From IMG/VR virus record IMGVR_UViG_3300025598_001701: 64,000 bases of DNA; one strand, written 5' to 3'. Positions 1-64,000 of the stretch are shown in pieces; within the stretch, counting starts at the first letter, position 1; every line of letters starts with the position of its first letter. A program made the translations under genes and the position numbers. Below the pieces are notes generated by a model. The model had not been told where the DNA came from, did not search any database, and saw only the letters and a program-made list of their open reading frames with translations. This stretch comes from an uncultured virus (IMG/VR IMGVR_UViG_3300025598_001701). Lineage: Duplodnaviria; Heunggongvirae; Uroviricota; Caudoviricetes.

Positions 1-1
1 T

Positions 2-172
2 GGAATCTTGACTTTTACTAAAAAATAATGCCCAAGCACCATTTTTTGCAGATGTAGATACTGTAGAAATTACACCCTTGTGGCCATAATGGGGAGGATT
101 ACTTCTCATAAATGCAAAACTTACATGAGGACCAGATGCTTCGGCAAAGTTAGTGCGTGTTGTTAGGGTCAT
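2..172 (-). CDS. Cytidyltransferase-like HxGH nucleotidyltransferase, N-terminal part (runs off window)
   Basis: Hand translation MTLTTRTNFAEASGPHVSFAFMRSNPPHYGHKG: RxNPPHxGH motif; not in ORF track. Confidence 0.75.
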   Translation of the reverse strand, partial: MTLTTRTNFAEASGPHVSFAFMRSNPPHYGHKGVISTVSTSAKNGAWALFFSKSQDS

Positions 173-215
173 TATATTATCCAGATAAAATATTTATCTG
201 TATACTGAACTGCGG

Positions 216-1346
216 TTAATTTGGTGTCCAGCGGTGTCTCGGAACTAATTTTATATTTGGTTGACCAAATTGAACATAGCCCTCGCCGCCAGGAACTCCA
301 CGGGTTGATTGCTGTATGTCTGAAGATTCTTTATCAATTTGATCAATGATTTGGTTTTTTACATCACGAAGGTTTTCTAATATCGCAAAAGTAGCAATGA
401 ATCCTTTTTTATTTTGTGCAATCCAATCTGTAATTTTCTGTTGCATCGGCGCAGATTGTTTGCTGCTACCTTGCAACCAAGATGCAAATGTATTTGCAAG
501 GTCTGAAACTTTTCCTTGCCTTACCATGGTATTATTGAAGTTATACAGCACACCCTTGAATCCTGCCATCTTCATAGCAGCAAGACGCTCATCATTTAAG
601 AAGTTATCAATTGCGCCTTTATTAACTGCAACATACTTTTGTAGGTCTTGTAGTTTCTTTGTATCAATCTTAACAGGTTGCTGTGCATATCGTGGACCTA
701 ACACAATCAAACCAGCAGTCTTATCAAACGCACTGAAATCACTTATAGGTTGTTGTTCATCATCGCCCATGCCAAACTGTGGAAAATACGCATGTCCAAC
801 TACTGCTGCAGTTGCTTTGGATATTCGCTGTCCAAGTTCAGTGGATTGTGGTACACTGTATGTTACATTGTTTGGAGTAAATGTATATGCATTGTCTTGT
901 ATTGGTGGACGATTCATAAACAGCAAGTCGCCGTAAACATAACCACGGAAATCTTTTGGTGTTGCTGCTTCAAATAGCGGCCAAAGACTTGCATACTGTG
1001 TAGCAAATTGTTGGCGTTGCTTAATCTCTTCTGGTGTTGATGCCTTACCAGTTTGCATGATGAAACGTGCAAGTTCAACCGCACTTTGTGATTTTCCATC
1101 AATAGTTTTCTTAAGCCAACCGTTGTGACCAACCATGATAAACTTGCCATCTGGCTCACGACCCCAATAAACTTGTGGCTTACCATCCCATTTCCAACGG
1201 ATTTGCTGTGGGTTGCGTGATATATCTGCAAGTTTGTTAATTGCGTTTTGTGCGCCAACACTACCATCTATAAGTACAAGGTCTTCAAGATGTTGGAACG
1301 CACGACCAACTTTTGGTGCTTCTGCTAGGATTTGGTTTATAAACAT
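216..1346 (-). CDS. DUF6267-like protein with ATP-dependent ligase-type motifs
   Basis: HLEDL, KWDG (KxDG), GEGYV and KLV motifs; lies next to the cytidyltransferase-like gene. Confidence 0.65.
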   Translation of the reverse strand: MFINQILAEAPKVGRAFQHLEDLVLIDGSVGAQNAINKLADISRNPQQIRWKWDGKPQVYWGREPDGKFIMVGHNGWLKKTIDGKSQSAVELARFIMQTGKASTPEEIKQRQQFATQYASLWPLFEAATPKDFRGYVYGDLLFMNRPPIQDNAYTFTPNNVTYSVPQSTELGQRISKATAAVVGHAYFPQFGMGDDEQQPISDFSAFDKTAGLIVLGPRYAQQPVKIDTKKLQDLQKYVAVNKGAIDNFLNDERLAAMKMAGFKGVLYNFNNTMVRQGKVSDLANTFASWLQGSSKQSAPMQQKITDWIAQNKKGFIATFAILENLRDVKNQIIDQIDKESSDIQQSTRGVPGGEGYVQFGQPNIKLVPRHRWTPN

Positions 1347-1353
1347 TATAAAA

Positions 1354-1361
1354 TATTTATA
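1354..1361 (-). promoter_or_regulatory. T4-type late promoter TATAAATA
   Basis: Exact TATAAATA 7 nt upstream of ATG 1346; TAAATA core recurs before many genes. Confidence 0.6.
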
Positions 1362-1833
1362 GGTTTTCTAAGAACCACATATAGGTAGGAACAGTGAACT
1401 TAAGTCTCCATTCACCATTGTAACCTAAATTAATGTAATTGTCTGGCAATGGATTTTTATCAAATTGCGGATTTACAAGGCTAAACTTTGTTTGTTTGTG
1501 ATAGGAACTCAATGAATAAAATAAGTGATCAAGTTCAATTTCATCTATTTCAATTTGCTTAATATTGATAATTTGGTCAGCAATGATGTTGCCATTTTCA
1601 TCAATTGGAGTATGCTTGGGCAACTTACCAAGAAGGCGAATTTTTAAAGTATATTCGCCTTCTTGTAAATCACGTGTAAAAGAAATTACTTTTTCTTCGC
1701 CGTTTTCTTCTTTTTCAGTTACAACACCGCTATCAATAACTTCATCATTTAACAATACTTCAAACTTTGGCGGTTCATTGTGCCAAACGCTGTTTAAAAT
1801 AATTTTAAATTCTGTTGATTCGGTGTCGCTCAT
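1357..1833 (-). CDS. Hypothetical protein
   Basis: 158-aa ORF tiled with neighbours. Confidence 0.7.
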   Translation of the reverse strand: MSDTESTEFKIILNSVWHNEPPKFEVLLNDEVIDSGVVTEKEENGEEKVISFTRDLQEGEYTLKIRLLGKLPKHTPIDENGNIIADQIINIKQIEIDEIELDHLFYSLSSYHKQTKFSLVNPQFDKNPLPDNYINLGYNGEWRLKFTVPTYMWFLENL

Positions 1834-1836
1834 TTA

Positions 1837-2727
1837 TTAACCTTTTTTTACGGCTTGCTTATCAATATTTTTATTTAATTTTAATTTAATAGGCTGTGGT
1901 GCCGCATTTTGTGGTGCAGCTTGTTGCTGTTGTGGTTGCTGTGGATCAAGATGATGTGGTCCACCATTACTAATTTGGTTAGTAAGAACTTTCTTAAGTT
2001 CTTCAACATTACCTTCATACTTGTGATAACCAGTGTGGTCAAGTTTGATACCTGTATCAGCAAATACTTTGCCGCCAGCCATGCGCCATAGATAACAGAA
2101 TGTCCAATCTTCACTAAGATAATTGTCATCCTTATCAATCATAGTATCAAAAAGTCCATACATAAGTGGCTCATACTGCGCACCGATACCAATATTATCA
2201 CGATACTTTAATTCTGGATGTAGGTTGATAAGCTGTTCAATAACATGACGCTTAACCATCATGAAACCAGTTCCAAGTGTGCTGACTTCAACAAGGTCAC
2301 CCATAGTAACTGGATTTGGAACAGTATTAATAACATAACGAATAGGAATACGCTTCATTGGATAAACACCACCAACTACATCTTGGTTAGCAAGTAGTAG
2401 ACGGATGATTGCCTCTGGATCAAATCCAAGATCAACGTCAATAAACATAAGATGTGTTGCTGCTTGATTATATAAGAACTTTGCAACAAGATTGTTACGA
2501 CCACGAGTGATAAGTGATTCATTAACCATAGTATCAATAGAATAGTTTAGTCCCATTTTACCAGCAATAATACCGAACTTAATCATTGCGATAAATGTTG
2601 CTTCATTACAATTACCACCATACATTGGTAAACAGAAATGAATATGTTGCTTTCTAAGGAAGTCTAGTGCCTCTGGTGGTAATCCAAATGTATCTTGGTT
2701 TGGTTGTTGATTTTGTTGTTCTGTCAT
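1837..2727 (-). CDS. Glycosyltransferase-like protein (GT-A fold)
   Basis: ESLITRGRN, FIDVD (DxD), YLSEDWTFC; start moved to MTEQQ. Confidence 0.65.
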   Translation of the reverse strand: MTEQQNQQPNQDTFGLPPEALDFLRKQHIHFCLPMYGGNCNEATFIAMIKFGIIAGKMGLNYSIDTMVNESLITRGRNNLVAKFLYNQAATHLMFIDVDLGFDPEAIIRLLLANQDVVGGVYPMKRIPIRYVINTVPNPVTMGDLVEVSTLGTGFMMVKRHVIEQLINLHPELKYRDNIGIGAQYEPLMYGLFDTMIDKDDNYLSEDWTFCYLWRMAGGKVFADTGIKLDHTGYHKYEGNVEELKKVLTNQISNGGPHHLDPQQPQQQQAAPQNAAPQPIKLKLNKNIDKQAVKKG

Positions 2728-2788
2728 TGATCTTTCCATAAAGTGTAGATATAATTAGTTATCTACTGCAAACAGTATGACAGAATTT

Positions 2789-3160
2789 TTATGTATTGTA
2801 AAGAACTTGATTAATATTACCAGCAGTAAAGTTTGTAATATGTGCACGACACCATACAAAATTACCAGTATAGTTAAAGAAATAATTACCTGTAATTGCT
2901 GTAGTTCCATCACCAACTGTGGTTGATGTAATATCAAACCAATCGCTATCGGTTGGATTTTGTAGTAGAGTTGCTTGGAATTTAATAATACCAACAAAGT
3001 TGGTTAGTTTATAACTAACAGTATGCAAACCATCAGTATAACCATAGTAACCATTACCTTTTAATTGGTTACTGCTCCAAGTTGTGCTAACACCATCATA
3101 TGGTGGGTAAACTTGACCAAAACTTATTGCACTTAACACTACTTGTGGTATACTTGCCAT
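2789..3160 (-). CDS. Hypothetical protein, possibly virion beta-sandwich
   Basis: 123-aa T/G/N/Y-rich ORF. Confidence 0.55.
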   Translation of the reverse strand: MASIPQVVLSAISFGQVYPPYDGVSTTWSSNQLKGNGYYGYTDGLHTVSYKLTNFVGIIKFQATLLQNPTDSDWFDITSTTVGDGTTAITGNYFFNYTGNFVWCRAHITNFTAGNINQVLYNT

Positions 3161-3162
3161 TA

Positions 3163-3333
3163 TTATTCCGCTTTTTCAACTTCAACAATTACTTTTTCGC
3201 CCACTAGTTCCTGAACAACTGCTTCAATATTTTCAACAACATCATTACTGATTATTGTTTTTGGACTTGATTCTTTGTCAGCAACAAGTTTGCTTACTTT
3301 GATAACCATTACTTCTTCATAGATTTTAGCCAT
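3163..3333 (-). CDS. Hypothetical 56-aa protein
   Basis: Hand-read MAKIYEEVMVIKVSKLV...EVEKAE with GGAG RBS; fills the gap between neighbours. Confidence 0.65.
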   Translation of the reverse strand: MAKIYEEVMVIKVSKLVADKESSPKTIISNDVVENIEAVVQELVGEKVIVEVEKAE

Positions 3334-3676
3334 TTAATTGCTCCGTAGTATTTATTCGTGGCTTGCGTCCACGCTTTTTGCCCGCACCTTTCTTGAGTCC
3401 ATCTGCTTTTATATCAAATGCTAAACCAAGACGCACAGGTTCCATACCATCAATTTCAATAATTTTGTCATTGGGAACGCTATATTTGCGACCATTTCTA
3501 TGACTTGCAATGAACTTATAAATGCCATCTTCGTGATGCACACGGTCAACATTCAAGAACATGAGTTCTTCTGTGGGCATACCACCAAATGCTTGAACAG
3601 GACATTTAGCAAGTATTCTAGTTTTACGATTTATAATACCACGATCAATAAGTGCTTTTGCAAGATTGCCATTCAT
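3326..3676 (-). CDS. Hypothetical protein with basic KKRGRKPR tail
   Basis: ORF tiling; IDGMEP motif. Confidence 0.65.
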   Translation of the reverse strand: MNGNLAKALIDRGIINRKTRILAKCPVQAFGGMPTEELMFLNVDRVHHEDGIYKFIASHRNGRKYSVPNDKIIEIDGMEPVRLGLAFDIKADGLKKGAGKKRGRKPRINTTEQLNG

Positions 3677-4401
3677 TTTTTATTTTCCTTTTTAACATGT
3701 TTATAAATCTTGTGGATGCCATTCTGGAACATCATATACATCAGCGGAATATTATCACTGCTTTTACAAAATACACGAACTGCACCATAATAATAACCAT
3801 ATGTATCTTTACCAGTAACGGCACGTTTGCACCAACGTGCAAGTGCAGGAGATATGCTCAAGTCGTCACTATTACTGTCAACAAAATTATACAGTGCAAC
3901 CAACTTATCACGCTGTGTTTGTTTAGTAGAAGTAAGATCAGCTTGCCAACCCCAATAGGTATTAAAATCAACCTGATATTGGATTTCTGGATCATACTTT
4001 TTTTCACTGATAAGTTTTACATCGACAGCAATATTATCAAGATTATTCAACTCGTCAATATACTGCGTGTTACTTGTGGTTAAACCATAAACATGAACAC
4101 GCAGTTCTGGATCATCAAGAAACGCATCAAGCACTGCTGTTTCATTGGTAAAAATACGCAGATAACCTTCTTGACGCATACGTGCAGTTGGGTCAATATC
4201 CAAAACTTTGCTTTTAATAGAATGTGAATAAGTCCACATCCAACGACGAACTTCTTCCCAATTACCATTACAGCCCACTTCCAAACGGAATCTATACTTT
4301 TGCTTATACCAAGTTTTAGCCTCAGTACTTACACGCCAAGCTGGAATTATGCTTTTGAACTTGTCCTGATATTCAATCAGCGTTTGTTCTGTTACTGTCA
4401 T
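3673..4401 (-). CDS. Hypothetical protein
   Basis: 242-aa ORF overlapping both neighbours. Confidence 0.65.
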   Translation of the reverse strand: MTVTEQTLIEYQDKFKSIIPAWRVSTEAKTWYKQKYRFRLEVGCNGNWEEVRRWMWTYSHSIKSKVLDIDPTARMRQEGYLRIFTNETAVLDAFLDDPELRVHVYGLTTSNTQYIDELNNLDNIAVDVKLISEKKYDPEIQYQVDFNTYWGWQADLTSTKQTQRDKLVALYNFVDSNSDDLSISPALARWCKRAVTGKDTYGYYYGAVRVFCKSSDNIPLMYMMFQNGIHKIYKHVKKENKK

Positions 4402-6604
4402 TTTCTGCCACCAATTCTAACTTGTCACCAAGCAAGTCTACTTTAATAATAACACCGTTTTGTGATTTGTCAAACAGTATTTTCTTTGCAAGCGGAGTCT
4501 TAATATGTTCATGAATTGTGCGGCTCATTGGTCTTGCACCAAGAAGTGGACTATAACCCTTCTTGACAAGCCAATCATAAGCAGCGTCAGTAACATCAAG
4601 CGTGATGTTTTTACCTGACATTTGTGCTTGTAGTTCAGCAATGAACTTTTCAGCAATCTTACGGATAGTTTTGCTATCCAGTTTGTTGAATGTAACAATC
4701 GCATCTACACGATTGCGGAACTCTGGACGGAAATGCTCTTTAACAGCAGCATCAACCGCATCACTACGATCTTGATTACCAAAACCAATAACAAGACGTT
4801 CACTGTCAGCGGCACCAAGATTACTGGTCATAATCAGTAGTGATTGGCGACAGTCAGCACGTTTACCATTGGTGCCAGTGATGAAACCTTCATCCATAAC
4901 TTGCAACAACACTTGTGCAACATCTGGATGTGCTTTTTCAATCTCGTCAAACAGAATGATACAATGTGGGTTTTTAGCAACTTCACTAATAAGCAATCCG
5001 CCAGCAAGGTTAGCATCTTCATATCCAACATAGCCAGGAGGCGCACCAATCAATCGTGAAATACTATGCCGTTCTTGATATTCACTCATATCAAAGCGCA
5101 ACAACTTCATACTAAGTTTTTCACTTAATTGCTTTGCAAGTTCTGTTTTACCTGTGCCAGTTGGACCAAGAAATAGGAATGAACCAACAGGCTTGTTATC
5201 AGCCTTTAAGCCAGCTTGACTTACCCATACACGGTCAAGAACAGCATCAACAGCCGCATCTTGATTATAAACTTTAGCCTTGATATCTTTGTCAAGATTA
5301 GGCATAAGTTTTTGTGTATTCTCTGCACCAAGTTGCGACTCTGGAATACCAGTAATGCGGCTTAATTCACGGCGGATTTGATTTACGTCAATAGTGCGTG
5401 AACCACGTGATTGTGTGCGGCGAAGTGCAGCAGCACTGTCAATTAGATCAATTGCTTTATCTGGCAGCTTCTTATCTGCTTGATAACGATGACTCAACAT
5501 AACTGCTTCAATAACAGCAGCATCTGTAATTTTAACATTATGAAATGCTTCATAATTTGTTTTGATACCAAGCATAATTGTTTTACAATCTTCAATACTT
5601 GGTTCGCCAACATTTACTTTGTTAAAGCGGCGCATAAGCGCACGGTCTTTTTCAAAATGCTTGGTGTACTCTTCCCACGTAGTAGAAGCAATAACTTTAA
5701 AATCGCCACGTGCCAATGCTGGTTTAATCATGTTGCCAAAATCAACATTGCTTTGGCTACCAGCGCCAGCACCATTCATTTGATGTGCTTCGTCAATGAA
5801 CAAGATAACATTGCCACGTTCTACTGCAGCATTCATAATTTCTTGTAATCGTTCTTCAAAATCACCACGATATTTGGTGCCAGCTAACAGCGAACCAATG
5901 TTTAGGCTATAAACATCATGCCCACGCAAGAACTTTGGAACTTCATTATGGACAATTTTATATGCAAGACCTTCGGCAATTGCAGTTTTACCTACGCCAG
6001 GATCACCAACAAGAATAACATTGCATTTATTCTTACGAGCAAGAATTTGTGTCATGTCCGCAATTTCACTTACACGACCAATGACAGGATCAATCTTGCC
6101 ATCAACAACTAATTCATTAAGGTTGGTACAATATTCATCAAGCGCACTGCTACTGTTAAATCCGCTTTGCTTTTTGCGCTCGTTAGCAAAAACTTCCATA
6201 ACCTTTTCAGGTTCAACACCATATTTTTTTAAGTAGTAAGCAGCATGGCTTTGAGTTTCTTTACTGATACTAAGATAAAGATCAGTAATGTTAATAGTTT
6301 GGCGACCTAACAATATAACTTGTGTAAAAGCACGGTTAAAGACACGTTCAAGTGTTTGTGTCTTTTTAGGTTCAACTGAATCTTTGCCTTGTGGAATATT
6401 ATCAAAGATATAATTTTCCAAATCTTGCACTAGGCTTTCAACATCAATGCCTATTTGTGTAAGAATACGACTAAATCCACGTTCATGGAGCATACTAACA
6501 AGTAGATGTTCCACTGTATAATATTGGTGATTGTTATCAATAGCAAACTGTTTTGCTATCTTAACTACTTTTTCAAGGTCGCCGTTGCTGTTAAAATTTG
6601 TCAT
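4373..6604 (-). CDS. clpA: ClpA-like AAA+ unfoldase
   Basis: Clp N-domain, Walker A GDPGVGKT and GPTGTGKT, FIDE/FDE Walker B, DMSEY..H, GAPPGYVG; no ClpB middle coiled coil. Confidence 0.9.
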   Translation of the reverse strand: MTNFNSNGDLEKVVKIAKQFAIDNNHQYYTVEHLLVSMLHERGFSRILTQIGIDVESLVQDLENYIFDNIPQGKDSVEPKKTQTLERVFNRAFTQVILLGRQTINITDLYLSISKETQSHAAYYLKKYGVEPEKVMEVFANERKKQSGFNSSSALDEYCTNLNELVVDGKIDPVIGRVSEIADMTQILARKNKCNVILVGDPGVGKTAIAEGLAYKIVHNEVPKFLRGHDVYSLNIGSLLAGTKYRGDFEERLQEIMNAAVERGNVILFIDEAHQMNGAGAGSQSNVDFGNMIKPALARGDFKVIASTTWEEYTKHFEKDRALMRRFNKVNVGEPSIEDCKTIMLGIKTNYEAFHNVKITDAAVIEAVMLSHRYQADKKLPDKAIDLIDSAAALRRTQSRGSRTIDVNQIRRELSRITGIPESQLGAENTQKLMPNLDKDIKAKVYNQDAAVDAVLDRVWVSQAGLKADNKPVGSFLFLGPTGTGKTELAKQLSEKLSMKLLRFDMSEYQERHSISRLIGAPPGYVGYEDANLAGGLLISEVAKNPHCIILFDEIEKAHPDVAQVLLQVMDEGFITGTNGKRADCRQSLLIMTSNLGAADSERLVIGFGNQDRSDAVDAAVKEHFRPEFRNRVDAIVTFNKLDSKTIRKIAEKFIAELQAQMSGKNITLDVTDAAYDWLVKKGYSPLLGARPMSRTIHEHIKTPLAKKILFDKSQNGVIIKVDLLGDKLELVAENDSNRTNAD

Positions 6605-6610
6605 AATACT

Positions 6611-6638
6611 AATATAACACAGTTTTCAGACTTGTCAA
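6611..6638 (-). promoter_or_regulatory. Sigma70-type early promoter TTGACA-N16-TATATT
   Basis: Same spacing repeated at 31445-31472, 41279-41306, 61490-61517 and 63676-63703. Confidence 0.65.
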
Positions 6639-7507
6639 GTATTTATTGGTCGTAATTCTTGTATTTTTCTTACTAAATTTAGCTGTTCTGCTGTTAATAT
6701 TGATGGAATTTTAACATTTATTCTTGCAATATACTTTCCACGAGTGCCATTTTGCCTTGGAAATCCTTCATCCGTAATACCAAATTGACTCTGGTGCTGT
6801 GTTCCTGCTGGTATGTTTATTTCAATGGTTTTACCACTGGGCAAATTTACAGGAATTTTACATCCTGTCATCGCTTGAAAAGCATCAATTGTAATATCTT
6901 CCATAATATTTTCATTATTTCTTACAAAACGTTCATGACGATGAACACGAATTTGAACATCTAAATTACCACGAGGAATTCCAGGATTTGCATCATCACC
7001 ACGTCCTACAACTTGAAAAACAAAACCATCTTCTACGCCAGCGGGAATTTCTAAATTTAACCGTTCGGTATTGTTTGTGGTTTTAAATTCTATAACTTTA
7101 TTTTGTGGATTTAATGTTTCTAAAAATGGAATATCTATTTGGATACGCAAGTTGCGGTTCCGTGGTTGTTGCCTTGTTTGAAAACCAAATTGGCTAAAAA
7201 ATTGGTCATGAAAAGCAGACATTGGGTCTGGTCCACCACCAAAGTTAAAATGAAATTCAAATGGGCTTGGACCACGTTGGGTATAAGGATTATGTTGAAA
7301 TTGTGGTTGCGGATTACGCAAAGTATGGTCGTAATGTGCACGACTATTTGGATCGCTTAGTGTATTATATGCTTCATTAATAGCTTGAAATTTAGCCACA
7401 TCACCACCTACATCGGGATGATGCTGTTTAGCTAATTTTCTAAAAGCCGATTTAAGTTCTTCTGGGGTAGCTGTTTGTGATACCCCAAGAGTTTCATAAT
7501 GATTCAT
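6635..7507 (-). CDS. DnaJ/CbpA-like co-chaperone without zinc finger
   Basis: J-domain with HPD, G/F-rich linker, DnaJ C-terminal IPAG repeats. Confidence 0.9.
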   Translation of the reverse strand: MNHYETLGVSQTATPEELKSAFRKLAKQHHPDVGGDVAKFQAINEAYNTLSDPNSRAHYDHTLRNPQPQFQHNPYTQRGPSPFEFHFNFGGGPDPMSAFHDQFFSQFGFQTRQQPRNRNLRIQIDIPFLETLNPQNKVIEFKTTNNTERLNLEIPAGVEDGFVFQVVGRGDDANPGIPRGNLDVQIRVHRHERFVRNNENIMEDITIDAFQAMTGCKIPVNLPSGKTIEINIPAGTQHQSQFGITDEGFPRQNGTRGKYIARINVKIPSILTAEQLNLVRKIQELRPINT

Positions 7508-7545
7508 AATGTAATTATGCTACACATACTAAATTTTGTCAAGCA

Positions 7546-8178
7546 TTAAGTTGTGGCAATTGAACCGCCCGATGGTTTACCACCGCCATTTGCTGCATTA
7601 GCGGCATTATTAGCTGCATTCTTTTCTTGTGTTCTGCCCCAAGCAGTAACACCTAAAATTGCACCAAATGCAAGGTGAATTAATCCACCATTTGCAAGTG
7701 TTAAACTTTGCCATTGTGTATAGGTAACTGTATTTGCGCCAAGACTTTTTAGGAATATTGGCATAAGCATACTTAAAACTGGTGCAACGACGAAATCAAA
7801 GAAGCAGATCAACATATAAAGCCATCCCATGGCTGGTCGCCAATATGCTTTCATCCAGTGTTCACTGGCTTTTTCATCTTTTTTGCTTTCATCTTTTGCT
7901 ATTTGCGCACGTTCGTAAGCAATTTCATCTTCTTTTTGGTCTTCGTGACGATCTTCAATCGCCATCTTATGAAATTCTTTTTTCTCTTCTAATTCAAAAC
8001 GTCTTTCTTCAAGACGAAGTTTACGAAGTTCCAAATTATTTTGGTCAGCTTCAGATAGAGTAGCTACTGGTGCAACAGGTGCAGATGTTTTTAATTGCGC
8101 ATCTTCTGGACGCTCATCATCTGCCATACGGCGTGGACCAATTGGTTCGTCGTCTTCTTCAATTACTACCGCTGCCAC
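7546..8178 (-). CDS. Putative holin-like membrane protein
   Basis: WRPAMGW...GAILGVTAWGRTQEK transmembrane domain; GTG start 6 nt after GGAG; next to spanins. Confidence 0.55.
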   Translation of the reverse strand: MAAVVIEEDDEPIGPRRMADDERPEDAQLKTSAPVAPVATLSEADQNNLELRKLRLEERRFELEEKKEFHKMAIEDRHEDQKEDEIAYERAQIAKDESKKDEKASEHWMKAYWRPAMGWLYMLICFFDFVVAPVLSMLMPIFLKSLGANTVTYTQWQSLTLANGGLIHLAFGAILGVTAWGRTQEKNAANNAANAANGGGKPSGGSIATT

Positions 8179-8569
8179 TTGAGGCTCCAGTTTTGGTTGT
8201 TGCTGGCTGAGCAGCTTGGGCATCGTAATAAGATTTGTATGCGCTAATTTGAGCTTGATATTGTCTAATGACTTTAACAAGATTGGCTTGGTTGACTGCC
8301 AAGTCTTCATAATCTCTTGGGTTAATTGCAAAAAGGCTTTCGCTATGTGCTTCTCTAAATGCTGTGTCAATGTGGTCTTCCGCACCAGATTTGGCGTTTT
8401 TATTTATAACATGCCATTCTACGTCATTTAACTTAACATTATCAACGCTTGGCAATACTAATGTTGGTTTCTCAACAATTGCAACTGCTGTTGTTGGCTG
8501 CGCAGTTTGGCAACCCATTAAAATTGCAGTCACAAGTGCCGCAGAACTAAATTTAGCAACCTGGTACAT
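8159..8569 (-). CDS. Putative o-spanin lipoprotein
   Basis: Lipobox ILMGC; start overlaps end of i-spanin gene. Confidence 0.7.
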   Translation of the reverse strand: MYQVAKFSSAALVTAILMGCQTAQPTTAVAIVEKPTLVLPSVDNVKLNDVEWHVINKNAKSGAEDHIDTAFREAHSESLFAINPRDYEDLAVNQANLVKVIRQYQAQISAYKSYYDAQAAQPATTKTGASSGSGSN

Positions 8570-8954
8570 TTGCGGTTCCTTTATTGACAGTATCTTCGAT
8601 ACAACGGAATGATTTAGCAGTTGCATCATTCATGCGCTTTTGCAACTCTTTTGGTTTACTTTGTGCAAATGCACCCAAATCACGCCCATTTTTAGTAAAT
8701 TTTTCTTGAATATCGTTTACTTCTTGACGAGCGGCTTGATAATCACTAAATGCTTTTGTTGCAATAGCTTGTTGTGCTTGCAAATCTTCTTGTGTTTTCT
8801 TTAAAGTTTCTGTAGTTGTTTTAAGTGCAAAATCTTTTGTTGCTACTTCTTGATTTAATCTTGCTAATTCATCTTGGGTATATTTAAAATACCCTACTAT
8901 CGCTAGACCTAATGCTAGAACGATACCAATTTTCCAAAGGCTAAAACCGAACAT
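8553..8954 (-). CDS. Putative i-spanin (Rz-like)
   Basis: N-terminal TM helix, coiled coil, C-terminal cysteines. Confidence 0.7.
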   Translation of the reverse strand: MFGFSLWKIGIVLALGLAIVGYFKYTQDELARLNQEVATKDFALKTTTETLKKTQEDLQAQQAIATKAFSDYQAARQEVNDIQEKFTKNGRDLGAFAQSKPKELQKRMNDATAKSFRCIEDTVNKGTANVPGC

Positions 8955-9475
8955 TAATTGATTCCACTAAGTTTCTTGATTTCTTCTATATCATTATTTA
9001 ACTTTTTAGTGTCACTTTTTACTTTGTTAAACTCTTCAATACTTTTTTCATAACCTTCAGCAGTGAGTGGCACAAATTTTTCAAAGTTCTCTTCATTCAT
9101 TGCAATGTAATCATTGCTTTTATACCAACGAAATTTCCAAGAACTACGGTCAATACCAGTTAAATGATTAAGATCATCTAACATTTCACTTACATATTTA
9201 AAAATACCAGGTCTACGTTGAACTTCAACAAAAACTAAACGTTCATTATCACGAATTTCACCAGTGCTTACATCAGCATCAAGCACAAAGTCATAGCCAT
9301 TTTCTAAAAAACTTACTAAATCAGTAGCTGGCATTAAATCTTTAACTTTGAAACTTAGTGTAACAACATCACTTGCTTGTCCCATCTTGCTATTAAATTC
9401 ATCAATATGAATTGTATCATCAACAAGATATTTTAGATCATTCATTTGCAAGCCTTCATCAAGCTGTTTGCTCAT
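8954..9475 (-). CDS. Hypothetical protein
   Basis: 173 aa; LDEG near N-terminus, IKKLSGI C-terminus. Confidence 0.65.
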   Translation of the reverse strand: MSKQLDEGLQMNDLKYLVDDTIHIDEFNSKMGQASDVVTLSFKVKDLMPATDLVSFLENGYDFVLDADVSTGEIRDNERLVFVEVQRRPGIFKYVSEMLDDLNHLTGIDRSSWKFRWYKSNDYIAMNEENFEKFVPLTAEGYEKSIEEFNKVKSDTKKLNNDIEEIKKLSGIN

Positions 9476-10001
9476 TTTCTTGACCCTCTGTTTCTGGTTC
9501 TATGCCTTTGTTTGTAGTAGATTGGTCTATTAAACCTTTTTCAATACTTGCTTGTAAATCTGCCAAATCAACTTCTTCACCAGCAATATCGACACTTCCT
9601 TGTTTAATGTCACCCATTAATTTCTTTGGTAAAAGCATTTCTACATACCAAATAGGAAAGTCAACTAATTTACCTTTGTGACTGCCTGGTCTAATGTCTG
9701 CTGGACTACGAATCTCAACTGGCATTTGAACTTTATCTTTTTTGTAATTTATTTTAGCACCATAAGGCAATAAACGTTTTGCAGCAGCAGGATCAGGCAT
9801 ACGGTCACGGGGCCACATAAATGTGCATTTAACCCAATAACGGCTTACAATTGGCCCTTCTACTAATTCACCTAAACGCCAGTTTGGAAAAGTATAAAAA
9901 TCCATACTATCCAATACACGTTCAAAATCACAGAGCATGCTGATTGCAGCATCACTCATATAAATCTGTTTTACACTTTTTAAATTCTGTTTAATATCCA
10001 T
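9459..10001 (-). CDS. Hypothetical protein
   Basis: Start moved to MDIKQ, downstream of CATAAATA. Confidence 0.65.
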   Translation of the reverse strand: MDIKQNLKSVKQIYMSDAAISMLCDFERVLDSMDFYTFPNWRLGELVEGPIVSRYWVKCTFMWPRDRMPDPAAAKRLLPYGAKINYKKDKVQMPVEIRSPADIRPGSHKGKLVDFPIWYVEMLLPKKLMGDIKQGSVDIAGEEVDLADLQASIEKGLIDQSTTNKGIEPETEGQENEQTA

Positions 10002-10116
10002 AGTGACAACCTTAAAATATTTATGCACAAATTCAATGTGCAAACTTTACATAAAACTGTTAAAAACAAAAATTAAATAATTTTGTGCTACAACCAGCAC
10101 AGGAAGATAATAATTC

Positions 10117-10875
10117 ATGAAGCGTAAACAAAAATTAAAAGACTATATGAACCCAAACAACGCATCACAATCTAAAAATTATTACAACGTAACACAAATA
10201 GACCAGTTCCTACCACAGAAAAAACGAATTGTTGAAATCATCCCAAGAAATTTAAACCAAGAAAATTACCTATCACTGCTCATGGACCCAAATGTTAGCA
10301 TTATTATTGCTAGTGGACCAGCAGGAACAGGTAAAACACTGCTTGCAATGCAATCAGCGATTAAATTTCTTAAAGAACGCACTATTGATAAAATTGTGAT
10401 GACTAGACCAGCAGTTGGTGTCGAAGGCGAACGTCATGGCTTTTTACCAGGTGATTTGGTTCAAAAGATGGAACCTTGGACAAAACCACTATTTGATGTT
10501 CTTCATGAATATTATACACCACGTGATACACTTTCTATGATTGAAAATGGTGTTATTGAAATTTGCCCACTTGCCTTTATGCGTGGTCGCACATTTAAAA
10601 ATGCACTTATCATTGCTGATGAAATGCAAAATGCCACGCCAAATCAAATGAAGATGTTGCTTACACGCATTGGTGAAGGAAGTCGAATTATTGTTACAGG
10701 TGACGTGCGTCAAACTGATAGAACAGAAGGTGAAAATGGTTTGTTAGATTTTAATAAACTTATTAATAGTTTCCGTGATAGTGAACACGTAGGAACTATT
10801 GAATTCACTGGCGGTGATATTGAACGTCATCCAGCAGTAGAAGAAGTATTGCGAATATATGGTGACATTAGATAG
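10117..10875 (+). CDS. phoH: PhoH-like ATPase
   Basis: GPAGTGKT, GFLPG, FMRGRTF, DEMQN, GDVRQTD, RHP. Confidence 0.92.
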   Translation: MKRKQKLKDYMNPNNASQSKNYYNVTQIDQFLPQKKRIVEIIPRNLNQENYLSLLMDPNVSIIIASGPAGTGKTLLAMQSAIKFLKERTIDKIVMTRPAVGVEGERHGFLPGDLVQKMEPWTKPLFDVLHEYYTPRDTLSMIENGVIEICPLAFMRGRTFKNALIIADEMQNATPNQMKMLLTRIGEGSRIIVTGDVRQTDRTEGENGLLDFNKLINSFRDSEHVGTIEFTGGDIERHPAVEEVLRIYGDIR

Positions 10876-11236
10876 ATTTACGGCTTAGTAATTTAAGTAG
10901 TCGCCAATTTTCATAAGCATCTTTGACGGCGGTGTTTTCATGTTGTAGGTTTTTTGCCCAACTTGTTTCTTGAATCCAACCGCCGTCTTTTCCTTGTGCT
11001 TTATATATTGCCCATGCTTCGGGCAAATACTGTTCATACCAAGTATCATCGCCTTGTTCATTGCGAGTCATACCAAAGAAAGCATTACCATCCATTATAG
11101 CCATAATTTCAGCTATCGGTCGTAGTATTTCTTTTTCTTTTTGTGTAAACTTTCGTCTTCTTAGCTTTTGGTTATAATTTTTCCAAAACCAATTTAAAAA
11201 AGAATCTGGGTCTTTTTTAGTAATGGATTTAGTCAT
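10868..11236 (-). CDS. Hypothetical protein
   Basis: 122-aa ORF. Confidence 0.6.
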   Translation of the reverse strand: MTKSITKKDPDSFLNWFWKNYNQKLRRRKFTQKEKEILRPIAEIMAIMDGNAFFGMTRNEQGDDTWYEQYLPEAWAIYKAQGKDGGWIQETSWAKNLQHENTAVKDAYENWRLLKLLSRKSI

Positions 11237-12158
11237 TTAGTTCTGCCAATTCACACAATGTAGCACTTAAATTGATTTCAGCATCAGCAACCATGCTATG
11301 ATTTACTAATCCATTGCGGATGATAATAATAGCACGGTCTTGCGCTTCATCACTGTTTGCAAACAAATCAAGATTATCATACATCCAACGAAATACTTCT
11401 TCCATTTCATCGGGACGAACTTGGCTGCAAATTAGCTTACGTGCTTCACGAATATTTTTAGACTTGAACAGTTCAACTGCTTGCAATCTATAATCACTGC
11501 TGTTCTGTGAACCTTGTGATATAGTTTGTAGAACACCATTACTACTGCCACTCTGCAGTGAATTGATACACTTGCGCAAATCTGGATACTGTGCGCTAAC
11601 ATATGTATCTAAAACATCCAGTTCAAAGAGTATATTTTCTTCAACAAGGATTGTTGCTGTTCGCGCAGTAAATTCTGTTTTGTCAAGTTTCTCAATGTGG
11701 AAACCTTGACAACGACTATGCAACGCTGGAATAATCTTATTAGGATAGTTGCAAGTCATAATAAAACGAGCAGTGCTGCTATAAGTCTCCATCAGCCCAC
11801 GCAACACTGCTTGTGCGTTGGGCGACAGATAATCTGCCTCATCCAACAGCACTACCTTAAACTCACCAAATGGCATTGTGGATACAAATCCTTCAATGCG
11901 ATCACGGATAAAATCTACACCATTATCTCTTGACGCATTGATTTGCATAATATCATAATCTTCTACGCCAAGATCATTCATTAGAACCTTGGCAAGCGTT
12001 GTTTTACCTGTTCCTGGTCCGCCACTGAATAGAAGATGTGGAATATTCTTCTCATTTACCCACTGACGAACTTGTGCTTGCTGTGCATCATCACGCCAAA
12101 CATAATCGTTTACCGTGCGTGGACGGTATTTTTCTGTCCAAAGATAATTTGTAATCAT
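11229..12158 (-). CDS. Sliding-clamp loader subunit (RFC/gp44-like)
   Basis: LWTEKYRP, GPGTGKTT, NAS, LDEAD, SRC. Confidence 0.92.
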   Translation of the reverse strand: MITNYLWTEKYRPRTVNDYVWRDDAQQAQVRQWVNEKNIPHLLFSGGPGTGKTTLAKVLMNDLGVEDYDIMQINASRDNGVDFIRDRIEGFVSTMPFGEFKVVLLDEADYLSPNAQAVLRGLMETYSSTARFIMTCNYPNKIIPALHSRCQGFHIEKLDKTEFTARTATILVEENILFELDVLDTYVSAQYPDLRKCINSLQSGSSNGVLQTISQGSQNSSDYRLQAVELFKSKNIREARKLICSQVRPDEMEEVFRWMYDNLDLFANSDEAQDRAIIIIRNGLVNHSMVADAEINLSATLCELAELND

Positions 12159-12189
12159 GATATTACTATACTATGAAATGTGATTGCTG

Positions 12190-12576
12190 TCAAATATAAT
12201 CGCCAAAGGTCAAATCTTCCTTTGGTGGCTCGTCACTGGAAAGTAGAATATCTTTTGGATCAACAAGACGAACAGTGGTAGTTTCGCCGTTTTCATCTGT
12301 CATATCAAGACCACGTGTCCAACGACCATGTGCAACAAGAATATACTCACCTGGCTTTACATCTTCTTGAAGTCGTCCGACAGCAACAACTTGTGCCCAA
12401 CGTGGGCGAATACCTTGACCTTTTTTGTCATCATCAATAATGATAATGCCTCCAAGTGTCATGCGTTCACCAAAATCCATGTCTTTTACAAGAACATTGT
12501 TTTTTGTGGGAGTAATTTTACGATAATCACCTAAAATGTGGTGTAAACTACTTTTTGCTTTGTTGAGTTCTGTCAT
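12190..12576 (-). CDS. GroES-like co-chaperonin
   Basis: T.GGIII mobile loop, VVAVG, VKPGE. Confidence 0.8.
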   Translation of the reverse strand: MTELNKAKSSLHHILGDYRKITPTKNNVLVKDMDFGERMTLGGIIIIDDDKKGQGIRPRWAQVVAVGRLQEDVKPGEYILVAHGRWTRGLDMTDENGETTTVRLVDPKDILLSSDEPPKEDLTFGDYI

Positions 12577-12989
12577 ATTCTTCGTCTCTGGTTTCTCAAA
12601 CGTTCTGCTAAATCTTGACTACGTGCTTCGGCATCGGCAACACCGCCATTGGAAGAAGGTGGTGAAGTTGGGTTTATTGTTGTTGGATTTAGTTGTGAAT
12701 TAATTATATCATCAATTCCATTGTCCATAGGGTCAGAAAATATATCTGCAACAGCCGCCGCATTTGCTTCATCTTGATTATTATATACAGGCGCATCAAC
12801 CAATGGTGAACCTTTTTGTGCATTATAATATTCAGTCATAATCTGATCTCTTGTTTTAACAATTTGTCCTCCTGGTCCAAGAATATCTCCACGAGCATTC
12901 TGTCTACTATTACCAACAGCTATTGTTCTTTCTTGTTGAATTTTTAGAGCGTTTAAGTCTAAAAATCTTCCATTTGCAGTGCGATGCAT
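12573..12989 (-). CDS. Hypothetical protein
   Basis: AVGN..NARGD.LG.GG.I.K motif. Confidence 0.65.
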   Translation of the reverse strand: MHRTANGRFLDLNALKIQQERTIAVGNSRQNARGDILGPGGQIVKTRDQIMTEYYNAQKGSPLVDAPVYNNQDEANAAAVADIFSDPMDNGIDDIINSQLNPTTINPTSPPSSNGGVADAEARSQDLAERLRNQRRRI

Positions 12990-13008
12990 TTATTACTCCT
13001 GTGCGTAT

Positions 13009-13524
13009 TTAACGCATGAATTCACCAAAGTCTAAATTTTGTTTTAAACTGTGAATGCGATGAATACCAATTAAGTATAAAACAAAGCTGGCTACGCTGC
13101 TACCACGACCAACACCCCATACTACATTATTATTGCGCATCGTGTCAACAAAATATTTTAAGTATTGTAGCAGTGGTAATAAGTTACGTTCAGCATAAAC
13201 CATAAGTTCTTGACCAGCACGTTGCAATTCGTTTTGGTTTGTGCATTGATCTAAAACCCACTTAGCAATATCTAAATCTTTGTAATCATCTGGCATAAAC
13301 CATTCTTGTTGATTTTGTCTGTGAAATTCTTGCATACTTCCATTTAAGGTTGCTAAGTTTTTTAATGGTTGATAATCAATATACAAACTTTTGATAGCAG
13401 AATTATATTTTTCTGGATCAATGATAGCAATATCATCAATTTTAAGTTGCGGATTTATGTATAGTAATTCAGCTAATTCACTATCACTGATTACGCTACG
13501 ACCATATTCGTCAGTTTTTATCAC
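13009..13524 (-). CDS. Stand-alone DNA polymerase III alpha (DnaE)-like fragment
   Basis: GVGRGSSVASFVLYLIGI matches the DnaE GRGS motif; only 171 aa. Confidence 0.75.
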   Translation of the reverse strand: MIKTDEYGRSVISDSELAELLYINPQLKIDDIAIIDPEKYNSAIKSLYIDYQPLKNLATLNGSMQEFHRQNQQEWFMPDDYKDLDIAKWVLDQCTNQNELQRAGQELMVYAERNLLPLLQYLKYFVDTMRNNNVVWGVGRGSSVASFVLYLIGIHRIHSLKQNLDFGEFMR

Positions 13525-14164
13525 CTTTGATGACCTCTGGCTTCCATTTCTTGAGCGGAATGATATTACTCTTTGCTTTCTTTTTTTCTATTGTAACAGG
13601 TTTTTTTTCCCATTGCAAATATTCTGGCCATTCAGCATAGTCATAGTCCATAGTGATTTCTTTATTTTTAACAATAGGAATATCCCAAGTGGTTGGTGTG
13701 TTTCTAAACCACCAAGCAGGTCTATCCCAATTTTTAAAAGCCAAATCATTCATTACTTCATCGTTTGTTGCAATATCTTCATCAACATGAAGTGTCATGT
13801 CGTCGCTTTTGTCACATGAAACAGCAATATGTTCAAGGCTAACGCGACCTTGTGTGATACTTAAAATTTTATACCATGTTACAACACCAATTACAAAGTT
13901 GCTTGGAGCATAAGGCAGTGTAATAATACGTGAACTTAATTTTTTATGCAGTGTAGGAAGTAGTGGATTACCAATATATACAAATATTGAATCTTGATAT
14001 AAATCTTTAATTAAATTACGTATACGACCAAAACAAGTATAGGGGTCTTCTTCCTCTTTTGAATGGTCATTAAAGTCTATGCTAATATTATAACTACAAG
14101 GCTCAAGAACATCTTTATAGCAGTTTATAGCAGTAAATTCTGCTTGCCAACTTACATCACTCAT
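13511..14164 (-). CDS. Hypothetical protein
   Basis: 217-aa ORF. Confidence 0.65.
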   Translation of the reverse strand: MSDVSWQAEFTAINCYKDVLEPCSYNISIDFNDHSKEEEDPYTCFGRIRNLIKDLYQDSIFVYIGNPLLPTLHKKLSSRIITLPYAPSNFVIGVVTWYKILSITQGRVSLEHIAVSCDKSDDMTLHVDEDIATNDEVMNDLAFKNWDRPAWWFRNTPTTWDIPIVKNKEITMDYDYAEWPEYLQWEKKPVTIEKKKAKSNIIPLKKWKPEVIKGDKN

Positions 14165-14397
14165 CCTATATCCAAACTATCTTTAAAAATTGGATTTTCT
14201 TTTGCAGCCTGTGCTTCTGCTGCATAACGTTTATTAATTTCTTGTTGGAAAATGTTAAGAGTATTACGTAATTGATTTATCATATTAGAGTTACCCATGC
14301 GACCTACAAAAGCAATTTTTTTATGTAAATCGTTGCTTGTCTTTAGCAAATCGTCCAATGATTTACCTGATAAATCTTCAATCATTGGATTGAACAT
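14161..14397 (-). CDS. Hypothetical protein
   Basis: 78-aa helical ORF. Confidence 0.6.
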   Translation of the reverse strand: MFNPMIEDLSGKSLDDLLKTSNDLHKKIAFVGRMGNSNMINQLRNTLNIFQQEINKRYAAEAQAAKENPIFKDSLDIG

Positions 14398-14813
14398 TAT
14401 AAATCTCCAGTTTTGCGATTTTCACTATACCAAGCATCAAACTTACCGCCTGGATAACGTGACTCTAACTTTTTAACATTCTCATTAATTACATCATTTG
14501 GGTCAAGACCGAGTGCTGTGCAAGCATTAACCCAATACCACATAATATCACCTAGTTCACGCTTCATATGAAATACATTTTCTGCATTAAGTGGCTTGCC
14601 TTGAAAAAACATCTTTTTGATGATTTCGTTAAATTCACCGCTTTCAGCACTTAAACCCATGCCAGCAGTAAGAAGTAGTGCTGGATTAATTTTAGTTTTA
14701 TCTTCTTGGTATTCGCTCAATTGGTCAAAACGTTCGCTAAAAGCATAATTGTGCTTACTAGGTTCACTTGTTACTGCGCTAACAAATTCCTGATACAGTT
14801 TAAGGTCTGTCAT
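14397..14813 (-). CDS. MazG-like NTP pyrophosphohydrolase
   Basis: ESGEFNEIIKK, ELGDIMWY, KLESRYP. Confidence 0.88.
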   Translation of the reverse strand: MTDLKLYQEFVSAVTSEPSKHNYAFSERFDQLSEYQEDKTKINPALLLTAGMGLSAESGEFNEIIKKMFFQGKPLNAENVFHMKRELGDIMWYWVNACTALGLDPNDVINENVKKLESRYPGGKFDAWYSENRKTGDL

Positions 14814-14860
14814 GATTTACTCCTACACTAATATAATGTAAGATGAATTTTTAGTCAATA

Positions 14861-15766
14861 TTAAATCTGTGTTTTAAACCACTTATTAATGGTTGGATTA
14901 CGAGGAGAACCCACGAATGTAAATCCATAGTGTGTTCCACTACTAATCGTAGTTGTATTACCATTAATTGTATTTGCGCTTAACAAGAATAGATTGCTGA
15001 TATTGACGTTTGATGCAAGTTGAATTACTTGTCCATCAATTGGGTTACTTGGAAATGTTACACTTACATTGCTTAATGGCAGTCCCACGTTGCTATCTAA
15101 AATTAATTTAGAAACTATAGATACGGCAGTTGGACTTGCAGCAGTTCCGTTTGCAATATTTGCATAATAATAATCAACGTTATTACGTGCACGTGACAGT
15201 GGGAATACAGTATATGTAACACCACCATCATCGCTTATAAATTCATACCAATAAACACCAGTTCCACTTTGTGAATAACCAACACTGTTATTAGTTTGGT
15301 TATAATCTTGAAGATATTGTGTGCCATAAGAAACACCACTTGGTAAAATCATACGATGAGAACTATTAGTAACATACAAACGTAAACGAATTCTGCCTAC
15401 AGTGCCAGCAGCTGGAAAGTTAGTAAATGCAATAGTAATAGTGCCATTAGTTTGCACTCTTTGGTAATGACCGCGACTATGGTCAAGAGTAACGTTTGTA
15501 GAAATGATACCATTATCATATTCTGTTTCACGGAAATCTTGAATTTGAGCACTTGTAAGCAATGTACCAGCCATATTGTTATTAAGAGTTGTTCCTGTAA
15601 GTGCACTTTTTACAATTGCTTTTGCTTGCAAATCAGCAAGTTCACTTTGTGCGTAAGCAAAATTGTTTTTAATGTTTGTAAAATTATCACGGAAGCCTTG
15701 ACTATCATTGTCAACGCCAGCTACAGGATATGCACCGTTAATATTATTAGGGTTTACGTTACTCAT
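14861..15766 (-). CDS. Virion structural (tail/baseplate) protein
   Basis: YPVAGVDNDSQGFRDNF N-terminus; TATAAATA at 15786-15793. Confidence 0.65.
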   Translation of the reverse strand: MSNVNPNNINGAYPVAGVDNDSQGFRDNFTNIKNNFAYAQSELADLQAKAIVKSALTGTTLNNNMAGTLLTSAQIQDFRETEYDNGIISTNVTLDHSRGHYQRVQTNGTITIAFTNFPAAGTVGRIRLRLYVTNSSHRMILPSGVSYGTQYLQDYNQTNNSVGYSQSGTGVYWYEFISDDGGVTYTVFPLSRARNNVDYYYANIANGTAASPTAVSIVSKLILDSNVGLPLSNVSVTFPSNPIDGQVIQLASNVNISNLFLLSANTINGNTTTISSGTHYGFTFVGSPRNPTINKWFKTQI

Positions 15767-15799
15767 TTAATGTTTCCAATAAGTGTATTTATACAATAT

Positions 15800-18700
15800 T
15801 TATTGCAAGATATTTTGACGTGGAAATTTCAAATAGCTATCGTTTGTAAATGGCAATTGATATTGATCTTCGTTATTAATAAATTGCGTTTGTTTTTTAT
15901 CAAAAGTTGTTGGAGATTTTAATTGCACAGTTTGAATATTTACACTTTCATATTTTGGCACTGTTTGGTTACCAACTCCAATATGAGCAGCAGTATATTG
16001 GAGTGTTTGACCAGCTTTAGCACCAAACTGCACTACTACAACTTGATTTATGTTGATTTGCTGTGTAAAAGCAAGAGAAACTGTCTTATTAACAACACTT
16101 ATTGTCCAAACACCACTGCGTTTATTAATTGTTGAAGTATTATTTTGAACTTCTGCATAACCTGGTATTATAGCACCGTTTTGATTCCAACCTTGATTAT
16201 ATTCATTGGGAAATAGTGTTGGATTGTAGTTTTCTTGTGTGCTAAACACTAGAGTTTTACCATCCCAATCACCACTTTCATCACCGTCTAATCCACCAAT
16301 AGCATTAATTTGATTAATGGTATGACCATCAATTTGATCAAACGGCACATCTACAGCATAAGATACGGTTGCACTTGGAGTTATACTAAGAATATAACCT
16401 GTGTCAAAAGTTGTATAGGATTTTGCTACATATTTTCCAGTTGCCAAATCAAAGTTTACATCAAGATTATTATCAAATATATAACGATCTGCTGTGAATG
16501 GCACAAGTTTGATATCAGTTTTTAAATTATCTTTTAATTTATACAGAACACGTTCACCTGTGCCATATTTTAAGTAGGCAAGAACAGCGGCGGTTCTAAA
16601 TCCTAAAATTGTGCCATCATTTTGCACACTTGTTTGCCATTGTGGTAGTGTGTTACTATTTGTTTCTCCAATAGCTACTATCAAATCATTAAACATCAGT
16701 GACAAATCATTTGTATACAATCTATTACCATTTTTGTCTAAAAAGCTACCTTGTGGCACATTTCCTACTGTAACTCCATTAACAACTGAATAAGTTTTTG
16801 TATCTTCTATTAAGTCAACATAAATCACATCATAAAGTGGATTGCCAGTGCTATCAGTTGCACTTGCATAGTGATAATCACCAAAATAAAAACGTTTATT
16901 ATAATGGCGTGTTTGCATAGCTGCAATATAAGCACTTGCTTCACTTGGCGTTAATCCATAACCGACTAAGATTTTAATATCTTTTTGAATTCCAAAATAA
17001 GGATCATTGGGTCTATAGATGTCTTCTAGCTTAAAGTAATCAGTGTTGCCTAAAATACTATTCAAAATTGTGCGTTTGTCAACACTAGGATAACAGGCCA
17101 AATAAAGATTATCATATGGTGAATATGTAACTGTGTTTACGGTTAACGTAAAAGTTTTTTGTCCATTAATAGAACTACTGTAATCACTTGCATTTACGAT
17201 AAGTTTGTAAGTTCGGTCAATAGTTGTTGGTGCAGATACTATTCCAAGTTCACTATTGACAACATCAAAAGTAGTTGTTCCTTTGTCTAAACTAAATTCT
17301 TGAAAGCTAACTCGTCCACTTATATTTCCATCTGGCAATAATGTTAACCCTTGAGGAATACGACTGCCGCTTGCTAATGAATAGTAAAGTTGACGACCAC
17401 TTGCCGCAACTGCATCAACATATAATTGACTTACTTCTCCGCCGTTTATAGAACCAAGATTTGATGGAGTAATCCAATTTACGCCAAGTGATAGCGCACC
17501 CAAAATTGTAATATCAAATATTCTATATTGGCTAACAACATTGTTATCAACTAAACTGTAAACTTGAATACCAAAACTATAAGTTTTAGTAACATAAGAT
17601 TGAGGTGGAACAAATCCAGTAAGCCATCCTGTATTGCTATCTAAACTCAAACCAGGTGGTAGATAAAAATTGCTTTGGTCCCATGGGCTTGTATCAAATG
17701 CAACGCCATCTGCGTCCCAACCTGTGCCACTAACACCTACAACACTGTATCCAACACCAATATTATCATAGTCTATACCTTCAAATTTAAATGAGAAATA
17801 ATTTCCACTTGTAAATGTTGAATAGTCGCCAAGTGATGTTGTAAGCAAAATTGGCAAACGGTAATTTGAAGTATCGCTGCTTACATTAGCATCATCATCA
17901 GTTAATAATGAGTTATCTGCTGTTATTGCAGCATGGTTGTTAACAATGATATTGTAATTTTTAATATCGAAACTTTTACCGTCACTTACCTGAATAGTAA
18001 AGAAATAAGTTATTTTTGCTATGTTATTATAAGATTCACCAGGTGTAAGTGCAATACCAGTTTGATCCCATCCAGTTGCATCCCATGAACTTGTATCGTT
18101 GTCCCAACCATTTGGTGGAACATAATTTGGAATAAGTGGACCGCTGATTAAACCATCGCTGCTTAAACTTGTGCCATAAGGTAAGGAACCAGTTAATAGG
18201 GAATATGTAAGTGTATCATTGTTTAAATCGCTTGAACTTAATTGGATACTAATAACCGTTCCATCTAAAAATTCACCTAAAGTAGAATAATTACTTGTTA
18301 ACAATTGGGGTGGAAAATTACCTGTTACAGTAATTGTAAAGCTACGATCAGTTATTTTACCACTTGAACTTATAGCACGAACAGTAAAAGTGCTAGTTCT
18401 ATCTTGTGTCACTGCTTCTGGAACACCGTCAATTGTGTAAGTGTCCTTTGGATTTCCAACAACTTGACCGCTGCTATCTATTTGCAAACCCGCAGGTAAT
18501 TTGCCAGCGATTAATTTATAATTTACGTCTTTTCCATCTGGTTGACCAGTGGGATCAACTGCTTGTAAATCTAATTGGAAATAATTGAGTGCAGGAATTT
18601 TACCAAGATTTCCACTGGGTGTCACCCACTCTGGATATCCTGTTGCATAACCTTGTGCTGTTTCTTGTGATAAAACATCTATTTGTTGAAATAGAGTATT

Positions 18701-19627
18701 ACCAACAATATAAGGATATACTGGTGTTCCAGAGTTATCTACTGTGCAAAAATAGGCATATGTGCCACTTGGGTAATCTGGTGTTACGCAGTAACGACCG
18801 TTGTGTTCATCAAGGTCACCACCACCATTATATTGATAATCTTCAACAAACATTCCCATTGGATAAGTTGTTAAGTTGTAAGCAGTAGTAGCAGAACGAT
18901 AACTAGATGATTTTAAACCATAACCACTAGACATATTTTTGGTGCCACTTGTATTGTCTAGTGGATTAATGTAACCAACTGGACCATAAATCGGGAATCC
19001 ATCTAAACTAAAACCAATGATTTTACTATGACCATCGGGATGATATAAACCATCGTTAAGATACGGAATTACTTCTATTTCTGGTAAACCATGCACTGTG
19101 CTGCTATATGGACGACCACCTAAACCACTTTCCCAAATTGGCGCAAAACTGTAATCATTATAAAAATAACGACCACTTGTAGTTGCACGACCACCTGCTA
19201 AATCTTGTTTATACCAATGTTGGCCATTATCAATTTGATTTTGACGTATGCCATTTGCATAGGTTTGATCAAAATGAAAACCTAAAGGTGTTGTAAAACC
19301 AAAAGGTGGCAATGCATCTATTGCAGGTGGATAAAGTGCAACACCATTAAGTGCAAAACCTATAAGTTGCTGTCCAGTAGTTGTGGGATTTGCAGTTAGA
19401 CTTTTGCCGCTATTATCAACCCAACTACGATTAAAGTATTGTGCGAGAGCAATGGTAGATGTGTAAATGCTGCCATAGCCATGATAAGGGATACCAACAG
19501 CAGTAAAATTAACTGTGTTAGCAACTGTGTTATTGATAGGAACATTGTTTAAAAAGGTCCAACTATCACTTACATTTATAAGACGACCAAGTTGAAAATT
19601 GGTGGCTAAACCATTATAGTTAGACAT
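15800..19627 (-). CDS. Large virion protein: YHYH-like domain, Ig-like repeats, baseplate-like C-terminus
   Basis: GHSKIIGFSLDGFPIYGP/DLDEHNGR; four G.LP.G..L...G.I.G-type Ig repeats; GWD motifs. Confidence 0.7.
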   Translation of the reverse strand: MSNYNGLATNFQLGRLINVSDSWTFLNNVPINNTVANTVNFTAVGIPYHGYGSIYTSTIALAQYFNRSWVDNSGKSLTANPTTTGQQLIGFALNGVALYPPAIDALPPFGFTTPLGFHFDQTYANGIRQNQIDNGQHWYKQDLAGGRATTSGRYFYNDYSFAPIWESGLGGRPYSSTVHGLPEIEVIPYLNDGLYHPDGHSKIIGFSLDGFPIYGPVGYINPLDNTSGTKNMSSGYGLKSSSYRSATTAYNLTTYPMGMFVEDYQYNGGGDLDEHNGRYCVTPDYPSGTYAYFCTVDNSGTPVYPYIVGNTLFQQIDVLSQETAQGYATGYPEWVTPSGNLGKIPALNYFQLDLQAVDPTGQPDGKDVNYKLIAGKLPAGLQIDSSGQVVGNPKDTYTIDGVPEAVTQDRTSTFTVRAISSSGKITDRSFTITVTGNFPPQLLTSNYSTLGEFLDGTVISIQLSSSDLNNDTLTYSLLTGSLPYGTSLSSDGLISGPLIPNYVPPNGWDNDTSSWDATGWDQTGIALTPGESYNNIAKITYFFTIQVSDGKSFDIKNYNIIVNNHAAITADNSLLTDDDANVSSDTSNYRLPILLTTSLGDYSTFTSGNYFSFKFEGIDYDNIGVGYSVVGVSGTGWDADGVAFDTSPWDQSNFYLPPGLSLDSNTGWLTGFVPPQSYVTKTYSFGIQVYSLVDNNVVSQYRIFDITILGALSLGVNWITPSNLGSINGGEVSQLYVDAVAASGRQLYYSLASGSRIPQGLTLLPDGNISGRVSFQEFSLDKGTTTFDVVNSELGIVSAPTTIDRTYKLIVNASDYSSSINGQKTFTLTVNTVTYSPYDNLYLACYPSVDKRTILNSILGNTDYFKLEDIYRPNDPYFGIQKDIKILVGYGLTPSEASAYIAAMQTRHYNKRFYFGDYHYASATDSTGNPLYDVIYVDLIEDTKTYSVVNGVTVGNVPQGSFLDKNGNRLYTNDLSLMFNDLIVAIGETNSNTLPQWQTSVQNDGTILGFRTAAVLAYLKYGTGERVLYKLKDNLKTDIKLVPFTADRYIFDNNLDVNFDLATGKYVAKSYTTFDTGYILSITPSATVSYAVDVPFDQIDGHTINQINAIGGLDGDESGDWDGKTLVFSTQENYNPTLFPNEYNQGWNQNGAIIPGYAEVQNNTSTINKRSGVWTISVVNKTVSLAFTQQININQVVVVQFGAKAGQTLQYTAAHIGVGNQTVPKYESVNIQTVQLKSPTTFDKKQTQFINNEDQYQLPFTNDSYLKFPRQNILQ

Positions 19628-19659
19628 TTAGTATCTGCTCCGCACAGATATTTAGGCGA

Positions 19660-21867
19660 TTATCCAACACGTATCCAACGTGGACCACCAGGCAATTGCT
19701 GTGGAATAGGATTTCCATTGAAAGGTGCATATTTTACATAATGCCAACTATAAGGAGTTGTAGGACTTATACTGGTAACGTTACCTTGCACTGTGCTATC
19801 ATTTGCAATAATGCGTAAACTGCTTACGTTGATATTGCTACTGATAGTAATTTTAGTTCCATCACTTATATTAGCATTTGCTGGCAGATAAACGTTTGCA
19901 ATCGCTACTGTCTGACCAAGTGTATAATCTAAAATCAATGTAGATACGTTACCGTATAATGTTACAGTATTAGAAGATGTATTTGCAAGATTAGAGAAAT
20001 TATATCCATTGATAGAGATATAACCTAAAACATATGATGCACTGGATACACCATTTGCAGCAATATTTGCATTTTGATAATAAGTTGGTAGATAATTTGC
20101 TACACTTGCATTACTATACAAACCTGTTAGATATTGTGCGCTACCAACAAAATATGTAGCATTAACATTGCCTGTTGTATTAACGTTGCCAGCATTAATA
20201 TTTCCACTATAAGTTGGAAGATAAGCAGCTGCAGTTGCATTGCTATACAACCCTGTTAGTAAACTACCATTACCTATAAAATAAGTTCCGCCAACATTTC
20301 CTGTAGCCACCAAATTGCCAGCAGTTAAATTGCCAGTATATGTTGGCAAGTAAGTTCCAATATAAGCACTGGTTTGTGTATTACCATACATTCCAGTAAG
20401 TGTGCTGCCATTACCATAATAGAATGTAGATGTAACATTTCCAGTTGAAGTTAAATTACCAACGCTTAAATTACTTGAAACTTTAGCATTCCCTGTAACT
20501 TGTAACTTAGTTCCACCATCATCTGTGCCACCAACAACCCAACGACCACTTGTAATACGACCAGCTTCATTTGCTGCAAAAGTGCCATCAGTATGGAACA
20601 CAATTGCTTTACCAACAGTTTGTGTTCCAATTGCTATGTTTCCACCATTGCTGTATAGATATGAATCATTTGGATAAGTGATTGTATAACTGCTGTTATT
20701 GTAATTGTTAGCATTGATACCAAGGTCAACATAGTATGCGCTATCGTTACCATTATTCGCTGTTGCAACGATATCGGCACTTGTGCTGCTTCCATTACCG
20801 ATATTTTGGATATTGATCTGCGTATAATAAATGCTATTGTCAACAAATTGTGCTGTTAAATTAGCTGTAGGAACTGTGCCAGGTGGTCCAACAATAATGT
20901 CGTAAGTTGATAAAAGATTACCAGCATAAACATTGCCGCCAGTAACAGTTATATTACTTGTTGCAGTTAAGTTAGCAGCATTTACATTGCCACTTGCATT
21001 GATATTACCAGTGACACCAACGCCACCAAGAGTGACAAGTGCACCATTTGTGTAAGAGTTGCTTACCGCTGTGCTTAGCAAATAAACTTCTGTTGCACTG
21101 CTTACAACTAAATCAGCAATACCATCAGGGTCGATTGTTAAGTTTGCACCACTGCCACTCAATGTAGTAATTGTGTTGGAAACAATATTGCCTGCATAAA
21201 CATTGCTTGTAACATTTAAATTACCTGCACTGATATTACCAGTGTAAGTTGCAAAATAAGCAGCAGCATTACTATTGCCATAACTTGCTGGACCAACACT
21301 TAAACCACTTAAGAAGTAACCATTACCAAGAACATAACTTGTAGGACCAGCAACAATATTACCAGTTACATAAAGATTACTATTGCTATTAAGTGTTCCA
21401 ATATTTGCAATAGCTATATTAACTGAAATCAAATTACCAATTGTATTAACATTTGGTAAATTATTACCTGTAAAATTTTGTGCAATAATTGCAGTGCCAC
21501 TTGTAGTGGCATAAAGAGCAGTAGTTGCTACGGTTGCACTACTTGCAGTTCCGCTTAAATTGCCAATTATAGGATAAACACTATTTGTAGTAATTTGACC
21601 ATAAAAAGTAGCGTTATTTGCAGTCATACTTGTAAACCAAGTAGAATTAGCAACTAATGCACTACCTGAAACTACTAAAACATTAGCATTATATGTAGGA
21701 GCAAGAACAAGATTGGCACCAGGAGTAAAAGTGCTATAAGTGTCAACTGCACCAACTGTGCTGAATAGACGACTAAAATTATTATTTGTTTTAAGTAATG
21801 CTGTTCTTAGCGGATCGCCAGTGCCATCATTAGCAAACGCACCAACGTTGATAACCTCTTGTACCAT
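19660..21867 (-). CDS. Tail fibre/baseplate-attached protein
   Basis: INVG..ANDGTGDPLR N-terminus; repeated YLPTY.GN..AGN / GNGS.LTGLY units. Confidence 0.7.
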   Translation of the reverse strand: MVQEVINVGAFANDGTGDPLRTALLKTNNNFSRLFSTVGAVDTYSTFTPGANLVLAPTYNANVLVVSGSALVANSTWFTSMTANNATFYGQITTNSVYPIIGNLSGTASSATVATTALYATTSGTAIIAQNFTGNNLPNVNTIGNLISVNIAIANIGTLNSNSNLYVTGNIVAGPTSYVLGNGYFLSGLSVGPASYGNSNAAAYFATYTGNISAGNLNVTSNVYAGNIVSNTITTLSGSGANLTIDPDGIADLVVSSATEVYLLSTAVSNSYTNGALVTLGGVGVTGNINASGNVNAANLTATSNITVTGGNVYAGNLLSTYDIIVGPPGTVPTANLTAQFVDNSIYYTQINIQNIGNGSSTSADIVATANNGNDSAYYVDLGINANNYNNSSYTITYPNDSYLYSNGGNIAIGTQTVGKAIVFHTDGTFAANEAGRITSGRWVVGGTDDGGTKLQVTGNAKVSSNLSVGNLTSTGNVTSTFYYGNGSTLTGMYGNTQTSAYIGTYLPTYTGNLTAGNLVATGNVGGTYFIGNGSLLTGLYSNATAAAYLPTYSGNINAGNVNTTGNVNATYFVGSAQYLTGLYSNASVANYLPTYYQNANIAANGVSSASYVLGYISINGYNFSNLANTSSNTVTLYGNVSTLILDYTLGQTVAIANVYLPANANISDGTKITISSNINVSSLRIIANDSTVQGNVTSISPTTPYSWHYVKYAPFNGNPIPQQLPGGPRWIRVG

Positions 21868-21868
21868 C

Positions 21869-21903
21869 AAAAACTCCTGCGCTATTATTTAGCAGGAGTT
21901 TTT
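21869..21903 (-). terminator. 12-bp hairpin/terminator overlapping tail-gene RBS, with TAAATA in the loop
   Basis: AAAAACTCCTGC-TAAATAATAGC-GCAGGAGTTTTT. Confidence 0.7.
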
Positions 21904-21906
21904 TTC

Positions 21907-22254
21907 TTAAACACTTATACTTGTTCCACAACCACAGCTACTTTTTGCCATTGGGTTGTTAACAACCAATTGGCTGCTGATAAAATCATTTTTGTAATCT
22001 ATTTCACTGCCAATAAGATAAACAAGTGAAGTTCCATCTACAATGAGAGTTTTGCCTTCGCCTACACTAATTTTTTCATCAATATCTGGTGAACCCTTTT
22101 CAAAATAAAGTTCATCATCTGCTGGCAACCAAAAATATTCAAAACCAGCACAACCACCACCTTGTAATCCAAATACAAGATATGGTTTATCAATGTCAAT
22201 AAGAGTACGACGAATATGTGTTCTTGCTGCTTCTGTTAGTGTTACTGCTTGCAT
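21907..22254 (-). CDS. HesB/IscA Fe-S carrier protein
   Basis: GGGCAGFEY and SCGCGTS. Confidence 0.9.
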   Translation of the reverse strand: MQAVTLTEAARTHIRRTLIDIDKPYLVFGLQGGGCAGFEYFWLPADDELYFEKGSPDIDEKISVGEGKTLIVDGTSLVYLIGSEIDYKNDFISSQLVVNNPMAKSSCGCGTSISV

Positions 22255-22255
22255 T

Positions 22256-22471
22256 TTATTTAAACCTATAAACTATTCTGCCACGGGTTAAATCATACGG
22301 ACTTAGTTCAACGCTTACACGATCATCTTGAATAATTTTAATTTTATTTTTACGAATATTACCACTTGTGTATGCAAGCACAATATGCTCGTTAATTTCT
22401 ACCCTGAATACACCATTTGGTAAAACTTCCATTACTTTACCTTCAAATGTAATAAGTTCTTCTTTTGCCAT
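22256..22471 (-). CDS. infA: Translation initiation factor IF-1
   Basis: [22 protein letters not shown]. Confidence 0.92.
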
Positions 22472-22474
22472 AGA

Positions 22475-22909
22475 TTACTTATATTTTACACTCATGCTAT
22501 CACCAGTGTCTGGGTCGGTTAGAACAAAAGCATCTGGGTCAGTAGGCGATGCTGCTTCTACAGTTGTGTCTTTAATTAGATAACCACTTTTACCATATAT
22601 TTCTGGTTCACGCCAATATCCACTAGTATCTGCTGTTGTAGTAGTATAATAAGGGTATGGACTAACCCACGTAGTACCATCTACGCTTCTTTTTTGACGT
22701 GCTTCCATATCCCATTTTAATTGGTCTAATTCACGGCGAAGCGAACACAATTCATAATACATTTTTTGCAGCGGACCTTGTAGTCCATTTGGTTCTGCAA
22801 TCTTGCTTAGCACAAATGCTTGGGTAAACGCATCAATTACAGTAGGGTCTTTGCTTACTAAAAGCGCATCCAAACCTTTAAGTAGGTCTAAAACATTAGA
22901 ATCCAGCAT
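22475..22909 (-). CDS. Hypothetical protein
   Basis: 144-aa ORF. Confidence 0.6.
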   Translation of the reverse strand: MLDSNVLDLLKGLDALLVSKDPTVIDAFTQAFVLSKIAEPNGLQGPLQKMYYELCSLRRELDQLKWDMEARQKRSVDGTTWVSPYPYYTTTTADTSGYWREPEIYGKSGYLIKDTTVEAASPTDPDAFVLTDPDTGDSMSVKYK

Positions 22910-23465
22910 CTAACAAATCCTTACGACGATAAAGCATTGTTAAACCTGGTGCCCAATAAAGATTTTCGGCAATATGCCAAGGATCATTATTTTGCAAAAA
23001 GTTGTTTATACCAAAAATCATACCAATTGGTTGACCACCATTACCAAGTTGAATACCAGGTGCAGCTTGATGTGCAAAGTTATAAGCATCCTGAATAACA
23101 ATGTAACGATTAACAAAGTTTGCAAAGTTTTGACAAACCGTATTGATGTAATTTCCTTCTTGGAAACTGTTAATAAACAACATATCTGTGTTTTCAATAG
23201 TTTCCTCTTCAAGAATTAACTTATTGTGAAATACCAATTTAACATTATGTTCATTAGCTAATGCTTGATAATCACTTATGTCAATTTGGTTATGATCATA
23301 AATTACAATAGTGTCTGGTTTGGCACTTAACGCACAAAGTGTTGACAATCCTTGTCCAAAACCAACAATAGTGATGTGTTTAACTCTGCGACACCATTCA
23401 ATAAATGGTAACATCTGTGCGTTTGTGTGAATATTTTGTGCTATGTTTTCGTAAATGTCTTGCAT
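22896..23465 (-). CDS. Degenerate class I SAM-methyltransferase-like protein
   Basis: GFGQGLST, TDMLFIN, YIVIQD; start moved to MQDIY. Confidence 0.45.
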   Translation of the reverse strand: MQDIYENIAQNIHTNAQMLPFIEWCRRVKHITIVGFGQGLSTLCALSAKPDTIVIYDHNQIDISDYQALANEHNVKLVFHNKLILEEETIENTDMLFINSFQEGNYINTVCQNFANFVNRYIVIQDAYNFAHQAAPGIQLGNGGQPIGMIFGINNFLQNNDPWHIAENLYWAPGLTMLYRRKDLLDAGF

Positions 23466-23473
23466 AAATGTAA

Positions 23474-23752
23474 TTATTCCTTGTAAAGTGGCTTGGCTAA
23501 ATTTAATAGCACTTGATAATGTTCCCACGCTTCCATAACCGTTGGATTTTGTTCACGAATCATTGCTTCCATAAAAGCATTTTCAACTATATCATGCGCT
23601 GCGTTTCTAGTAGTCCATATTTCTTCACGTTCATTATTTGGTAATTGGTGTATACGCACACGTATCTCTTTATAATTTTCATCGTAGTTTGCCCACGGAC
23701 GACGAGTAACGGTTTTGCCACCGTCTGGACTTTCATAAATCCAAGCTGGCAT
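23474..23752 (-). CDS. Hypothetical protein
   Basis: IYESPDGGKTV motif. Confidence 0.65.
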   Translation of the reverse strand: MPAWIYESPDGGKTVTRRPWANYDENYKEIRVRIHQLPNNEREEIWTTRNAAHDIVENAFMEAMIREQNPTVMEAWEHYQVLLNLAKPLYKE

Positions 23753-23972
23753 TTTTAATTCCTAATGTTTGTGGAGAGTGATCTAGATATGACTCACCGT
23801 TTTCTCGTTTATAGAAGTAAGCATCTTCATCATTGATAGTAATTTGTAGGTCACTGTGATAAATGTCATAGTCAGTAAATTCACCATCGTTATGATAAAC
23901 ACGGAATACCCAAGTTCTACCTACTGGAAGTAATACTCCTGATACCTCGTTTGCACTCTTTATATTATTCAT
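23733..23972 (-). CDS. Hypothetical protein
   Basis: 79-aa ORF ending LDHSPQTLG. Confidence 0.6.
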   Translation of the reverse strand: MNNIKSANEVSGVLLPVGRTWVFRVYHNDGEFTDYDIYHSDLQITINDEDAYFYKRENGESYLDHSPQTLGIKNASLDL

Positions 23973-24364
23973 CCTCGTCTGCTCTTACTTCCTACTGTAG
24001 TCATATCTGTTTCAGGCGAAGCATACTGATAACCACCCTTATTAAAAAGTGGCATACAGCGGCTTGCCTTCTGTAATATTTCTTTTTGCACTTCGGGGCT
24101 TTCCTTGTGCAGATTGGTCATGATACCCCTCGCAAAACCATTACCAACGCTATTGCTAAGTTTACCGCTATCACGGTCCACAGAATAATCTGGTAAATCA
24201 TTTTTATGCTCTCCAACCACACGCTTTTTAGCGGCAATTTGTGAAGGGTGTAATCCACGCTTCATAAGCCACTCGTCGTGGGGTGTCAATTTTTTGACAG
24301 TTTTAGCCCGTAATTTTGTGGTGCGGGTGCTGGTATAATAGGCTGGTAGTAGGTGCATAGTCAT
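23969..24364 (-). CDS. Hypothetical phage protein
   Basis: PLFNKGGYQY motif; start moved to MTMHLL. Confidence 0.6.
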   Translation of the reverse strand: MTMHLLPAYYTSTRTTKLRAKTVKKLTPHDEWLMKRGLHPSQIAAKKRVVGEHKNDLPDYSVDRDSGKLSNSVGNGFARGIMTNLHKESPEVQKEILQKASRCMPLFNKGGYQYASPETDMTTVGSKSRRG

Positions 24365-24420
24365 AGGAATACCCCTGATTTCACAACTGCCTAGCAGTAT
24401 ATCACAGTTTTGCACCGCTG

Positions 24421-24660
24421 TCAATACCTATCTTGTTCAGCTTCTTTGCGTCTTTCAAGTGATACCACAGCTTCGGCGTGTGAATATACAAAACTACAAA
24501 CCACAAGAAAGAGCATAAAAAGCCAAAAAGGTAAAAAACTTTCAGTATAGTAATATGATAAAAACATCAATCCATATGTGCCGCCTAAAACAGCGACCAT
24601 TGTAATAGTAGCAGTTACCATATATTGTGCAAATTTTTTAAGAACTCTAGTATCAATCAT
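24421..24660 (-). CDS. Small membrane protein
   Basis: Two hydrophobic segments. Confidence 0.55.
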   Translation of the reverse strand: MIDTRVLKKFAQYMVTATITMVAVLGGTYGLMFLSYYYTESFLPFWLFMLFLVVCSFVYSHAEAVVSLERRKEAEQDRY

Positions 24661-24681
24661 TTATATAATATAATATATGAT

Positions 24682-25167
24682 TTATTGTTTTTCAATATCT
24701 TTTTTATTTGATTCAGGTTCAGCGTGTAATTTTTTTTCGCGGTCTAAACGCTCTTTTACTGCATTAATAAGTTGTGTCATAGGTATCTTGTTTTCTCGAT
24801 AACCCTTTGCAATAAAATTAATATATTTTCTTGTTGGCAAATGCATATTATGATAGTTTTTAAACATTTGATAACCAAAAGCATGATAGCTTTTACCGCC
24901 GTAATTTACAGTTAATTGAATATGATGATAGTGGTCACGTAAGTCTTCCAAAAAATCCAATCTTGGAATATCAGTAGTTGGAATAGCCCATAGCACACCT
25001 TGCACTATACCTTTTGTATCTGGTCTTATATCCGTAAAATGTTCCATTACGAGTTTATAGCCATGAACTGTGCCACGACCTAACAATCTTGCACTTGGAA
25101 TACGATACATCATTTCAGCAACATTCGTGTTGTGTCCATATGCAAAATATAAAACTTTATCAACCAT
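24682..25167 (-). CDS. Gamma-glutamylcyclotransferase (AIG2-like)
   Basis: YFAYG, VQGVLW, LDFLE, P...Y...I..GY. Confidence 0.8.
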   Translation of the reverse strand: MVDKVLYFAYGHNTNVAEMMYRIPSARLLGRGTVHGYKLVMEHFTDIRPDTKGIVQGVLWAIPTTDIPRLDFLEDLRDHYHHIQLTVNYGGKSYHAFGYQMFKNYHNMHLPTRKYINFIAKGYRENKIPMTQLINAVKERLDREKKLHAEPESNKKDIEKQ

Positions 25168-25180
25168 TATAATATTTAAC

Positions 25181-25204
25181 AAAAAAGGGAGCCGAAGCTC
25201 CCTT
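25181..25204 (-). terminator. Rho-independent terminator
   Basis: GGGAGC-TTCG-GCTCCC followed by TTTTTT. Confidence 0.85.
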
Positions 25205-25223
25205 AAATTGTTTAGTTATGAAA

Positions 25224-26057
25224 TTAGTCGTTACCTGGATCGCCCTTGCAAACTTTCTTCTTTGCATCTGCAACAGCCTTAAAGTCTACTGGCCATAGTG
25301 CTGGCTTTGCCTTCTTATCTGCACCCACTGGTAGTGGGAATGTCAATCCACTTGCAGCTTCAACATCAGCAACGCTAACTTGAACCTTTGTTAGGTCATT
25401 GCCTTGATTTTCAGCTTGTGGGAATAGGAAAGCATAAACTTCCTTGGTCTGTGTATCAATAACAATCTTCCACAACTTGTTTGGAACAGTTACCTTGTTT
25501 GCACCAATTGTCTTGTCCTTACCTACTGTGTAAATGTTACCAGCGTAAATTAGTAGAGTGTGATTACGTGAGAATGTCCATGCACCAGTTGAAGTTTCTA
25601 ACAACTTCCAGATACCACGATTAAGACCTGGCAATTGTGGTGACATGTTGCTCATAAGAAATGATTCATATTCTACTTGCTGATCCCAAGATTGATGTGC
25701 ATCGTTAGCAATGTGACCTTGGTCATAGCCACTGGCAGCATAATCACTTGGTGCGCTGCGCTTGTCAGCAGGCAGTGCGTTGTCAGCAGCAAATGCGTTG
25801 CTACGTGCTACGCAACCATTTACGTGTTCTGGTGTAATTTCCCACGCTGCCCATAGTGGTTCTTTAGCAGCATTGTCATGCTGAACATAATAACCTTGAC
25901 GGCATAGTGGTGTAGTATCATGCTTCTGTGTATCGGTGACTTTGCCATAAGGCATAAAAGCAGCACATACAGCATCTGGCTGATTTGGACGCTGATTCCA
26001 AGCATGCGCAAGAGTTGGAATCATAAGTGCGGCAAGAATTAGTAGAATTTTTTTCAT
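25224..26057 (-). CDS. Secreted DNA/RNA non-specific endonuclease (NucA/EndoG family)
   Basis: Signal peptide MKKILL...AHA; YDQGH, NMSPQ...LNRG.W..LE. Confidence 0.85.
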   Translation of the reverse strand: MKKILLILAALMIPTLAHAWNQRPNQPDAVCAAFMPYGKVTDTQKHDTTPLCRQGYYVQHDNAAKEPLWAAWEITPEHVNGCVARSNAFAADNALPADKRSAPSDYAASGYDQGHIANDAHQSWDQQVEYESFLMSNMSPQLPGLNRGIWKLLETSTGAWTFSRNHTLLIYAGNIYTVGKDKTIGANKVTVPNKLWKIVIDTQTKEVYAFLFPQAENQGNDLTKVQVSVADVEAASGLTFPLPVGADKKAKPALWPVDFKAVADAKKKVCKGDPGND

Positions 26058-26250
26058 AAAAAGTTTCCTTTGTTGGATGTGGTATTTACCATATAAAAAA
26101 ACACCAGCAGATTTCTCCACTGGTGTTATTTTTTTAGAATTATATTATTTTTATTACATCTAAATTCAGCTAGTTAATCACGTTATATAAAGTTTTACAA
26201 TAAGCTAGTTATTTACAAAAAGGTGCCTGTTAGGTTAACCTTAATTTTAT

Positions 26251-26448
26251 TTAGCACTTAATACCAATATCTTCCAACATTTGAACAGCTTCACTGCATT
26301 CTTCTTGAGTAAGTTCATCGCACATTACAGATAAAAACAGCATTTCAAGTTCTGCTTCATCAAGTTGTGGCACCCAATCAGTGTGAATATATCGTTGATT
26401 AAAACTATGTGAATAGGACCAACCATTATTATCTTTTGACATTACCAC
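26251..26448 (-). CDS. Hypothetical protein
   Basis: 65-aa ORF. Confidence 0.45.
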   Translation of the reverse strand: MVMSKDNNGWSYSHSFNQRYIHTDWVPQLDEAELEMLFLSVMCDELTQEECSEAVQMLEDIGIKC

Positions 26449-26687
26449 TCCTTGTATGCGGTTGCATTCAAACGTTGTATTTCTTCACCCTTTGTATCAA
26501 GGGCTATTGCTTCAACGGTAGGGCCAATGCCACTACCGTCTCGCACAATAATTCTAACACTATGGGCACACATCAAAAGTTCACGATCAAGCCACTCTTT
26601 TATTGTGTCAAGTTCGGCTGCAAGTAAATGTATGCCGCTACTGTGTTTAGTCACGATCCATAGCCGCTGCTTCGTTGATAAGTGCAA
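26442..26687 (-). CDS. Hypothetical protein (start uncertain)
   Basis: ORF tiling. Confidence 0.45.
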   Translation of the reverse strand: MHLSTKQRLWIVTKHSSGIHLLAAELDTIKEWLDRELLMCAHSVRIIVRDGSGIGPTVEAIALDTKGEEIQRLNATAYKEW

Positions 26688-26859
26688 CGAGTTCTTCGAC
26701 TGTGCTTACGATGATTTTTGCATTCTTCCAATCATCGTCACTGTTGCGACCACTAATTTCAAACATGAAACCATTGTCAAACATTTTAATAGTAATTTCT
26801 TCATTTACTTTACTAAGTTTATCACTAATCTTCATTGTCTTCTCCTTTGATTTTGCCAT
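26647..26859 (-). CDS. Hypothetical protein
   Basis: DNGFM.E.SGR...DDW motif; RBS present. Confidence 0.65.
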   Translation of the reverse strand: MAKSKEKTMKISDKLSKVNEEITIKMFDNGFMFEISGRNSDDDWKNAKIIVSTVEELVALINEAAAMDRD

Positions 26860-26870
26860 AATATTTTCCT

Positions 26871-27194
26871 TTACTTAAAAACGCACCACAATGGTCCGCC
26901 TTCTTTACGACCTGTTTCACCAACAATTAACTGACCGTATGCTTCGCCACTTTTAACATTCCAAACTGCCTTAAAGCTATTGCCATTTGCATATTGAATA
27001 ATTGTCAAATATGGTTCTTGCCAAAAACTTTCAGCAGGTTGAAAATCACCGTCTTTGCCCCACTGTATCATAGTGGTTCTGCCAGCACCGATTGCTGTAA
27101 AATTTTCACCATTTTGAAATGCACAAGTAACTGTATTAGTTTGTGCAGCCACTGGTGTAGCAAATAACAATGCGGCTAATAATATCTTTTTCAT
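26871..27194 (-). CDS. Secreted hypothetical protein
   Basis: Signal peptide; two Cys. Confidence 0.65.
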   Translation of the reverse strand: MKKILLAALLFATPVAAQTNTVTCAFQNGENFTAIGAGRTTMIQWGKDGDFQPAESFWQEPYLTIIQYANGNSFKAVWNVKSGEAYGQLIVGETGRKEGGPLWCVFK

Positions 27195-27195
27195 T

Positions 27196-27435
27196 TTAGT
27201 TTACTTTCTTACAAATCTGTTTGCCATCCGCACCCATACGAGGAGTGAGTCCATAACGATACAAATACTGACAGCCTGTTAAATGGTCAGTATAAACTTC
27301 CATGTGACTGTTTTCATGCGGACCATCACTGTCATCCTTTTGTTCATATGGCAGTGTCATTTGATATATAGTCAACCCAAAAATTGCAGCACAGAGCAAG
27401 ATATACAAATTCCAAACAGTAAAATATTTTCTCAT
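27196..27435 (-). CDS. Membrane-anchored small protein
   Basis: TM helix then D..TGCQYL...GLTPR...DGKQIC. Confidence 0.65.
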   Translation of the reverse strand: MRKYFTVWNLYILLCAAIFGLTIYQMTLPYEQKDDSDGPHENSHMEVYTDHLTGCQYLYRYGLTPRMGADGKQICKKVN

Positions 27436-27656
27436 GGTGTATCCTTTCTACCATAAAGACGCAGTGCCATATACATTACAGCAGCGCCAGCCAATAATCC
27501 CATAACATATGTAAACAGCATAACACTGATTGCGTAAAGTGTCAAGAAAAATAAATTAGTGAAAGCGCAGATGACAATGGTGCCAAGCGGCCACAACATA
27601 GGTGGCGTGTCACGCTCACATAATTCTTTAACCCACTTTATCAAGCAATGCTCCAC
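27432..27656 (-). CDS. Small membrane protein
   Basis: Two TM segments. Confidence 0.5.
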   Translation of the reverse strand: MEHCLIKWVKELCERDTPPMLWPLGTIVICAFTNLFFLTLYAISVMLFTYVMGLLAGAAVMYMALRLYGRKDTP

Positions 27657-28000
27657 TCATAATCATCAATGGTCATTACGCTTTCCATACCATCATATTC
27701 ATCAATACGATACTGCGTACCAGGTGCCAATTCACGGATAGCCAAGCGAGCAAATTCACCGTTTGCTGCTGCACCTAATTCTTCTACAACCTGTGCAAGG
27801 ATAGGGTCATCACGCTCAATATCACGACTAGAAAAGTAATGGTCATCGTCTTCAATGCCATCCTTGTAGTAATGGCTATTCCATCTATGATCGCCCTCAA
27901 CATACAGAAGGTTAAGATTGGCAAGTTCGCCATACCGCATGGTAGCCTCATGGCTCAATCCAAATCCACCGTGACACGCATTATATACAATTTTGGTCAT
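27641..28000 (-). CDS. Hypothetical phage protein
   Basis: N.C.GGFGLS, R.DP.L.QVVEELG, I.EYDG.E. Confidence 0.7.
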   Translation of the reverse strand: MTKIVYNACHGGFGLSHEATMRYGELANLNLLYVEGDHRWNSHYYKDGIEDDDHYFSSRDIERDDPILAQVVEELGAAANGEFARLAIRELAPGTQYRIDEYDGMESVMTIDDYEWSIA

Positions 28001-28284
28001 ATGCCTACTGCCTCTGCTCTTTTACGATCTATACTTAAAATAACACCTGCACCAATATTTGTCAAGTCACTATTTGGTGGAAAGAAGATATAAGCATTAG
28101 GGTCATTTACCTTTGTGCCGTTTAGCCGTATGCCACCACTATCTACCAGGCGGTTAAACTCGCTTTTGCTTTTGGCAAGTTTAGCATCAACACCAATTTT
28201 TGCCAAGTCAATAGCACGAGCATATTCTGCCAGTGGAATATACTGCCAAGTTGTTAGTATATCTTCAATCGTTACTCTTTCCAT
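27997..28284 (-). CDS. Stand-alone S4-type RNA-binding domain (TyrRS C-terminal-like)
   Basis: LAKSKSEFNRLVDSGGIRLNGTKV. Confidence 0.6.
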   Translation of the reverse strand: MERVTIEDILTTWQYIPLAEYARAIDLAKIGVDAKLAKSKSEFNRLVDSGGIRLNGTKVNDPNAYIFFPPNSDLTNIGAGVILSIDRKRAEAVGI

Positions 28285-28408
28285 TACCAAATTATCCACG
28301 CTAAAAACAAAAACAAACCGCAATCAATACTATGATTGCCAGCAGCATAAGCGGCACCAGCAATAAGCGCAACTACTACAATAGTTTTACGAGTATCATA
28401 ATTGCTGT

Positions 28409-28648
28409 TCATTGTCCATTCCTTAATGATGCCAACACATATTCTTCACTGGTCATATTAGCATAGGCTTTAATATAACCTAATCTAATCCACTTGTTGA
28501 TTATGTTAAGTTCAATATCAGGAATTTCTCCGTGAGGATCGCTTATTCTAATTTCAGCACGAGGCACAAGACGCAAACCATCAATGAACCTAAACTGTGG
28601 ATCGTGGGGACCAACGCTTACGGTATCGGGTTTTTCAGCAGTGATCAC
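28409..28648 (-). CDS. Hypothetical protein
   Basis: 79-aa ORF. Confidence 0.5.
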   Translation of the reverse strand: MITAEKPDTVSVGPHDPQFRFIDGLRLVPRAEIRISDPHGEIPDIELNIINKWIRLGYIKAYANMTSEEYVLASLRNGQ

Positions 28649-28796
28649 TTACAAATCTCGTTGATTTCTGCAACTGTGCGTGTGGTCTTGGCATATTCCA
28701 CTCGACAACTATTCTTCTGCCAACTATCAACGCCTGCACCAATCATGATAGCGGACATAACAATAGCAACCATAATAAAATACCATTTATATTCCA

Positions 28797-29090
28797 TTAT
28801 ACATTCTCCTCACTACATGTTGGACACAGCAGTGTGCGTGTCATTTCTTCTAATTTTGGATTTTCAAATCTTGAATATGCATCCCATAGCGGTTCAATCT
28901 TGTGATAAGAATAATGCCAACCACGCAACTCTTCTTTACGTTTTTCACTACGCTGTTCAACATTATCAGCAAGATTATCTTTATCGCTTATATCATGCGA
29001 ATGTTCTTCTGTATGACCACACGCATCGCACGTAAGCGACAAATAATAGGTTCTAATTGTGTAGGCTTCAAAACCCATCAACCACCCCAA
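28797..29090 (-). CDS. Zn-ribbon-like hypothetical protein
   Basis: CDAC and CPTC. Confidence 0.55.
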   Translation of the reverse strand: MGWLMGFEAYTIRTYYLSLTCDACGHTEEHSHDISDKDNLADNVEQRSEKRKEELRGWHYSYHKIEPLWDAYSRFENPKLEEMTRTLLCPTCSEENV

Positions 29091-29389
29091 ATGTCATCGT
29101 GTAGCGCATGCGTCTTATCAGGACTGCGATACATATCACGATGTGTAGTATTAAATGTTTTAAAAGTATGATTGGTAATATACGCACCAATGCTTAACAG
29201 AACAATATGTCCCACAATCCAATATGGAAACCACATCATCCAACTTACCATAGCACAAAATATAAAACTCCACATCATGGCCAGCACCATCATAAGTTGA
29301 TATTTTGTAATAGGTGGTAAACCTGCAAGCGGATTTTTATCCGCATCCATCAACGGTTCCCACACATGTTCTTTAATTTTACGCACCAT
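29078..29389 (-). CDS. Membrane protein
   Basis: NPL..LP, two TM segments, HDDIWGG. Confidence 0.65.
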   Translation of the reverse strand: MVRKIKEHVWEPLMDADKNPLAGLPPITKYQLMMVLAMMWSFIFCAMVSWMMWFPYWIVGHIVLLSIGAYITNHTFKTFNTTHRDMYRSPDKTHALHDDIWGG

Positions 29390-29598
29390 TATTCAACTCC
29401 AAAATGTTTTAGCATTGCTTTATGATCTTGGTCATCGGAAAAGGCATAATTGGCACATTCACGCACAATTAGTTCGGCAAACTTCTCAACATCTTCTTGT
29501 TCGGCATGACCATTAATGAAGTAGCGTCTAGGTGTTTCGTGGTCTACATAGTTCAACAGACCCGCATCTAGCGCAAGTTCTATAATTCGCTCATTCAT
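29389..29598 (-). CDS. Hypothetical protein
   Basis: MNERI.ELA...KFAELIVREC...KHFGVE. Confidence 0.65.
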   Translation of the reverse strand: MNERIIELALDAGLLNYVDHETPRRYFINGHAEQEDVEKFAELIVRECANYAFSDDQDHKAMLKHFGVE

Positions 29599-29896
29599 CG
29601 TGCTTTTCCCAACACTCATTAGTGGCGTCCCAATGACGCACATCATATAGTTTAATACTAACAAAGAACCATAAGATTGTCAAGTCAAAACTTGGGCCAG
29701 CGTGGTCATCGCCATACCACCAAGTGTCAAGATTGACGCTAAAAAATTCATCTAATCCATCCCAAAACCCAACTTGTATTTCAAAGTTTTTATGTTTTGT
29801 AATTTTATAACTTCGCCAAAAACTATTGGCAAGTGATACCCACTTATTGGAAAATGGATTGCCAAGTCGTAAATTAAATGTTATCATTCTGCCCAC
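29591..29896 (-). CDS. Hypothetical protein
   Basis: DHAG...YD.RHW. Confidence 0.6.
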   Translation of the reverse strand: MGRMITFNLRLGNPFSNKWVSLANSFWRSYKITKHKNFEIQVGFWDGLDEFFSVNLDTWWYGDDHAGPSFDLTILWFFVSIKLYDVRHWDATNECWEKHDE

Positions 29897-30032
29897 CTCA
29901 TTGCAAATAGCATTGCTTTTTCATATCCATATCTCCATCACCTTACATATACATGATACCATATATTACAGGCTTGTCAAGTGGTAAAATGGGGTAAATT
30001 ATGTAATGATTTTAAGGGGTTACGATGGGCAA

Positions 30033-31217
30033 TTACTCGCCCACCGCACCGTTATAATCCCAACGATGTGAACCCCACAGTGAACGGGCTTCATCAACTT
30101 TGGTCTGGCTACCAAGATGCTTGCGGATCAAGTCCAACACCATCTTTCGAGTATCACGACCATCAAACTTACCAAACACAATGTTAGGTGCGAATTGGTC
30201 TTGTGACTTGATAGTAGGCATCCACTCTAACGCATAACGCTTACGGTCAAGACCATGAGCCGTAACCATGTCAAAATATTTGTCATATGACTTCACTGCT
30301 TGGTTTACACCAATCCAAAAGTCAGTTTCAAATTCTTCAACACGCTTGCGGTCATCATCCAACATAAACGCTTTTGCGTCATCCATCTTTTCTTCAACAA
30401 GAAGTTCAATAATGTTCTTCTCGTGAAGCAGATTGTCTTTGGTCTTGTGAATACGCAGATACCATTCGCCCTTTACCTTGACCATATGACCGTTGTTAAA
30501 GCGAACGATATAACCCTCAATGCCTTCGGCATCGCGAGTTTCATCCATAATATGCTGCATAGAAACTGCTGAACCTTGATAAGTCTTTACAACTTCTATT
30601 TCAAACATAGCACCGTATTCTTGCAACCATTGCAGGCTTGCATATTTGCCGCTTTCTTTATCACGAGCAGCAATTAGTACAAGACGATCTACAGGATAGT
30701 CCACAACAATACGTTGCTTACGAGAACACCATTCAAAGATAGGAGTATAACCTGTCTTGTCTTTACACCAACGAGCAAATTGCTCATACTGTGGATGACG
30801 AGCAACAAACTCTTCTGCTTGCATAGAAACTTCGGTTATGCCCATCTTGGTTCCCCAACGGATGCTACCATCAGGCATGAAGATAGGCGTAATCATAGAG
30901 CCGTCTAACTTCTCCAAGATAACATGCGGCAGTGAAAAGTTGATTGCAGCGAACTGCGTTTCTTCACGCTCGCCAATGTTGAAGAACTTATGCAGACGGC
31001 GTGACATAATAGTGCCGTCCTTGTGAAACAGCATACCACGACATTCACGGCGTATCGCATCTAACTCTGACTCAACAGGCGGAAAGGTATCTGACATCGA
31101 CACCATGTAGTTGACTACATAGCCCCAATCACGCTCTGCAATGATAAATTCATCACGACCTTCAATAGCAGGACGAACCTGATCAAGGTGAGTGATACGG
31201 GGAAATTCGTAGAACAT
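30033..31217 (-). CDS. RNA ligase 1 (T4 RnlA-like)
   Basis: ECRG, KFFN..E, EKLDGS, FE, EGYIV, KVKGEWY...H. Confidence 0.9.
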   Translation of the reverse strand: MFYEFPRITHLDQVRPAIEGRDEFIIAERDWGYVVNYMVSMSDTFPPVESELDAIRRECRGMLFHKDGTIMSRRLHKFFNIGEREETQFAAINFSLPHVILEKLDGSMITPIFMPDGSIRWGTKMGITEVSMQAEEFVARHPQYEQFARWCKDKTGYTPIFEWCSRKQRIVVDYPVDRLVLIAARDKESGKYASLQWLQEYGAMFEIEVVKTYQGSAVSMQHIMDETRDAEGIEGYIVRFNNGHMVKVKGEWYLRIHKTKDNLLHEKNIIELLVEEKMDDAKAFMLDDDRKRVEEFETDFWIGVNQAVKSYDKYFDMVTAHGLDRKRYALEWMPTIKSQDQFAPNIVFGKFDGRDTRKMVLDLIRKHLGSQTKVDEARSLWGSHRWDYNGAVGE

Positions 31218-31226
31218 GTTGTATCC

Positions 31227-31427
31227 TTAATCTTTGAAAATTATCTTTACTTCTGGCACTACAGTATCGCTAATCATATTCCATGTTAGCTTGAATTCTT
31301 TAACACGAGCAAGCACTGCTGGATCAATAGTTTGCAGTGTTTCTGTAAGAATTCGCAACTTATCCGTGCTTTTTGACGCAGAACTATATGAGTATTTTGG
31401 CAGCGAATTAAACATTTTTGGCTCCAT
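31227..31427 (-). CDS. Hypothetical protein
   Basis: 66-aa ORF behind an early promoter. Confidence 0.45.
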   Translation of the reverse strand: MEPKMFNSLPKYSYSSASKSTDKLRILTETLQTIDPAVLARVKEFKLTWNMISDTVVPEVKIIFKD

Positions 31428-31522
31428 AAATCAGCTTATAATCTAATATAACACAGATTTATGGGTTGTCAAGGATTTTTTTAGCATTGAAATTGCTACA
31501 TTTTTTCTGTTTTTATAGGAAT

Positions 31523-31993
31523 TTATGGCTTATTGTCAATTAATTCATAATATGCATCGTTTACTTGCTGTGACGCAATACCAGCATGACGATAGCCATT
31601 TAATATTGTAGTGACATAACTATTACTTGGCATACGGTCTCGTTTTGTTCTATTGACTGTTTCAGGTGTCATGTAATAAACCCATGCTTCATAACGCTGA
31701 CCATCTTCTGTATAAACTGGAACTGTTTTACGACCATAAAGACTTGGATAACCTTCAACCTGATCTAATTCACGTATCATATCAGTTGGCAATTCCCATA
31801 GCACACCGTCAACCTGATTGCCAGCAGTTTCAACTACATTTGCATATTTGCGAAATTCAAATTTGTAATTAAGTAGCGCAGCACGATCAACAAATCTTGC
31901 GCCACGCATGTGAGAAGGATCGGTCAGCATACCATATGCAAAGTAATAAATTGGTTCGCCGCCAGCTTCGTTTATAATATCTACAATTCGCAT
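31523..31993 (-). CDS. Gamma-glutamylcyclotransferase (second paralog)
   Basis: YFAYG, VDGVLW, LDQVEGYP..Y. Confidence 0.85.
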   Translation of the reverse strand: MRIVDIINEAGGEPIYYFAYGMLTDPSHMRGARFVDRAALLNYKFEFRKYANVVETAGNQVDGVLWELPTDMIRELDQVEGYPSLYGRKTVPVYTEDGQRYEAWVYYMTPETVNRTKRDRMPSNSYVTTILNGYRHAGIASQQVNDAYYELIDNKP

Positions 31994-32004
31994 ATGTTAT
32001 TTAT

Positions 32005-32081
32005 TGGCGATCTCGGCAGGACTCGAACCTGCATATGACAGCTTAGAAGGCTGTTGCCTTGTCCAGTTAGACTACGAGACC
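32005..32081 (-). tRNA. tRNA-Arg(TCT)
   Basis: Cloverleaf with ACAGC-CTTCTAA-GCTGT anticodon arm, TTCGAGT T-loop, encoded CCA. Confidence 0.93.
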
Positions 32082-32438
32082 GTCTATAGTAAATTCATCT
32101 TCTAAATATATTTTATCTACTTTCTGTGTAAAACTATCACCAAGTCTACGTGGTACAAGTGATTTACATACTCGTATACTAACATCATGTTGTATTTTGT
32201 CAATAGTATTTTTATGCCGCTGATCTAACACTATACACAGTGGTTTTGTAAACTTATATATTTTACTTAAATTTGCAGAGCGTTCTACAATGTAATTACT
32301 ATAACCTGGTTGATTTATGCCACCTGTATATGGTGTAGCTTCTGCAACTTCATGTTCATCAATAACTTTTATGTTGTTGTCTTGACGCAACAACTGTGAT
32401 ATTTTAGCAATGTCTTCAACTAACAATAATATCTTCAT
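32067..32438 (-). CDS. Hypothetical protein between tRNAs
   Basis: 123 aa; last 15 nt lie inside tRNA-Arg. Confidence 0.55.
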   Translation of the reverse strand: MKILLLVEDIAKISQLLRQDNNIKVIDEHEVAEATPYTGGINQPGYSNYIVERSANLSKIYKFTKPLCIVLDQRHKNTIDKIQHDVSIRVCKSLVPRRLGDSFTQKVDKIYLEDEFTIDGLVV

Positions 32439-32448
32439 AATAAAAAAA

Positions 32449-32540
32449 TGGCGGTGAGACAGGGATTCGAACCCTGGGTAGGGGATAAACCCTACAACAC
32501 ATTAGCAGTGTGCCGCTTTCGACCACTCAGCCACCTCACC
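32449..32540 (-). tRNA. tRNA-Ser(GCT)
   Basis: GCACA-CTGCTAA-TGTGT, long variable arm, G73, CCA. Confidence 0.93.
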
Positions 32541-32961
32541 ATATAATTGACTCATCTAATAATTCACTATACAACGGTGCTCTAGATTTGTCAACATTTA
32601 TTGTATTCTTGCCTACTTCTTTTCTTATTCTAAAAGTTTTTACATTTCTAATTTGTTCTTTGTTAAAATAACAAATTGAATCTACATCTGGTATATAAAC
32701 AGCCCACCCATCAACCGCAGATAAATCAATTGGAATTTTCTTACCGTTGACAACGGTACTGAATGGTATTTCAACAGAATTTATTCTACTATCAACTTGT
32801 CTATATTTAACCTGCAATTTTTTAACGTTATGATTTTTATCCATAACAATCAAATCAACTGCACTATAATCATGTATTGGGGTAAAACATTCATAACCTT
32901 TTTTAGTTAAATCTCGTATGACTTCTATTAACCCAATACAACCTTTTTCATTTACGTTCAT
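32536..32961 (-). CDS. PD-(D/E)XK endonuclease, homing-endonuclease-like
   Basis: KG..G......L...GY....P....S.VDLIV.....KLQVK; start at MNVNEK after GGAG. Confidence 0.75.
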   Translation of the reverse strand: MNVNEKGCIGLIEVIRDLTKKGYECFTPIHDYSAVDLIVMDKNHNVKKLQVKYRQVDSRINSVEIPFSTVVNGKKIPIDLSAVDGWAVYIPDVDSICYFNKEQIRNVKTFRIRKEVGKNTINVDKSRAPLYSELLDESIIW

Positions 32962-33013
32962 TATACTCTCCTGCATTATTTATATTTATGCAGAAGTTGA
33001 CTCAACTTGTAGA

Positions 33014-33087
33014 TGGTAGGCGATGACAGAATCGAACTGCCGTAGCCGCCGTGTAAAAGCGGAGTTTTACCATTAAACTAATCGCCC
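33014..33087 (-). tRNA. tRNA-Val(TAC)
   Basis: CCGCT-TTTACAC-GGCGG, TTCGATT, ACCA. Confidence 0.92.
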
Positions 33088-33135
33088 ATGTTCTTTAATA
33101 TACTTATATTATTCATTTTTGTCAAGCATTATTTT

Positions 33136-33936
33136 TCAAAAAATTGCTGAAATTTTAGGCATTATTAAATTGAACCAATCCTGATGCGCTTCTAAACCAG
33201 GATGATTTCCGCAAAATTCATAATTATTTTTTTGTGACCAAACATGAAATCCATCTTCTTTATACCAATTATTCCAATTGATTTCATCCCACAACCCACA
33301 TTCATATATTTGCGGTGGTTGTTTATCAAATAATTCAGTAGTCGCACTACAAAAAATATAAGGTATATTTCTTTTTTCAAGATAAAACTGTAATAATATA
33401 ATATCTTTTAAAGTATTGTGATGGTGACTTATAGCATCGCCAGTTACTTTGTAAAATTCATTTGCTGCTGTAGTAATACCTAATTCTGTAAGTTTTTCAT
33501 GTTGTAATTGAAAAAATTTTCGTGTTCCTTCATCAACATTTTTAGAAAAAAAACTCATCTTTTCTTCAAATGATAATCCGTGCCAAGCATTAAAATTTAT
33601 AAAATAGTCATCTATTTCAAAATTTTTTTTATATTCTACATCATGAACAATTGTATTGTATGGATAACAATTACGCAAACGTATTTCATTGCGATGAGTA
33701 TAAGTCCACATTACAACAACTGCTATATCTTCGTTTTTGTGATAAGATATTTCTTTTATAACTTTTCTTGTAATGGTATTATTTGCACCGCCTGGTTTAG
33801 CGGTGCAAATATATTCTCTATTCAGTTTTTGTGCAAGTAATGAAGCCCAAGTTAATTTACTTGGATTTTCGTTTATTTGATCAGGAAGTTCGCTACCCCA
33901 AGTAAAACTATCGCCGCCACTAATTAATATTGGCAT
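33136..33936 (-). CDS. SGNH/GDSL hydrolase-like protein
   Basis: GDSFTWG and C-terminal HPG..AH. Confidence 0.65.
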   Translation of the reverse strand: MPILISGGDSFTWGSELPDQINENPSKLTWASLLAQKLNREYICTAKPGGANNTITRKVIKEISYHKNEDIAVVVMWTYTHRNEIRLRNCYPYNTIVHDVEYKKNFEIDDYFINFNAWHGLSFEEKMSFFSKNVDEGTRKFFQLQHEKLTELGITTAANEFYKVTGDAISHHHNTLKDIILLQFYLEKRNIPYIFCSATTELFDKQPPQIYECGLWDEINWNNWYKEDGFHVWSQKNNYEFCGNHPGLEAHQDWFNLIMPKISAIF

Positions 33937-34550
33937 TAGGAACCAAGCACTTCCTTGGCTTTTTTATAAAGTGCTTCGCGCTCTTCAAGTCCGATTGTTC
34001 CGCCATTGATAATCTTTGTAGCCTTTACACAATCATCAGCATCAGCAGCCTCATTGCAACCATTTTCTTGGAAGAACCAAGCAGCACTACGAGCAGCACC
34101 TTCTGGTGTTGATAGATAATCACTGTCGCTTGTTAAGTCTTTGTTTAAAGCCTTGCCGCAATTTTCATAATTGCTTTTACCTGTCAACTGAATAAGACCA
34201 CGACCACGGAAGCGATAACCATCGCCACTTGCTTCATCGCTATTGCCCATACGGTTAGCATAAACACGGTTTGCAATCTTTTCTGGTTGCTTAGCAAAGT
34301 CTTCTGGATTTACGTCACGGAAATACTTTGGAAATACTTTTGTAAGAGTTTCTGCTTTGTAATTTAAGTTTTCGCTGACTGCACTAAACATACCACTTTC
34401 GTGACCGCACTGTGCTAAAAACATAGCTTCTCGCTGTAGTGTATTGATTTCAAACTCATTCATAGCTTCATTAAGTGCATCACAAAACTTGTCTAGATTT
34501 TCTTCTTTTGCACCGTGAAATATCTCTTTTAATTGGTCAATGGTTGCCAT
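33936..34550 (-). CDS. GH19-family endolysin
   Basis: FLAQCGHES, ENLNY, YANRMGN, RGRGLIQLTG, INGG. Confidence 0.88.
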   Translation of the reverse strand: MATIDQLKEIFHGAKEENLDKFCDALNEAMNEFEINTLQREAMFLAQCGHESGMFSAVSENLNYKAETLTKVFPKYFRDVNPEDFAKQPEKIANRVYANRMGNSDEASGDGYRFRGRGLIQLTGKSNYENCGKALNKDLTSDSDYLSTPEGAARSAAWFFQENGCNEAADADDCVKATKIINGGTIGLEEREALYKKAKEVLGS

Positions 34551-34614
34551 TTTTTGATTTCCTTTTGGGTTTCTACACTATTTAACATATTGGAATAGTC
34601 ACATAAATATCATC

Positions 34615-35496
34615 ATGTGTGTAGTAGTTGCAAAATATTTTGATAATGTTGGTTGGGTTGGTGTTAAAAATCGTGACCGCAACTATGTCCCCGATCTTTC
34701 ATTTCGTAAAAAGAAAAATAAAAATACAGAAGTGCTATACTTCTGGGATGATATTACACAATATTGCGAAGGCATGAACGACAGCGGCGTATGCGTGTTA
34801 TCTGCAAGTCTAATGGTGCTTGATGATGAAAAAGAAATTACTGTTCGCACAAAAACACCAAGCAAAGACGGTATAAAAATTAAAAAAGCACTGCAATTTA
34901 CAGATGTTAAAGCAGTTGCTATGAGTTTGATTAAGCAAAAACTACCAGGTTGCACACTTATATTTGATCGTGAAACTTGTTACATGCTTGAAGGTGCATG
35001 GGAACCAGGTGGTTACGAAGATGAAAAATACAAGTATAAAATTGAAGAAATACCACATGACCAAACAGTTGCTAGAACTAATCATGGTGTATGGTTAAAG
35101 TGGGCTGGTTATCAATACAGTCACGATGATAGCGAAACTGCTAGTGCAATCAGTAGTCGTAGTCGACTATTAATTGCTGAACACGTTGTTAAAAGTGCAG
35201 AAACACCTGCACAGTTGATTGATTTACTTACAAAGAAGTATGTAGATAACTGGCAATTAAATGCGCTGCGACTAACAGATGAAAAAAAAATGATGCGCAC
35301 AACAGCACAATTAATGCTAGTTCCAAAAGAACTTACTATGTTTGTTCGCCCTGTTCAAAGTAATATTACTTTTAACTTTTGGAAATTGAATAACGATAAC
35401 AGTAAACTATGGGTTGAATTGTTAAGCAATCGTGTGCTACGCCGTGGTGAAGAAGACCCTGATATTCCTACTAATCTTGACCATATTACAGATTAA
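34615..35496 (+). CDS. Ntn-hydrolase-like protein
   Basis: Cys2 nucleophile position, KNRDR, EGMN..G, RTNHG. Confidence 0.65.
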   Translation: MCVVVAKYFDNVGWVGVKNRDRNYVPDLSFRKKKNKNTEVLYFWDDITQYCEGMNDSGVCVLSASLMVLDDEKEITVRTKTPSKDGIKIKKALQFTDVKAVAMSLIKQKLPGCTLIFDRETCYMLEGAWEPGGYEDEKYKYKIEEIPHDQTVARTNHGVWLKWAGYQYSHDDSETASAISSRSRLLIAEHVVKSAETPAQLIDLLTKKYVDNWQLNALRLTDEKKMMRTTAQLMLVPKELTMFVRPVQSNITFNFWKLNNDNSKLWVELLSNRVLRRGEEDPDIPTNLDHITD

Positions 35497-35744
35497 ACTG
35501 GAAAGTGTGGTAATCCCCAATCATAATCTTTCCAACGTAGTCCAAATAGCACAGCATCTTCGCTGCGTTTGAATGACCATTGACTAGTCCAACCATCTTT
35601 TGTATCATTAGCATACGGCCATAGATCAATAGCATACTCAATACTATTTTGCAAACACCAGATAACCATCTGATCAATCCACCACTCTTTTCCATAGAAA
35701 TGAGCAGCGGGTATTGTAATATCTATATCAAATTTTTCGGTCAC
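35493..35744 (-). CDS. Hypothetical protein
   Basis: F...EDA..F.LRW motif. Confidence 0.6.
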   Translation of the reverse strand: MTEKFDIDITIPAAHFYGKEWWIDQMVIWCLQNSIEYAIDLWPYANDTKDGWTSQWSFKRSEDAVLFGLRWKDYDWGLPHFPV

Positions 35745-36190
35745 TTTTTTCCACGCTTGAATCTAAAAGTTTCTGTTTGTGAATGGCAGTTTGGACAAAG
35801 TAATCGCAAATTAGATAATTGATGATTATTTGAATTGCCATCTATATGATCTAACTCTAACGATATTGGTTTATTATTGTATTCACTTATTCCACAAGAA
35901 ACGCATTTATAATCTATAACATTTTCTTTTAGAAGTCTATTTTTTAATTTATAAGATTGGTATTGCGGATGTTTTCCAGCAAGTATTTCTTGTAAATGTA
36001 ATTTTCCTTTACCTTCTTCTTTTGGTTTGTTATAACCTTTTAATCCAGGATTTGGTTCATATAACCCAAACTTTTTTGCATTTCTTTTGAAAGTAGAAAA
36101 ATGTAGATTTAACTTTGCTGCAGCCTGTGCCATAGATTGACTTTCCTCTATAGCGTTTTGAAAGTCTTGTTTTGTGTAAGTGATAGACAT
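35741..36190 (-). CDS. HNH endonuclease with N-terminal HTH
   Basis: CVSC, LELDHIDG...N....NLRLLCPNCH. Confidence 0.88.
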   Translation of the reverse strand: MSITYTKQDFQNAIEESQSMAQAAAKLNLHFSTFKRNAKKFGLYEPNPGLKGYNKPKEEGKGKLHLQEILAGKHPQYQSYKLKNRLLKENVIDYKCVSCGISEYNNKPISLELDHIDGNSNNHQLSNLRLLCPNCHSQTETFRFKRGKK

Positions 36191-36226
36191 ATCGGTTTCC
36201 TATTCCTATATGTCTATTTATGTTTT

Positions 36227-36359
36227 TGGTGCGCTCTACCAGAATCGAACTGGTACGCCGAAGCGAGAGATTTTACGGCGGAGATTCTGGACTTGAACCA
36301 TAGTGGGCGTTTACCCTTTCTCCGAAGTCTCTTGTGTCTACCTATTCCACCAAGAGCGC
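36227..36359 (-). tRNA. tRNA-Leu(TAA) interrupted by a 50-nt anticodon-loop insert
   Basis: GCGCTCT/AGAGCGC acceptor, Leu-type D arm, AGAGA/TCTCT stem, variable hairpin, ACCAG-TTCGATT-CTGGT, ACCA; removing 50 nt restores CTTAAAA. Confidence 0.85.
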
Positions 36360-36366
36360 ATTATCT

Positions 36367-36654
36367 TTACTTTACACTAATACTATGTATGCTGTCAAGT
36401 CTAAAAGAACGCCATTCACCGATATCAGTTACAAAAACCGCAAGTGATTTGTCACTCGTTTTGCGTTCACGTTTTTCTTCACCTTCTGCTACAACTTGGG
36501 GTGGCAACAGTTCAGGTTTAAGGGTGCAAGGCATCGTGCGTAAATCGCCATTGACTTTAGTAAAAGTTACTTCACATACATTTCCATGCAACATATCACG
36601 CAACATATCAATGCTTGGTTGAACTTCGTTGTTAAACTCAATATATGCTGTCAT
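36367..36654 (-). CDS. WYL-like/SH3-fold protein
   Basis: VTFTK.NG..R.M..TL, WRSFR. Confidence 0.7.
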   Translation of the reverse strand: MTAYIEFNNEVQPSIDMLRDMLHGNVCEVTFTKVNGDLRTMPCTLKPELLPPQVVAEGEEKRERKTSDKSLAVFVTDIGEWRSFRLDSIHSISVK

Positions 36655-36672
36655 GTGTTACCTTTCAAAAAA

Positions 36673-36748
36673 TGGTGGGCAGTGAGGGACTCAAACCCCC
36701 GATCAGATTCTTATGAGGAACCAGCTTTTGTCGCTAAGCTAACCGCCC
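36673..36748 (-). tRNA. tRNA with CAT anticodon (Ile2 or elongator Met)
   Basis: GGTTC-CTCATAA-GAATC, paired G1-C72, ACCA; atypical D and T loops. Confidence 0.85.
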
Positions 36749-36762
36749 ATTATCTATATATA

Positions 36763-36981
36763 TTATATTCTTTTATCTAATCTGTCAAGGAAAAGTTTTT
36801 GCAGTGCTTTTTCAAATTGAGCAGTATTTCCCTCAACACGAGCCAAGTACAATTCATAGAGTAGCGGATCATTCTTTGGCGGATTATAGTCCAAACTACG
36901 CAATTTCATTTCTGCAATGAGTTCGTCATCATCAAACTCACCGATATCATATGTTACTTCTGCATAATGTATTCTAGCCAT
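36763..36981 (-). CDS. Hypothetical protein
   Basis: 72-aa ORF. Confidence 0.55.
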   Translation of the reverse strand: MARIHYAEVTYDIGEFDDDELIAEMKLRSLDYNPPKNDPLLYELYLARVEGNTAQFEKALQKLFLDRLDKRI

Positions 36982-36989
36982 GATTATTC

Positions 36990-37919
36990 CTATTCATCAA
37001 AAAGTGGGTGAATATATAATTTAGATTTACTATTTGGTGCTTCGCCCCGCTCTTTCAAACTTTTATCACGTCCTTCCAATGCAAGTTTTTCATCAAGAGC
37101 GGCAGAAAAATCCTTCATCATTTCAGTATCAATGCGAACTTGTGCAGTATCACAATAATCTTTACTTAAATCAATACCAAGATAACGACGACCTGTTTTT
37201 TCCGCAACAAAAGTAGTAGTGCCTACTCCGTTGAATGGATCAAGAATTACATCATTTTGGTATGAAAACAATTTCAATGCACGATAAGCAAGTTCTACTG
37301 GAAACATTGCAGGATGTCCATAATCTTTCATCTTACGTTCAGGCGCAATACTCCATTTTGCATCTACCCATGTTTTAAATTCATTACCTGTAATATCAAT
37401 AAGTTTGCTATCACCGCTATGTTTGATATCACCCTTGCAAAATACTTCAATAAACTCCCACGTATATTTTAGATAAGGACCACTTGGACTACGCCAACTT
37501 CCCCATGCTGTGTAAGCACAGTTGCGGTTATTTTTTTCCCACAAGATTTCTGCCTTCCAAATAAGACCACGTTCAATAAATCCAGCACTTATAAGGTGAT
37601 GACTTGGAATATACTCGCTGAACAGCGGTTGTGTATTAACAATAATTCTACCGCCATGTTTGGTGACACGAATACATTCATCAAAGATTTCCCAAAGCAT
37701 TTTGAAATATGTGGGCCAATCTGTGCTATCTTCATGAGTATCGTAACCCATACCAAAGTTATATGGTGGACTTGTAAAAGTCAAATCAACACAATTATCT
37801 GGAAGTTGACGCAGAACATCCAAACTGTTTGCATTTACGATTTTATTGGTATAAGCCAATGGAAAATCATTGTTTACAGTTGAAAACTGTTTAGTGTAAC
37901 TTTTATATCCATCAACCAT
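36990..37919 (-). CDS. Beta-class amino-DNA methyltransferase (probably N4-cytosine)
   Basis: TSPPY precedes HPAMFP and DPFNGVGTT. Confidence 0.9.
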   Translation of the reverse strand: MVDGYKSYTKQFSTVNNDFPLAYTNKIVNANSLDVLRQLPDNCVDLTFTSPPYNFGMGYDTHEDSTDWPTYFKMLWEIFDECIRVTKHGGRIIVNTQPLFSEYIPSHHLISAGFIERGLIWKAEILWEKNNRNCAYTAWGSWRSPSGPYLKYTWEFIEVFCKGDIKHSGDSKLIDITGNEFKTWVDAKWSIAPERKMKDYGHPAMFPVELAYRALKLFSYQNDVILDPFNGVGTTTFVAEKTGRRYLGIDLSKDYCDTAQVRIDTEMMKDFSAALDEKLALEGRDKSLKERGEAPNSKSKLYIHPLFDE

Positions 37920-37960
37920 TACTTTTCCTTAATATAATAGTTATAACACAGCATGTGTGA

Positions 37961-38824
37961 TTATTCAACTAATATTTTCGGATTATAATTTACTGTGATG
38001 CCATCTGGTTTATGGCCATCGGGCGCACGAGCAGACCAATAGTTACGATTATCTTCTAGAACAGAAACATAGTTTGTAAAATCAATAGGTCGCATTTGCG
38101 AAAGTTGTTTAATCAAATATTCTTCTACAAATGCAAAACGATCAGCGCGAAGTTCAGGATAATCTTCTCGCGCACCTTCAATGCCACGTTCACTTATTGT
38201 TAGATTAGTATGTGCAAATTCTTGTGCATCACGACCAACAGTAACATGATTATCAGTTATAAAAACATGAATTGCATTCGGAAATGATTTATGAATGCGC
38301 TCGCCTTGTGCATCTACGCCGCTGTGTGTAGTTTTACAAGCATGACCACCTTTATCTTCAACGGCAATAATTGGAATTAAAACATTCTTTCCATTCACTG
38401 CAATTTGGATAGCAATGCCACCATCAACGTCTTTGAATGCCATATAACCATCGGCGTAAATTCGTTCAACTATTCGCATATTTTGAATAACAACAAGATT
38501 TGCGTCACGCCATGCTTCTACTGATTTTAACGCTTTGTAAATCCTATACCATACTGGCAACCAAATTTGTTCACGATAACTACTATACTTTTTATTTTGC
38601 ATAGTGTTAATCGGATTAGTTTTTTGTGGTTTTATTTTTGCGTTCATAAACATGAAACGATCATAATCACGCATACCATCAACGTATTCTTCTACATCTA
38701 TTAATCCTTCTGCAAACCGCTTTTGAACATCTTCCATTGCATCAATCAATGTTAGTGCTTCCTGCACCATAGGATGTTCATAATCAGTTTTAATAAGTGT
38801 GTTGCGATGATATTTGAAATTCAC
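37961..38824 (-). CDS. Possible PD-(D/E)XK restriction-type endonuclease
   Basis: KDVDGGI...AVEDK; adjacent to the methyltransferase. Confidence 0.45.
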   Translation of the reverse strand: MNFKYHRNTLIKTDYEHPMVQEALTLIDAMEDVQKRFAEGLIDVEEYVDGMRDYDRFMFMNAKIKPQKTNPINTMQNKKYSSYREQIWLPVWYRIYKALKSVEAWRDANLVVIQNMRIVERIYADGYMAFKDVDGGIAIQIAVNGKNVLIPIIAVEDKGGHACKTTHSGVDAQGERIHKSFPNAIHVFITDNHVTVGRDAQEFAHTNLTISERGIEGAREDYPELRADRFAFVEEYLIKQLSQMRPIDFTNYVSVLEDNRNYWSARAPDGHKPDGITVNYNPKILVE

Positions 38825-39255
38825 TTTTTCTTTTCACTTTCCATAAACATTTTGTAAAGTCCAAGTTCACGTCCAAAGGCTTCTATTTCCCATGGACATT
38901 CCCAATAGAGTGTGTCTTCGTGATAGAATTGTCCTTTGAAACGATGCATTTTTTTACGTTCATTCCACGACAATTCACGTTTGATATTTTGTTTAAGATG
39001 CACCATCTCATGTGCAAGTGCAATTAGTATTTTACGCTTGCTGAATTTTGGGTCAAGTGTAATATTATAATCACCATCACCCTCGTTCACACAATAGCCT
39101 TCGTCGCCTGTGTTTTTGCACAAGTTGCGCTCAAAGTTTAACAGTAAATCGGCTTTTGAATTTGCAATCTTTAGATATTCGGCGTAAAAACCCACAGCCC
39201 GTTTAAGGGTTGCACGGTCTACAGATGGACACTTGCCAGTAATGGTCAAAAACAT
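38821..39255 (-). CDS. Zincin-like metallopeptidase
   Basis: LAHEMVH.KQ, PWEIEA. Confidence 0.75.
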   Translation of the reverse strand: MFLTITGKCPSVDRATLKRAVGFYAEYLKIANSKADLLLNFERNLCKNTGDEGYCVNEGDGDYNITLDPKFSKRKILIALAHEMVHLKQNIKRELSWNERKKMHRFKGQFYHEDTLYWECPWEIEAFGRELGLYKMFMESEKKK

Positions 39256-39302
39256 AGCCGTTCTCCAGTTATAATGATAGAATATCACAAATTTTATCTT
39301 TG

Positions 39303-40151
39303 TCAAGCACGAATTTGACGGTTAATACACCAATTTTTACATTCTTGCGGACAAGTTTTAATATTTTGCCAACTTTCCTTAAGATTTTTATCAATTAATT
39401 CCACAGTATTATTTGTTATATTGTCATATTTCCAATTCATATTTGTATAATTTCCCATATAACAACAAGGAAAAAAATTCCCATCTGCTTGCATATAAAT
39501 GGTTCCTTTAGAAAACAGACAACGTTGTTCTATAGTTTCTAAAGTTTGATCACTATTAAAAATTACACGTTGGTGACTCCAAGGTTCAAATACCCCACTT
39601 TTTCTTTCATCTTTTAAAAAAAACTTTTCAAATTTAAGTTTTTGACTTAACTTTTTAGCTTTTATAATATCATTTTCATTGTGTTTGAACGGAATAAATT
39701 GCCACCATGCTTTACCACCTGCATTGATAAAATCAGTTGCGTTAGATATGATTTTATTAAAATCAGTATTTTTTCTATAGATTGAGTGTGTCTTTTCTAA
39801 TCCATCTAACCCAAATATAACATGACCACGATTTTCAAGTTTTTCACCTAGTAATTTCCACCATTTAGAATTATGCGGTTGACCATTTGTACTGATTTCA
39901 ATTGTTGCACTTGTATTTTTTAAAAACCAGTCTATAAATTTTAAAAAATGTGGGTGTAAAATGGGATCACCAAATGTTCCGCAAAGTTGAATTTTTTTTA
40001 GATTATTTAAAATTTCTTTTTCAATTTTATTTTCAAACGTATTGTAATCTAAATGTTTTAAAGGATAATGGTCTACCAATATTGTTCGTGAACAAGTTGG
40101 ACACGCCGCATTGCAAAATGTGGTTAATTCTATATGCAGCGTGTCAATCAT
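39303..40151 (-). CDS. Radical SAM protein with SPASM/twitch-like tail
   Basis: CNAACPTC; C-terminal G...PCC. Confidence 0.85.
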   Translation of the reverse strand: MIDTLHIELTTFCNAACPTCSRTILVDHYPLKHLDYNTFENKIEKEILNNLKKIQLCGTFGDPILHPHFLKFIDWFLKNTSATIEISTNGQPHNSKWWKLLGEKLENRGHVIFGLDGLEKTHSIYRKNTDFNKIISNATDFINAGGKAWWQFIPFKHNENDIIKAKKLSQKLKFEKFFLKDERKSGVFEPWSHQRVIFNSDQTLETIEQRCLFSKGTIYMQADGNFFPCCYMGNYTNMNWKYDNITNNTVELIDKNLKESWQNIKTCPQECKNWCINRQIRA

Positions 40152-40159
40152 GAAAGTAC

Positions 40160-40621
40160 TTATACCAGTATAATTTCGTCCCAACCTTCCTTTAAATCGG
40201 GGACTTCCAAATTGCTAATCATGCTTGACATAACATCCTTTGGGATGCTTTTGCCTACACGACTATCAAGACGGCGTTGCAATTCGTCAGGTTCAGGTGT
40301 AGCAAAAAAGACACAAATCTTGCGCCAATCGCTAGGAATACGACCTAACTTGACCTTACGACCCTTTGCAGTCGTATTGGTTTGATCCCAAATAAGAGTT
40401 TTGTCGAGATTAATTGCAGTTTGCACTTGTGCATCACAAAACTTCTGTGCATAACCAATAGCACGGCTAAAGATTTCGTTATAAGTTTTGCCAGACTTTT
40501 GTGCAACAGTGTCAATGTAATCATCGCTTGACGCAATAATTACATCTTCAAACTTTTGGTTCTTAATCCAAGTTGACTTTCCCGAACCAGGAACACCAAC
40601 TAACATATAAAGAGTAGCCAT
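40160..40621 (-). CDS. P-loop kinase (polynucleotide-kinase-like)
   Basis: G.PGSGKST, SSD, DQTN, R...R. Confidence 0.8.
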   Translation of the reverse strand: MATLYMLVGVPGSGKSTWIKNQKFEDVIIASSDDYIDTVAQKSGKTYNEIFSRAIGYAQKFCDAQVQTAINLDKTLIWDQTNTTAKGRKVKLGRIPSDWRKICVFFATPEPDELQRRLDSRVGKSIPKDVMSSMISNLEVPDLKEGWDEIILV

Positions 40622-40622
40622 A

Positions 40623-40790
40623 TTATCCTACATTATCCCAACGATTAGCAACTGTAAGCACAAATTGCACCATAAAATAAATCGCAGTTGTCAATATTAG
40701 TACAAAGAACATTTCACCTTGACTAAACTTCATTGCACTCATTACTACATCTGCAATAAAAACTGCTAGCATACTTGTCCAAAAGTTCAT
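40623..40790 (-). CDS. Small membrane protein (55 aa)
   Basis: Hand-read MNFWTSMLAVF...; TAATG-coupled to upstream gene. Confidence 0.5.
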   Translation of the reverse strand: MNFWTSMLAVFIADVVMSAMKFSQGEMFFVLILTTAIYFMVQFVLTVANRWDNVG

Positions 40791-41257
40791 TAGAAATTTC
40801 CTTCTGCTACTTGTAAAACACGCACACCTTGCGCACGGATTGCATCTACTACTTGCTGACGGTCATCAAACCACAGATAAGGCTCGCCCCAATCCTTGCG
40901 GATTTGGTCAAGTAATTCTACCTTGACGATGCTATCCTTGCGATAGTCGCCCTCGCTTCGCATATACAATTGCTCATATGTAAAGCCATTATCGTTCAAC
41001 CAACGACGAGTAACTTCACGAGTTTCCTCGCCACGACCACTGCACAAAATGATAGCAATTTCATCTTCGTGATCAGGATGGTTTACATTAGCAAACCTGA
41101 ACATATCCATAATGAACTTGATATCTTCATGAACCGTATCGTTAGCCATGCCTGCGTTCCAAGCCGCCCAGTTCTTTGGCTTGCTTGAAACCCAATGCTC
41201 ACGATGTTCAGTGTTGGCAATCGTGCCATCAATGTCAAAAACGATAACTTTGTTCAT
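40790..41257 (-). CDS. HAD phosphatase (Pnkp 3'-phosphatase-like)
   Basis: DIDGT, SGR, MR...D.R.D..VK, FDDR. Confidence 0.85.
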   Translation of the reverse strand: MNKVIVFDIDGTIANTEHREHWVSSKPKNWAAWNAGMANDTVHEDIKFIMDMFRFANVNHPDHEDEIAIILCSGRGEETREVTRRWLNDNGFTYEQLYMRSEGDYRKDSIVKVELLDQIRKDWGEPYLWFDDRQQVVDAIRAQGVRVLQVAEGNF

Positions 41258-41312
41258 AATTGCCTCCATCTACAACCAAATATAGCATAGGATTTGGGGT
41301 TGTCAAGCAGTT

Positions 41313-41567
41313 TTATTCAACTCGCCAAACACGTAAACCATTGATTTCCTTGTCTTTTTTGCAGGTAAACTTCTTCTGGTTAGCGGTCTTGACATGAAAA
41401 TTTGCAATATGTGCACGAATATGGTGTTCAATAATGTCTTCAAAAGACACAAAGAAACTTTCACCAATCTGCATCTCTGCAAGAGTATTCTTAAGTTTCT
41501 GCTTTGGGGAAACTTTAATAGCACGAGATGGAAGTGGCACCGTCTTGTCAATAGTGAAAGTATTCAT
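41313..41567 (-). CDS. Small putative DNA-binding protein
   Basis: IDK.VPLP, M.IGESFFV, G.RVWR. Confidence 0.6.
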   Translation of the reverse strand: MNTFTIDKTVPLPSRAIKVSPKQKLKNTLAEMQIGESFFVSFEDIIEHHIRAHIANFHVKTANQKKFTCKKDKEINGLRVWRVE

Positions 41568-41717
41568 AATTTATCTCCTGTTTAAATGATAAAATGAATA
41601 TATCATTGAATAATTTAGTTGTCAATATAAATTATTAGATTATTAAATTATTTTTTCGCTTGACAACCCCTTTAAATGTGGTATTATAGGCTATATTGGT
41701 CCTAAATGGAGATTGTT

Positions 41718-41831
41718 ATGCGTATTACATATGAGGATACTTTTCTGTTTCTTGGGTTAATTTTCCTAACCTATGCCATTGGCACAGGTAAATTTTGGGA
41801 TGCAATTATCTATCTTGGGCATATGTTTTAA
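41718..41831 (+). CDS. 37-aa membrane peptide
   Basis: GGAG RBS; upstream TTGACA-N17-TATTAT. Confidence 0.45.
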   Translation: MRITYEDTFLFLGLIFLTYAIGTGKFWDAIIYLGHMF

Positions 41832-41843
41832 GGGAAAACAATA

Positions 41844-42062
41844 ATGAGTAATCAACGTGCTGGCAAAACCCATAGTGCATCACTGCAAGATGGTGATAAA
41901 ATTCGTCTTACTGATTTGGTAAACTTCTGCAAATCTGCTCGTAGCGACCTTGAACGTGAAGGCGACAGCGATGCTGCACTACGTTTTGAAATTCTTGAAG
42001 ATTGGTTGCGTAATGATTTTCGTGGAACCTTCAAGTATGACTCAAAAATGATTGGACTATAA
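41844..42062 (+). CDS. Hypothetical protein
   Basis: 72-aa ORF with RBS. Confidence 0.6.
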   Translation: MSNQRAGKTHSASLQDGDKIRLTDLVNFCKSARSDLEREGDSDAALRFEILEDWLRNDFRGTFKYDSKMIGL

Positions 42063-42083
42063 TATCCATAGATAATTAAATGT

Positions 42084-43298
42084 ATGAATAATTGCAAACC
42101 ACTTAAACGTTGCCTATGTTGTGGCAGCAGCGATCTCAAGCTAACATTAGATTTAGGTTCTCAACCACTTGCAAATAGTTTTAAAGCAACCATTGCAGAA
42201 CCCGAAGAAACATATCCACTTGCGGTAAACTATTGTCCGCATTGTCATCATCTGCAATTAACTCACGCAGTAGATGCTAATATTATTTTCAAAGATTATG
42301 TTTATGTTAGCGGCACATCGCTGACCATGCAAGAATACTTTAAGTGGTTTGCTGCTTTTGTAATGGAATATTTCCAAGATGTTCCACCAAAGCGTGTGTT
42401 AGAAATTGGATGTAATGACGGCACACAGCTAAACTATTTCAAGAAATATGGATTGGAAACGTGGGGCATTGATCCTGCTGAAAACATCTATCCTATATCT
42501 TCCAAAAATCATAATATTATTTGCGATTTCTTATCACAAGATGCTATTGATAAAGTCAAGCATCCTGTTGATATTATATACGCACAGAATGTTTTTGCAC
42601 ATCAAGACAATCCACAAAAATTCCTAGAACTTTGTAAACAAGTAATGAACCCCAATACTTTGCTGTTCATTCAAAATTCGCAAAGTGATATGATACAAAA
42701 CAACGAGTTTGATACGATTTACCATGAGCATAGAAACTTCTTTAGTGTTTGCAGTCTTAATACCCTTGCTAGCAGTGTTGGCTTACATCTCATTGATGTT
42801 GTAAAAGGCACAATTCACGGTGGCAGTAACATTTTTGTATTCTCAATTGATGCTGAATGTCCAGCACGTGTAAAAGGATACATGGATTGGGAAAGCATAC
42901 AAGGACTTTATGATTACTCAACTTATCAACGTTGGGCAAATAGTGCTAAGAAAACTGTAAATGATTTGAGCGTGGTGCTAGATGCACAGCGCAAAGCACA
43001 TAATCGTATTATTGTTGGATATGGTGCGCCAGCTAAAGGCAACACACTGTTAAACTTTGGTAACATTAATATGGATTTTATCATTGATGATAATCCACTT
43101 AAGCAAAACAAATATACACCTGGTATGAGCATACCAGTGGTTCCTATTGAACACATACAAAATTTTGTTGGACAAGATATTTGTTTTGTTCCGCTTGCTT
43201 GGAATTTCTTTGATGAAATAGTAAGTCGTCTTAAAGCAGTTCGCAATAATAGTGGTGATGTATTTGTTAAGTATTTCCCAAATATATCTGTCTCCTAA
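42084..43298 (+). CDS. NDP-sugar C-methyltransferase-like protein
   Basis: Zn-binding N-terminus, EIGCNDG, FDTIYHEH, GYGAPAKG. Confidence 0.88.
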   Translation: MNNCKPLKRCLCCGSSDLKLTLDLGSQPLANSFKATIAEPEETYPLAVNYCPHCHHLQLTHAVDANIIFKDYVYVSGTSLTMQEYFKWFAAFVMEYFQDVPPKRVLEIGCNDGTQLNYFKKYGLETWGIDPAENIYPISSKNHNIICDFLSQDAIDKVKHPVDIIYAQNVFAHQDNPQKFLELCKQVMNPNTLLFIQNSQSDMIQNNEFDTIYHEHRNFFSVCSLNTLASSVGLHLIDVVKGTIHGGSNIFVFSIDAECPARVKGYMDWESIQGLYDYSTYQRWANSAKKTVNDLSVVLDAQRKAHNRIIVGYGAPAKGNTLLNFGNINMDFIIDDNPLKQNKYTPGMSIPVVPIEHIQNFVGQDICFVPLAWNFFDEIVSRLKAVRNNSGDVFVKYFPNISVS

Positions 43299-43317
43299 AT
43301 AATATAGGAGATTTATC

Positions 43318-43953
43318 ATGGATAACGGTATAAAATATACTATGCTAGTTCTGGAAGGACTAGAAATCAGCCATCGCATTGAACGCAATGATAGTGAACT
43401 AGCTGAACTTATTCATGGTTTAATGATTGAAAGTGCTCAACTTGATGAAGGCATTGTTGACACTATTAAAGAAAAAGCTGCTGCTTTTGCTGATAAAGTG
43501 AAAGATAGTGCTAAAAACATACTACCATCAATTACGCAAAAATTTGATAATACACTTGCTCAAGTTCGTGTCAAACAAGGCGACGAAGCAGCAGATGCTA
43601 TTGAAAGCGAAATGAATAAAAAAGCTGGCAGCAATTGGCGTTCAAATAGTGTTAAGGTTGCAGCAGCCCTAGCAGTTGCTAGTAGTCTAGCGCAAGCAAC
43701 ACCAGCGCAAGCACATGATATGTATATGCGTATGTCACCTTTCCAAGCACAACAAATGCAGATGCAACGCCAAGCAGATTGGGCAAGACATCACCGTATG
43801 GATAGTTTCCGCAATCGTAATATGCAAGGTTACTATCGCGGTGGCGATTATGATGATTACCAATACCAACAAAATAACAACCAAGCATCATTTGCTATTG
43901 GAGTTATGATTGGTGCAGCACTTGGTGCAGCAATAGCACAACACCATCGCTAA
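43318..43953 (+). CDS. Hypothetical protein with internal signal-like helix and glycine zipper
   Basis: VAAALAVASSLAQATPAQA; IGVMIGAALGAAIA. Confidence 0.65.
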   Translation: MDNGIKYTMLVLEGLEISHRIERNDSELAELIHGLMIESAQLDEGIVDTIKEKAAAFADKVKDSAKNILPSITQKFDNTLAQVRVKQGDEAADAIESEMNKKAGSNWRSNSVKVAAALAVASSLAQATPAQAHDMYMRMSPFQAQQMQMQRQADWARHHRMDSFRNRNMQGYYRGGDYDDYQYQQNNNQASFAIGVMIGAALGAAIAQHHR

Positions 43954-43968
43954 TACCATAAATACCTT

Positions 43969-44682
43969 ATGCGTTTTACACAATTTAGACCTATACTTCT
44001 TGAAGGCGGTAATATGTTTATTGGTACTACATCCTTTGATCAGGCTGTGGTTCCACAAGTTTTAAAAATATTAAATGATGCGTTAAGTGGCGCAAGATTA
44101 AAGGTTACACCAGTTGGCAGCGGTGCAAATCCTGTAAAAGGTAAAATCAGCAACGATTTTGATGTTATGACTGATGAAGATGCTGTTAAGGCATTTTTTA
44201 AAACTGATGATGCAAAAGAAGCACGTCGCAAACTTGCTGATTATATGAGAAATTTAGGATTTGAAGTTGCGCAAAGTGGTATCATTGTTCACGTATTAGT
44301 TCCTGTTAGTGGTATGGGTGTTCAAGCCGACATTATGGTAACTCCACAGGCAGATGCTATTGCTAAATTTCATACACATAACATTCCGCAAGGCAGTCCA
44401 TTTAAGGGAAAAAACAAAGTTTTAACTATTGCAATGCTTGCAAAAATGAAAGGCTATTTGTTTAGCCCATGGCAAGGTTTATTTAAGCGCACACCTGATG
44501 GTAAAAAAGGTGAGATGGTAACTAATGATATTGAAACAGTTGCTAAAGTTTTACTAGGTAATAGCGCAACTGCTGCTGATTTGGGTAGTGTAGAAAGTAT
44601 CTTAAAAAAACTTCCAAAAACAGAGGCTGACAATCTATTGACTGGACTACGTGCTGATCCTAATTGGGAAGAAGCAAAATGA
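43969..44682 (+). CDS. Pol-beta-superfamily nucleotidyltransferase-like protein
   Basis: VGSG...SNDFDV and QADIM. Confidence 0.6.
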   Translation: MRFTQFRPILLEGGNMFIGTTSFDQAVVPQVLKILNDALSGARLKVTPVGSGANPVKGKISNDFDVMTDEDAVKAFFKTDDAKEARRKLADYMRNLGFEVAQSGIIVHVLVPVSGMGVQADIMVTPQADAIAKFHTHNIPQGSPFKGKNKVLTIAMLAKMKGYLFSPWQGLFKRTPDGKKGEMVTNDIETVAKVLLGNSATAADLGSVESILKKLPKTEADNLLTGLRADPNWEEAK

Positions 44683-46031
44683 GAGCATTAGAGTTTATTG
44701 CTGAAGCCAAAGGTGTATTCGGTCGTAAAAAAGGCGATACCTATGTAAATGATAATGGTCAGACTGCTACATTTAATCGTGCTGAAATGTATCCTGATAC
44801 TAAACCAAATAATGCCTACAAAGACCATGCAACTGCACTAAAAGCTGTTGAACGTATTCAAACTCGTTCTGGCAAAGAAATTACTTGGGTTAATCAAGAA
44901 AAACCAACAAATAATGCTTTTGCTATAATGTTTATGGATACAGACGAAGGCGATGTTATGCTATGGGGTCGCTGGTATCGTGTTGTACCAGCAAATGTTA
45001 TCAGTAGTTGGGCAAACAATGAACTGCCACAAGGTTGGCTATGGAGCAGCAAAACTGCTGAAAAGTCTCGTAGTGGCATGACACCACAAGATTTAATCAA
45101 AAGTGAAAACAAATTTACAAGTTCTGGTGAAATACTACAAACAATTGAAAGCAATGGTGCAAGCCCCGAAATTATGGAAGGACTGAGCATGGTTGCCGCT
45201 GGTGCAAAAGTAGCTGTATTTCGTGGATTAGGTGATAAACTTACAAGTGTTCGCGACCATCTTGGTGAAATCATAACACCTCTTGCATTAATGAGTGGTA
45301 TTATTAAAGATAATAATAGTATTAATGCACAAAAAGATATTTTAAAAACTGATTATAGCAGTTGTGCTGTATGGTTCCCTCAAAATAAAAATAATAATCT
45401 AGTTGATAGTGAGTTTGTTGCACCAGATGGTCACACATTGGGCGTTAGCACTAAAGGCGATAAAGGTGCAAAGGCAAGTGTTAAAAACATTTATGATGCA
45501 ATGATTGATCCAAAAAATGCCGCACTTAAAAAGAAATATAAAAATGCTGTAAGTATTATTGAAACTATTGCTAATGAAGGCCAAAAGATGGGTCCACTTG
45601 TTCTTGGTGAACAAATGGGTATCATTGATAGTTACTTAAAAGACGAAATATTACATCATATAGATAGTAAAACAAACAAACCAGGCAAAATGAGCCAAAA
45701 TGCTAAAAAATTGTTTATTGCATTTGGTAGTAAAGGTGACAGTCCTGGTTATAATATTGGATTGGTGTTATTAGCAAATTGTGCTAAAAGTGTAGCTAAA
45801 CAATTAAATGCAGATACAAAATTTCAAGAGGCTTGTCGTGCTTTCTTGAACCAAGCTAGTATTATTCAAGTGTATACTGATGCTAAAATAGTTGGTAGCG
45901 ATGTTCATATCACAGGATTTAGAACAGTTTATCCACCAAAATTTGAAGGTAAAGTAATGATCGATGCTGGTAAAAATTATACCAGCACCGCCATTAAAGG
46001 TAAATTTAGTTTTGATATTGGCAAAGGTTAA
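44679..46031 (+). CDS. Hypothetical protein, possible PD-(D/E)XK-like fold
   Basis: ATGA overlap; LVDS...GVSTKG. Confidence 0.55.
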   Translation: MRALEFIAEAKGVFGRKKGDTYVNDNGQTATFNRAEMYPDTKPNNAYKDHATALKAVERIQTRSGKEITWVNQEKPTNNAFAIMFMDTDEGDVMLWGRWYRVVPANVISSWANNELPQGWLWSSKTAEKSRSGMTPQDLIKSENKFTSSGEILQTIESNGASPEIMEGLSMVAAGAKVAVFRGLGDKLTSVRDHLGEIITPLALMSGIIKDNNSINAQKDILKTDYSSCAVWFPQNKNNNLVDSEFVAPDGHTLGVSTKGDKGAKASVKNIYDAMIDPKNAALKKKYKNAVSIIETIANEGQKMGPLVLGEQMGIIDSYLKDEILHHIDSKTNKPGKMSQNAKKLFIAFGSKGDSPGYNIGLVLLANCAKSVAKQLNADTKFQEACRAFLNQASIIQVYTDAKIVGSDVHITGFRTVYPPKFEGKVMIDAGKNYTSTAIKGKFSFDIGKG

Positions 46032-46390
46032 GCATCACGTGAAATGTAATGCATACGAACCTTTTCTGGTTTAAAATATTTGTCAACAGTTTGAATTACT
46101 GTATCGTTGTCAAATGGCTTGCATGAGAAAACATCAATATAGAAGTTACCATTTGCATCAACAAAGTGACCAGTAATATTAGATGTCTCAATCATTTGGC
46201 AAAAGCTAATACCAGACTTACTAAGATCGTGTGTTGCAAAACGCTCAATCCATGGTTCACCAAAAGCAACCATATCAATAGCAACAACTAATTCTTTAAT
46301 AAACTTGTAAACATTTTCTTTTGACGCAATAAGGTCTTTGTCGCCATTTGTGCAATCGAGTAATAGGTGATAACCCCAAGTATTGTTCAT
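46028..46390 (-). CDS. S-adenosylmethionine decarboxylase-like proenzyme
   Basis: G.HL.LD, IETSNITGH, DVFSCKPFD. Confidence 0.8.
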   Translation of the reverse strand: MNNTWGYHLLLDCTNGDKDLIASKENVYKFIKELVVAIDMVAFGEPWIERFATHDLSKSGISFCQMIETSNITGHFVDANGNFYIDVFSCKPFDNDTVIQTVDKYFKPEKVRMHYISRDA

Positions 46391-46423
46391 GCCAGTCTCC
46401 TTCGTTGATAGCAATTTGAAAAA

Positions 46424-46972
46424 TTATTTATTAGGATAGCGACCTAATAATTCAAAACATTCTGTAAGACGCTGCACTTGATTTAAACAATCCCATAGTG
46501 CATGATGTTTACTAGTGCCAGGTATAAAATGCTCTGGAACCATTTTATAAATTGTTCTAGCATCTAGGACTTGCCAAAACTTCCACGGACTTTGTAATCC
46601 AAGTTCACGATTAATATCTTCTAAAATAACATAATCAAAACCAGCACCATTAGCCCAATAGCGATCTACACCGCTTGCCCAACTATTCAGTGCAATCATG
46701 GCATCACGCAATGGTAGTCGATTATCAGGATGAAATGCCTCATCGCGTGTGTTTTTGTCTTGTTCACCCCACCATTGGACAGTTTCTTCATTGATTTCAC
46801 GCTTTTGACTATCAACATCTACACGACAGTAAAAATAATCCATATCACGTGGATCAGCGATGGTTCTGTAATCACCATAGCGGTCAAAAGTAACGCCCGC
46901 AATGGTTAAAACCGTGGCTTTTGGTGTATTGCCAAGTGTCTCAATATCAATCATAATGTCACGATGCTTCAT
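46424..46972 (-). CDS. DEDDh 3'-5' exonuclease
   Basis: MIDIETLG, WANG..FD, HHALWD. Confidence 0.85.
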   Translation of the reverse strand: MKHRDIMIDIETLGNTPKATVLTIAGVTFDRYGDYRTIADPRDMDYFYCRVDVDSQKREINEETVQWWGEQDKNTRDEAFHPDNRLPLRDAMIALNSWASGVDRYWANGAGFDYVILEDINRELGLQSPWKFWQVLDARTIYKMVPEHFIPGTSKHHALWDCLNQVQRLTECFELLGRYPNK

Positions 46973-47057
46973 AGTCTTAATATACCATATTTGTAGTATT
47001 TGTCAAGCACTTTTTGGAGATTTGTGGTAAATATATACAGGTATTTTTGGAGCCAAC

Positions 47058-47198
47058 ATGACCACGCAAGAGTGGACTTACATTAAAAAGCATTTGCGTT
47101 GCTATTATACTGGCTATGAAACATACGCTGGTGTCATAGTTGGTGCCATTCTCGGCGTAACAATGTTGGAAGTAATAATCAATTATTTGAGTCGTTGA
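47058..47198 (+). CDS. 46-aa membrane peptide
   Basis: GGAG RBS; C-terminal TM segment. Confidence 0.5.
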   Translation: MTTQEWTYIKKHLRCYYTGYETYAGVIVGAILGVTMLEVIINYLSR

Positions 47199-47199
47199 A

Positions 47200-47478
47200 A
47201 TGGATTTTTTAAAATTAGTTGGTGAAGTTGGATTCCCTATAGCAGCCGCCTGTGCAGGCGGTTATTTTGTATTTTTAACCCTAAAATTTATTCTTGCTGG
47301 CGTTACAAGTTCCGTGAATGGTATTAAAGGTATTATTATGGCACTTGATAACCGTGTAAAAACCATGAACCATGATGTTATTAGAATTGATACTCTCATG
47401 AGTAATGCACTAGGAGTGCGTCCCGACCTAGATCGTATTGCTCGTGCTGATGGTAAAAACGACGCACGTAGGGACTAA
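47200..47478 (+). CDS. YvrJ-like membrane protein A
   Basis: VGFPIAA TM followed by coiled coil. Confidence 0.65.
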   Translation: MDFLKLVGEVGFPIAAACAGGYFVFLTLKFILAGVTSSVNGIKGIIMALDNRVKTMNHDVIRIDTLMSNALGVRPDLDRIARADGKNDARRD

Positions 47479-47491
47479 TAAGGAAAGAAAT

Positions 47492-47677
47492 ATGAAGAAG
47501 ATTATTTTAGTAGCAACAATGTTAGCATTCTCAACAAGTGCTTTTGCAGCTAATGCTCCAACTGCAACTAAAGCTCCAAAAGCAAAAGTAGTCCATAGTG
47601 CTTGTGATCCTGTAAAAAATGCAAGTGCTTGCAAAAGCACAGTGCATCACAAAGCACCAAAAAAGAAAAAGAAGTAA
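47492..47677 (+). CDS. Small secreted Lys/His-rich protein
   Basis: Signal peptide ...SAFA; basic mature part with two Cys. Confidence 0.65.
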   Translation: MKKIILVATMLAFSTSAFAANAPTATKAPKAKVVHSACDPVKNASACKSTVHHKAPKKKKK

Positions 47678-47687
47678 TTAATGCAAA

Positions 47688-47828
47688 GTGTCTAATAAAC
47701 AGAATAACTTTCTAGTACTTGAAAGAAGAACTCATTCTGGTCGTAGAAGTTATTCTGTTTATTTTGGACAAAGATTAATTTTGATTACATACAATAGTAA
47801 AGAAGCACAATGGTATAAGGAACAATAA
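47688..47828 (+). CDS. 46-aa hypothetical protein
   Basis: GTG-start ORF whose TAA overlaps the next ATG. Confidence 0.4.
   Translation: MSNKQNNFLVLERRTHSGRRSYSVYFGQRLILITYNSKEAQWYKEQ
47694..47763. repeat. Inverted repeat with 17-bp perfect arms
   Basis: AATAAACAGAATAACTT ... AAGTTATTCTGTTTATT. Confidence 0.85.
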
Positions 47829-48181
47829 TGGAAGGTAATTTAATAGACGCAATCAACAAATATGGGTTTCCTATTGTTGCTGCCAGCGGCGTTGGTTACA
47901 TGATTTATTATGTGTGGACTTGGGCTACAACAGAAGTTAAACCTGTGCTAAGTGAAGCAAACACTGTGCTAATTGGTCTTATTGATCGCATTCGTATGTT
48001 AGACAATGATTTGATTCGTCTTAATCAAAAACTAAACATAGTTCTAATGTTACGTGGTAAAGAAATTGAAAGCCAACGCCATCTCGATGATGCTGTTGCA
48101 GATGTTGCAGCAAAGGCAAAAGAAGAAGAAGTTCAACGCACACTTAAGCGAGCAAACAAAAAAATACCCGCTGATGGTTAA
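47828..48181 (+). CDS. YvrJ-like membrane protein B
   Basis: YGFPIVAA TM; RIRMLDNDLIRL resembles RVKTMNHDVIRI of protein A. Confidence 0.65.
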   Translation: MEGNLIDAINKYGFPIVAASGVGYMIYYVWTWATTEVKPVLSEANTVLIGLIDRIRMLDNDLIRLNQKLNIVLMLRGKEIESQRHLDDAVADVAAKAKEEEVQRTLKRANKKIPADG

Positions 48182-50227
48182 TTACTTTGTGTTGGTGCGA
48201 TACACGGTATCCCAACCTTCGCCAGGTGGATTAGCAGCCATCTCGCTGCAGCGTTCAATCCACATATCATAATATCCATCCATTTGACCATCAAATGAAC
48301 CTATAAGTGCTTTACACGCAGCAGCAGCAGTCTTGAACTTTTGTGAACGATAATCATCCATCATGTTAAGATGACGAATTTTATCAGCGGCATATTGATA
48401 AGCGTTGCTACGTATTTCTAATACTGTATGAATATTAACACCTTCTTTTTTACCTTTGACTGCAATACAATCTAGTGGTAATGTAAAATATTCATTTTTT
48501 ACGTATTCATTAGTCTTATCGCCAATTACCATGGCAACATGATATGGCTTACTTTGACCTTCTAGACGTGATGCCAAATTAACGCCGTCGCCAAGACAAG
48601 TGTAATCAAACCGCTGACTACTGCCCATGTTGCCAACCACCACAGTAGCAGTGTTAATACCAAGTCCCATACCGAAAGGTGGAACACCCTCGGTAGCAAC
48701 TTCTCTATTAAATGCATCTAAACTTCCTAACATTTCTAGTGCTGTTTTTACAGCGTTCTTGGCATGGTCAGCGTCATCAAGTGGTGCATTCCAAAAAGCC
48801 ATTTGTGCATCACCAATATATTTGTCAAGAGTTCCGCCATTTTCTAATATCTTTGCTGTCATCGCTGTCATATAGCGATTCATGATTTTGGTAAGCCCTT
48901 GAACATCAGCACCATAATGCTCACTAATACTAGTGAATCCACGAACGTCAGTAAAGATAATTGAAAGTTCACGACTTTCTCCTCCAAGTTGTAATAATTC
49001 TGGATTTTTTTGTAGCTTCTCAACCATTGCTGGCGATAGATAAGTTCCAAATTGTTTCTTAATTTGTTGCTTTTGTAAAAACTCACTAACAAACTTTACG
49101 CCGTAGGCATGCAGAGCGACCAGAACCAATCCCCCCACAATTGCGGTTGCGTCCCATAACTGTAAAGCGTTATTAAACATATAGAAACTGCCAGCAACAC
49201 TGCCGCCAACCAATACAATAACCGACCCAAGTCCAACATATACCCACCTTGTTAAGAACAATAGCAGCAATCCACCAAGCACAAGTGCTAGTAATTCTGC
49301 ACCTTCTGCATAATCTGGTCTAGAAATATTAACTTTATTTGCAAGCGTTGCAATAATCTTTGCTTGAATATCTTGTGGATACACGGCACCAATAGCAGTA
49401 GGCACAGGGTTAGCAATACCAGCAGCCGATGTGCCAACAATAACTACTGCACCATCAAAGTTTTTAGGCATATCCATTAAACTTACACGATGATGTTGTT
49501 GACTTAAATCAATCCATACACGACCAAGCTGATCTGTTGTGAATATAGATTTACCCATACCCATTTTGTCAATGCCAATTTCACTTAACTTAACCTTGAA
49601 ATTTTTTTCTTGCATCAAAACACGCAGTGTTTCAATACCAATAGTAGGATAAAGTTTGTTACCACTACCAACCAATAGCGGAATACGACGATTCACACCA
49701 TCTATTTCAGGAAATACATTAGTAGTTCCTACACCAACAGCGGTGTTTTCTAGTTCTGGAATATTAGCAATAATACCAGGATAGTTATAGATTCTGTCAA
49801 TGAAATTACTATTGACAATAGCAGCACCATTTGCACGTGGTGTATTTTTATTCACGCTGCTTGGAATGTTGGAAAGTATGGTAGGATATTGTTTTAATGT
49901 ATCTGCCAACACAGCATCGCCTCCTTGACGATCTGCTTCTGGCATCAACACAGTCCATACGACAAGACTTGCGCCACGATTATAAATGTCTTTAATTATA
50001 TCCGCATATATTGTTCTATTAAACGGCCACTGACCATATTTGTCAAGTGCTGCTTCATCAATATTAACTGTATAAATTGGATTTTCTGTTGGTGTTTTAT
50101 TTGTGATAAGTGTATCAAAATATCTTAACTTAATACTTTCAACAAAAGTAGGATTATAAAACTTTACAGCAGCAACAATTACTAATGTGATGAGTGCGGT
50201 CCATGGTGATAATAGAATTTTTTTCAT
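48182..50227 (-). CDS. CHASE2-sensor class III adenylate cyclase
   Basis: IDE.AL.KYGQWP..R CHASE2, three TM helices, FTDVRGFT, DKYIGDA, GDGVNLASRLEG. Confidence 0.92.
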   Translation of the reverse strand: MKKILLSPWTALITLVIVAAVKFYNPTFVESIKLRYFDTLITNKTPTENPIYTVNIDEAALDKYGQWPFNRTIYADIIKDIYNRGASLVVWTVLMPEADRQGGDAVLADTLKQYPTILSNIPSSVNKNTPRANGAAIVNSNFIDRIYNYPGIIANIPELENTAVGVGTTNVFPEIDGVNRRIPLLVGSGNKLYPTIGIETLRVLMQEKNFKVKLSEIGIDKMGMGKSIFTTDQLGRVWIDLSQQHHRVSLMDMPKNFDGAVVIVGTSAAGIANPVPTAIGAVYPQDIQAKIIATLANKVNISRPDYAEGAELLALVLGGLLLLFLTRWVYVGLGSVIVLVGGSVAGSFYMFNNALQLWDATAIVGGLVLVALHAYGVKFVSEFLQKQQIKKQFGTYLSPAMVEKLQKNPELLQLGGESRELSIIFTDVRGFTSISEHYGADVQGLTKIMNRYMTAMTAKILENGGTLDKYIGDAQMAFWNAPLDDADHAKNAVKTALEMLGSLDAFNREVATEGVPPFGMGLGINTATVVVGNMGSSQRFDYTCLGDGVNLASRLEGQSKPYHVAMVIGDKTNEYVKNEYFTLPLDCIAVKGKKEGVNIHTVLEIRSNAYQYAADKIRHLNMMDDYRSQKFKTAAAACKALIGSFDGQMDGYYDMWIERCSEMAANPPGEGWDTVYRTNTK

Positions 50228-50244
50228 GGATATATTTAATCAAG

Positions 50245-50275
50245 AAAAAACCCCGTAAATTTCTTTACGGGGTTT
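50245..50275 (-). terminator. Rho-independent terminator
   Basis: AAACCCCGTAAA-loop-TTTACGGGGTTTTTT. Confidence 0.8.
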
Positions 50276-50339
50276 AGTATACTCAAAGATTAAAAAGTTT
50301 TTCCATTGGTTGACGAAGTTCAATTTTTACATCGTCTTC

Positions 50340-51383
50340 TTAGTCATCATCTAAACTTGATTTGTTTGATTTTTCTTTTTCAAGATTTTTCTGATCTTTA
50401 TCAAACCGTGCAGTCAGCTTTTTCAAAGTAATAATCTTTCTGTATGCAGGATAGTTTTCTTTATCCTGATTAAGGTATGAAAGAAATTCTTTTGCAAGAC
50501 CCATTGCGACACTATAATCTTGATTATGTTCAATTTGTCCACCGTCTCGCTTCCACTTTAATTGAGACTGTGGTGTTCCAACTGCTTTCCAAGACAAAAA
50601 TTCTTGTAAAGTTTTTTTCAAACCACCACTTTGTGCCTCTGGATAAACTTGTAGGAAATAAATTAATCCAGTAAACAAATCGCCCAAGATGCTATATTTT
50701 TCATCATCTTTCTTCTGAGTCCAAGCATTGCAAATCAAGTCACGAACCGTGCGCATCAATTTCTTATCATTATTTGCTTTTTGTAATCCTTTAGTAATAA
50801 TCATATATTTTACTTCTGGATTACCAAATTCTTTTGAACCAACGGAAAAATTGGTTTTACCTTGGATAAAACAATCCAAATAGTTTAACAAATCAACCTG
50901 CGCATCAGTGGTGCTATCACCACTATAAACAGCATTTACAAAGATAGTTTCTTTATCTAAATTACGACGACCACGATCTTGATTGTATGCAAAGTAATAT
51001 GCTGCTCTATCTTTTGGAATATTGTATACCAAACAAGGCAATTTATGTGGCGCACCATTGATTTGTGCTAGTGCTAAACGACCACAACCATCAAATACAT
51101 AATTTTTATTGTCATTGGGGTCTCGTGCTACGCTTAATGCGCCAGCAGCAAGAATATCATACCCTTTGATATCCTTTAGGCGGTCAGCAACCCATTTGCC
51201 ACTTGTTTCACGTTGTGTTTCCAATGGCACCAAGTCTTGAATATCAATCATCTCAAGGGCAATGGTAATATTGGCATTAAGAATTTGCCCACGAATTTTA
51301 TCTTTTTCTACGCTTTTAACGATATCATCTACATTTCCACGAAACATAGAATGCACTTGTATTTTTTCGTTGAGTTTAATCAT
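50340..51383 (-). CDS. ParB/Srx-like domain protein
   Basis: QR ... VFDGCGRL; start at MIKLN after AGGAG. Confidence 0.55.
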   Translation of the reverse strand: MIKLNEKIQVHSMFRGNVDDIVKSVEKDKIRGQILNANITIALEMIDIQDLVPLETQRETSGKWVADRLKDIKGYDILAAGALSVARDPNDNKNYVFDGCGRLALAQINGAPHKLPCLVYNIPKDRAAYYFAYNQDRGRRNLDKETIFVNAVYSGDSTTDAQVDLLNYLDCFIQGKTNFSVGSKEFGNPEVKYMIITKGLQKANNDKKLMRTVRDLICNAWTQKKDDEKYSILGDLFTGLIYFLQVYPEAQSGGLKKTLQEFLSWKAVGTPQSQLKWKRDGGQIEHNQDYSVAMGLAKEFLSYLNQDKENYPAYRKIITLKKLTARFDKDQKNLEKEKSNKSSLDDD

Positions 51384-51472
51384 TTTTTTTCTCCTTAAGT
51401 TAAACTTAAACAAACAATGCGTTATACGCATTGTTATAATAACAAAAAGAGAACCTAAAAGCAATATTAATT

Positions 51473-52357
51473 TTAAGAAATTTTAAATGCGATATAATTT
51501 ACTATTTCACTGGCAATATCAAGACTACAATACTTTTCAAAGCCTTCAAAACCTGGCGCACTGTTTGCTTCGCAGACTTTATAGCCATCTTTATCAAATA
51601 GTAAGTCAATACCCGCAATGTCTAGTCCAAGACATTTTGCGGTTTCACGGCATAACAAGTCTATTTCATCACTTATTGGAAACGGTTCGCCAGTTCCACC
51701 ACCTGTTATATTTGCACGGAAATCACCTTCGGGACCAATACGCTTCATTGCACCAACACATTTGCCTCCAATTACCCATACACGTAAATCTGTGCCAACT
51801 GCAGCATCAATAAATTCTTGAACAATCATAGTTTTCTTTACACCAAGATTATCAACTAGGTCCATTAAATTTACAAAGTGTTCTTTAGTTGGGCAAAGAT
51901 GCACACCTTTACCATGTGAACCTTGTAAAACCTTTACAACACATGGAAAACCAATTTCTTGTTCAACAGTTGAAATATGCACAGGAAACTTAACTAACAT
52001 GGTTTTTGGTGTTGGAATATTATTTGCAACTAATATTTGGTGCGCAAGAAGTTTATCACGCACGTTGTTGATAGCATCGCTACTGTTTATAGTTTGGACA
52101 TTATACTTTTCAAGATGTCGCATAACTGCACTGCTAAAATAATTCGTACCAGCACCTGTTCTCGTCAACACAAGTTTAGGCATTGCAATAAGATTGCCTT
52201 GGTAGCGAATACTTTTATTCTTGCTACGGTTTACTATGATATCAAAATTATCGGGATGCATAAGACCTGCCTCAATACCCTTGGCATTAAATGCCGCAAG
52301 CAAACGAGTATTCTCATAGCTATCACGATGCTGACTTAAAATCCACACTGTGCTCAT
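51473..52357 (-). CDS. RimK-family ATP-grasp ligase
   Basis: DKL...Q.L, P.T, GS.GKGV, QEFI, D.RV, FRAN...GG, EANS.PG. Confidence 0.9.
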   Translation of the reverse strand: MSTVWILSQHRDSYENTRLLAAFNAKGIEAGLMHPDNFDIIVNRSKNKSIRYQGNLIAMPKLVLTRTGAGTNYFSSAVMRHLEKYNVQTINSSDAINNVRDKLLAHQILVANNIPTPKTMLVKFPVHISTVEQEIGFPCVVKVLQGSHGKGVHLCPTKEHFVNLMDLVDNLGVKKTMIVQEFIDAAVGTDLRVWVIGGKCVGAMKRIGPEGDFRANITGGGTGEPFPISDEIDLLCRETAKCLGLDIAGIDLLFDKDGYKVCEANSAPGFEGFEKYCSLDIASEIVNYIAFKIS

Positions 52358-52372
52358 GCCATTAGTTATATT

Positions 52373-53377
52373 TTAGTTGATCTGTCGTAAATTATTCACA
52401 AAACTATCAGTACACTTTTGCCAAGTGTAATATTTGCTTATGTTGTATACATATTTACGATTGCAAGTGAGTGCATATTCAACAGCGGTTTGTAAATCAT
52501 CATCTATATAACCGTTTACTCCATCCAAAACAATATCAGTTGGTCCCGTGACAGGATATGCAGCAATAGGAGTTCCACACGCCATAGCTTCTAACATTAC
52601 TACACCAAAAGTATCAGTTTTACTTGGAAATACAAACACATCAGCATTAGCATAGTAATGCGCTAATGCGCTGCCACTTTTATAACCCATAAACTTTACA
52701 TCGTTATATTTCTTTTTAAGTTCTGCCAAATAAGGTCCATCACCAACTAGCACTTTAGTGCCGCTTGTTTTAAGATTACAAAAATCATCTAAACCTTTTT
52801 CAATACTTGCACGACTTACACAAAGCAATATAGGTCGTGGTAAATTTACATTACCAAGTGATGCTTTTGGATTAAAAATTTGCGGATCAACACCACGATT
52901 CCACACAGCCAATCGTTCAAACCCACGGTCTTGTAATTCGCGCATCATGGTTTCATTTGTTACCAGTACTTTTGTAGAGAACTTATGAAACCAACGAATA
53001 AACCAATATCCCCAATCTACAGGAACACCAAAATATTTGTTAAAGTATTCTGGAAATTTTGTATGGTAACTTGTGTTGTGTGGAATGCTGCGCTTTTCTA
53101 CTTTACAATACCAACGAGCAGCAAAGCCAAGTGGACCTTCTGTTGCAATATGGATAGCATCTGGCTTAAATGATTCTATCATAGGACCAACACGCCAAAT
53201 GTTCCATGACAATCTAATTTCTTTATAACCTGGTGCTGGCACAGTTTTGAATTGACTTGGTTCAATAACTTGAACTATATGACCACGATTCTCTAATTCT
53301 TTTACAGTATTGACAAGGGTAGTTACGACGCCATTGACGCTTGGTGTGTATGTATCGGTGACTAATGTAATTTTCAA
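52373..53377 (-). CDS. GT4 glycosyltransferase, Agt-like glycolipid synthase
   Basis: VTD...P.VNGVV.TL, HIATEGPLG, SYHTKFPEY, FPSKTDTFG..MLEA. Confidence 0.85.
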   Translation of the reverse strand: MKITLVTDTYTPSVNGVVTTLVNTVKELENRGHIVQVIEPSQFKTVPAPGYKEIRLSWNIWRVGPMIESFKPDAIHIATEGPLGFAARWYCKVEKRSIPHNTSYHTKFPEYFNKYFGVPVDWGYWFIRWFHKFSTKVLVTNETMMRELQDRGFERLAVWNRGVDPQIFNPKASLGNVNLPRPILLCVSRASIEKGLDDFCNLKTSGTKVLVGDGPYLAELKKKYNDVKFMGYKSGSALAHYYANADVFVFPSKTDTFGVVMLEAMACGTPIAAYPVTGPTDIVLDGVNGYIDDDLQTAVEYALTCNRKYVYNISKYYTWQKCTDSFVNNLRQIN

Positions 53378-54111
53378 GTTAAATCCTTTAATTTACAATT
53401 ATCAAAGTGCCATCTAAACATACTACCAGCCCCTCCTAATTTTTTACAATGCGGACATTCTATTTTTTGTTGTGTTTTATTTTTTAAAGCAAGTGATCGT
53501 TTTTTAAGATGCTCTTCTGATTGCTTGCCTGTTTTTTTACCTTTATTCCATATTTTTCTTGTTAATTTTCTTTTTTCATATTCTTCTGCCGTATATTTGC
53601 GACCTTTTCTTGTTTTATATATTTCTGCTTTTTCTTCTTCGTTCCAATTTCTTTTTAAACCATATGATACATGAACTACTTCTTTTGATATCCATCGTGG
53701 GTCATCTTTTGTAATATGAAATATATTCCCTTCTCTGTCTTTTACTGTTATTTTTCCCTTATTAATAGTTCTAGTTTTAAATTCATTGTATTGTTTTTTA
53801 TTATATTTTTTAGATAAAGCATATTGCCAAGACGAAATAATTCGTTTATTATTTTTATTTGTGGTGCTCATACTATTAAATGCAAATAACATTTTCATAT
53901 TATTTTTGCCATCTGTCATTTTTATTAATAACCAGTGACACAAAAAATGTTCTCTATAACTTAAATTAACTAAATTATTTTTACTATTATTTCCACCAAG
54001 CGATTTCGGTATGATATGGTGTTTTTCAACGTCATCATTTAAAATTTTTCTATTTTTAGCATTATTAATAATTGTGTAATACCAATTTGTATATTTGTTT
54101 TCAATAAACAT
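53374..54111 (-). CDS. HNH homing endonuclease
   Basis: EKHHIIPKSLGG.N...NLV.L..REHF.CH; WNKG and C-terminal CPHC...HF.NC. Confidence 0.85.
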   Translation of the reverse strand: MFIENKYTNWYYTIINNAKNRKILNDDVEKHHIIPKSLGGNNSKNNLVNLSYREHFLCHWLLIKMTDGKNNMKMLFAFNSMSTTNKNNKRIISSWQYALSKKYNKKQYNEFKTRTINKGKITVKDREGNIFHITKDDPRWISKEVVHVSYGLKRNWNEEEKAEIYKTRKGRKYTAEEYEKRKLTRKIWNKGKKTGKQSEEHLKKRSLALKNKTQQKIECPHCKKLGGAGSMFRWHFDNCKLKDLT

Positions 54112-54139
54112 TTTTCTTCCTATGTTTATTTATACAAAA

Positions 54140-54889
54140 TTAGTAATTAACGCTATTCGCATGAGAGTATTTAATAATAAACCACTTGCCTTCATAGGTT
54201 TCAACAAGTGCAGTGCAGCTTTCTACCCAATCACCACAGTTCATATATTTTACATCACCAATATCACGAATATTTGCGTGATGAATATGTCCGCATATAA
54301 TTCCATTTGCTCCACGAGACTTGGCAAATTTAGCTAGGTTTTCTTCAAAGTCACCTATAAAGTTTACGGCTTGTTTAACTTTATACTTTGCCCACGCACT
54401 CAAACTCCAATATGGCATATTAAACCAATTGCGAACTTTTGCTATTACAACATTTAATCCAATAGTAAAATCATATGCCCAACTACCAATATGTGATAAC
54501 CATTTCATATTCTTTACTACAACATCAAATTGGTCACCGTGCATTACCATATAGCTTTTACCATCTAATCCACGATGTGTAATATGGTCAGTTAGCACAA
54601 TGTTACCAAATTGATGGTCACCAAAGCTACGCATAAATTCATCGTGATTGCCTGGTAGATATGTAACTAATGTGCCTTTGCGCGCCATACGCATAATCTT
54701 TTGTATAACATCATTGTGTTCTTGTGGCCAGTAAAATGATTTGCTCATTGCCCAACCATCAATTATATCGCCTACAAGATAAAGACGTTCACATTCAAAA
54801 GTTTTAATAAATTCAAGCAGAGCCTGTGGCTGGCTCATTTTTGTGCCCAAGTGGAGATCACTGATACAGACTGTTCTGTAATAATTCAT
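54140..54889 (-). CDS. PlcP-like metallophosphoesterase (LpxH/calcineurin-like family)
   Basis: SDLHLG, GDIIDGW, GNHDE, HGDQFD, YWSLS, GHIH, GDWVESCTALVE. Confidence 0.85.
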   Translation of the reverse strand: MNYYRTVCISDLHLGTKMSQPQALLEFIKTFECERLYLVGDIIDGWAMSKSFYWPQEHNDVIQKIMRMARKGTLVTYLPGNHDEFMRSFGDHQFGNIVLTDHITHRGLDGKSYMVMHGDQFDVVVKNMKWLSHIGSWAYDFTIGLNVVIAKVRNWFNMPYWSLSAWAKYKVKQAVNFIGDFEENLAKFAKSRGANGIICGHIHHANIRDIGDVKYMNCGDWVESCTALVETYEGKWFIIKYSHANSVNY

Positions 54890-54907
54890 ACGTCAATATT
54901 TAGGAGT

Positions 54908-55041
54908 AGGTGCGGGTAGGATTTATACCTACAATTTGATGGTATTCACAGGCGACAGGTTTAACAGACCCTTGCTTTCCAGTTTTCAATATTTCCATCA
55001 TACCGATACTCGTTTACGTGTCCTTTCCACGCCGCCGCACC
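54908..55041 (-). ncRNA. tRNA-shaped ncRNA with large central domain
   Basis: GGTGCGG/CCGCACC acceptor, CGTG/CACG D-like arm, GTAGG-TATAAAT-CCTAC T-like arm. Confidence 0.7.
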
Positions 55042-55051
55042 TAACTCTTAC

Positions 55052-55285
55052 TTAACCTTGACTAACAAAGTCATTTAGAATCTTGGCTTTCTCAACAATC
55101 TGTTCCATTGTATAAATTGGTGGAAGTTCTGGTGTTACAGGAACACTACCACCTTGTGACATTTGCACAGCAACTTGATTGCTCCAATCTGTGCGAATCA
55201 TATCACATTTTGTATGGTATTCTGTGTTAAGTGCGTCTTGTGCCATTTTAAGCATTTCAAGACGAATCATATAGGCGTTTGACAT
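55052..55285 (-). CDS. Hypothetical phage protein
   Basis: Y.IRLE.LKMA...A..L..FV; AGGAG RBS. Confidence 0.65.
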   Translation of the reverse strand: MSNAYMIRLEMLKMAQDALNTEYHTKCDMIRTDWSNQVAVQMSQGGSVPVTPELPPIYTMEQIVEKAKILNDFVSQG

Positions 55286-55351
55286 TATATTCTCCTTTGT
55301 GTGTTTGTGTGTAATGTCTGTATACTGTTGTATACTAAAATACTTATTCTG

Positions 55352-55882
55352 TTAATGTTTAGTATAAGAATAACCGCTACAATTGCCCGTATAACACTGT
55401 ATGCTCATGCTGCCACTATCTGGTGTTGTTGGGTTGTCTTGCACAACAGTTGCGCCTATATTGCTACCACTTAATTTAAGAATAAAAGATTTATCAGCAT
55501 CGCCGCTTTGGGTAATTGATGCAGTATTATTGCTGTTAGACGTAGTGGGGTCCAAATTAATGCTAGCTGTATGATTGCCACCGCCAGTTTGTAATATAGT
55601 AAAATTATTACTGCTGTTATTTTGTGAGTTACTATTAGTGATATAAGTCCCATCGCTGTTTTTTCCCACTGGTGGTGTGCCAATAAAAGCAGCATGGTCA
55701 CCGCTGCCATTTTGAACAACTGTTGTGGTATTGTTACTACCATTATTCAACAATATTGCTTCACTATTTCCACTGCTTGTTTGTTCAACAAATGTGTTGT
55801 TATTATCACCTACTTGGTCAATGTAAACACTGCCAGCATAACAAGGTGTAGAAAATAAGATTGCTAATAATAACTGCTTCAT
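55352..55882 (-). CDS. Curlin-like repeat protein (CsgB-like)
   Basis: Signal peptide; repeated I.Q.G..N units; C-terminal Cys pair. Confidence 0.65.
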   Translation of the reverse strand: MKQLLLAILFSTPCYAGSVYIDQVGDNNNTFVEQTSSGNSEAILLNNGSNNTTTVVQNGSGDHAAFIGTPPVGKNSDGTYITNSNSQNNSSNNFTILQTGGGNHTASINLDPTTSNSNNTASITQSGDADKSFILKLSGSNIGATVVQDNPTTPDSGSMSIQCYTGNCSGYSYTKH

Positions 55883-57009
55883 TGTGTCTGCACTATTTTT
55901 ATGGTTGAGCCACCTTGATGTTGCACATCCTGTTGTAGACTTGTACCTTCTTGTGTAAGAATCAAACTAGTTGGTTGATCTTTATCTACTGTAACTTGCA
56001 TATAACTGTTGGTGCCGTATCTATAAAGAGTTAATTGGTTATCAATTAAGTAATAATATAAACCTGCTTGCTTATTTTTATCATAATTTGGCAGCATTTG
56101 GTTTTGTCCACCTAACATACTTTGTAGCAGTGCTGCATTTGCAAGGTCCAACATATTAGCCAAAAATTGTGCATCAAGTGCATTACGATCTAATTTGTTG
56201 AACACAGTCAAGTAATTCATATTCAACTCGTCAAAAGCTAAAAAGTCTTTATCTAAAAAGTTGATATCAAGTGCGGTGCGAACAACTGTTTGTTCTTCTT
56301 TATCTTCTTTTGGTTTTACCAAAATCAACATATTATTAATTTGTGCTTCAGTAAGTGCCAATATAACAGGTTTCATAGGATTTTGTTCTTTAGCAGAAGT
56401 AATTGTGCTTTGAAACGGTTTATCTAAATGCACAGTTCCCATATCTGTGGTAACATCAATTTTTCCAGTTACACAATCTTTTTCAATATTTTTATATCCT
56501 ACAGGACAGCTTGGTAACAAAATAACTAAACTACGACCAATTTCATCAACGGTCATACTAAAATCTGTTCCACGCACACCAATAGTTGCAGTTGGTGTTT
56601 CAATTTTAACACTTTGTGGATTTTCTTTTGCTATTTGACCACTTGCATATCGTGCTGTTCCAATAGCAACCTTTAACCCAAGTTTACTAGCATCTGCATT
56701 TTTTGGATCATACACAAAGTCATCAATTACGAGTTTACTTTGTTCAGTAATTTCAACTTTTGTTGAATCTTCAAACGTAATACCAACACGTGCTTTAGCT
56801 GTTACAACGGCATCGTTTTGTTCAACGCCAGTGTTTACAGCACTAGGTATGCTTTCTTTATCACGCTGTATTTCAGTTGGACCAGTTTGTTCTGTAACTG
56901 TGCCAATAGCTGCTTTAGTTTCCGCTGGTAACGCTAATGTTATTATTAGAACCAGTGCTGTGGACACTAACGTTGCTATCGATTGTACCAGTTTGTGTGA
57001 CTGCGACAT
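55879..57009 (-). CDS. FecR-domain exported protein
   Basis: F.D.T......S.L.ID, ETPTATIGVRGTDF; start at ATG 57009 or GTG 56967. Confidence 0.85.
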   Translation of the reverse strand: MSQSHKLVQSIATLVSTALVLIITLALPAETKAAIGTVTEQTGPTEIQRDKESIPSAVNTGVEQNDAVVTAKARVGITFEDSTKVEITEQSKLVIDDFVYDPKNADASKLGLKVAIGTARYASGQIAKENPQSVKIETPTATIGVRGTDFSMTVDEIGRSLVILLPSCPVGYKNIEKDCVTGKIDVTTDMGTVHLDKPFQSTITSAKEQNPMKPVILALTEAQINNMLILVKPKEDKEEQTVVRTALDINFLDKDFLAFDELNMNYLTVFNKLDRNALDAQFLANMLDLANAALLQSMLGGQNQMLPNYDKNKQAGLYYYLIDNQLTLYRYGTNSYMQVTVDKDQPTSLILTQEGTSLQQDVQHQGGSTIKIVQTQ

Positions 57010-57598
57010 TATTTGAGGCTCCTGTTACTTGAACATCTGAAGTAAATCCATTTGCACCTGCTGGTCCATTTTGTGTAACAGAAACAGTATTGCTGTCACC
57101 TGTTGTGTGGATAGTTGCTTGTGCGCCTAGCATATTTGTAGTTGAACTGTTTAGAGTTGTATTGTTATTACTGCCATCAACTGTTACACTAAGTGTGCTT
57201 TTATTACCACCAGTAACAGCAGTAGTATTAGCACTGCCGTTAACATTTGCAGTAATATTTGTATCATTACAACTTGATGTAGGTTGTGTTCCGCAACCAA
57301 TTGTTGTATTGTTATTGTCACCATTTACGTTACTTGTTACTGTAGAATTGCCGCCTTGAACATTTACATTATGAGTATTGTTACTACCAACTTGTGTGAT
57401 AGCAATTGTTTGGTTATTACCGTTTAAAATTGTGTGAGTGCCGTCATCGCCAATAGTGTTTCCACTACCAGTTTGAGTCATTGTGATTGTGCTGCCACTG
57501 CCAATTTGATCAATGTATACGTTGTTGATCGTTCCAGCCAAGCTATGTGACGCAAATAGCACTGCTGCAACAAATGTTGCTATCTTTAATGACTTCAT
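56915..57598 (-). CDS. Curlin-like repeat protein (CsgA-like)
   Basis: Signal peptide; many Q/V.G..N repeats, N/T/G/S-rich. Confidence 0.7.
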   Translation of the reverse strand: MKSLKIATFVAAVLFASHSLAGTINNVYIDQIGSGSTITMTQTGSGNTIGDDGTHTILNGNNQTIAITQVGSNNTHNVNVQGGNSTVTSNVNGDNNNTTIGCGTQPTSSCNDTNITANVNGSANTTAVTGGNKSTLSVTVDGSNNNTTLNSSTTNMLGAQATIHTTGDSNTVSVTQNGPAGANGFTSDVQVTGASNNVAVTQTGTIDSNVSVHSTGSNNNISVTSGN

Positions 57599-57618
57599 AT
57601 CAACTCCTTTGAGGAGTT

Positions 57619-58437
57619 TCACTTCTTCTTGGTAGGATCAGCGAAATTCCACAAACCTTTTTCTTTACCCTGTTTAATCATGTCTACAACTGCTGCCTCT
57701 GTTGCAAGACGCACAGCATATGTGGTAGGTTCGTTGATATTTGCACCTGTTTCTACTTGAACACTCATAGTGCCTTGGTCTAAGAACGTTAGCAACGTTC
57801 CGCTATTGGCTACACTAAGAATAGTTTTAGTTGCGCCAGCACTTACTAGAACTTCACCAGTATGAACACTGATTAGACGAAGAACTACTGTTACTACATC
57901 TGTTCTGTATTGTTGATTTACTCCAATTCCTAACATAGCAGCACCATTGCCGCCGCTTTGTAGGTTAGTATCGTATCCTACAATTCCGCCTTCAACCATC
58001 ACACCAGCAATTAACATTGGTGCAAGTTGTTTAGCATCCTTGCCTTCATATGTTTCACGTTGATTGCGAATAAGTTGACGTTCTTTAATTAAATCATCAA
58101 GACCAACTCGTTCTACAACCTGAAACCATTTGCCATGACCAGCATCTTGTAATGCTTTAATTAAAAAGACTTCACCGCCTTGTGTTACTGCACTGCTTAG
58201 CACACTAAACTTGTCATTTTCTTTACGCTGACCAGTTTTATCCTGAAACCCATACATAGCGATAGTTACTGGTGGTCCATCAGGTGGTGGCAAGTTTGCA
58301 AGCTCACTATAATATGATTTTGTAATTCTACTAGGCATCAATGTAGCTGCCTCTGGAATTTTTCCTTCATATGGTGGTGTGCTTTGGCAAGCTGCCAGTG
58401 CTAAAACTATAGTTGATAAAAGTAACTTCTTGAACAT
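57619..58437 (-). CDS. csgG: CsgG curli secretion channel lipoprotein
   Basis: Lipobox LAAC; F.D.TGQ.K, S.AVTQG, WF.VVER.GL..L..ER..IR. Confidence 0.9.
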   Translation of the reverse strand: MFKKLLLSTIVLALAACQSTPPYEGKIPEAATLMPSRITKSYYSELANLPPPDGPPVTIAMYGFQDKTGQRKENDKFSVLSSAVTQGGEVFLIKALQDAGHGKWFQVVERVGLDDLIKERQLIRNQRETYEGKDAKQLAPMLIAGVMVEGGIVGYDTNLQSGGNGAAMLGIGVNQQYRTDVVTVVLRLISVHTGEVLVSAGATKTILSVANSGTLLTFLDQGTMSVQVETGANINEPTTYAVRLATEAAVVDMIKQGKEKGLWNFADPTKKK

Positions 58438-58886
58438 TAAAACTTGAAACTCCCTATTGGAACCGTAATGTCAGTACGATTACCAGTAGGGTCAATTACA
58501 GTCAAGTTAATTGTTTGTGCAGTTGTATCTTTAATCCAACTGATTGTACTTCCTTGAAAGTCCATTGATCCACTTGTAGAACCATCACTGAACATAGCGT
58601 TACTTAATTGAAGGCTGAGTTGTGCATAAATGCGTGACTCAAGGTTATTCATAAACTTTGATAAATTTGTATTTTGTGCAGCAGCAGCCGCAGCATCGGC
58701 ATCAGCCTTTTGCTGTGCAATTCGTGCTTGTTTACGAGTATATTCTTCGTTTTCGATGGTCAATGCATGACTACTATAACCATCGCCACTGAACTCAGGA
58801 TTCTTAAACCCAAAGGTCATTTCACTAGCGCCTGCACTAGTGGCGATTGTCACGAAAAATACAAAAATTGATACAAATTTCTTCAT
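58437..58886 (-). CDS. csgF: CsgF-like curli assembly protein
   Basis: Signal peptide, F.F.NP.F.G, F...LESRI...LS, T.ITVP. Confidence 0.8.
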   Translation of the reverse strand: MKKFVSIFVFFVTIATSAGASEMTFGFKNPEFSGDGYSSHALTIENEEYTRKQARIAQQKADADAAAAAAQNTNLSKFMNNLESRIYAQLSLQLSNAMFSDGSTSGSMDFQGSTISWIKDTTAQTINLTVIDPTGNRTDITVPIGSFKF

Positions 58887-58938
58887 AGAAATCCCCAAAC
58901 TATTTAGTTTATGGGAATTTTATAATATATTAGTATAT

Positions 58939-59013
58939 TGGCTGGGGAAGATGGATTCGAACCACCGTTCGCGGAGTCAAAGTCCGATGTCCTACCAGTT
59001 AGACGATTCCCCA
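58939..59013 (-). tRNA. tRNA-Gln(TTG)
   Basis: U1-A72, CTTTGAC loop, TTCGAAT, GCCA. Confidence 0.92.
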
Positions 59014-59110
59014 ATGTCTAATTAATTTATCATATTTTACAGATATGTCAATTAAAATTATTGACCCAACCAAATAAAACCTATATATTATTAAAATATA
59101 CGGAGAAAAT

Positions 59111-60145
59111 ATGTCAAAGAATGTTCTTATTACTGGTGGTGCTGGCTTTATCGCACATCATGTTATCGACCATATCCTAAAAACTACAGATTGGAATATC
59201 ATTAGTCTTGACCGCTTGGACTTTAGTGGAAACTTAAATAGATTACATGACATGATGCAAGATCATAGTCCACAAACAAGAACACGTGTAAAGGTAATTT
59301 TCCATGACCTCAAAGCAGAAATTAACCCTCTTACAAAAACTCGCATTGGTCCTGTTGATATTATTCTTCACTTGGCCGCTGGCTCTCATGTTGATCGCAG
59401 CATTGATTATCCTATGGAGTTCGTATTGGATAATGTTGTGGGAACTTGTAATATACTTGAGTTTGCTCGCAAGTGCGATAATTTAGAACGTTTTGTTTAT
59501 TTTTCCACAGATGAAGTATTTGGACCAGCACCGCATGGCGTAAATTATGGTGAATATGACCGTTATAATAGCGGCAATCCATATAGTGCAACAAAGGCTG
59601 GTGGTGAAGAATTAGCAGTATGCTATGAAAATACTTATGGTCTACCAGTATATGTTACACACACCATGAACGTATTTGGCGAACGTCAGCATCCAGAGAA
59701 ATTCATTCCTATGTGTATCCGCAAGGCACGTGATGGTGAAGTGATTACAGTTCACAGTGATAAGACACGCACTATTCCTGGTTCACGTCACTACATCCAC
59801 GCAAAGGATGTTGCAGAAGCCCTTATGTTTATTTTGGGACTAAAGGATTTCACAATGCCGCCAGAATTTGGTGGTGCAAAGTGTCCAAAGTTTAACATTG
59901 TAGGCAAACAGGAAATCAACAATCTTGAATTAGCACAGATTATTGCTGATAGTCAAGGCAAGCCGTTAAATTATGAAATGGTAGATTTCCATAGTAGCCG
60001 TCCTGGTCACGACCTTCGTTATGCCTTAAGTGGTGAATTTATGAAGTCACTTGGTTGGGAACCAAAGATTGAACTAACAGAACGCATTAAACAAGTTGTT
60101 GATTGGACACTCGCACGTCCAGATTGGTTGAATTTAGATGTCTAA
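59111..60145 (+). CDS. dTDP-glucose 4,6-dehydratase-like epimerase/dehydratase
   Basis: TGGAGFI, SHVDRS, STDEV, YSATK, RPGHD.RY. Confidence 0.88.
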   Translation: MSKNVLITGGAGFIAHHVIDHILKTTDWNIISLDRLDFSGNLNRLHDMMQDHSPQTRTRVKVIFHDLKAEINPLTKTRIGPVDIILHLAAGSHVDRSIDYPMEFVLDNVVGTCNILEFARKCDNLERFVYFSTDEVFGPAPHGVNYGEYDRYNSGNPYSATKAGGEELAVCYENTYGLPVYVTHTMNVFGERQHPEKFIPMCIRKARDGEVITVHSDKTRTIPGSRHYIHAKDVAEALMFILGLKDFTMPPEFGGAKCPKFNIVGKQEINNLELAQIIADSQGKPLNYEMVDFHSSRPGHDLRYALSGEFMKSLGWEPKIELTERIKQVVDWTLARPDWLNLDV

Positions 60146-60872
60146 GAAAAAAGAAAAAAAATACGGTGTTTTTATTACAAGTGCAATTAATGCAAAGTTC
60201 TCAATTTATAAACCAGAAGAAAGACTACAGCAAACACTAGAAACTATTGCTAGTGTTCGTAAGCGTATTCCAAACGCAGTAATTTGTTTAACAGATTGTG
60301 GTATACCTGGTTTGACTGATGAACAAGTTCAATTGCTAACAAAAGATGTAGACCATTTTATTGATTTTAGTTTAGATGACAATGTTAAATGGATACATGA
60401 TAATATCCAGGTTCAAGACATTGTAAAGAACTTGACTGAAATGAGCGTTGTTCGCAGTTTTTTCCATTATGCACTGGAAGAAAACTGGTTTGATGGTTGT
60501 GATCGTATCTTTAAGGTAAGTGGTCGCTATACATTAACAGATAAATTTAATACAAAAGATTATGAAAATGATATTGTTGGCGACAAATATGTTGTTAGCA
60601 AACGTATGCTAAGCCAATTTGCACACGGCATCACTGGTGTTGACCAACAATATATGCTACGTGTTTATAGCTTTGGCGGCAATCGTATCCGAGAGTTTAT
60701 TTTACTTCTTGAAGATATGATTGCACATATGCAAGATCGTGTAAACGCTGGTGGGTATATTGATATAGAACATCTCTGGTACAAATTCTTGCCCAGAGAT
60801 GCTATTGTTGAATTTGATAGAACTGGTGTTAAAGGTTTGGTTGCACCAAACGGAACCTTTATTGAAAATTAA
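60138..60872 (+). CDS. Hypothetical protein, possibly glycosyltransferase-like
   Basis: R..QTL.TI.S, FK.SGRY, DIEH. Confidence 0.55.
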   Translation: MSKKKEKKYGVFITSAINAKFSIYKPEERLQQTLETIASVRKRIPNAVICLTDCGIPGLTDEQVQLLTKDVDHFIDFSLDDNVKWIHDNIQVQDIVKNLTEMSVVRSFFHYALEENWFDGCDRIFKVSGRYTLTDKFNTKDYENDIVGDKYVVSKRMLSQFAHGITGVDQQYMLRVYSFGGNRIREFILLLEDMIAHMQDRVNAGGYIDIEHLWYKFLPRDAIVEFDRTGVKGLVAPNGTFIEN

Positions 60873-61120
60873 ACAAAGGTTGATTTTGAATTAGCGGTCT
60901 TGATAACTTGACCAATATTCTCAAACACTTTTGGGTCAAGTGGTCTAGATGTGCCGCTATCATTATCAACCATAACGATTGATACACCAACATCACTTTT
61001 AGCATCGGGCATCACTGTAATACCAATATTGTGATGTCCCATATTACGCAAGCTGCGCTTGGCAAAGTTAATACGCTGACGAATTGTAAATTCATCACGA
61101 CAGTCAATAAGTTCAGCCAT
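60869..61120 (-). CDS. Hypothetical protein
   Basis: TAATG-coupled start MAELID. Confidence 0.55.
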   Translation of the reverse strand: MAELIDCRDEFTIRQRINFAKRSLRNMGHHNIGITVMPDAKSDVGVSIVMVDNDSGTSRPLDPKVFENIGQVIKTANSKSTFV

Positions 61121-61464
61121 TATTCTACTCCAACGATATGTTTGCAACTACGACGAAATTGAAAACCACTGCAAGTGCAAGACTTATACTTGCCGTTGAT
61201 TGTAACAAGATATGTGCTGCCTTTACTACCACTAACTTTAATAGTGCGTTTAGCAACAGGTTCAGCAACAAACTTTTGTTCTACGACATTATCATTGATC
61301 TTGATAATATCATTTTTGGCAATGATACGTATAGGAAATTGACGGTCGCCCGTTGACAGCGCAATAGCAGGATATTCTACCCATTTAGGAAGCGGCATTT
61401 CCTCGCCACTATAAACAGTTTGGATTTTACGACCATAAAGATTGTGTTGGACTGTGACGTTCAT
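61120..61464 (-). CDS. SWIM zinc-finger protein
   Basis: GSKG..Y.V, CTC.GF.FR..CKH. Confidence 0.75.
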   Translation of the reverse strand: MNVTVQHNLYGRKIQTVYSGEEMPLPKWVEYPAIALSTGDRQFPIRIIAKNDIIKINDNVVEQKFVAEPVAKRTIKVSGSKGSTYLVTINGKYKSCTCSGFQFRRSCKHIVGVE

Positions 61465-61519
61465 ACCCGTCTCCATTGCTTATATTCTGAATATAACACA
61501 GATTTAGGGATTGTCAAGC

Positions 61520-61551
61520 AAAAAAAACACCGCAAAAAGCGGTGTTTTTTC
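61520..61551. terminator. Probable bidirectional terminator
   Basis: AAAAAACACCGC-AAAAA-GCGGTGTTTTTT. Confidence 0.8.
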
Positions 61552-61553
61552 AA

Positions 61554-61973
61554 TCACTTATCCTTTTTAGCCCTTGGCTTTTTAGGCTTTTCATCGGCTG
61601 TTTCTGCCTTTTTGGGCTTTGCAGCACGTGGTTTTTTTGCCTTTGGTTCGGCTTCAACAGATGCTTCCGCTGGCGATGCTGGCGTATCTGCTGTTACGAC
61701 AACTGGCGCAACTTCAACACGATTTGGGTTCTTATCACTAATAGCCCATTCAGCTTCGCTCAATCTATGCAATCCAACACAATAACCTGTTGGGCTGCGT
61801 CCACAACCACACTTTGGTGGTTCTTTAGCTGCTTTTTCTGCTGCTGCGATTGCTTCTTTTGCTTCCTTTTCCATTACTTCCAATGGATCAGGGGTATTGT
61901 CTTTATGATTCATTAACTTATATACAAGTGCGATTGCTCCGCAAAGTACTACAAGTAAGAGAATAGTGCTCAT
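61554..61973 (-). CDS. Membrane-anchored CDGSH-like Fe-S protein with Lys-rich tail
   Basis: N-terminal TM; CGCGRSPTGYCVGLH. Confidence 0.6.
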   Translation of the reverse strand: MSTILLLVVLCGAIALVYKLMNHKDNTPDPLEVMEKEAKEAIAAAEKAAKEPPKCGCGRSPTGYCVGLHRLSEAEWAISDKNPNRVEVAPVVVTADTPASPAEASVEAEPKAKKPRAAKPKKAETADEKPKKPRAKKDK

Positions 61974-62036
61974 TGATATCTCCTAATATACTACTATTTA
62001 CATACCATAATATGACATTAAAATTAAAATGTCAAA

Positions 62037-62348
62037 TTATTTTGTTGTAGGTGTATAGTATTTGAATGCTTCTTTCCAGAAAGTGCTGTAAATGTCATTG
62101 CTGACTTTTTCTTGCATATTCTTGAAATTTGCGCCACTATAAACTTCATCTACTGCTTTATTAACTTCTTTACTAATCACTGTAGCAAAGCTATTAGTTG
62201 CTTTTACTGCAACCTTTGTATAATCAGTTTGAGTATCAATATAATCATTCATTGCCTTTGCAACAGCTTCATGTGTTACAAAAGTCTTAACCCAATCTTT
62301 CTTTGCTTTTTGCACTGTATCAATAAAATCTTCTGCACTATTAAACAT
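62037..62348 (-). CDS. Phasin-like protein
   Basis: FID.VQ.AK...V.TFV.......M...ID.QT amphipathic helical pattern. Confidence 0.55.
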   Translation of the reverse strand: MFNSAEDFIDTVQKAKKDWVKTFVTHEAVAKAMNDYIDTQTDYTKVAVKATNSFATVISKEVNKAVDEVYSGANFKNMQEKVSNDIYSTFWKEAFKYYTPTTK

Positions 62349-62400
62349 TATTTTGCTCCTTTGCTTAAAAAATCTGCTTCTTCATCTGTATATGGCCACA

Positions 62401-62583
62401 TTAATAATATCTCCTACCGTTATTTTTTTCCCATTGACGTTCTAGATATTCAAGGTGAATACGGTCTGTGGCTTGGTTTAGGTATCGCACCATGTCACGA
62501 CGATATTTTTCTTCTTCACTTTCAAATAAATCTTCAAAGAATGATCTTACGCCATTAATAAGATGGTTTACTGCTTCAAACAT
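62401..62583 (-). CDS. DUF3563-like small protein
   Basis: YL.QATD...LE..ER. Confidence 0.55.
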   Translation of the reverse strand: MFEAVNHLINGVRSFFEDLFESEEEKYRRDMVRYLNQATDRIHLEYLERQWEKNNGRRYY

Positions 62584-62594
62584 TTGACTTCTCC

Positions 62595-62633
62595 TTGTTG
62601 CACTGCAATATTATTTATACCGCAGTGCAACAA
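62595..62633. promoter_or_regulatory. 12-bp inverted repeat of TGC-N3-GCA-type boxes around TATAAATA
   Basis: TTGTTGCACTGC-N15-GCAGTGCAACAA. Confidence 0.65.
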
Positions 62634-62646
62634 TTATGTCAATATA

Positions 62647-63669
62647 TTATTTGATTTCCTCATACAACTTTTGGCTTGCAAGGTTCTTGGCTTTGCTTTC
62701 TACTTGAATATCAAAGTTATCCCAAAACTCTGCAACATACCTGTTAGCAGCACTATTCCACATGAAGTCACTGTGGGCACGTAGTTTTGCTTTCTTGTGA
62801 CCACTTTCTAGCAGCGTGGTCATGGCAGGAAGAATGCTATTGTCATGACCATCAAGAACGCACTCAGGGCTAACACTATAATGCAAAGTTGGGCGAACAC
62901 CACGCCAACTGTCAATAACACGTTTGACCGTATCGCTGTCAGACTTGATATATTCTCCAGTTTTAATCCAATGATGGTGGACATCAAGAACAGTAGGACA
63001 CAAATCGCTAAGAGACAAAGTGTCATCAATACCATAAACATGTTCCTCGTTTTCTATTGTGATAAGGTTTCTGGCTTCTGTGGAAAGGGAGTTCCAAACG
63101 GCTCTAATTCCTTCGGCTCCCTTACGTCCCGATATATGGACGTTAATTTTGAAACCATGATCATGAAAGCTATTGCCATAACCCATCCATCTAGCCAAAT
63201 CAGTATGATACTCAAACTCACGGATTGAGTTCTCAACAACAGTCTCGTTATCACTAGCCAAAACGCAAAACTGGCCAGGATGAAAACTGACCCGAACATC
63301 AAGGCTACGAGATGCCTCACCAATGGCGGCGCATCGCTTGGCAATGGCTTCTCGTACATCTGGCAAGTTATAAAAATAACCATAAGTTGGCTCAGTATAG
63401 ACAGGGAATACATCGCTAGATAGCCGAACCATGCGCTGTTCTGGTTCAAGTAATCCCACACGTTTGACCAAATTGAGAGTAGCATTTGTGTTGTGCTCCA
63501 TAATATCCCATAGCCGCTGTTCAGCGACTTGGCGAGTTTGACGGTTTAACCACGCCACAGTTGTAGTGCGGTTATTATACTTTAGTGCATCATCTTTGGG
63601 CTTAAACCCGTCCATTTGACGTGGTTCGTCCAACCATTTGCAGCAGAAACCGATACGCTTTTGTGTCAT
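62647..63669 (-). CDS. uvsE: UV-damage endonuclease
   Basis: IGF.C, RLSSD, HPGQF..L.S, N.H, TIEN, D.HHH, HSD, E.KAK. Confidence 0.9.
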   Translation of the reverse strand: MTQKRIGFCCKWLDEPRQMDGFKPKDDALKYNNRTTTVAWLNRQTRQVAEQRLWDIMEHNTNATLNLVKRVGLLEPEQRMVRLSSDVFPVYTEPTYGYFYNLPDVREAIAKRCAAIGEASRSLDVRVSFHPGQFCVLASDNETVVENSIREFEYHTDLARWMGYGNSFHDHGFKINVHISGRKGAEGIRAVWNSLSTEARNLITIENEEHVYGIDDTLSLSDLCPTVLDVHHHWIKTGEYIKSDSDTVKRVIDSWRGVRPTLHYSVSPECVLDGHDNSILPAMTTLLESGHKKAKLRAHSDFMWNSAANRYVAEFWDNFDIQVESKAKNLASQKLYEEIK

Positions 63670-63699
63670 ATTACCAATATAACACATAATTTGTATTTG

Positions 63700-63999
63700 T
63701 CAAGCAAATATTTCAGCATAAATTAGTGAAATATGAAATTCTTGGTCGGTGGTAATATATGTTTTTATATGTGGAATTATATTATTTGCCAAGATTTGAT
63801 GTCCAGTTGGGCTAAAATGGTTCAATCTAGGGTCTTGAAAAGCGGTCCAATCTTCCCCATAAACTCTATTGTAATCTGCTCTGCTGCAATTTACTAAACC
63901 GCCATCACATAAAAACCATATACCATACGTTTTATCTATAAATTCATGTTCAAAGCATGGGATGTGTACTATTTTAATATTGCGCTTTTTGCATATTTC
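63700..63999 (-). CDS. C-terminal part of an SGNH-like protein
   Basis: Hand-read open frame containing RLNHFSPTGHQILA. Confidence 0.5.
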   Translation of the reverse strand, partial: EICKKRNIKIVHIPCFEHEFIDKTYGIWFLCDGGLVNCSRADYNRVYGEDWTAFQDPRLNHFSPTGHQILANNIIPHIKTYITTDQEFHISLIYAEIFA

Positions 64000-64000
64000 T

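Follow-up and report, generated by a model that had tools for sequence, protein, structure and literature searches.

Does the 50-nt element that splits the anticodon loop of a phage tRNA-Leu(UAA) gene leave the transcript as an intron, and if so, what would remove it and what keeps it in place? The gene lies in a stretch of 64,000 nucleotides (hereafter the window) from the genome of a large, freshwater caudovirus with a GC content of 37% (IMG/VR record IMGVR_UViG_3300025598_001701). To our knowledge, self-splicing is the only known means of tRNA intron removal in bacteria and their viruses. According to a 2014 review, all phage introns then known lay in protein-coding genes (PMC3984707). The reading that we favour, with roughly even confidence, is that the insert is a mobile, tRNA-shaped mini-intron in phage tRNA-Leu(UAA), kept by collaborative homing with an HNH endonuclease encoded next to it.

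The interrupted gene and the fold of its insert

The locus comprises the following features.

36227..36359, minus strand: interrupted tRNA-Leu(UAA) gene, 133 nt, CCA encoded (RF00005, ARAGORN -i, MFE fold)
36325..36359, minus strand: exon 1, tRNA positions 1-34, ending in CUU; same as in the insert-less allele L019
36275..36324, minus strand: 50-nt tRNA-shaped insert (mini-intron, type 1), described by MFE fold, site variation and compensatory pairs
36227..36274, minus strand: exon 2, starting with AAAA, tRNA positions 35-76; same as in the insert-less allele
36369..36398, minus strand: sigma-70-like promoter match TTGACA-18-TAAAGT, just upstream of the tRNA, 10/12 matches

Read from the reverse complement, the exons form a class II tRNA-Leu with acceptor stem GCGCUCU/AGAGCGC, A73, an 11-nt variable arm and anticodon stem AGAGA/UCUCU. 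Infernal matches the gene to RF00005 at 40.9 bits (gathering score 29) over model positions 1-71, with the insert placed as an anticodon-loop insertion; this match appears only on searching the short stretch, the gene being missed by whole-window Infernal scans. Default ARAGORN misses it as well, and ARAGORN with intron search detects it under the label Arg(tcg) i(39,50). Deleting 36275-36324 (or 36276-36325) yields the anticodon loop CUUAAAA with anticodon UAA; the insertion point is thus between U34 and A35 or one base upstream, the junction being ambiguous by 1 nt. In the MFE fold of the precursor, the cloverleaf of the tRNA-Leu is preserved. The original prediction of an interrupted tRNA-Leu(UAA) with a 50-nt anticodon-loop insert therefore stands, on both the RF00005 match and the loop restored on removal. 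The nearby promoter match is a positional hint only, as the region is not enriched for such sites (4 observed, 4.6 expected).

Folded alone, the insert reaches an MFE of -13.3 kcal/mol, with the 6-bp closing stem, small hairpin and UUCAAGU hairpin that had been proposed from the sequence by eye. In insert numbering, the closing stem P1 pairs positions 1-6 with 41-46; it is followed by the junction AA, the 4-bp hairpin P2 (9-12/17-20), the 3-bp hairpin P3 (25-27/35-37), the junction GAA and the tail CCGU (47-50). This folding energy is unexceptional (z -1.76; 10 of 200 shuffles fold equally well), and the case for structure beyond chance is therefore made by comparative evidence, not by folding energy. 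The loop of P3 resembles a T-loop: its positions 1, 3, 5 and 7 (U, C, A, U) are invariant, its position 4 is always a purine, and sub-matches of the insert model (positions 25-37 and 22-37) land on T-arms of two other tRNAs in the window, tRNA-Gln and tRNA-Ser. The T-stem has only three firm pairs, and position 23, a potential extension, varies freely. As a separate observation, the closing stem of the insert resembles the anticodon stem in both of the insert types described below.

The insert occurs once in the window, and is tRNA-shaped but not a tRNA. Searched alone against Rfam, it gave no match at E up to 10, including to RF00005, RF00028 and the known self-cleaving ribozymes (hammerhead, twister, pistol, hatchet, HDV and others in Rfam), and the mitochondrial modes of ARAGORN returned nothing at default settings. 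A weak T-arm-less ‘mt-tRNA’ register with its end at discriminator U50, reported by ARAGORN at a lowered threshold, was rejected (-7.9 versus -13.3 kcal/mol; pair probability 0.02 versus 0.8). An origin of the insert in exon 2 or in one of the tRNAs of the phage itself was also rejected, since alignment scores fell within those of shuffles. A bulge-helix-bulge (BHB) consists of two 3-nt bulges that hold the splice sites and a 4-bp helix between them; across 17 offsets for each insert type we found none, with at most 3/4 central pairs and never with flanking helices. The absence of both a BHB and an RF00028 match agrees with the earlier view that neither a BHB nor a group I ribozyme is present.

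Alleles, conservation and a second insert type

The insert was found in at least eight distinct locus contexts. Among 12 close relatives found via the neighbouring gene, six carry it and the other six have an intact tRNA(UAA) at the same place; in one such allele (L002/L019) the exons are identical and the insert is absent, and ARAGORN calls L019 tRNA-Leu(taa). DNA contigs of run X2 contain both insert-bearing and insert-less forms, and those of run X8 only the insert-less, HNH-less form. The insert is therefore real, since it recurs in at least eight contexts and insert-less alleles with identical exons exist as DNA.

Site variation within this type (8 loci, 5 distinct sequences) is concentrated in the unpaired part of the insert, where 6 of 24 sites vary, compared with none of the 26 paired insert sites (Fisher p = 0.0085) and 2 of the 83 exon sites (p = 0.0015). 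The two exon variants are G13A in exon 1 of L041 and one T-loop site in exon 2 of L035; all 13 insert pairs are invariant. In the same six haplotypes, 133 of the 337 upstream columns are variable, compared with 4 of 133 in the tRNA plus insert, a low diversity part of which could reflect recent homing spread and not purifying selection.

An unrelated phage carries a 62-nt insert (type 2) in its own tRNA-Leu(UAA), represented by L091, L092, L094 and L143, for which ARAGORN reports the anticodon as UAA. Searching with a model trained only on type 1 recovers type 2 over its full length (26.4 bits, E 1.4e-4), with no other match in 386,886 bases. Aligning the two types, all 78 pair cells pair, and four pairs are compensatory (two in P1, one each in P2 and P3), against zero in every slid control; all of this covariation comes from one divergent lineage represented by a single haplotype. 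Covariation in a homologue had been named in advance as a point on which the original prediction could fail, and it is present here in three helices. The junctions AA and GAA are identical in the two types, and an extra, fourth arm turns type 2 into a four-arm mini-cloverleaf (-16.1 kcal/mol, compared with an MFE of -16.8). The insert is a structured RNA under selection.

Type 2 is inserted between C32 and U33, and both types span the same structural interval, starting with the first P1 base and ending 4 nt beyond that stem, with the tails CCGU in type 1 and CCUA in type 2. As a conserved, structured, tRNA-shaped unit with precise presence and absence, the insert is intron-like.

BLAST of the locus against 50,697 phage records gave no match, and the locus is absent from the nearest record, G001; BLAST of the type-2 tRNA plus insert against phage records returned tRNA exon pieces only. 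A scan of genome contigs for the insert core gave no matches, and a search anchored on the insert ends in any CUU/AAAA loop recovered the same tRNA only. A looser two-anchor pattern matched 37 viral loci and at least 120 genome sites (80 genome loci were examined among the matches listed), of which just 10, all of them viral and found before, are tRNA loci; the remainder we rejected as chance, their scores of 11-28 bits arising because the pattern itself supplies P1.

Proposed homing and excision, and competing explanations

Two further features adjoin the tRNA.

35741..36190, minus strand: free-standing HNH homing endonuclease gene, 36 nt downstream of the tRNA (PF01844, phrog_10822)
36183..36217, minus strand: 10-bp inverted repeat, read from the sequence, whose 3' arm contains the HNH start codon

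The HNH gene expected directly downstream is indeed there, matching PF01844 at 26.7 bits (cut-off 21.4) and phrog_10822 at E 9e-39, and its 149-aa product is 37% identical to T5 hegA/F-TflIV over 93% of its length (tblastn). The inverted repeat, which surfaced as a hairpin through a spurious Rfam match, may play a role in HNH translation. Relatives of this HNH lie among tRNA genes in 79 of 80 cases, and about 40 of the 80 flank a tRNA-Leu(UAA) or lie inside its group I intron. Those directly beside tRNA-Leu(UAA) number 14 + 14 + 5; four lie within a long tRNA-Leu(UAA) intron (L058, L065, L106, L125), as do L068 and L069, whose anticodons ARAGORN mis-calls. Rfam group I introns are found at L058, L060 and L072, with the HNH gene beside the intron in L060 and L072; the group I intron of L075 lies in a tRNA-Arg(CCG) gene, not a tRNA-Leu gene. 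The HNH thus belongs to a homing-endonuclease family tied to tRNA-Leu(UAA) and to same-site group I introns. HNH-carrying group I introns are themselves present in phage tRNA-Leu(UAA) genes.

The HNH gene accompanies the insert in 4 of 8 distinct insert-bearing contexts and in 0 of 5 insert-less contexts, an association of small numbers in which four insert-bearing contexts are without the HNH. Type 2 also abuts an HNH gene, which lies upstream across a 7-nt gap, and in L035 the cassette of tRNA, insert and HNH sits in a different upstream context. At the DNA level, the insert would interrupt the stretch of the anticodon loop at which the adjacent HNH enzyme most likely cleaves alleles that lack the insert; it would protect its own genome from that cut, and insert and HNH gene would be copied together into other phages. 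One suggestion made at the outset was of a remnant that blocks the HNH target. Among the earlier readings, target blocking gained most, through the ties of the HNH family to tRNA-Leu(UAA) and same-site group I introns, but the insert is not recognisable as a group I remnant. Many HNH relatives adjoin an intact, insert-less tRNA-Leu(UAA), as in Edwardsiella phage PEi20 and Aeromonas phage avDM4, so the insert is not required for self-protection. Nuclease blocking and splicing are complementary, not alternative, readings.

Enzymes that could rejoin a cut tRNA are encoded elsewhere in the window.

30033..31217, minus strand: T4-type RNA ligase 1 (Rnl1), candidate exon-sealing enzyme (PF09511 104.4 bits, PF20819 34.3 bits, phrog_562 E 1.7e-74)
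40160..40621, minus strand: polynucleotide kinase-like ORF, the kinase half of Pnkp (PF13671 57.8 bits; phrog_505 polynucleotide kinase, residues 1-139)
40790..41269, minus strand: Pnkp phosphatase-domain ORF (PF25109 HAD_PNKP 98.2 bits; phrog_505 E 1.2e-34)

The Rnl1 ORF has the nucleotidyltransferase domain plus the Rnl1-specific C-terminal domain, and both it and the Pnkp phosphatase-domain ORF are conserved in the type-1 relatives G002 and G004; together with the kinase half, they bear out the expectation that the phage encodes T4-type Rnl1 and Pnkp. Neither enzyme was found in 85 kb of the type-2 phage, a sequence that is 24% complete by CheckV and hence uninformative.

Under our preferred reading the insert is probably a removable tRNA intron of a new sort, and we infer that it is spliced. 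The precursor would retain the tRNA-Leu cloverleaf, with the insert folding separately into a miniature tRNA: the closing stem would stand for the ‘acceptor’, one hairpin would be D-like, the other would carry the T-loop, and 4 nt would trail at the 3' end. Excision exactly from the first base of the closing stem to 4 nt beyond it would restore CUUAAAA. Host RNase P may make the 5' cut and some further endonuclease the 3' cut, after which phage Rnl1 would seal the anticodon loop, Pnkp healing the ends if needed. The 3' cut is the difficult step. RNase Z cuts after the discriminator, so a cut of that type would keep three surplus bases (CGU) within the loop, and trimming by a 3' exonuclease would consume exon 2; there is therefore no obvious enzyme for it, and we know of no bacterial or phage pathway that removes such an insert. 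Three candidates were set aside: RNase III, as the two junctions face each other squarely in the precursor fold and show no 2-nt stagger; RNase P at the 3' junction, as no acceptor-like helix begins at A35; and RNase E, whose RN|WUU preference the junctions fit at only 2 of 4 positions each. A more specific proposal, which we advance tentatively, is that these inserts are the smallest members of a new class of tRNA intron in bacterial viruses, with splice sites dictated by the tRNA shape of the intron itself, cut by host tRNA end-processing at ‘+1’ and ‘76’, joined by the phage T4-type ligase and spread between unrelated phages by HNH collaborative homing.

The strongest competitor holds that the insert is never removed and that the gene makes a non-decoding RNA, either a decoy or anti-defence module on a tRNA scaffold or a tolerated scar that blocks HNH self-cutting. 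It draws on the want of a known excision pathway and on the fact that the ‘restored loop’ is not evidence of splicing, because CUU and AAAA would flank an insert of any kind placed in an intact loop; a structured module selected for its own function would also account for the conserved stems. Against it, the exons vary at 2 of 83 sites, both commonly variable in working tRNAs, compared with 6 of 24 unpaired insert sites, and an intact tRNA(UAA) occupies the same locus in every insert-less relative. Decoding need points the same way: neither phage lineage has another UAA-reading tRNA in the available DNA. The 130.7 kb of G002 contain no second tRNA with a UAA anticodon, nor do the 37 tRNAs that the type-2 phage G005 carries include one, and leucine is most often encoded by UUA, which makes up 31% of Leu codons in the window and 29% in G002. 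Furthermore, the two homologous units share structurally defined ends although they occupy different places in the loop. Excision that depends on the ends would predict this, whereas a module that only has to be displayed leaves it unexplained. We regard permanent retention as possible, though we doubt it.

We think it unlikely that a dedicated phage or host endonuclease makes the cuts, leaving 2',3'-cyclic phosphate and 5'-OH ends for Pnkp to heal and Rnl1 to seal, with the fold acting as a protein recognition element and not as an RNase P substrate; such a route would resemble that of yeast Trl1. The window does encode Rnl1 and both Pnkp activities, and Pnkp counts in favour of such an enzyme because it would be needless if both cuts gave 3'-OH and 5'-phosphate ends. 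Many window ORFs are also without an assigned family, and the alternative register puts the junction at U33/U34, the site where T4 Rnl1 and Pnkp repair the PrrC cut in tRNA-Lys. However, the 92 window ORFs scanned include no match to a tRNA-intron endonuclease, RtcB or the known anticodon-nuclease families, the BHB motif is absent, and the presence of Rnl1 and Pnkp proves nothing, as both also occur in phages without tRNA introns, such as T4.

Less probable still is that the insert is a non-splicing, degenerate remnant of a group I intron from which the ribozyme core was deleted. The type 1 insertion site, U34/A35, is also the group I intron site in cyanobacterial and plastid tRNA-Leu(UAA); it is shared with L060, L072, L058 and other group I introns, and members of this HNH family are found within such introns or next to them. 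The group I pattern of a 5' exon with a final U and an intron with a final G fits type 1 in the alternative 1-nt register only (U33|U...G49|U), type 2 reading C32|C...A|U33. The start of the type 1 insert, (C)GGAGAAA, is faintly like the AGAGAAA at the start of the L060 intron. Yet local alignments of both insert types with eight group I introns fell within shuffled controls in 16 of 16 comparisons, no Rfam group I match was obtained, and the insert has a fold of its own that is kept by compensatory changes. Moreover, type 2 lies at C32/U33, off the group I site, and with 0 of 26 paired sites varying, the stem decay expected of a dead remnant is absent. Finally, the literal ARAGORN reading, in which a canonical 37/38 intron interrupts a Leu-bodied tRNA with anticodon UCG for the Arg codon CGA, is given by ARAGORN -i for every type-1 copy as tRNA-Arg(tcg) i(39,50) but is barely credible, because the insert-less allele has CUUAAAA, type 2 is called UAA by ARAGORN itself, no BHB exists at that offset (1/4 central pairs) and CGA makes up 7.6% of window Arg codons.

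If the insert is spliced, the bacterial world would have a protein-dependent tRNA splicing route and Rnl1 a role beyond repair; an intron class defined by tRNA shape would give Rnl1 and Pnkp a splicing role and parallel, in phages, the endonuclease/Trl1 pathway of eukaryotes. Should the insert stay in place, the locus would show that a working tRNA gene can be pushed by homing endonucleases into a form that no longer decodes yet is conserved. The locus offers a testable case, with a minimal 50-nt element, a second, covarying member, an exact boundary rule, natural insert-less controls, a partner endonuclease that has relatives in same-site group I introns, and a T4-type ligase and kinase-phosphatase nearby.

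Comparison with known systems

Archaeal and eukaryal tRNA introns, removed at a BHB by Sen/EndA and a ligase, are likewise small and located in the anticodon loop, and structure-defined excision of the phage insert would similarly need an endonuclease and a ligase; yeast Trl1 is related to T4 Rnl1/Pnkp. They differ in that the present locus has no BHB and no EndA-like window ORF, and its inserts lie at positions 32/33 and 34/35, not 37/38. Processing signals shaped like tRNAs are familiar from mitochondrial tRNA punctuation and the MALAT1 mascRNA, and here too a tRNA-shaped fold embedded in the precursor could attract RNase P and a 3' endonuclease to its two ends. Neither of those systems re-joins the flanks, whereas here ligation would be needed for a working tRNA. 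The group I introns of tRNA-Leu(UAA) share with type 1 the same gene, the same U34/A35 point and the same HNH family, but the 50-nt insert has no RF00028 match and no sequence similarity to them above shuffles, and 50 nt cannot hold the catalytic core (P3-P9), so it cannot self-splice by group I chemistry.

Homing endonucleases in phage tRNA clusters include F-TflIV (hegA) of T5 and SegB of T4 (PMC2330249). The window HNH likewise lives in a tRNA cluster; F-TflIV and SegB are not known to be paired with an insert in a tRNA next to them. A closer parallel for the homing step is cyanophage S-PM2, in which the free-standing F-CphI gene lies beside an intron-containing psbA, a case of collaborative homing (PMC6083498, citing Zeng, Bonocora and Shub 2009). 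A free-standing endonuclease gene there adjoins a gene whose HEG-less intron occupies the intron site of related endonucleases, and the two elements tend to co-occur or to be jointly missing, as at our locus. The psbA intron is, however, a self-splicing group I intron, and the cleavage specificity of its partner has been measured; the present insert is not a ribozyme.

The closest precedent, compared by eye only, is found in the tRNAs of Lak megaphages, whose ‘enigmatic’ short conserved introns, one possibly encoding a tRNA, are left unexplained in the report (Devoto et al. 2019, PMC6784885). A literature search, including PMC7162821, found no later account of phage tRNA mini-introns. Lak introns are also short, nearly invariant non-group-I inserts in the anticodon loop of phage tRNAs, with precise presence or absence among relatives (PMC6784885), and those in the Tyr, Phe, Thr and Gly genes, as we read Table S6 by eye, have an acceptor-like stem and a GGTTCGAwTCC-type T-arm that abuts exon 2. 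They qualify the novelty that the original prediction claimed for a ‘new type of tRNA intron’. By the same reading by eye, the Lak introns are 79-141 nt long and consist of a small hairpin, an AT-rich linker and a nested mini-tRNA; intron and mini-tRNA share an end on the 3' side only, some 0-2 nt beyond the discriminator. The present insert, in contrast, has no 5' hairpin or linker: the whole of it is the mini-tRNA, both of its ends are set by the fold, and its 3' end lies 4 nt past the stem. It also comes from another phage lineage and habitat (freshwater, GC 37%), and has a clear homing-endonuclease partner.

The interrupted tRNA-Leu(UAA) gene and its short allele

Both the sequence and a match to the Infernal tRNA model bear out the original prediction of a CCA-bearing tRNA-Leu split in its anticodon loop by 50 nt:

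36359-36227, minus: class II tRNA-Leu (acceptor GCGCUCU/AGAGCGC, A73, encoded CCA)
36324-36275, minus: 50 extra bases in the anticodon loop, with CUU on one side and AAAA on the other

The tRNA has a 3-bp D stem, the anticodon stem AGAGA/UCUCU, an 11-nt variable arm and the T arm ACCAG-UUCGAUU-CUGGU. In a search of 400 bases the whole interrupted gene scored 40.9 bits against a gathering score of 29; whole-window Infernal scans missed it because their speed filters drop the gene, and default ARAGORN did not detect it in the window. With intron search ARAGORN does detect it, but assumes the canonical site for the 50-nt intron and therefore labels the gene Arg(tcg), an identity ruled out by the insert-less allele.

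Scanning IMG/VR with the 3' half of the tRNA gave eight loci, six with the insert and two lacking it; in one of the latter (L002) the exons are identical to the window's and the loop reads CUUAAAA. A second approach through the conserved upstream gene (encoding a 95-aa WYL_2 protein), free of bias by tRNA sequence, recovered 12 close relatives with a tRNA(UAA) at the locus, 6/12 with the insert and 6/12 without. When metagenomes were scanned with the exons as anchors and insert lengths of 35-65 nt permitted, eight loci were returned, and the insert was 50 nt in 8/8. Overall, five distinct sequences of this 50-nt insert (type 1) were found. Public DNA contigs agree with the IMG/VR and metagenome loci that the insert is real and that an insert-less form exists: runs X1 and X3 contain the window's version whole and may be where it originates, X2 has an insert-bearing contig plus an insert-less junction, and X8 has the insert-less junction only (depth 29.9), with a joint that skips the neighbouring HNH endonuclease gene (depth 31.4). 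Since all four runs are DNA, the short form represents an allele rather than spliced RNA.

Structure, conservation and boundaries of the insert

Folded alone (predicted -13.3 kcal/mol), the insert adopts the same structure as originally proposed, with a 6-bp stem, a hairpin and a UUCAAGU hairpin:

P1 (closing stem): 6 bp, CGGAGA/UCUCCG, then junction AA
P2 (D-like hairpin): 4 bp, loop AAAC, then a 4-nt linker
P3 (T-arm-like hairpin): 3 bp, 7-nt loop UUCAAGU, then junction GAA
Tail: 4 nt, CCGU

When the whole precursor is folded in silico, the tRNA retains its cloverleaf and P1 stacks beneath the anticodon stem. Shuffled sequences give comparable folding energies (z -1.1 and -1.8), and no proof can therefore be drawn from thermodynamics by itself.

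Across the eight loci, variable sites number 2/83 in the exons, 0/26 at paired and 6/24 at unpaired insert positions (Fisher p = 0.0085 for paired versus unpaired, 0.0015 for exons versus unpaired), and both exon changes, G13A and one T-loop position, are tolerated in working tRNAs. Among six haplotypes, 133 of 337 upstream aligned columns vary, whereas the tRNA with its insert varies at 4 of 133 positions. A recent spread through gene conversion could account for the low diversity overall, though not for changes that avoid stems and exons; the pattern indicates that the insert is under selection as RNA.

The original prediction proposed a covariance search for the insert in other phage tRNAs, and a homologue with compensatory pairs does exist. 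This 62-nt insert (type 2), met among relatives of the HNH gene (L091, L092, L094 and later L143), interrupts another tRNA-Leu(UAA) gene, in another phage (record G005: 85 kb, GC 40%, 37 tRNAs) that has only the HNH gene and a WYL_2 protein in common with the window. It reads CGAGGA-AA-GCGU(GAAA)ACGU-AGAA-CAG(GAAGA)CUG-A-CGG(UGCGAAU)CCG-GAA-UCCUCG-CCUA. Trained on only the five type-1 sequences, a covariance model matches it end to end (positions 1-50, 26.4 bits, E 1.4e-4), and type-2 matches are the model's sole ones in the tRNA-rich loci searched (386,886 bases). The joint alignment has standard pairs in 78/78 pair cells; four pairs change on both sides (two in P1, one each in P2 and P3) and two further changes are compatible, all covariation deriving from the type-2 lineage, a single haplotype, since every pair within type 1 is invariant. 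Sliding the partners by 1-3 columns left 0 compensatory pairs in all and 28-55% pairing. The extra 12 nt of type 2 would form a fourth hairpin and hence a four-arm mini-cloverleaf, modelled at -16.1 kcal/mol; the MFE, -16.8 kcal/mol, belongs to another internal fold. The two types have the same junctions, AA and GAA, and P3 loop positions 1, 3, 4, 5 and 7 are kept as U, C, purine, A and U, the pattern of T-loop positions 54, 56, 57, 58 and 60. Partial matches of the model's P3 region in the window fall in the T arms of tRNA-Gln and tRNA-Ser.

The type-1 site is U34/A35 or U33/U34, one T being ambiguous; that of type 2 is unambiguously C32/U33, exon 1 ending GAGAC and exon 2 beginning UUAAAAUC. 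In both types the unit begins at P1 base 1 and stops four bases past P1 (tails CCGU, CCUA). With the same ends relative to P1 at differing loop positions, the ends are set by the structure of the unit, not by tRNA position. In tRNA terms, the unit spans +1 to the place of A76:

Acceptor: seven layers (six pairs plus A·A), then 2 nt and a 4-bp D-like stem
T-like arm: abuts the 3' acceptor strand if two non-canonical layers are counted
3' end: 'discriminator' C plus three further bases

The mini-tRNA idea is now grounded in this comparison of two insert types. The insert alone had no match in Rfam and is not a tRNA by any detector, ARAGORN giving a call, in a weaker register, only once its threshold was lowered.

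The closing stem of both types also resembles the anticodon stem of the host tRNA (window 36319-36324 / 36279-36284; L091 1688-1693): GGAGA/UCUCC versus AGAGA/UCUCU in type 1, CGAGGA versus CGAGA in type 2, with junction GAA mirroring the AAA that precedes the stem. The likeness could have arisen by chance, both stems being purine-rich, could go back to a duplication that gave rise to the insert, or could be mimicry with a function.

The HNH endonuclease and its tRNA neighbourhoods

35741-36190, minus: HNH endonuclease ORF, 149 aa, 36 nt downstream of tRNA-Leu

The protein is 37% identical to T5 hegA/F-TflIV, a homing endonuclease from the tRNA gene cluster of T5 (PMC2330249). It has more than 600 relatives in IMG/VR; of the 80 best, 79 are found in the midst of tRNA genes, with tRNA-Leu(UAA) directly downstream in 14 (plus five with an intron-bearing tRNA) and directly upstream in 14, and four lie inside a 695-776-nt intron of tRNA-Leu(UAA). 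Two further HNH-in-intron cases are ARAGORN mis-calls whose sequence reads CUU|...G|AAAAUCC. Rfam group I introns occur in 4/12 loci scanned (L058, L060, L072, and L075 with one in tRNA-Arg(CCG)), and L065, L125, L068 and L069 have, by eye, a 3' intron sequence in common. Cultured T4-like phages (Edwardsiella PEi20, Aeromonas avDM4) carry a free-standing HNH gene beside an intact tRNA-Leu(UAA).

HNH genes at the family's loci come in two versions with a common catalytic part (51% identical), and are present in 4/8 distinct insert-bearing contexts versus 0/5 insert-less ones. An HNH gene adjoins the type-2 insert too, 7 nt upstream, and in L035 a block of tRNA, insert and HNH stands behind an unrelated gene, homology to the window beginning 8 nt before the tRNA. 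On the simplest reading of these arrangements, the HNH family would target tRNA-Leu(UAA) DNA around the anticodon loop; an insert there would shield the carrier genome and would be copied together with the endonuclease gene, as in collaborative homing. Many HNH relatives, however, adjoin uninterrupted tRNA-Leu genes. PMC6083498 describes collaborative homing for F-CphI with the group I intron of psbA.

A 10-bp inverted repeat, ATAGACATAT / ATATGTCTAT (36183-36217), places the HNH start codon (36190-36188, minus) within a hairpin arm, which probably keeps endonuclease translation low.

Several other elements were observed. Classic U34/A35 group I introns in phage tRNA-Leu(UAA) are either about 700 nt with an HNH ORF inside or about 200 nt with a free-standing HNH just upstream; a 2014 review places all phage introns known by then in protein-coding genes (PMC3984707). 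UAA-anticodon tRNAs of 77 nt without a long variable arm (class I body) occupy the locus of the window tRNA-Leu or adjoin the same HNH family. A third kind of short loop insert is a 21-nt hairpin in the anticodon loop of a tRNA-Leu body, labelled SeC(tca) i21 by ARAGORN, where a 1-nt shift restores CUUAAAA. Further putative introns called by ARAGORN (35-143 nt) lie in tRNA-like genes of HNH-bearing clusters, several with a common acceptor/T-arm sequence AGTCAGG...CCTGACT. GOLLD RNA (238.9 and 205.7 bits) and a tmRNA gene adjoin such clusters, and the tRNA cluster of relative L004 has a free-standing GIY-YIG (SegE-like) ORF.

Elements at phage tRNA clusters and elsewhere in the window
tRNA-Leu(UAA) introns: L058 1897-2679; L065 1895-2679; L106; L125 501-1359; L068 1807-2591; L069 1923-2681; L060 2441-2728; L072 2446-2742
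77-nt class I-bodied tRNAs: L012 1130-1206; L013 2797-2873; L152 1634-1710; L153 1606-1682
21-nt hairpin inserts, directly after a relative of the window HNH: L083 2431-2538; L088 2428-2535; L159, L164, L165
Further ARAGORN intron calls: L125 362-490; L126 3167-3308 and 3394-3627; L122 1169-1342
GOLLD RNA / tmRNA: L058 3643-4069; L072 109-572; L060 4174-4435
GIY-YIG ORF: L004 521-1024
Window 32536-32976, minus: PD-(D/E)XK (PDDEXK_5) ORF, free-standing between tRNA-Ser and tRNA-Val
Window 55352-58898: curli-type genes (CsgG, CsgF, curlin repeats)
Window 48182-50227: CHASE2 nucleotide cyclase
Window 4373-7507: ClpB-like and DnaJ chaperones
Window 22256-22471: IF-1 homologue

Probable splicing and comparison with known introns

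Comparative evidence makes it fairly probable that the insert is spliced out: the tRNA exons show conservation; no second tRNA with anticodon UAA occurs in 130.7 kb of the type-1 relative G002 or among the 37 tRNAs of G005; UUA is the commonest Leu codon (31% in the window, 29% in G002); every insert-less relative retains an intact tRNA(UAA) at the locus; and insert fold and ends are conserved across two lineages. Counting against splicing, no precedent for the removal of such an insert is known from bacteria or phages, and an unspliced insert could be an RNA module on display or a scar that is tolerated.

For a spliced insert, the ends appear to fit tRNA end-processing better than the other routes considered. 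Cleavage by RNase P falls 5' of the first acceptor base and gives the upstream piece a 3'-OH; at the insert start it would leave a 3'-OH on exon 1, and the base preceding this point in type 1 is U, the preferred -1 base. A tRNA that carries CCA ends at the point of the candidate 3' cut, four bases beyond the stem. We know of no general endonuclease for that cut; Thermotoga RNase Z cuts after CCA, while with other RNase Z enzymes the cut follows the discriminator and three extra bases would stay behind. The phage encodes both Pnkp halves and a T4-type Rnl1 whose C-terminal domain is of the tRNA-specific family, all conserved in type-1 relatives, which could seal either kind of RNA end. We regard the complete route through RNase P, a 3' nuclease and Rnl1 as possible but less likely than not, and excision by another endonuclease followed by Pnkp/Rnl1 as distinctly improbable. 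RNase E sites at the junctions match only partially, and no EndA-like, RtcB or RNase Z family matched among the 92 window ORFs scanned. A search over 17 offsets in each insert type found no bulge-helix-bulge, as originally stated, and RNase III is unsuitable by geometry. The Pnkp halves are separate ORFs 168 nt apart:

40160-40621, minus: kinase-like Pnkp ORF
40790-41269, minus: HAD phosphatase Pnkp ORF

In the searchable literature we found no explanation of short phage tRNA introns. The nearest published case is that of the 'enigmatic' tRNA introns of Lak megaphages, described as short, invariant and optional, one of them possibly encoding a tRNA (PMC6784885). The present family is likewise short, optional and in a phage tRNA, and the 3' parts of the Lak introns are, by eye, mini-tRNAs abutting exon 2. 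The present family differs in that the entire insert is a mini-tRNA (compared by eye), in its two-ended boundary rule, in its occurrence in freshwater jumbo-phage contigs, and in having an identified homing-endonuclease partner in common with group I introns. With these four differences, it is a variant of a barely described kind, and is itself new.
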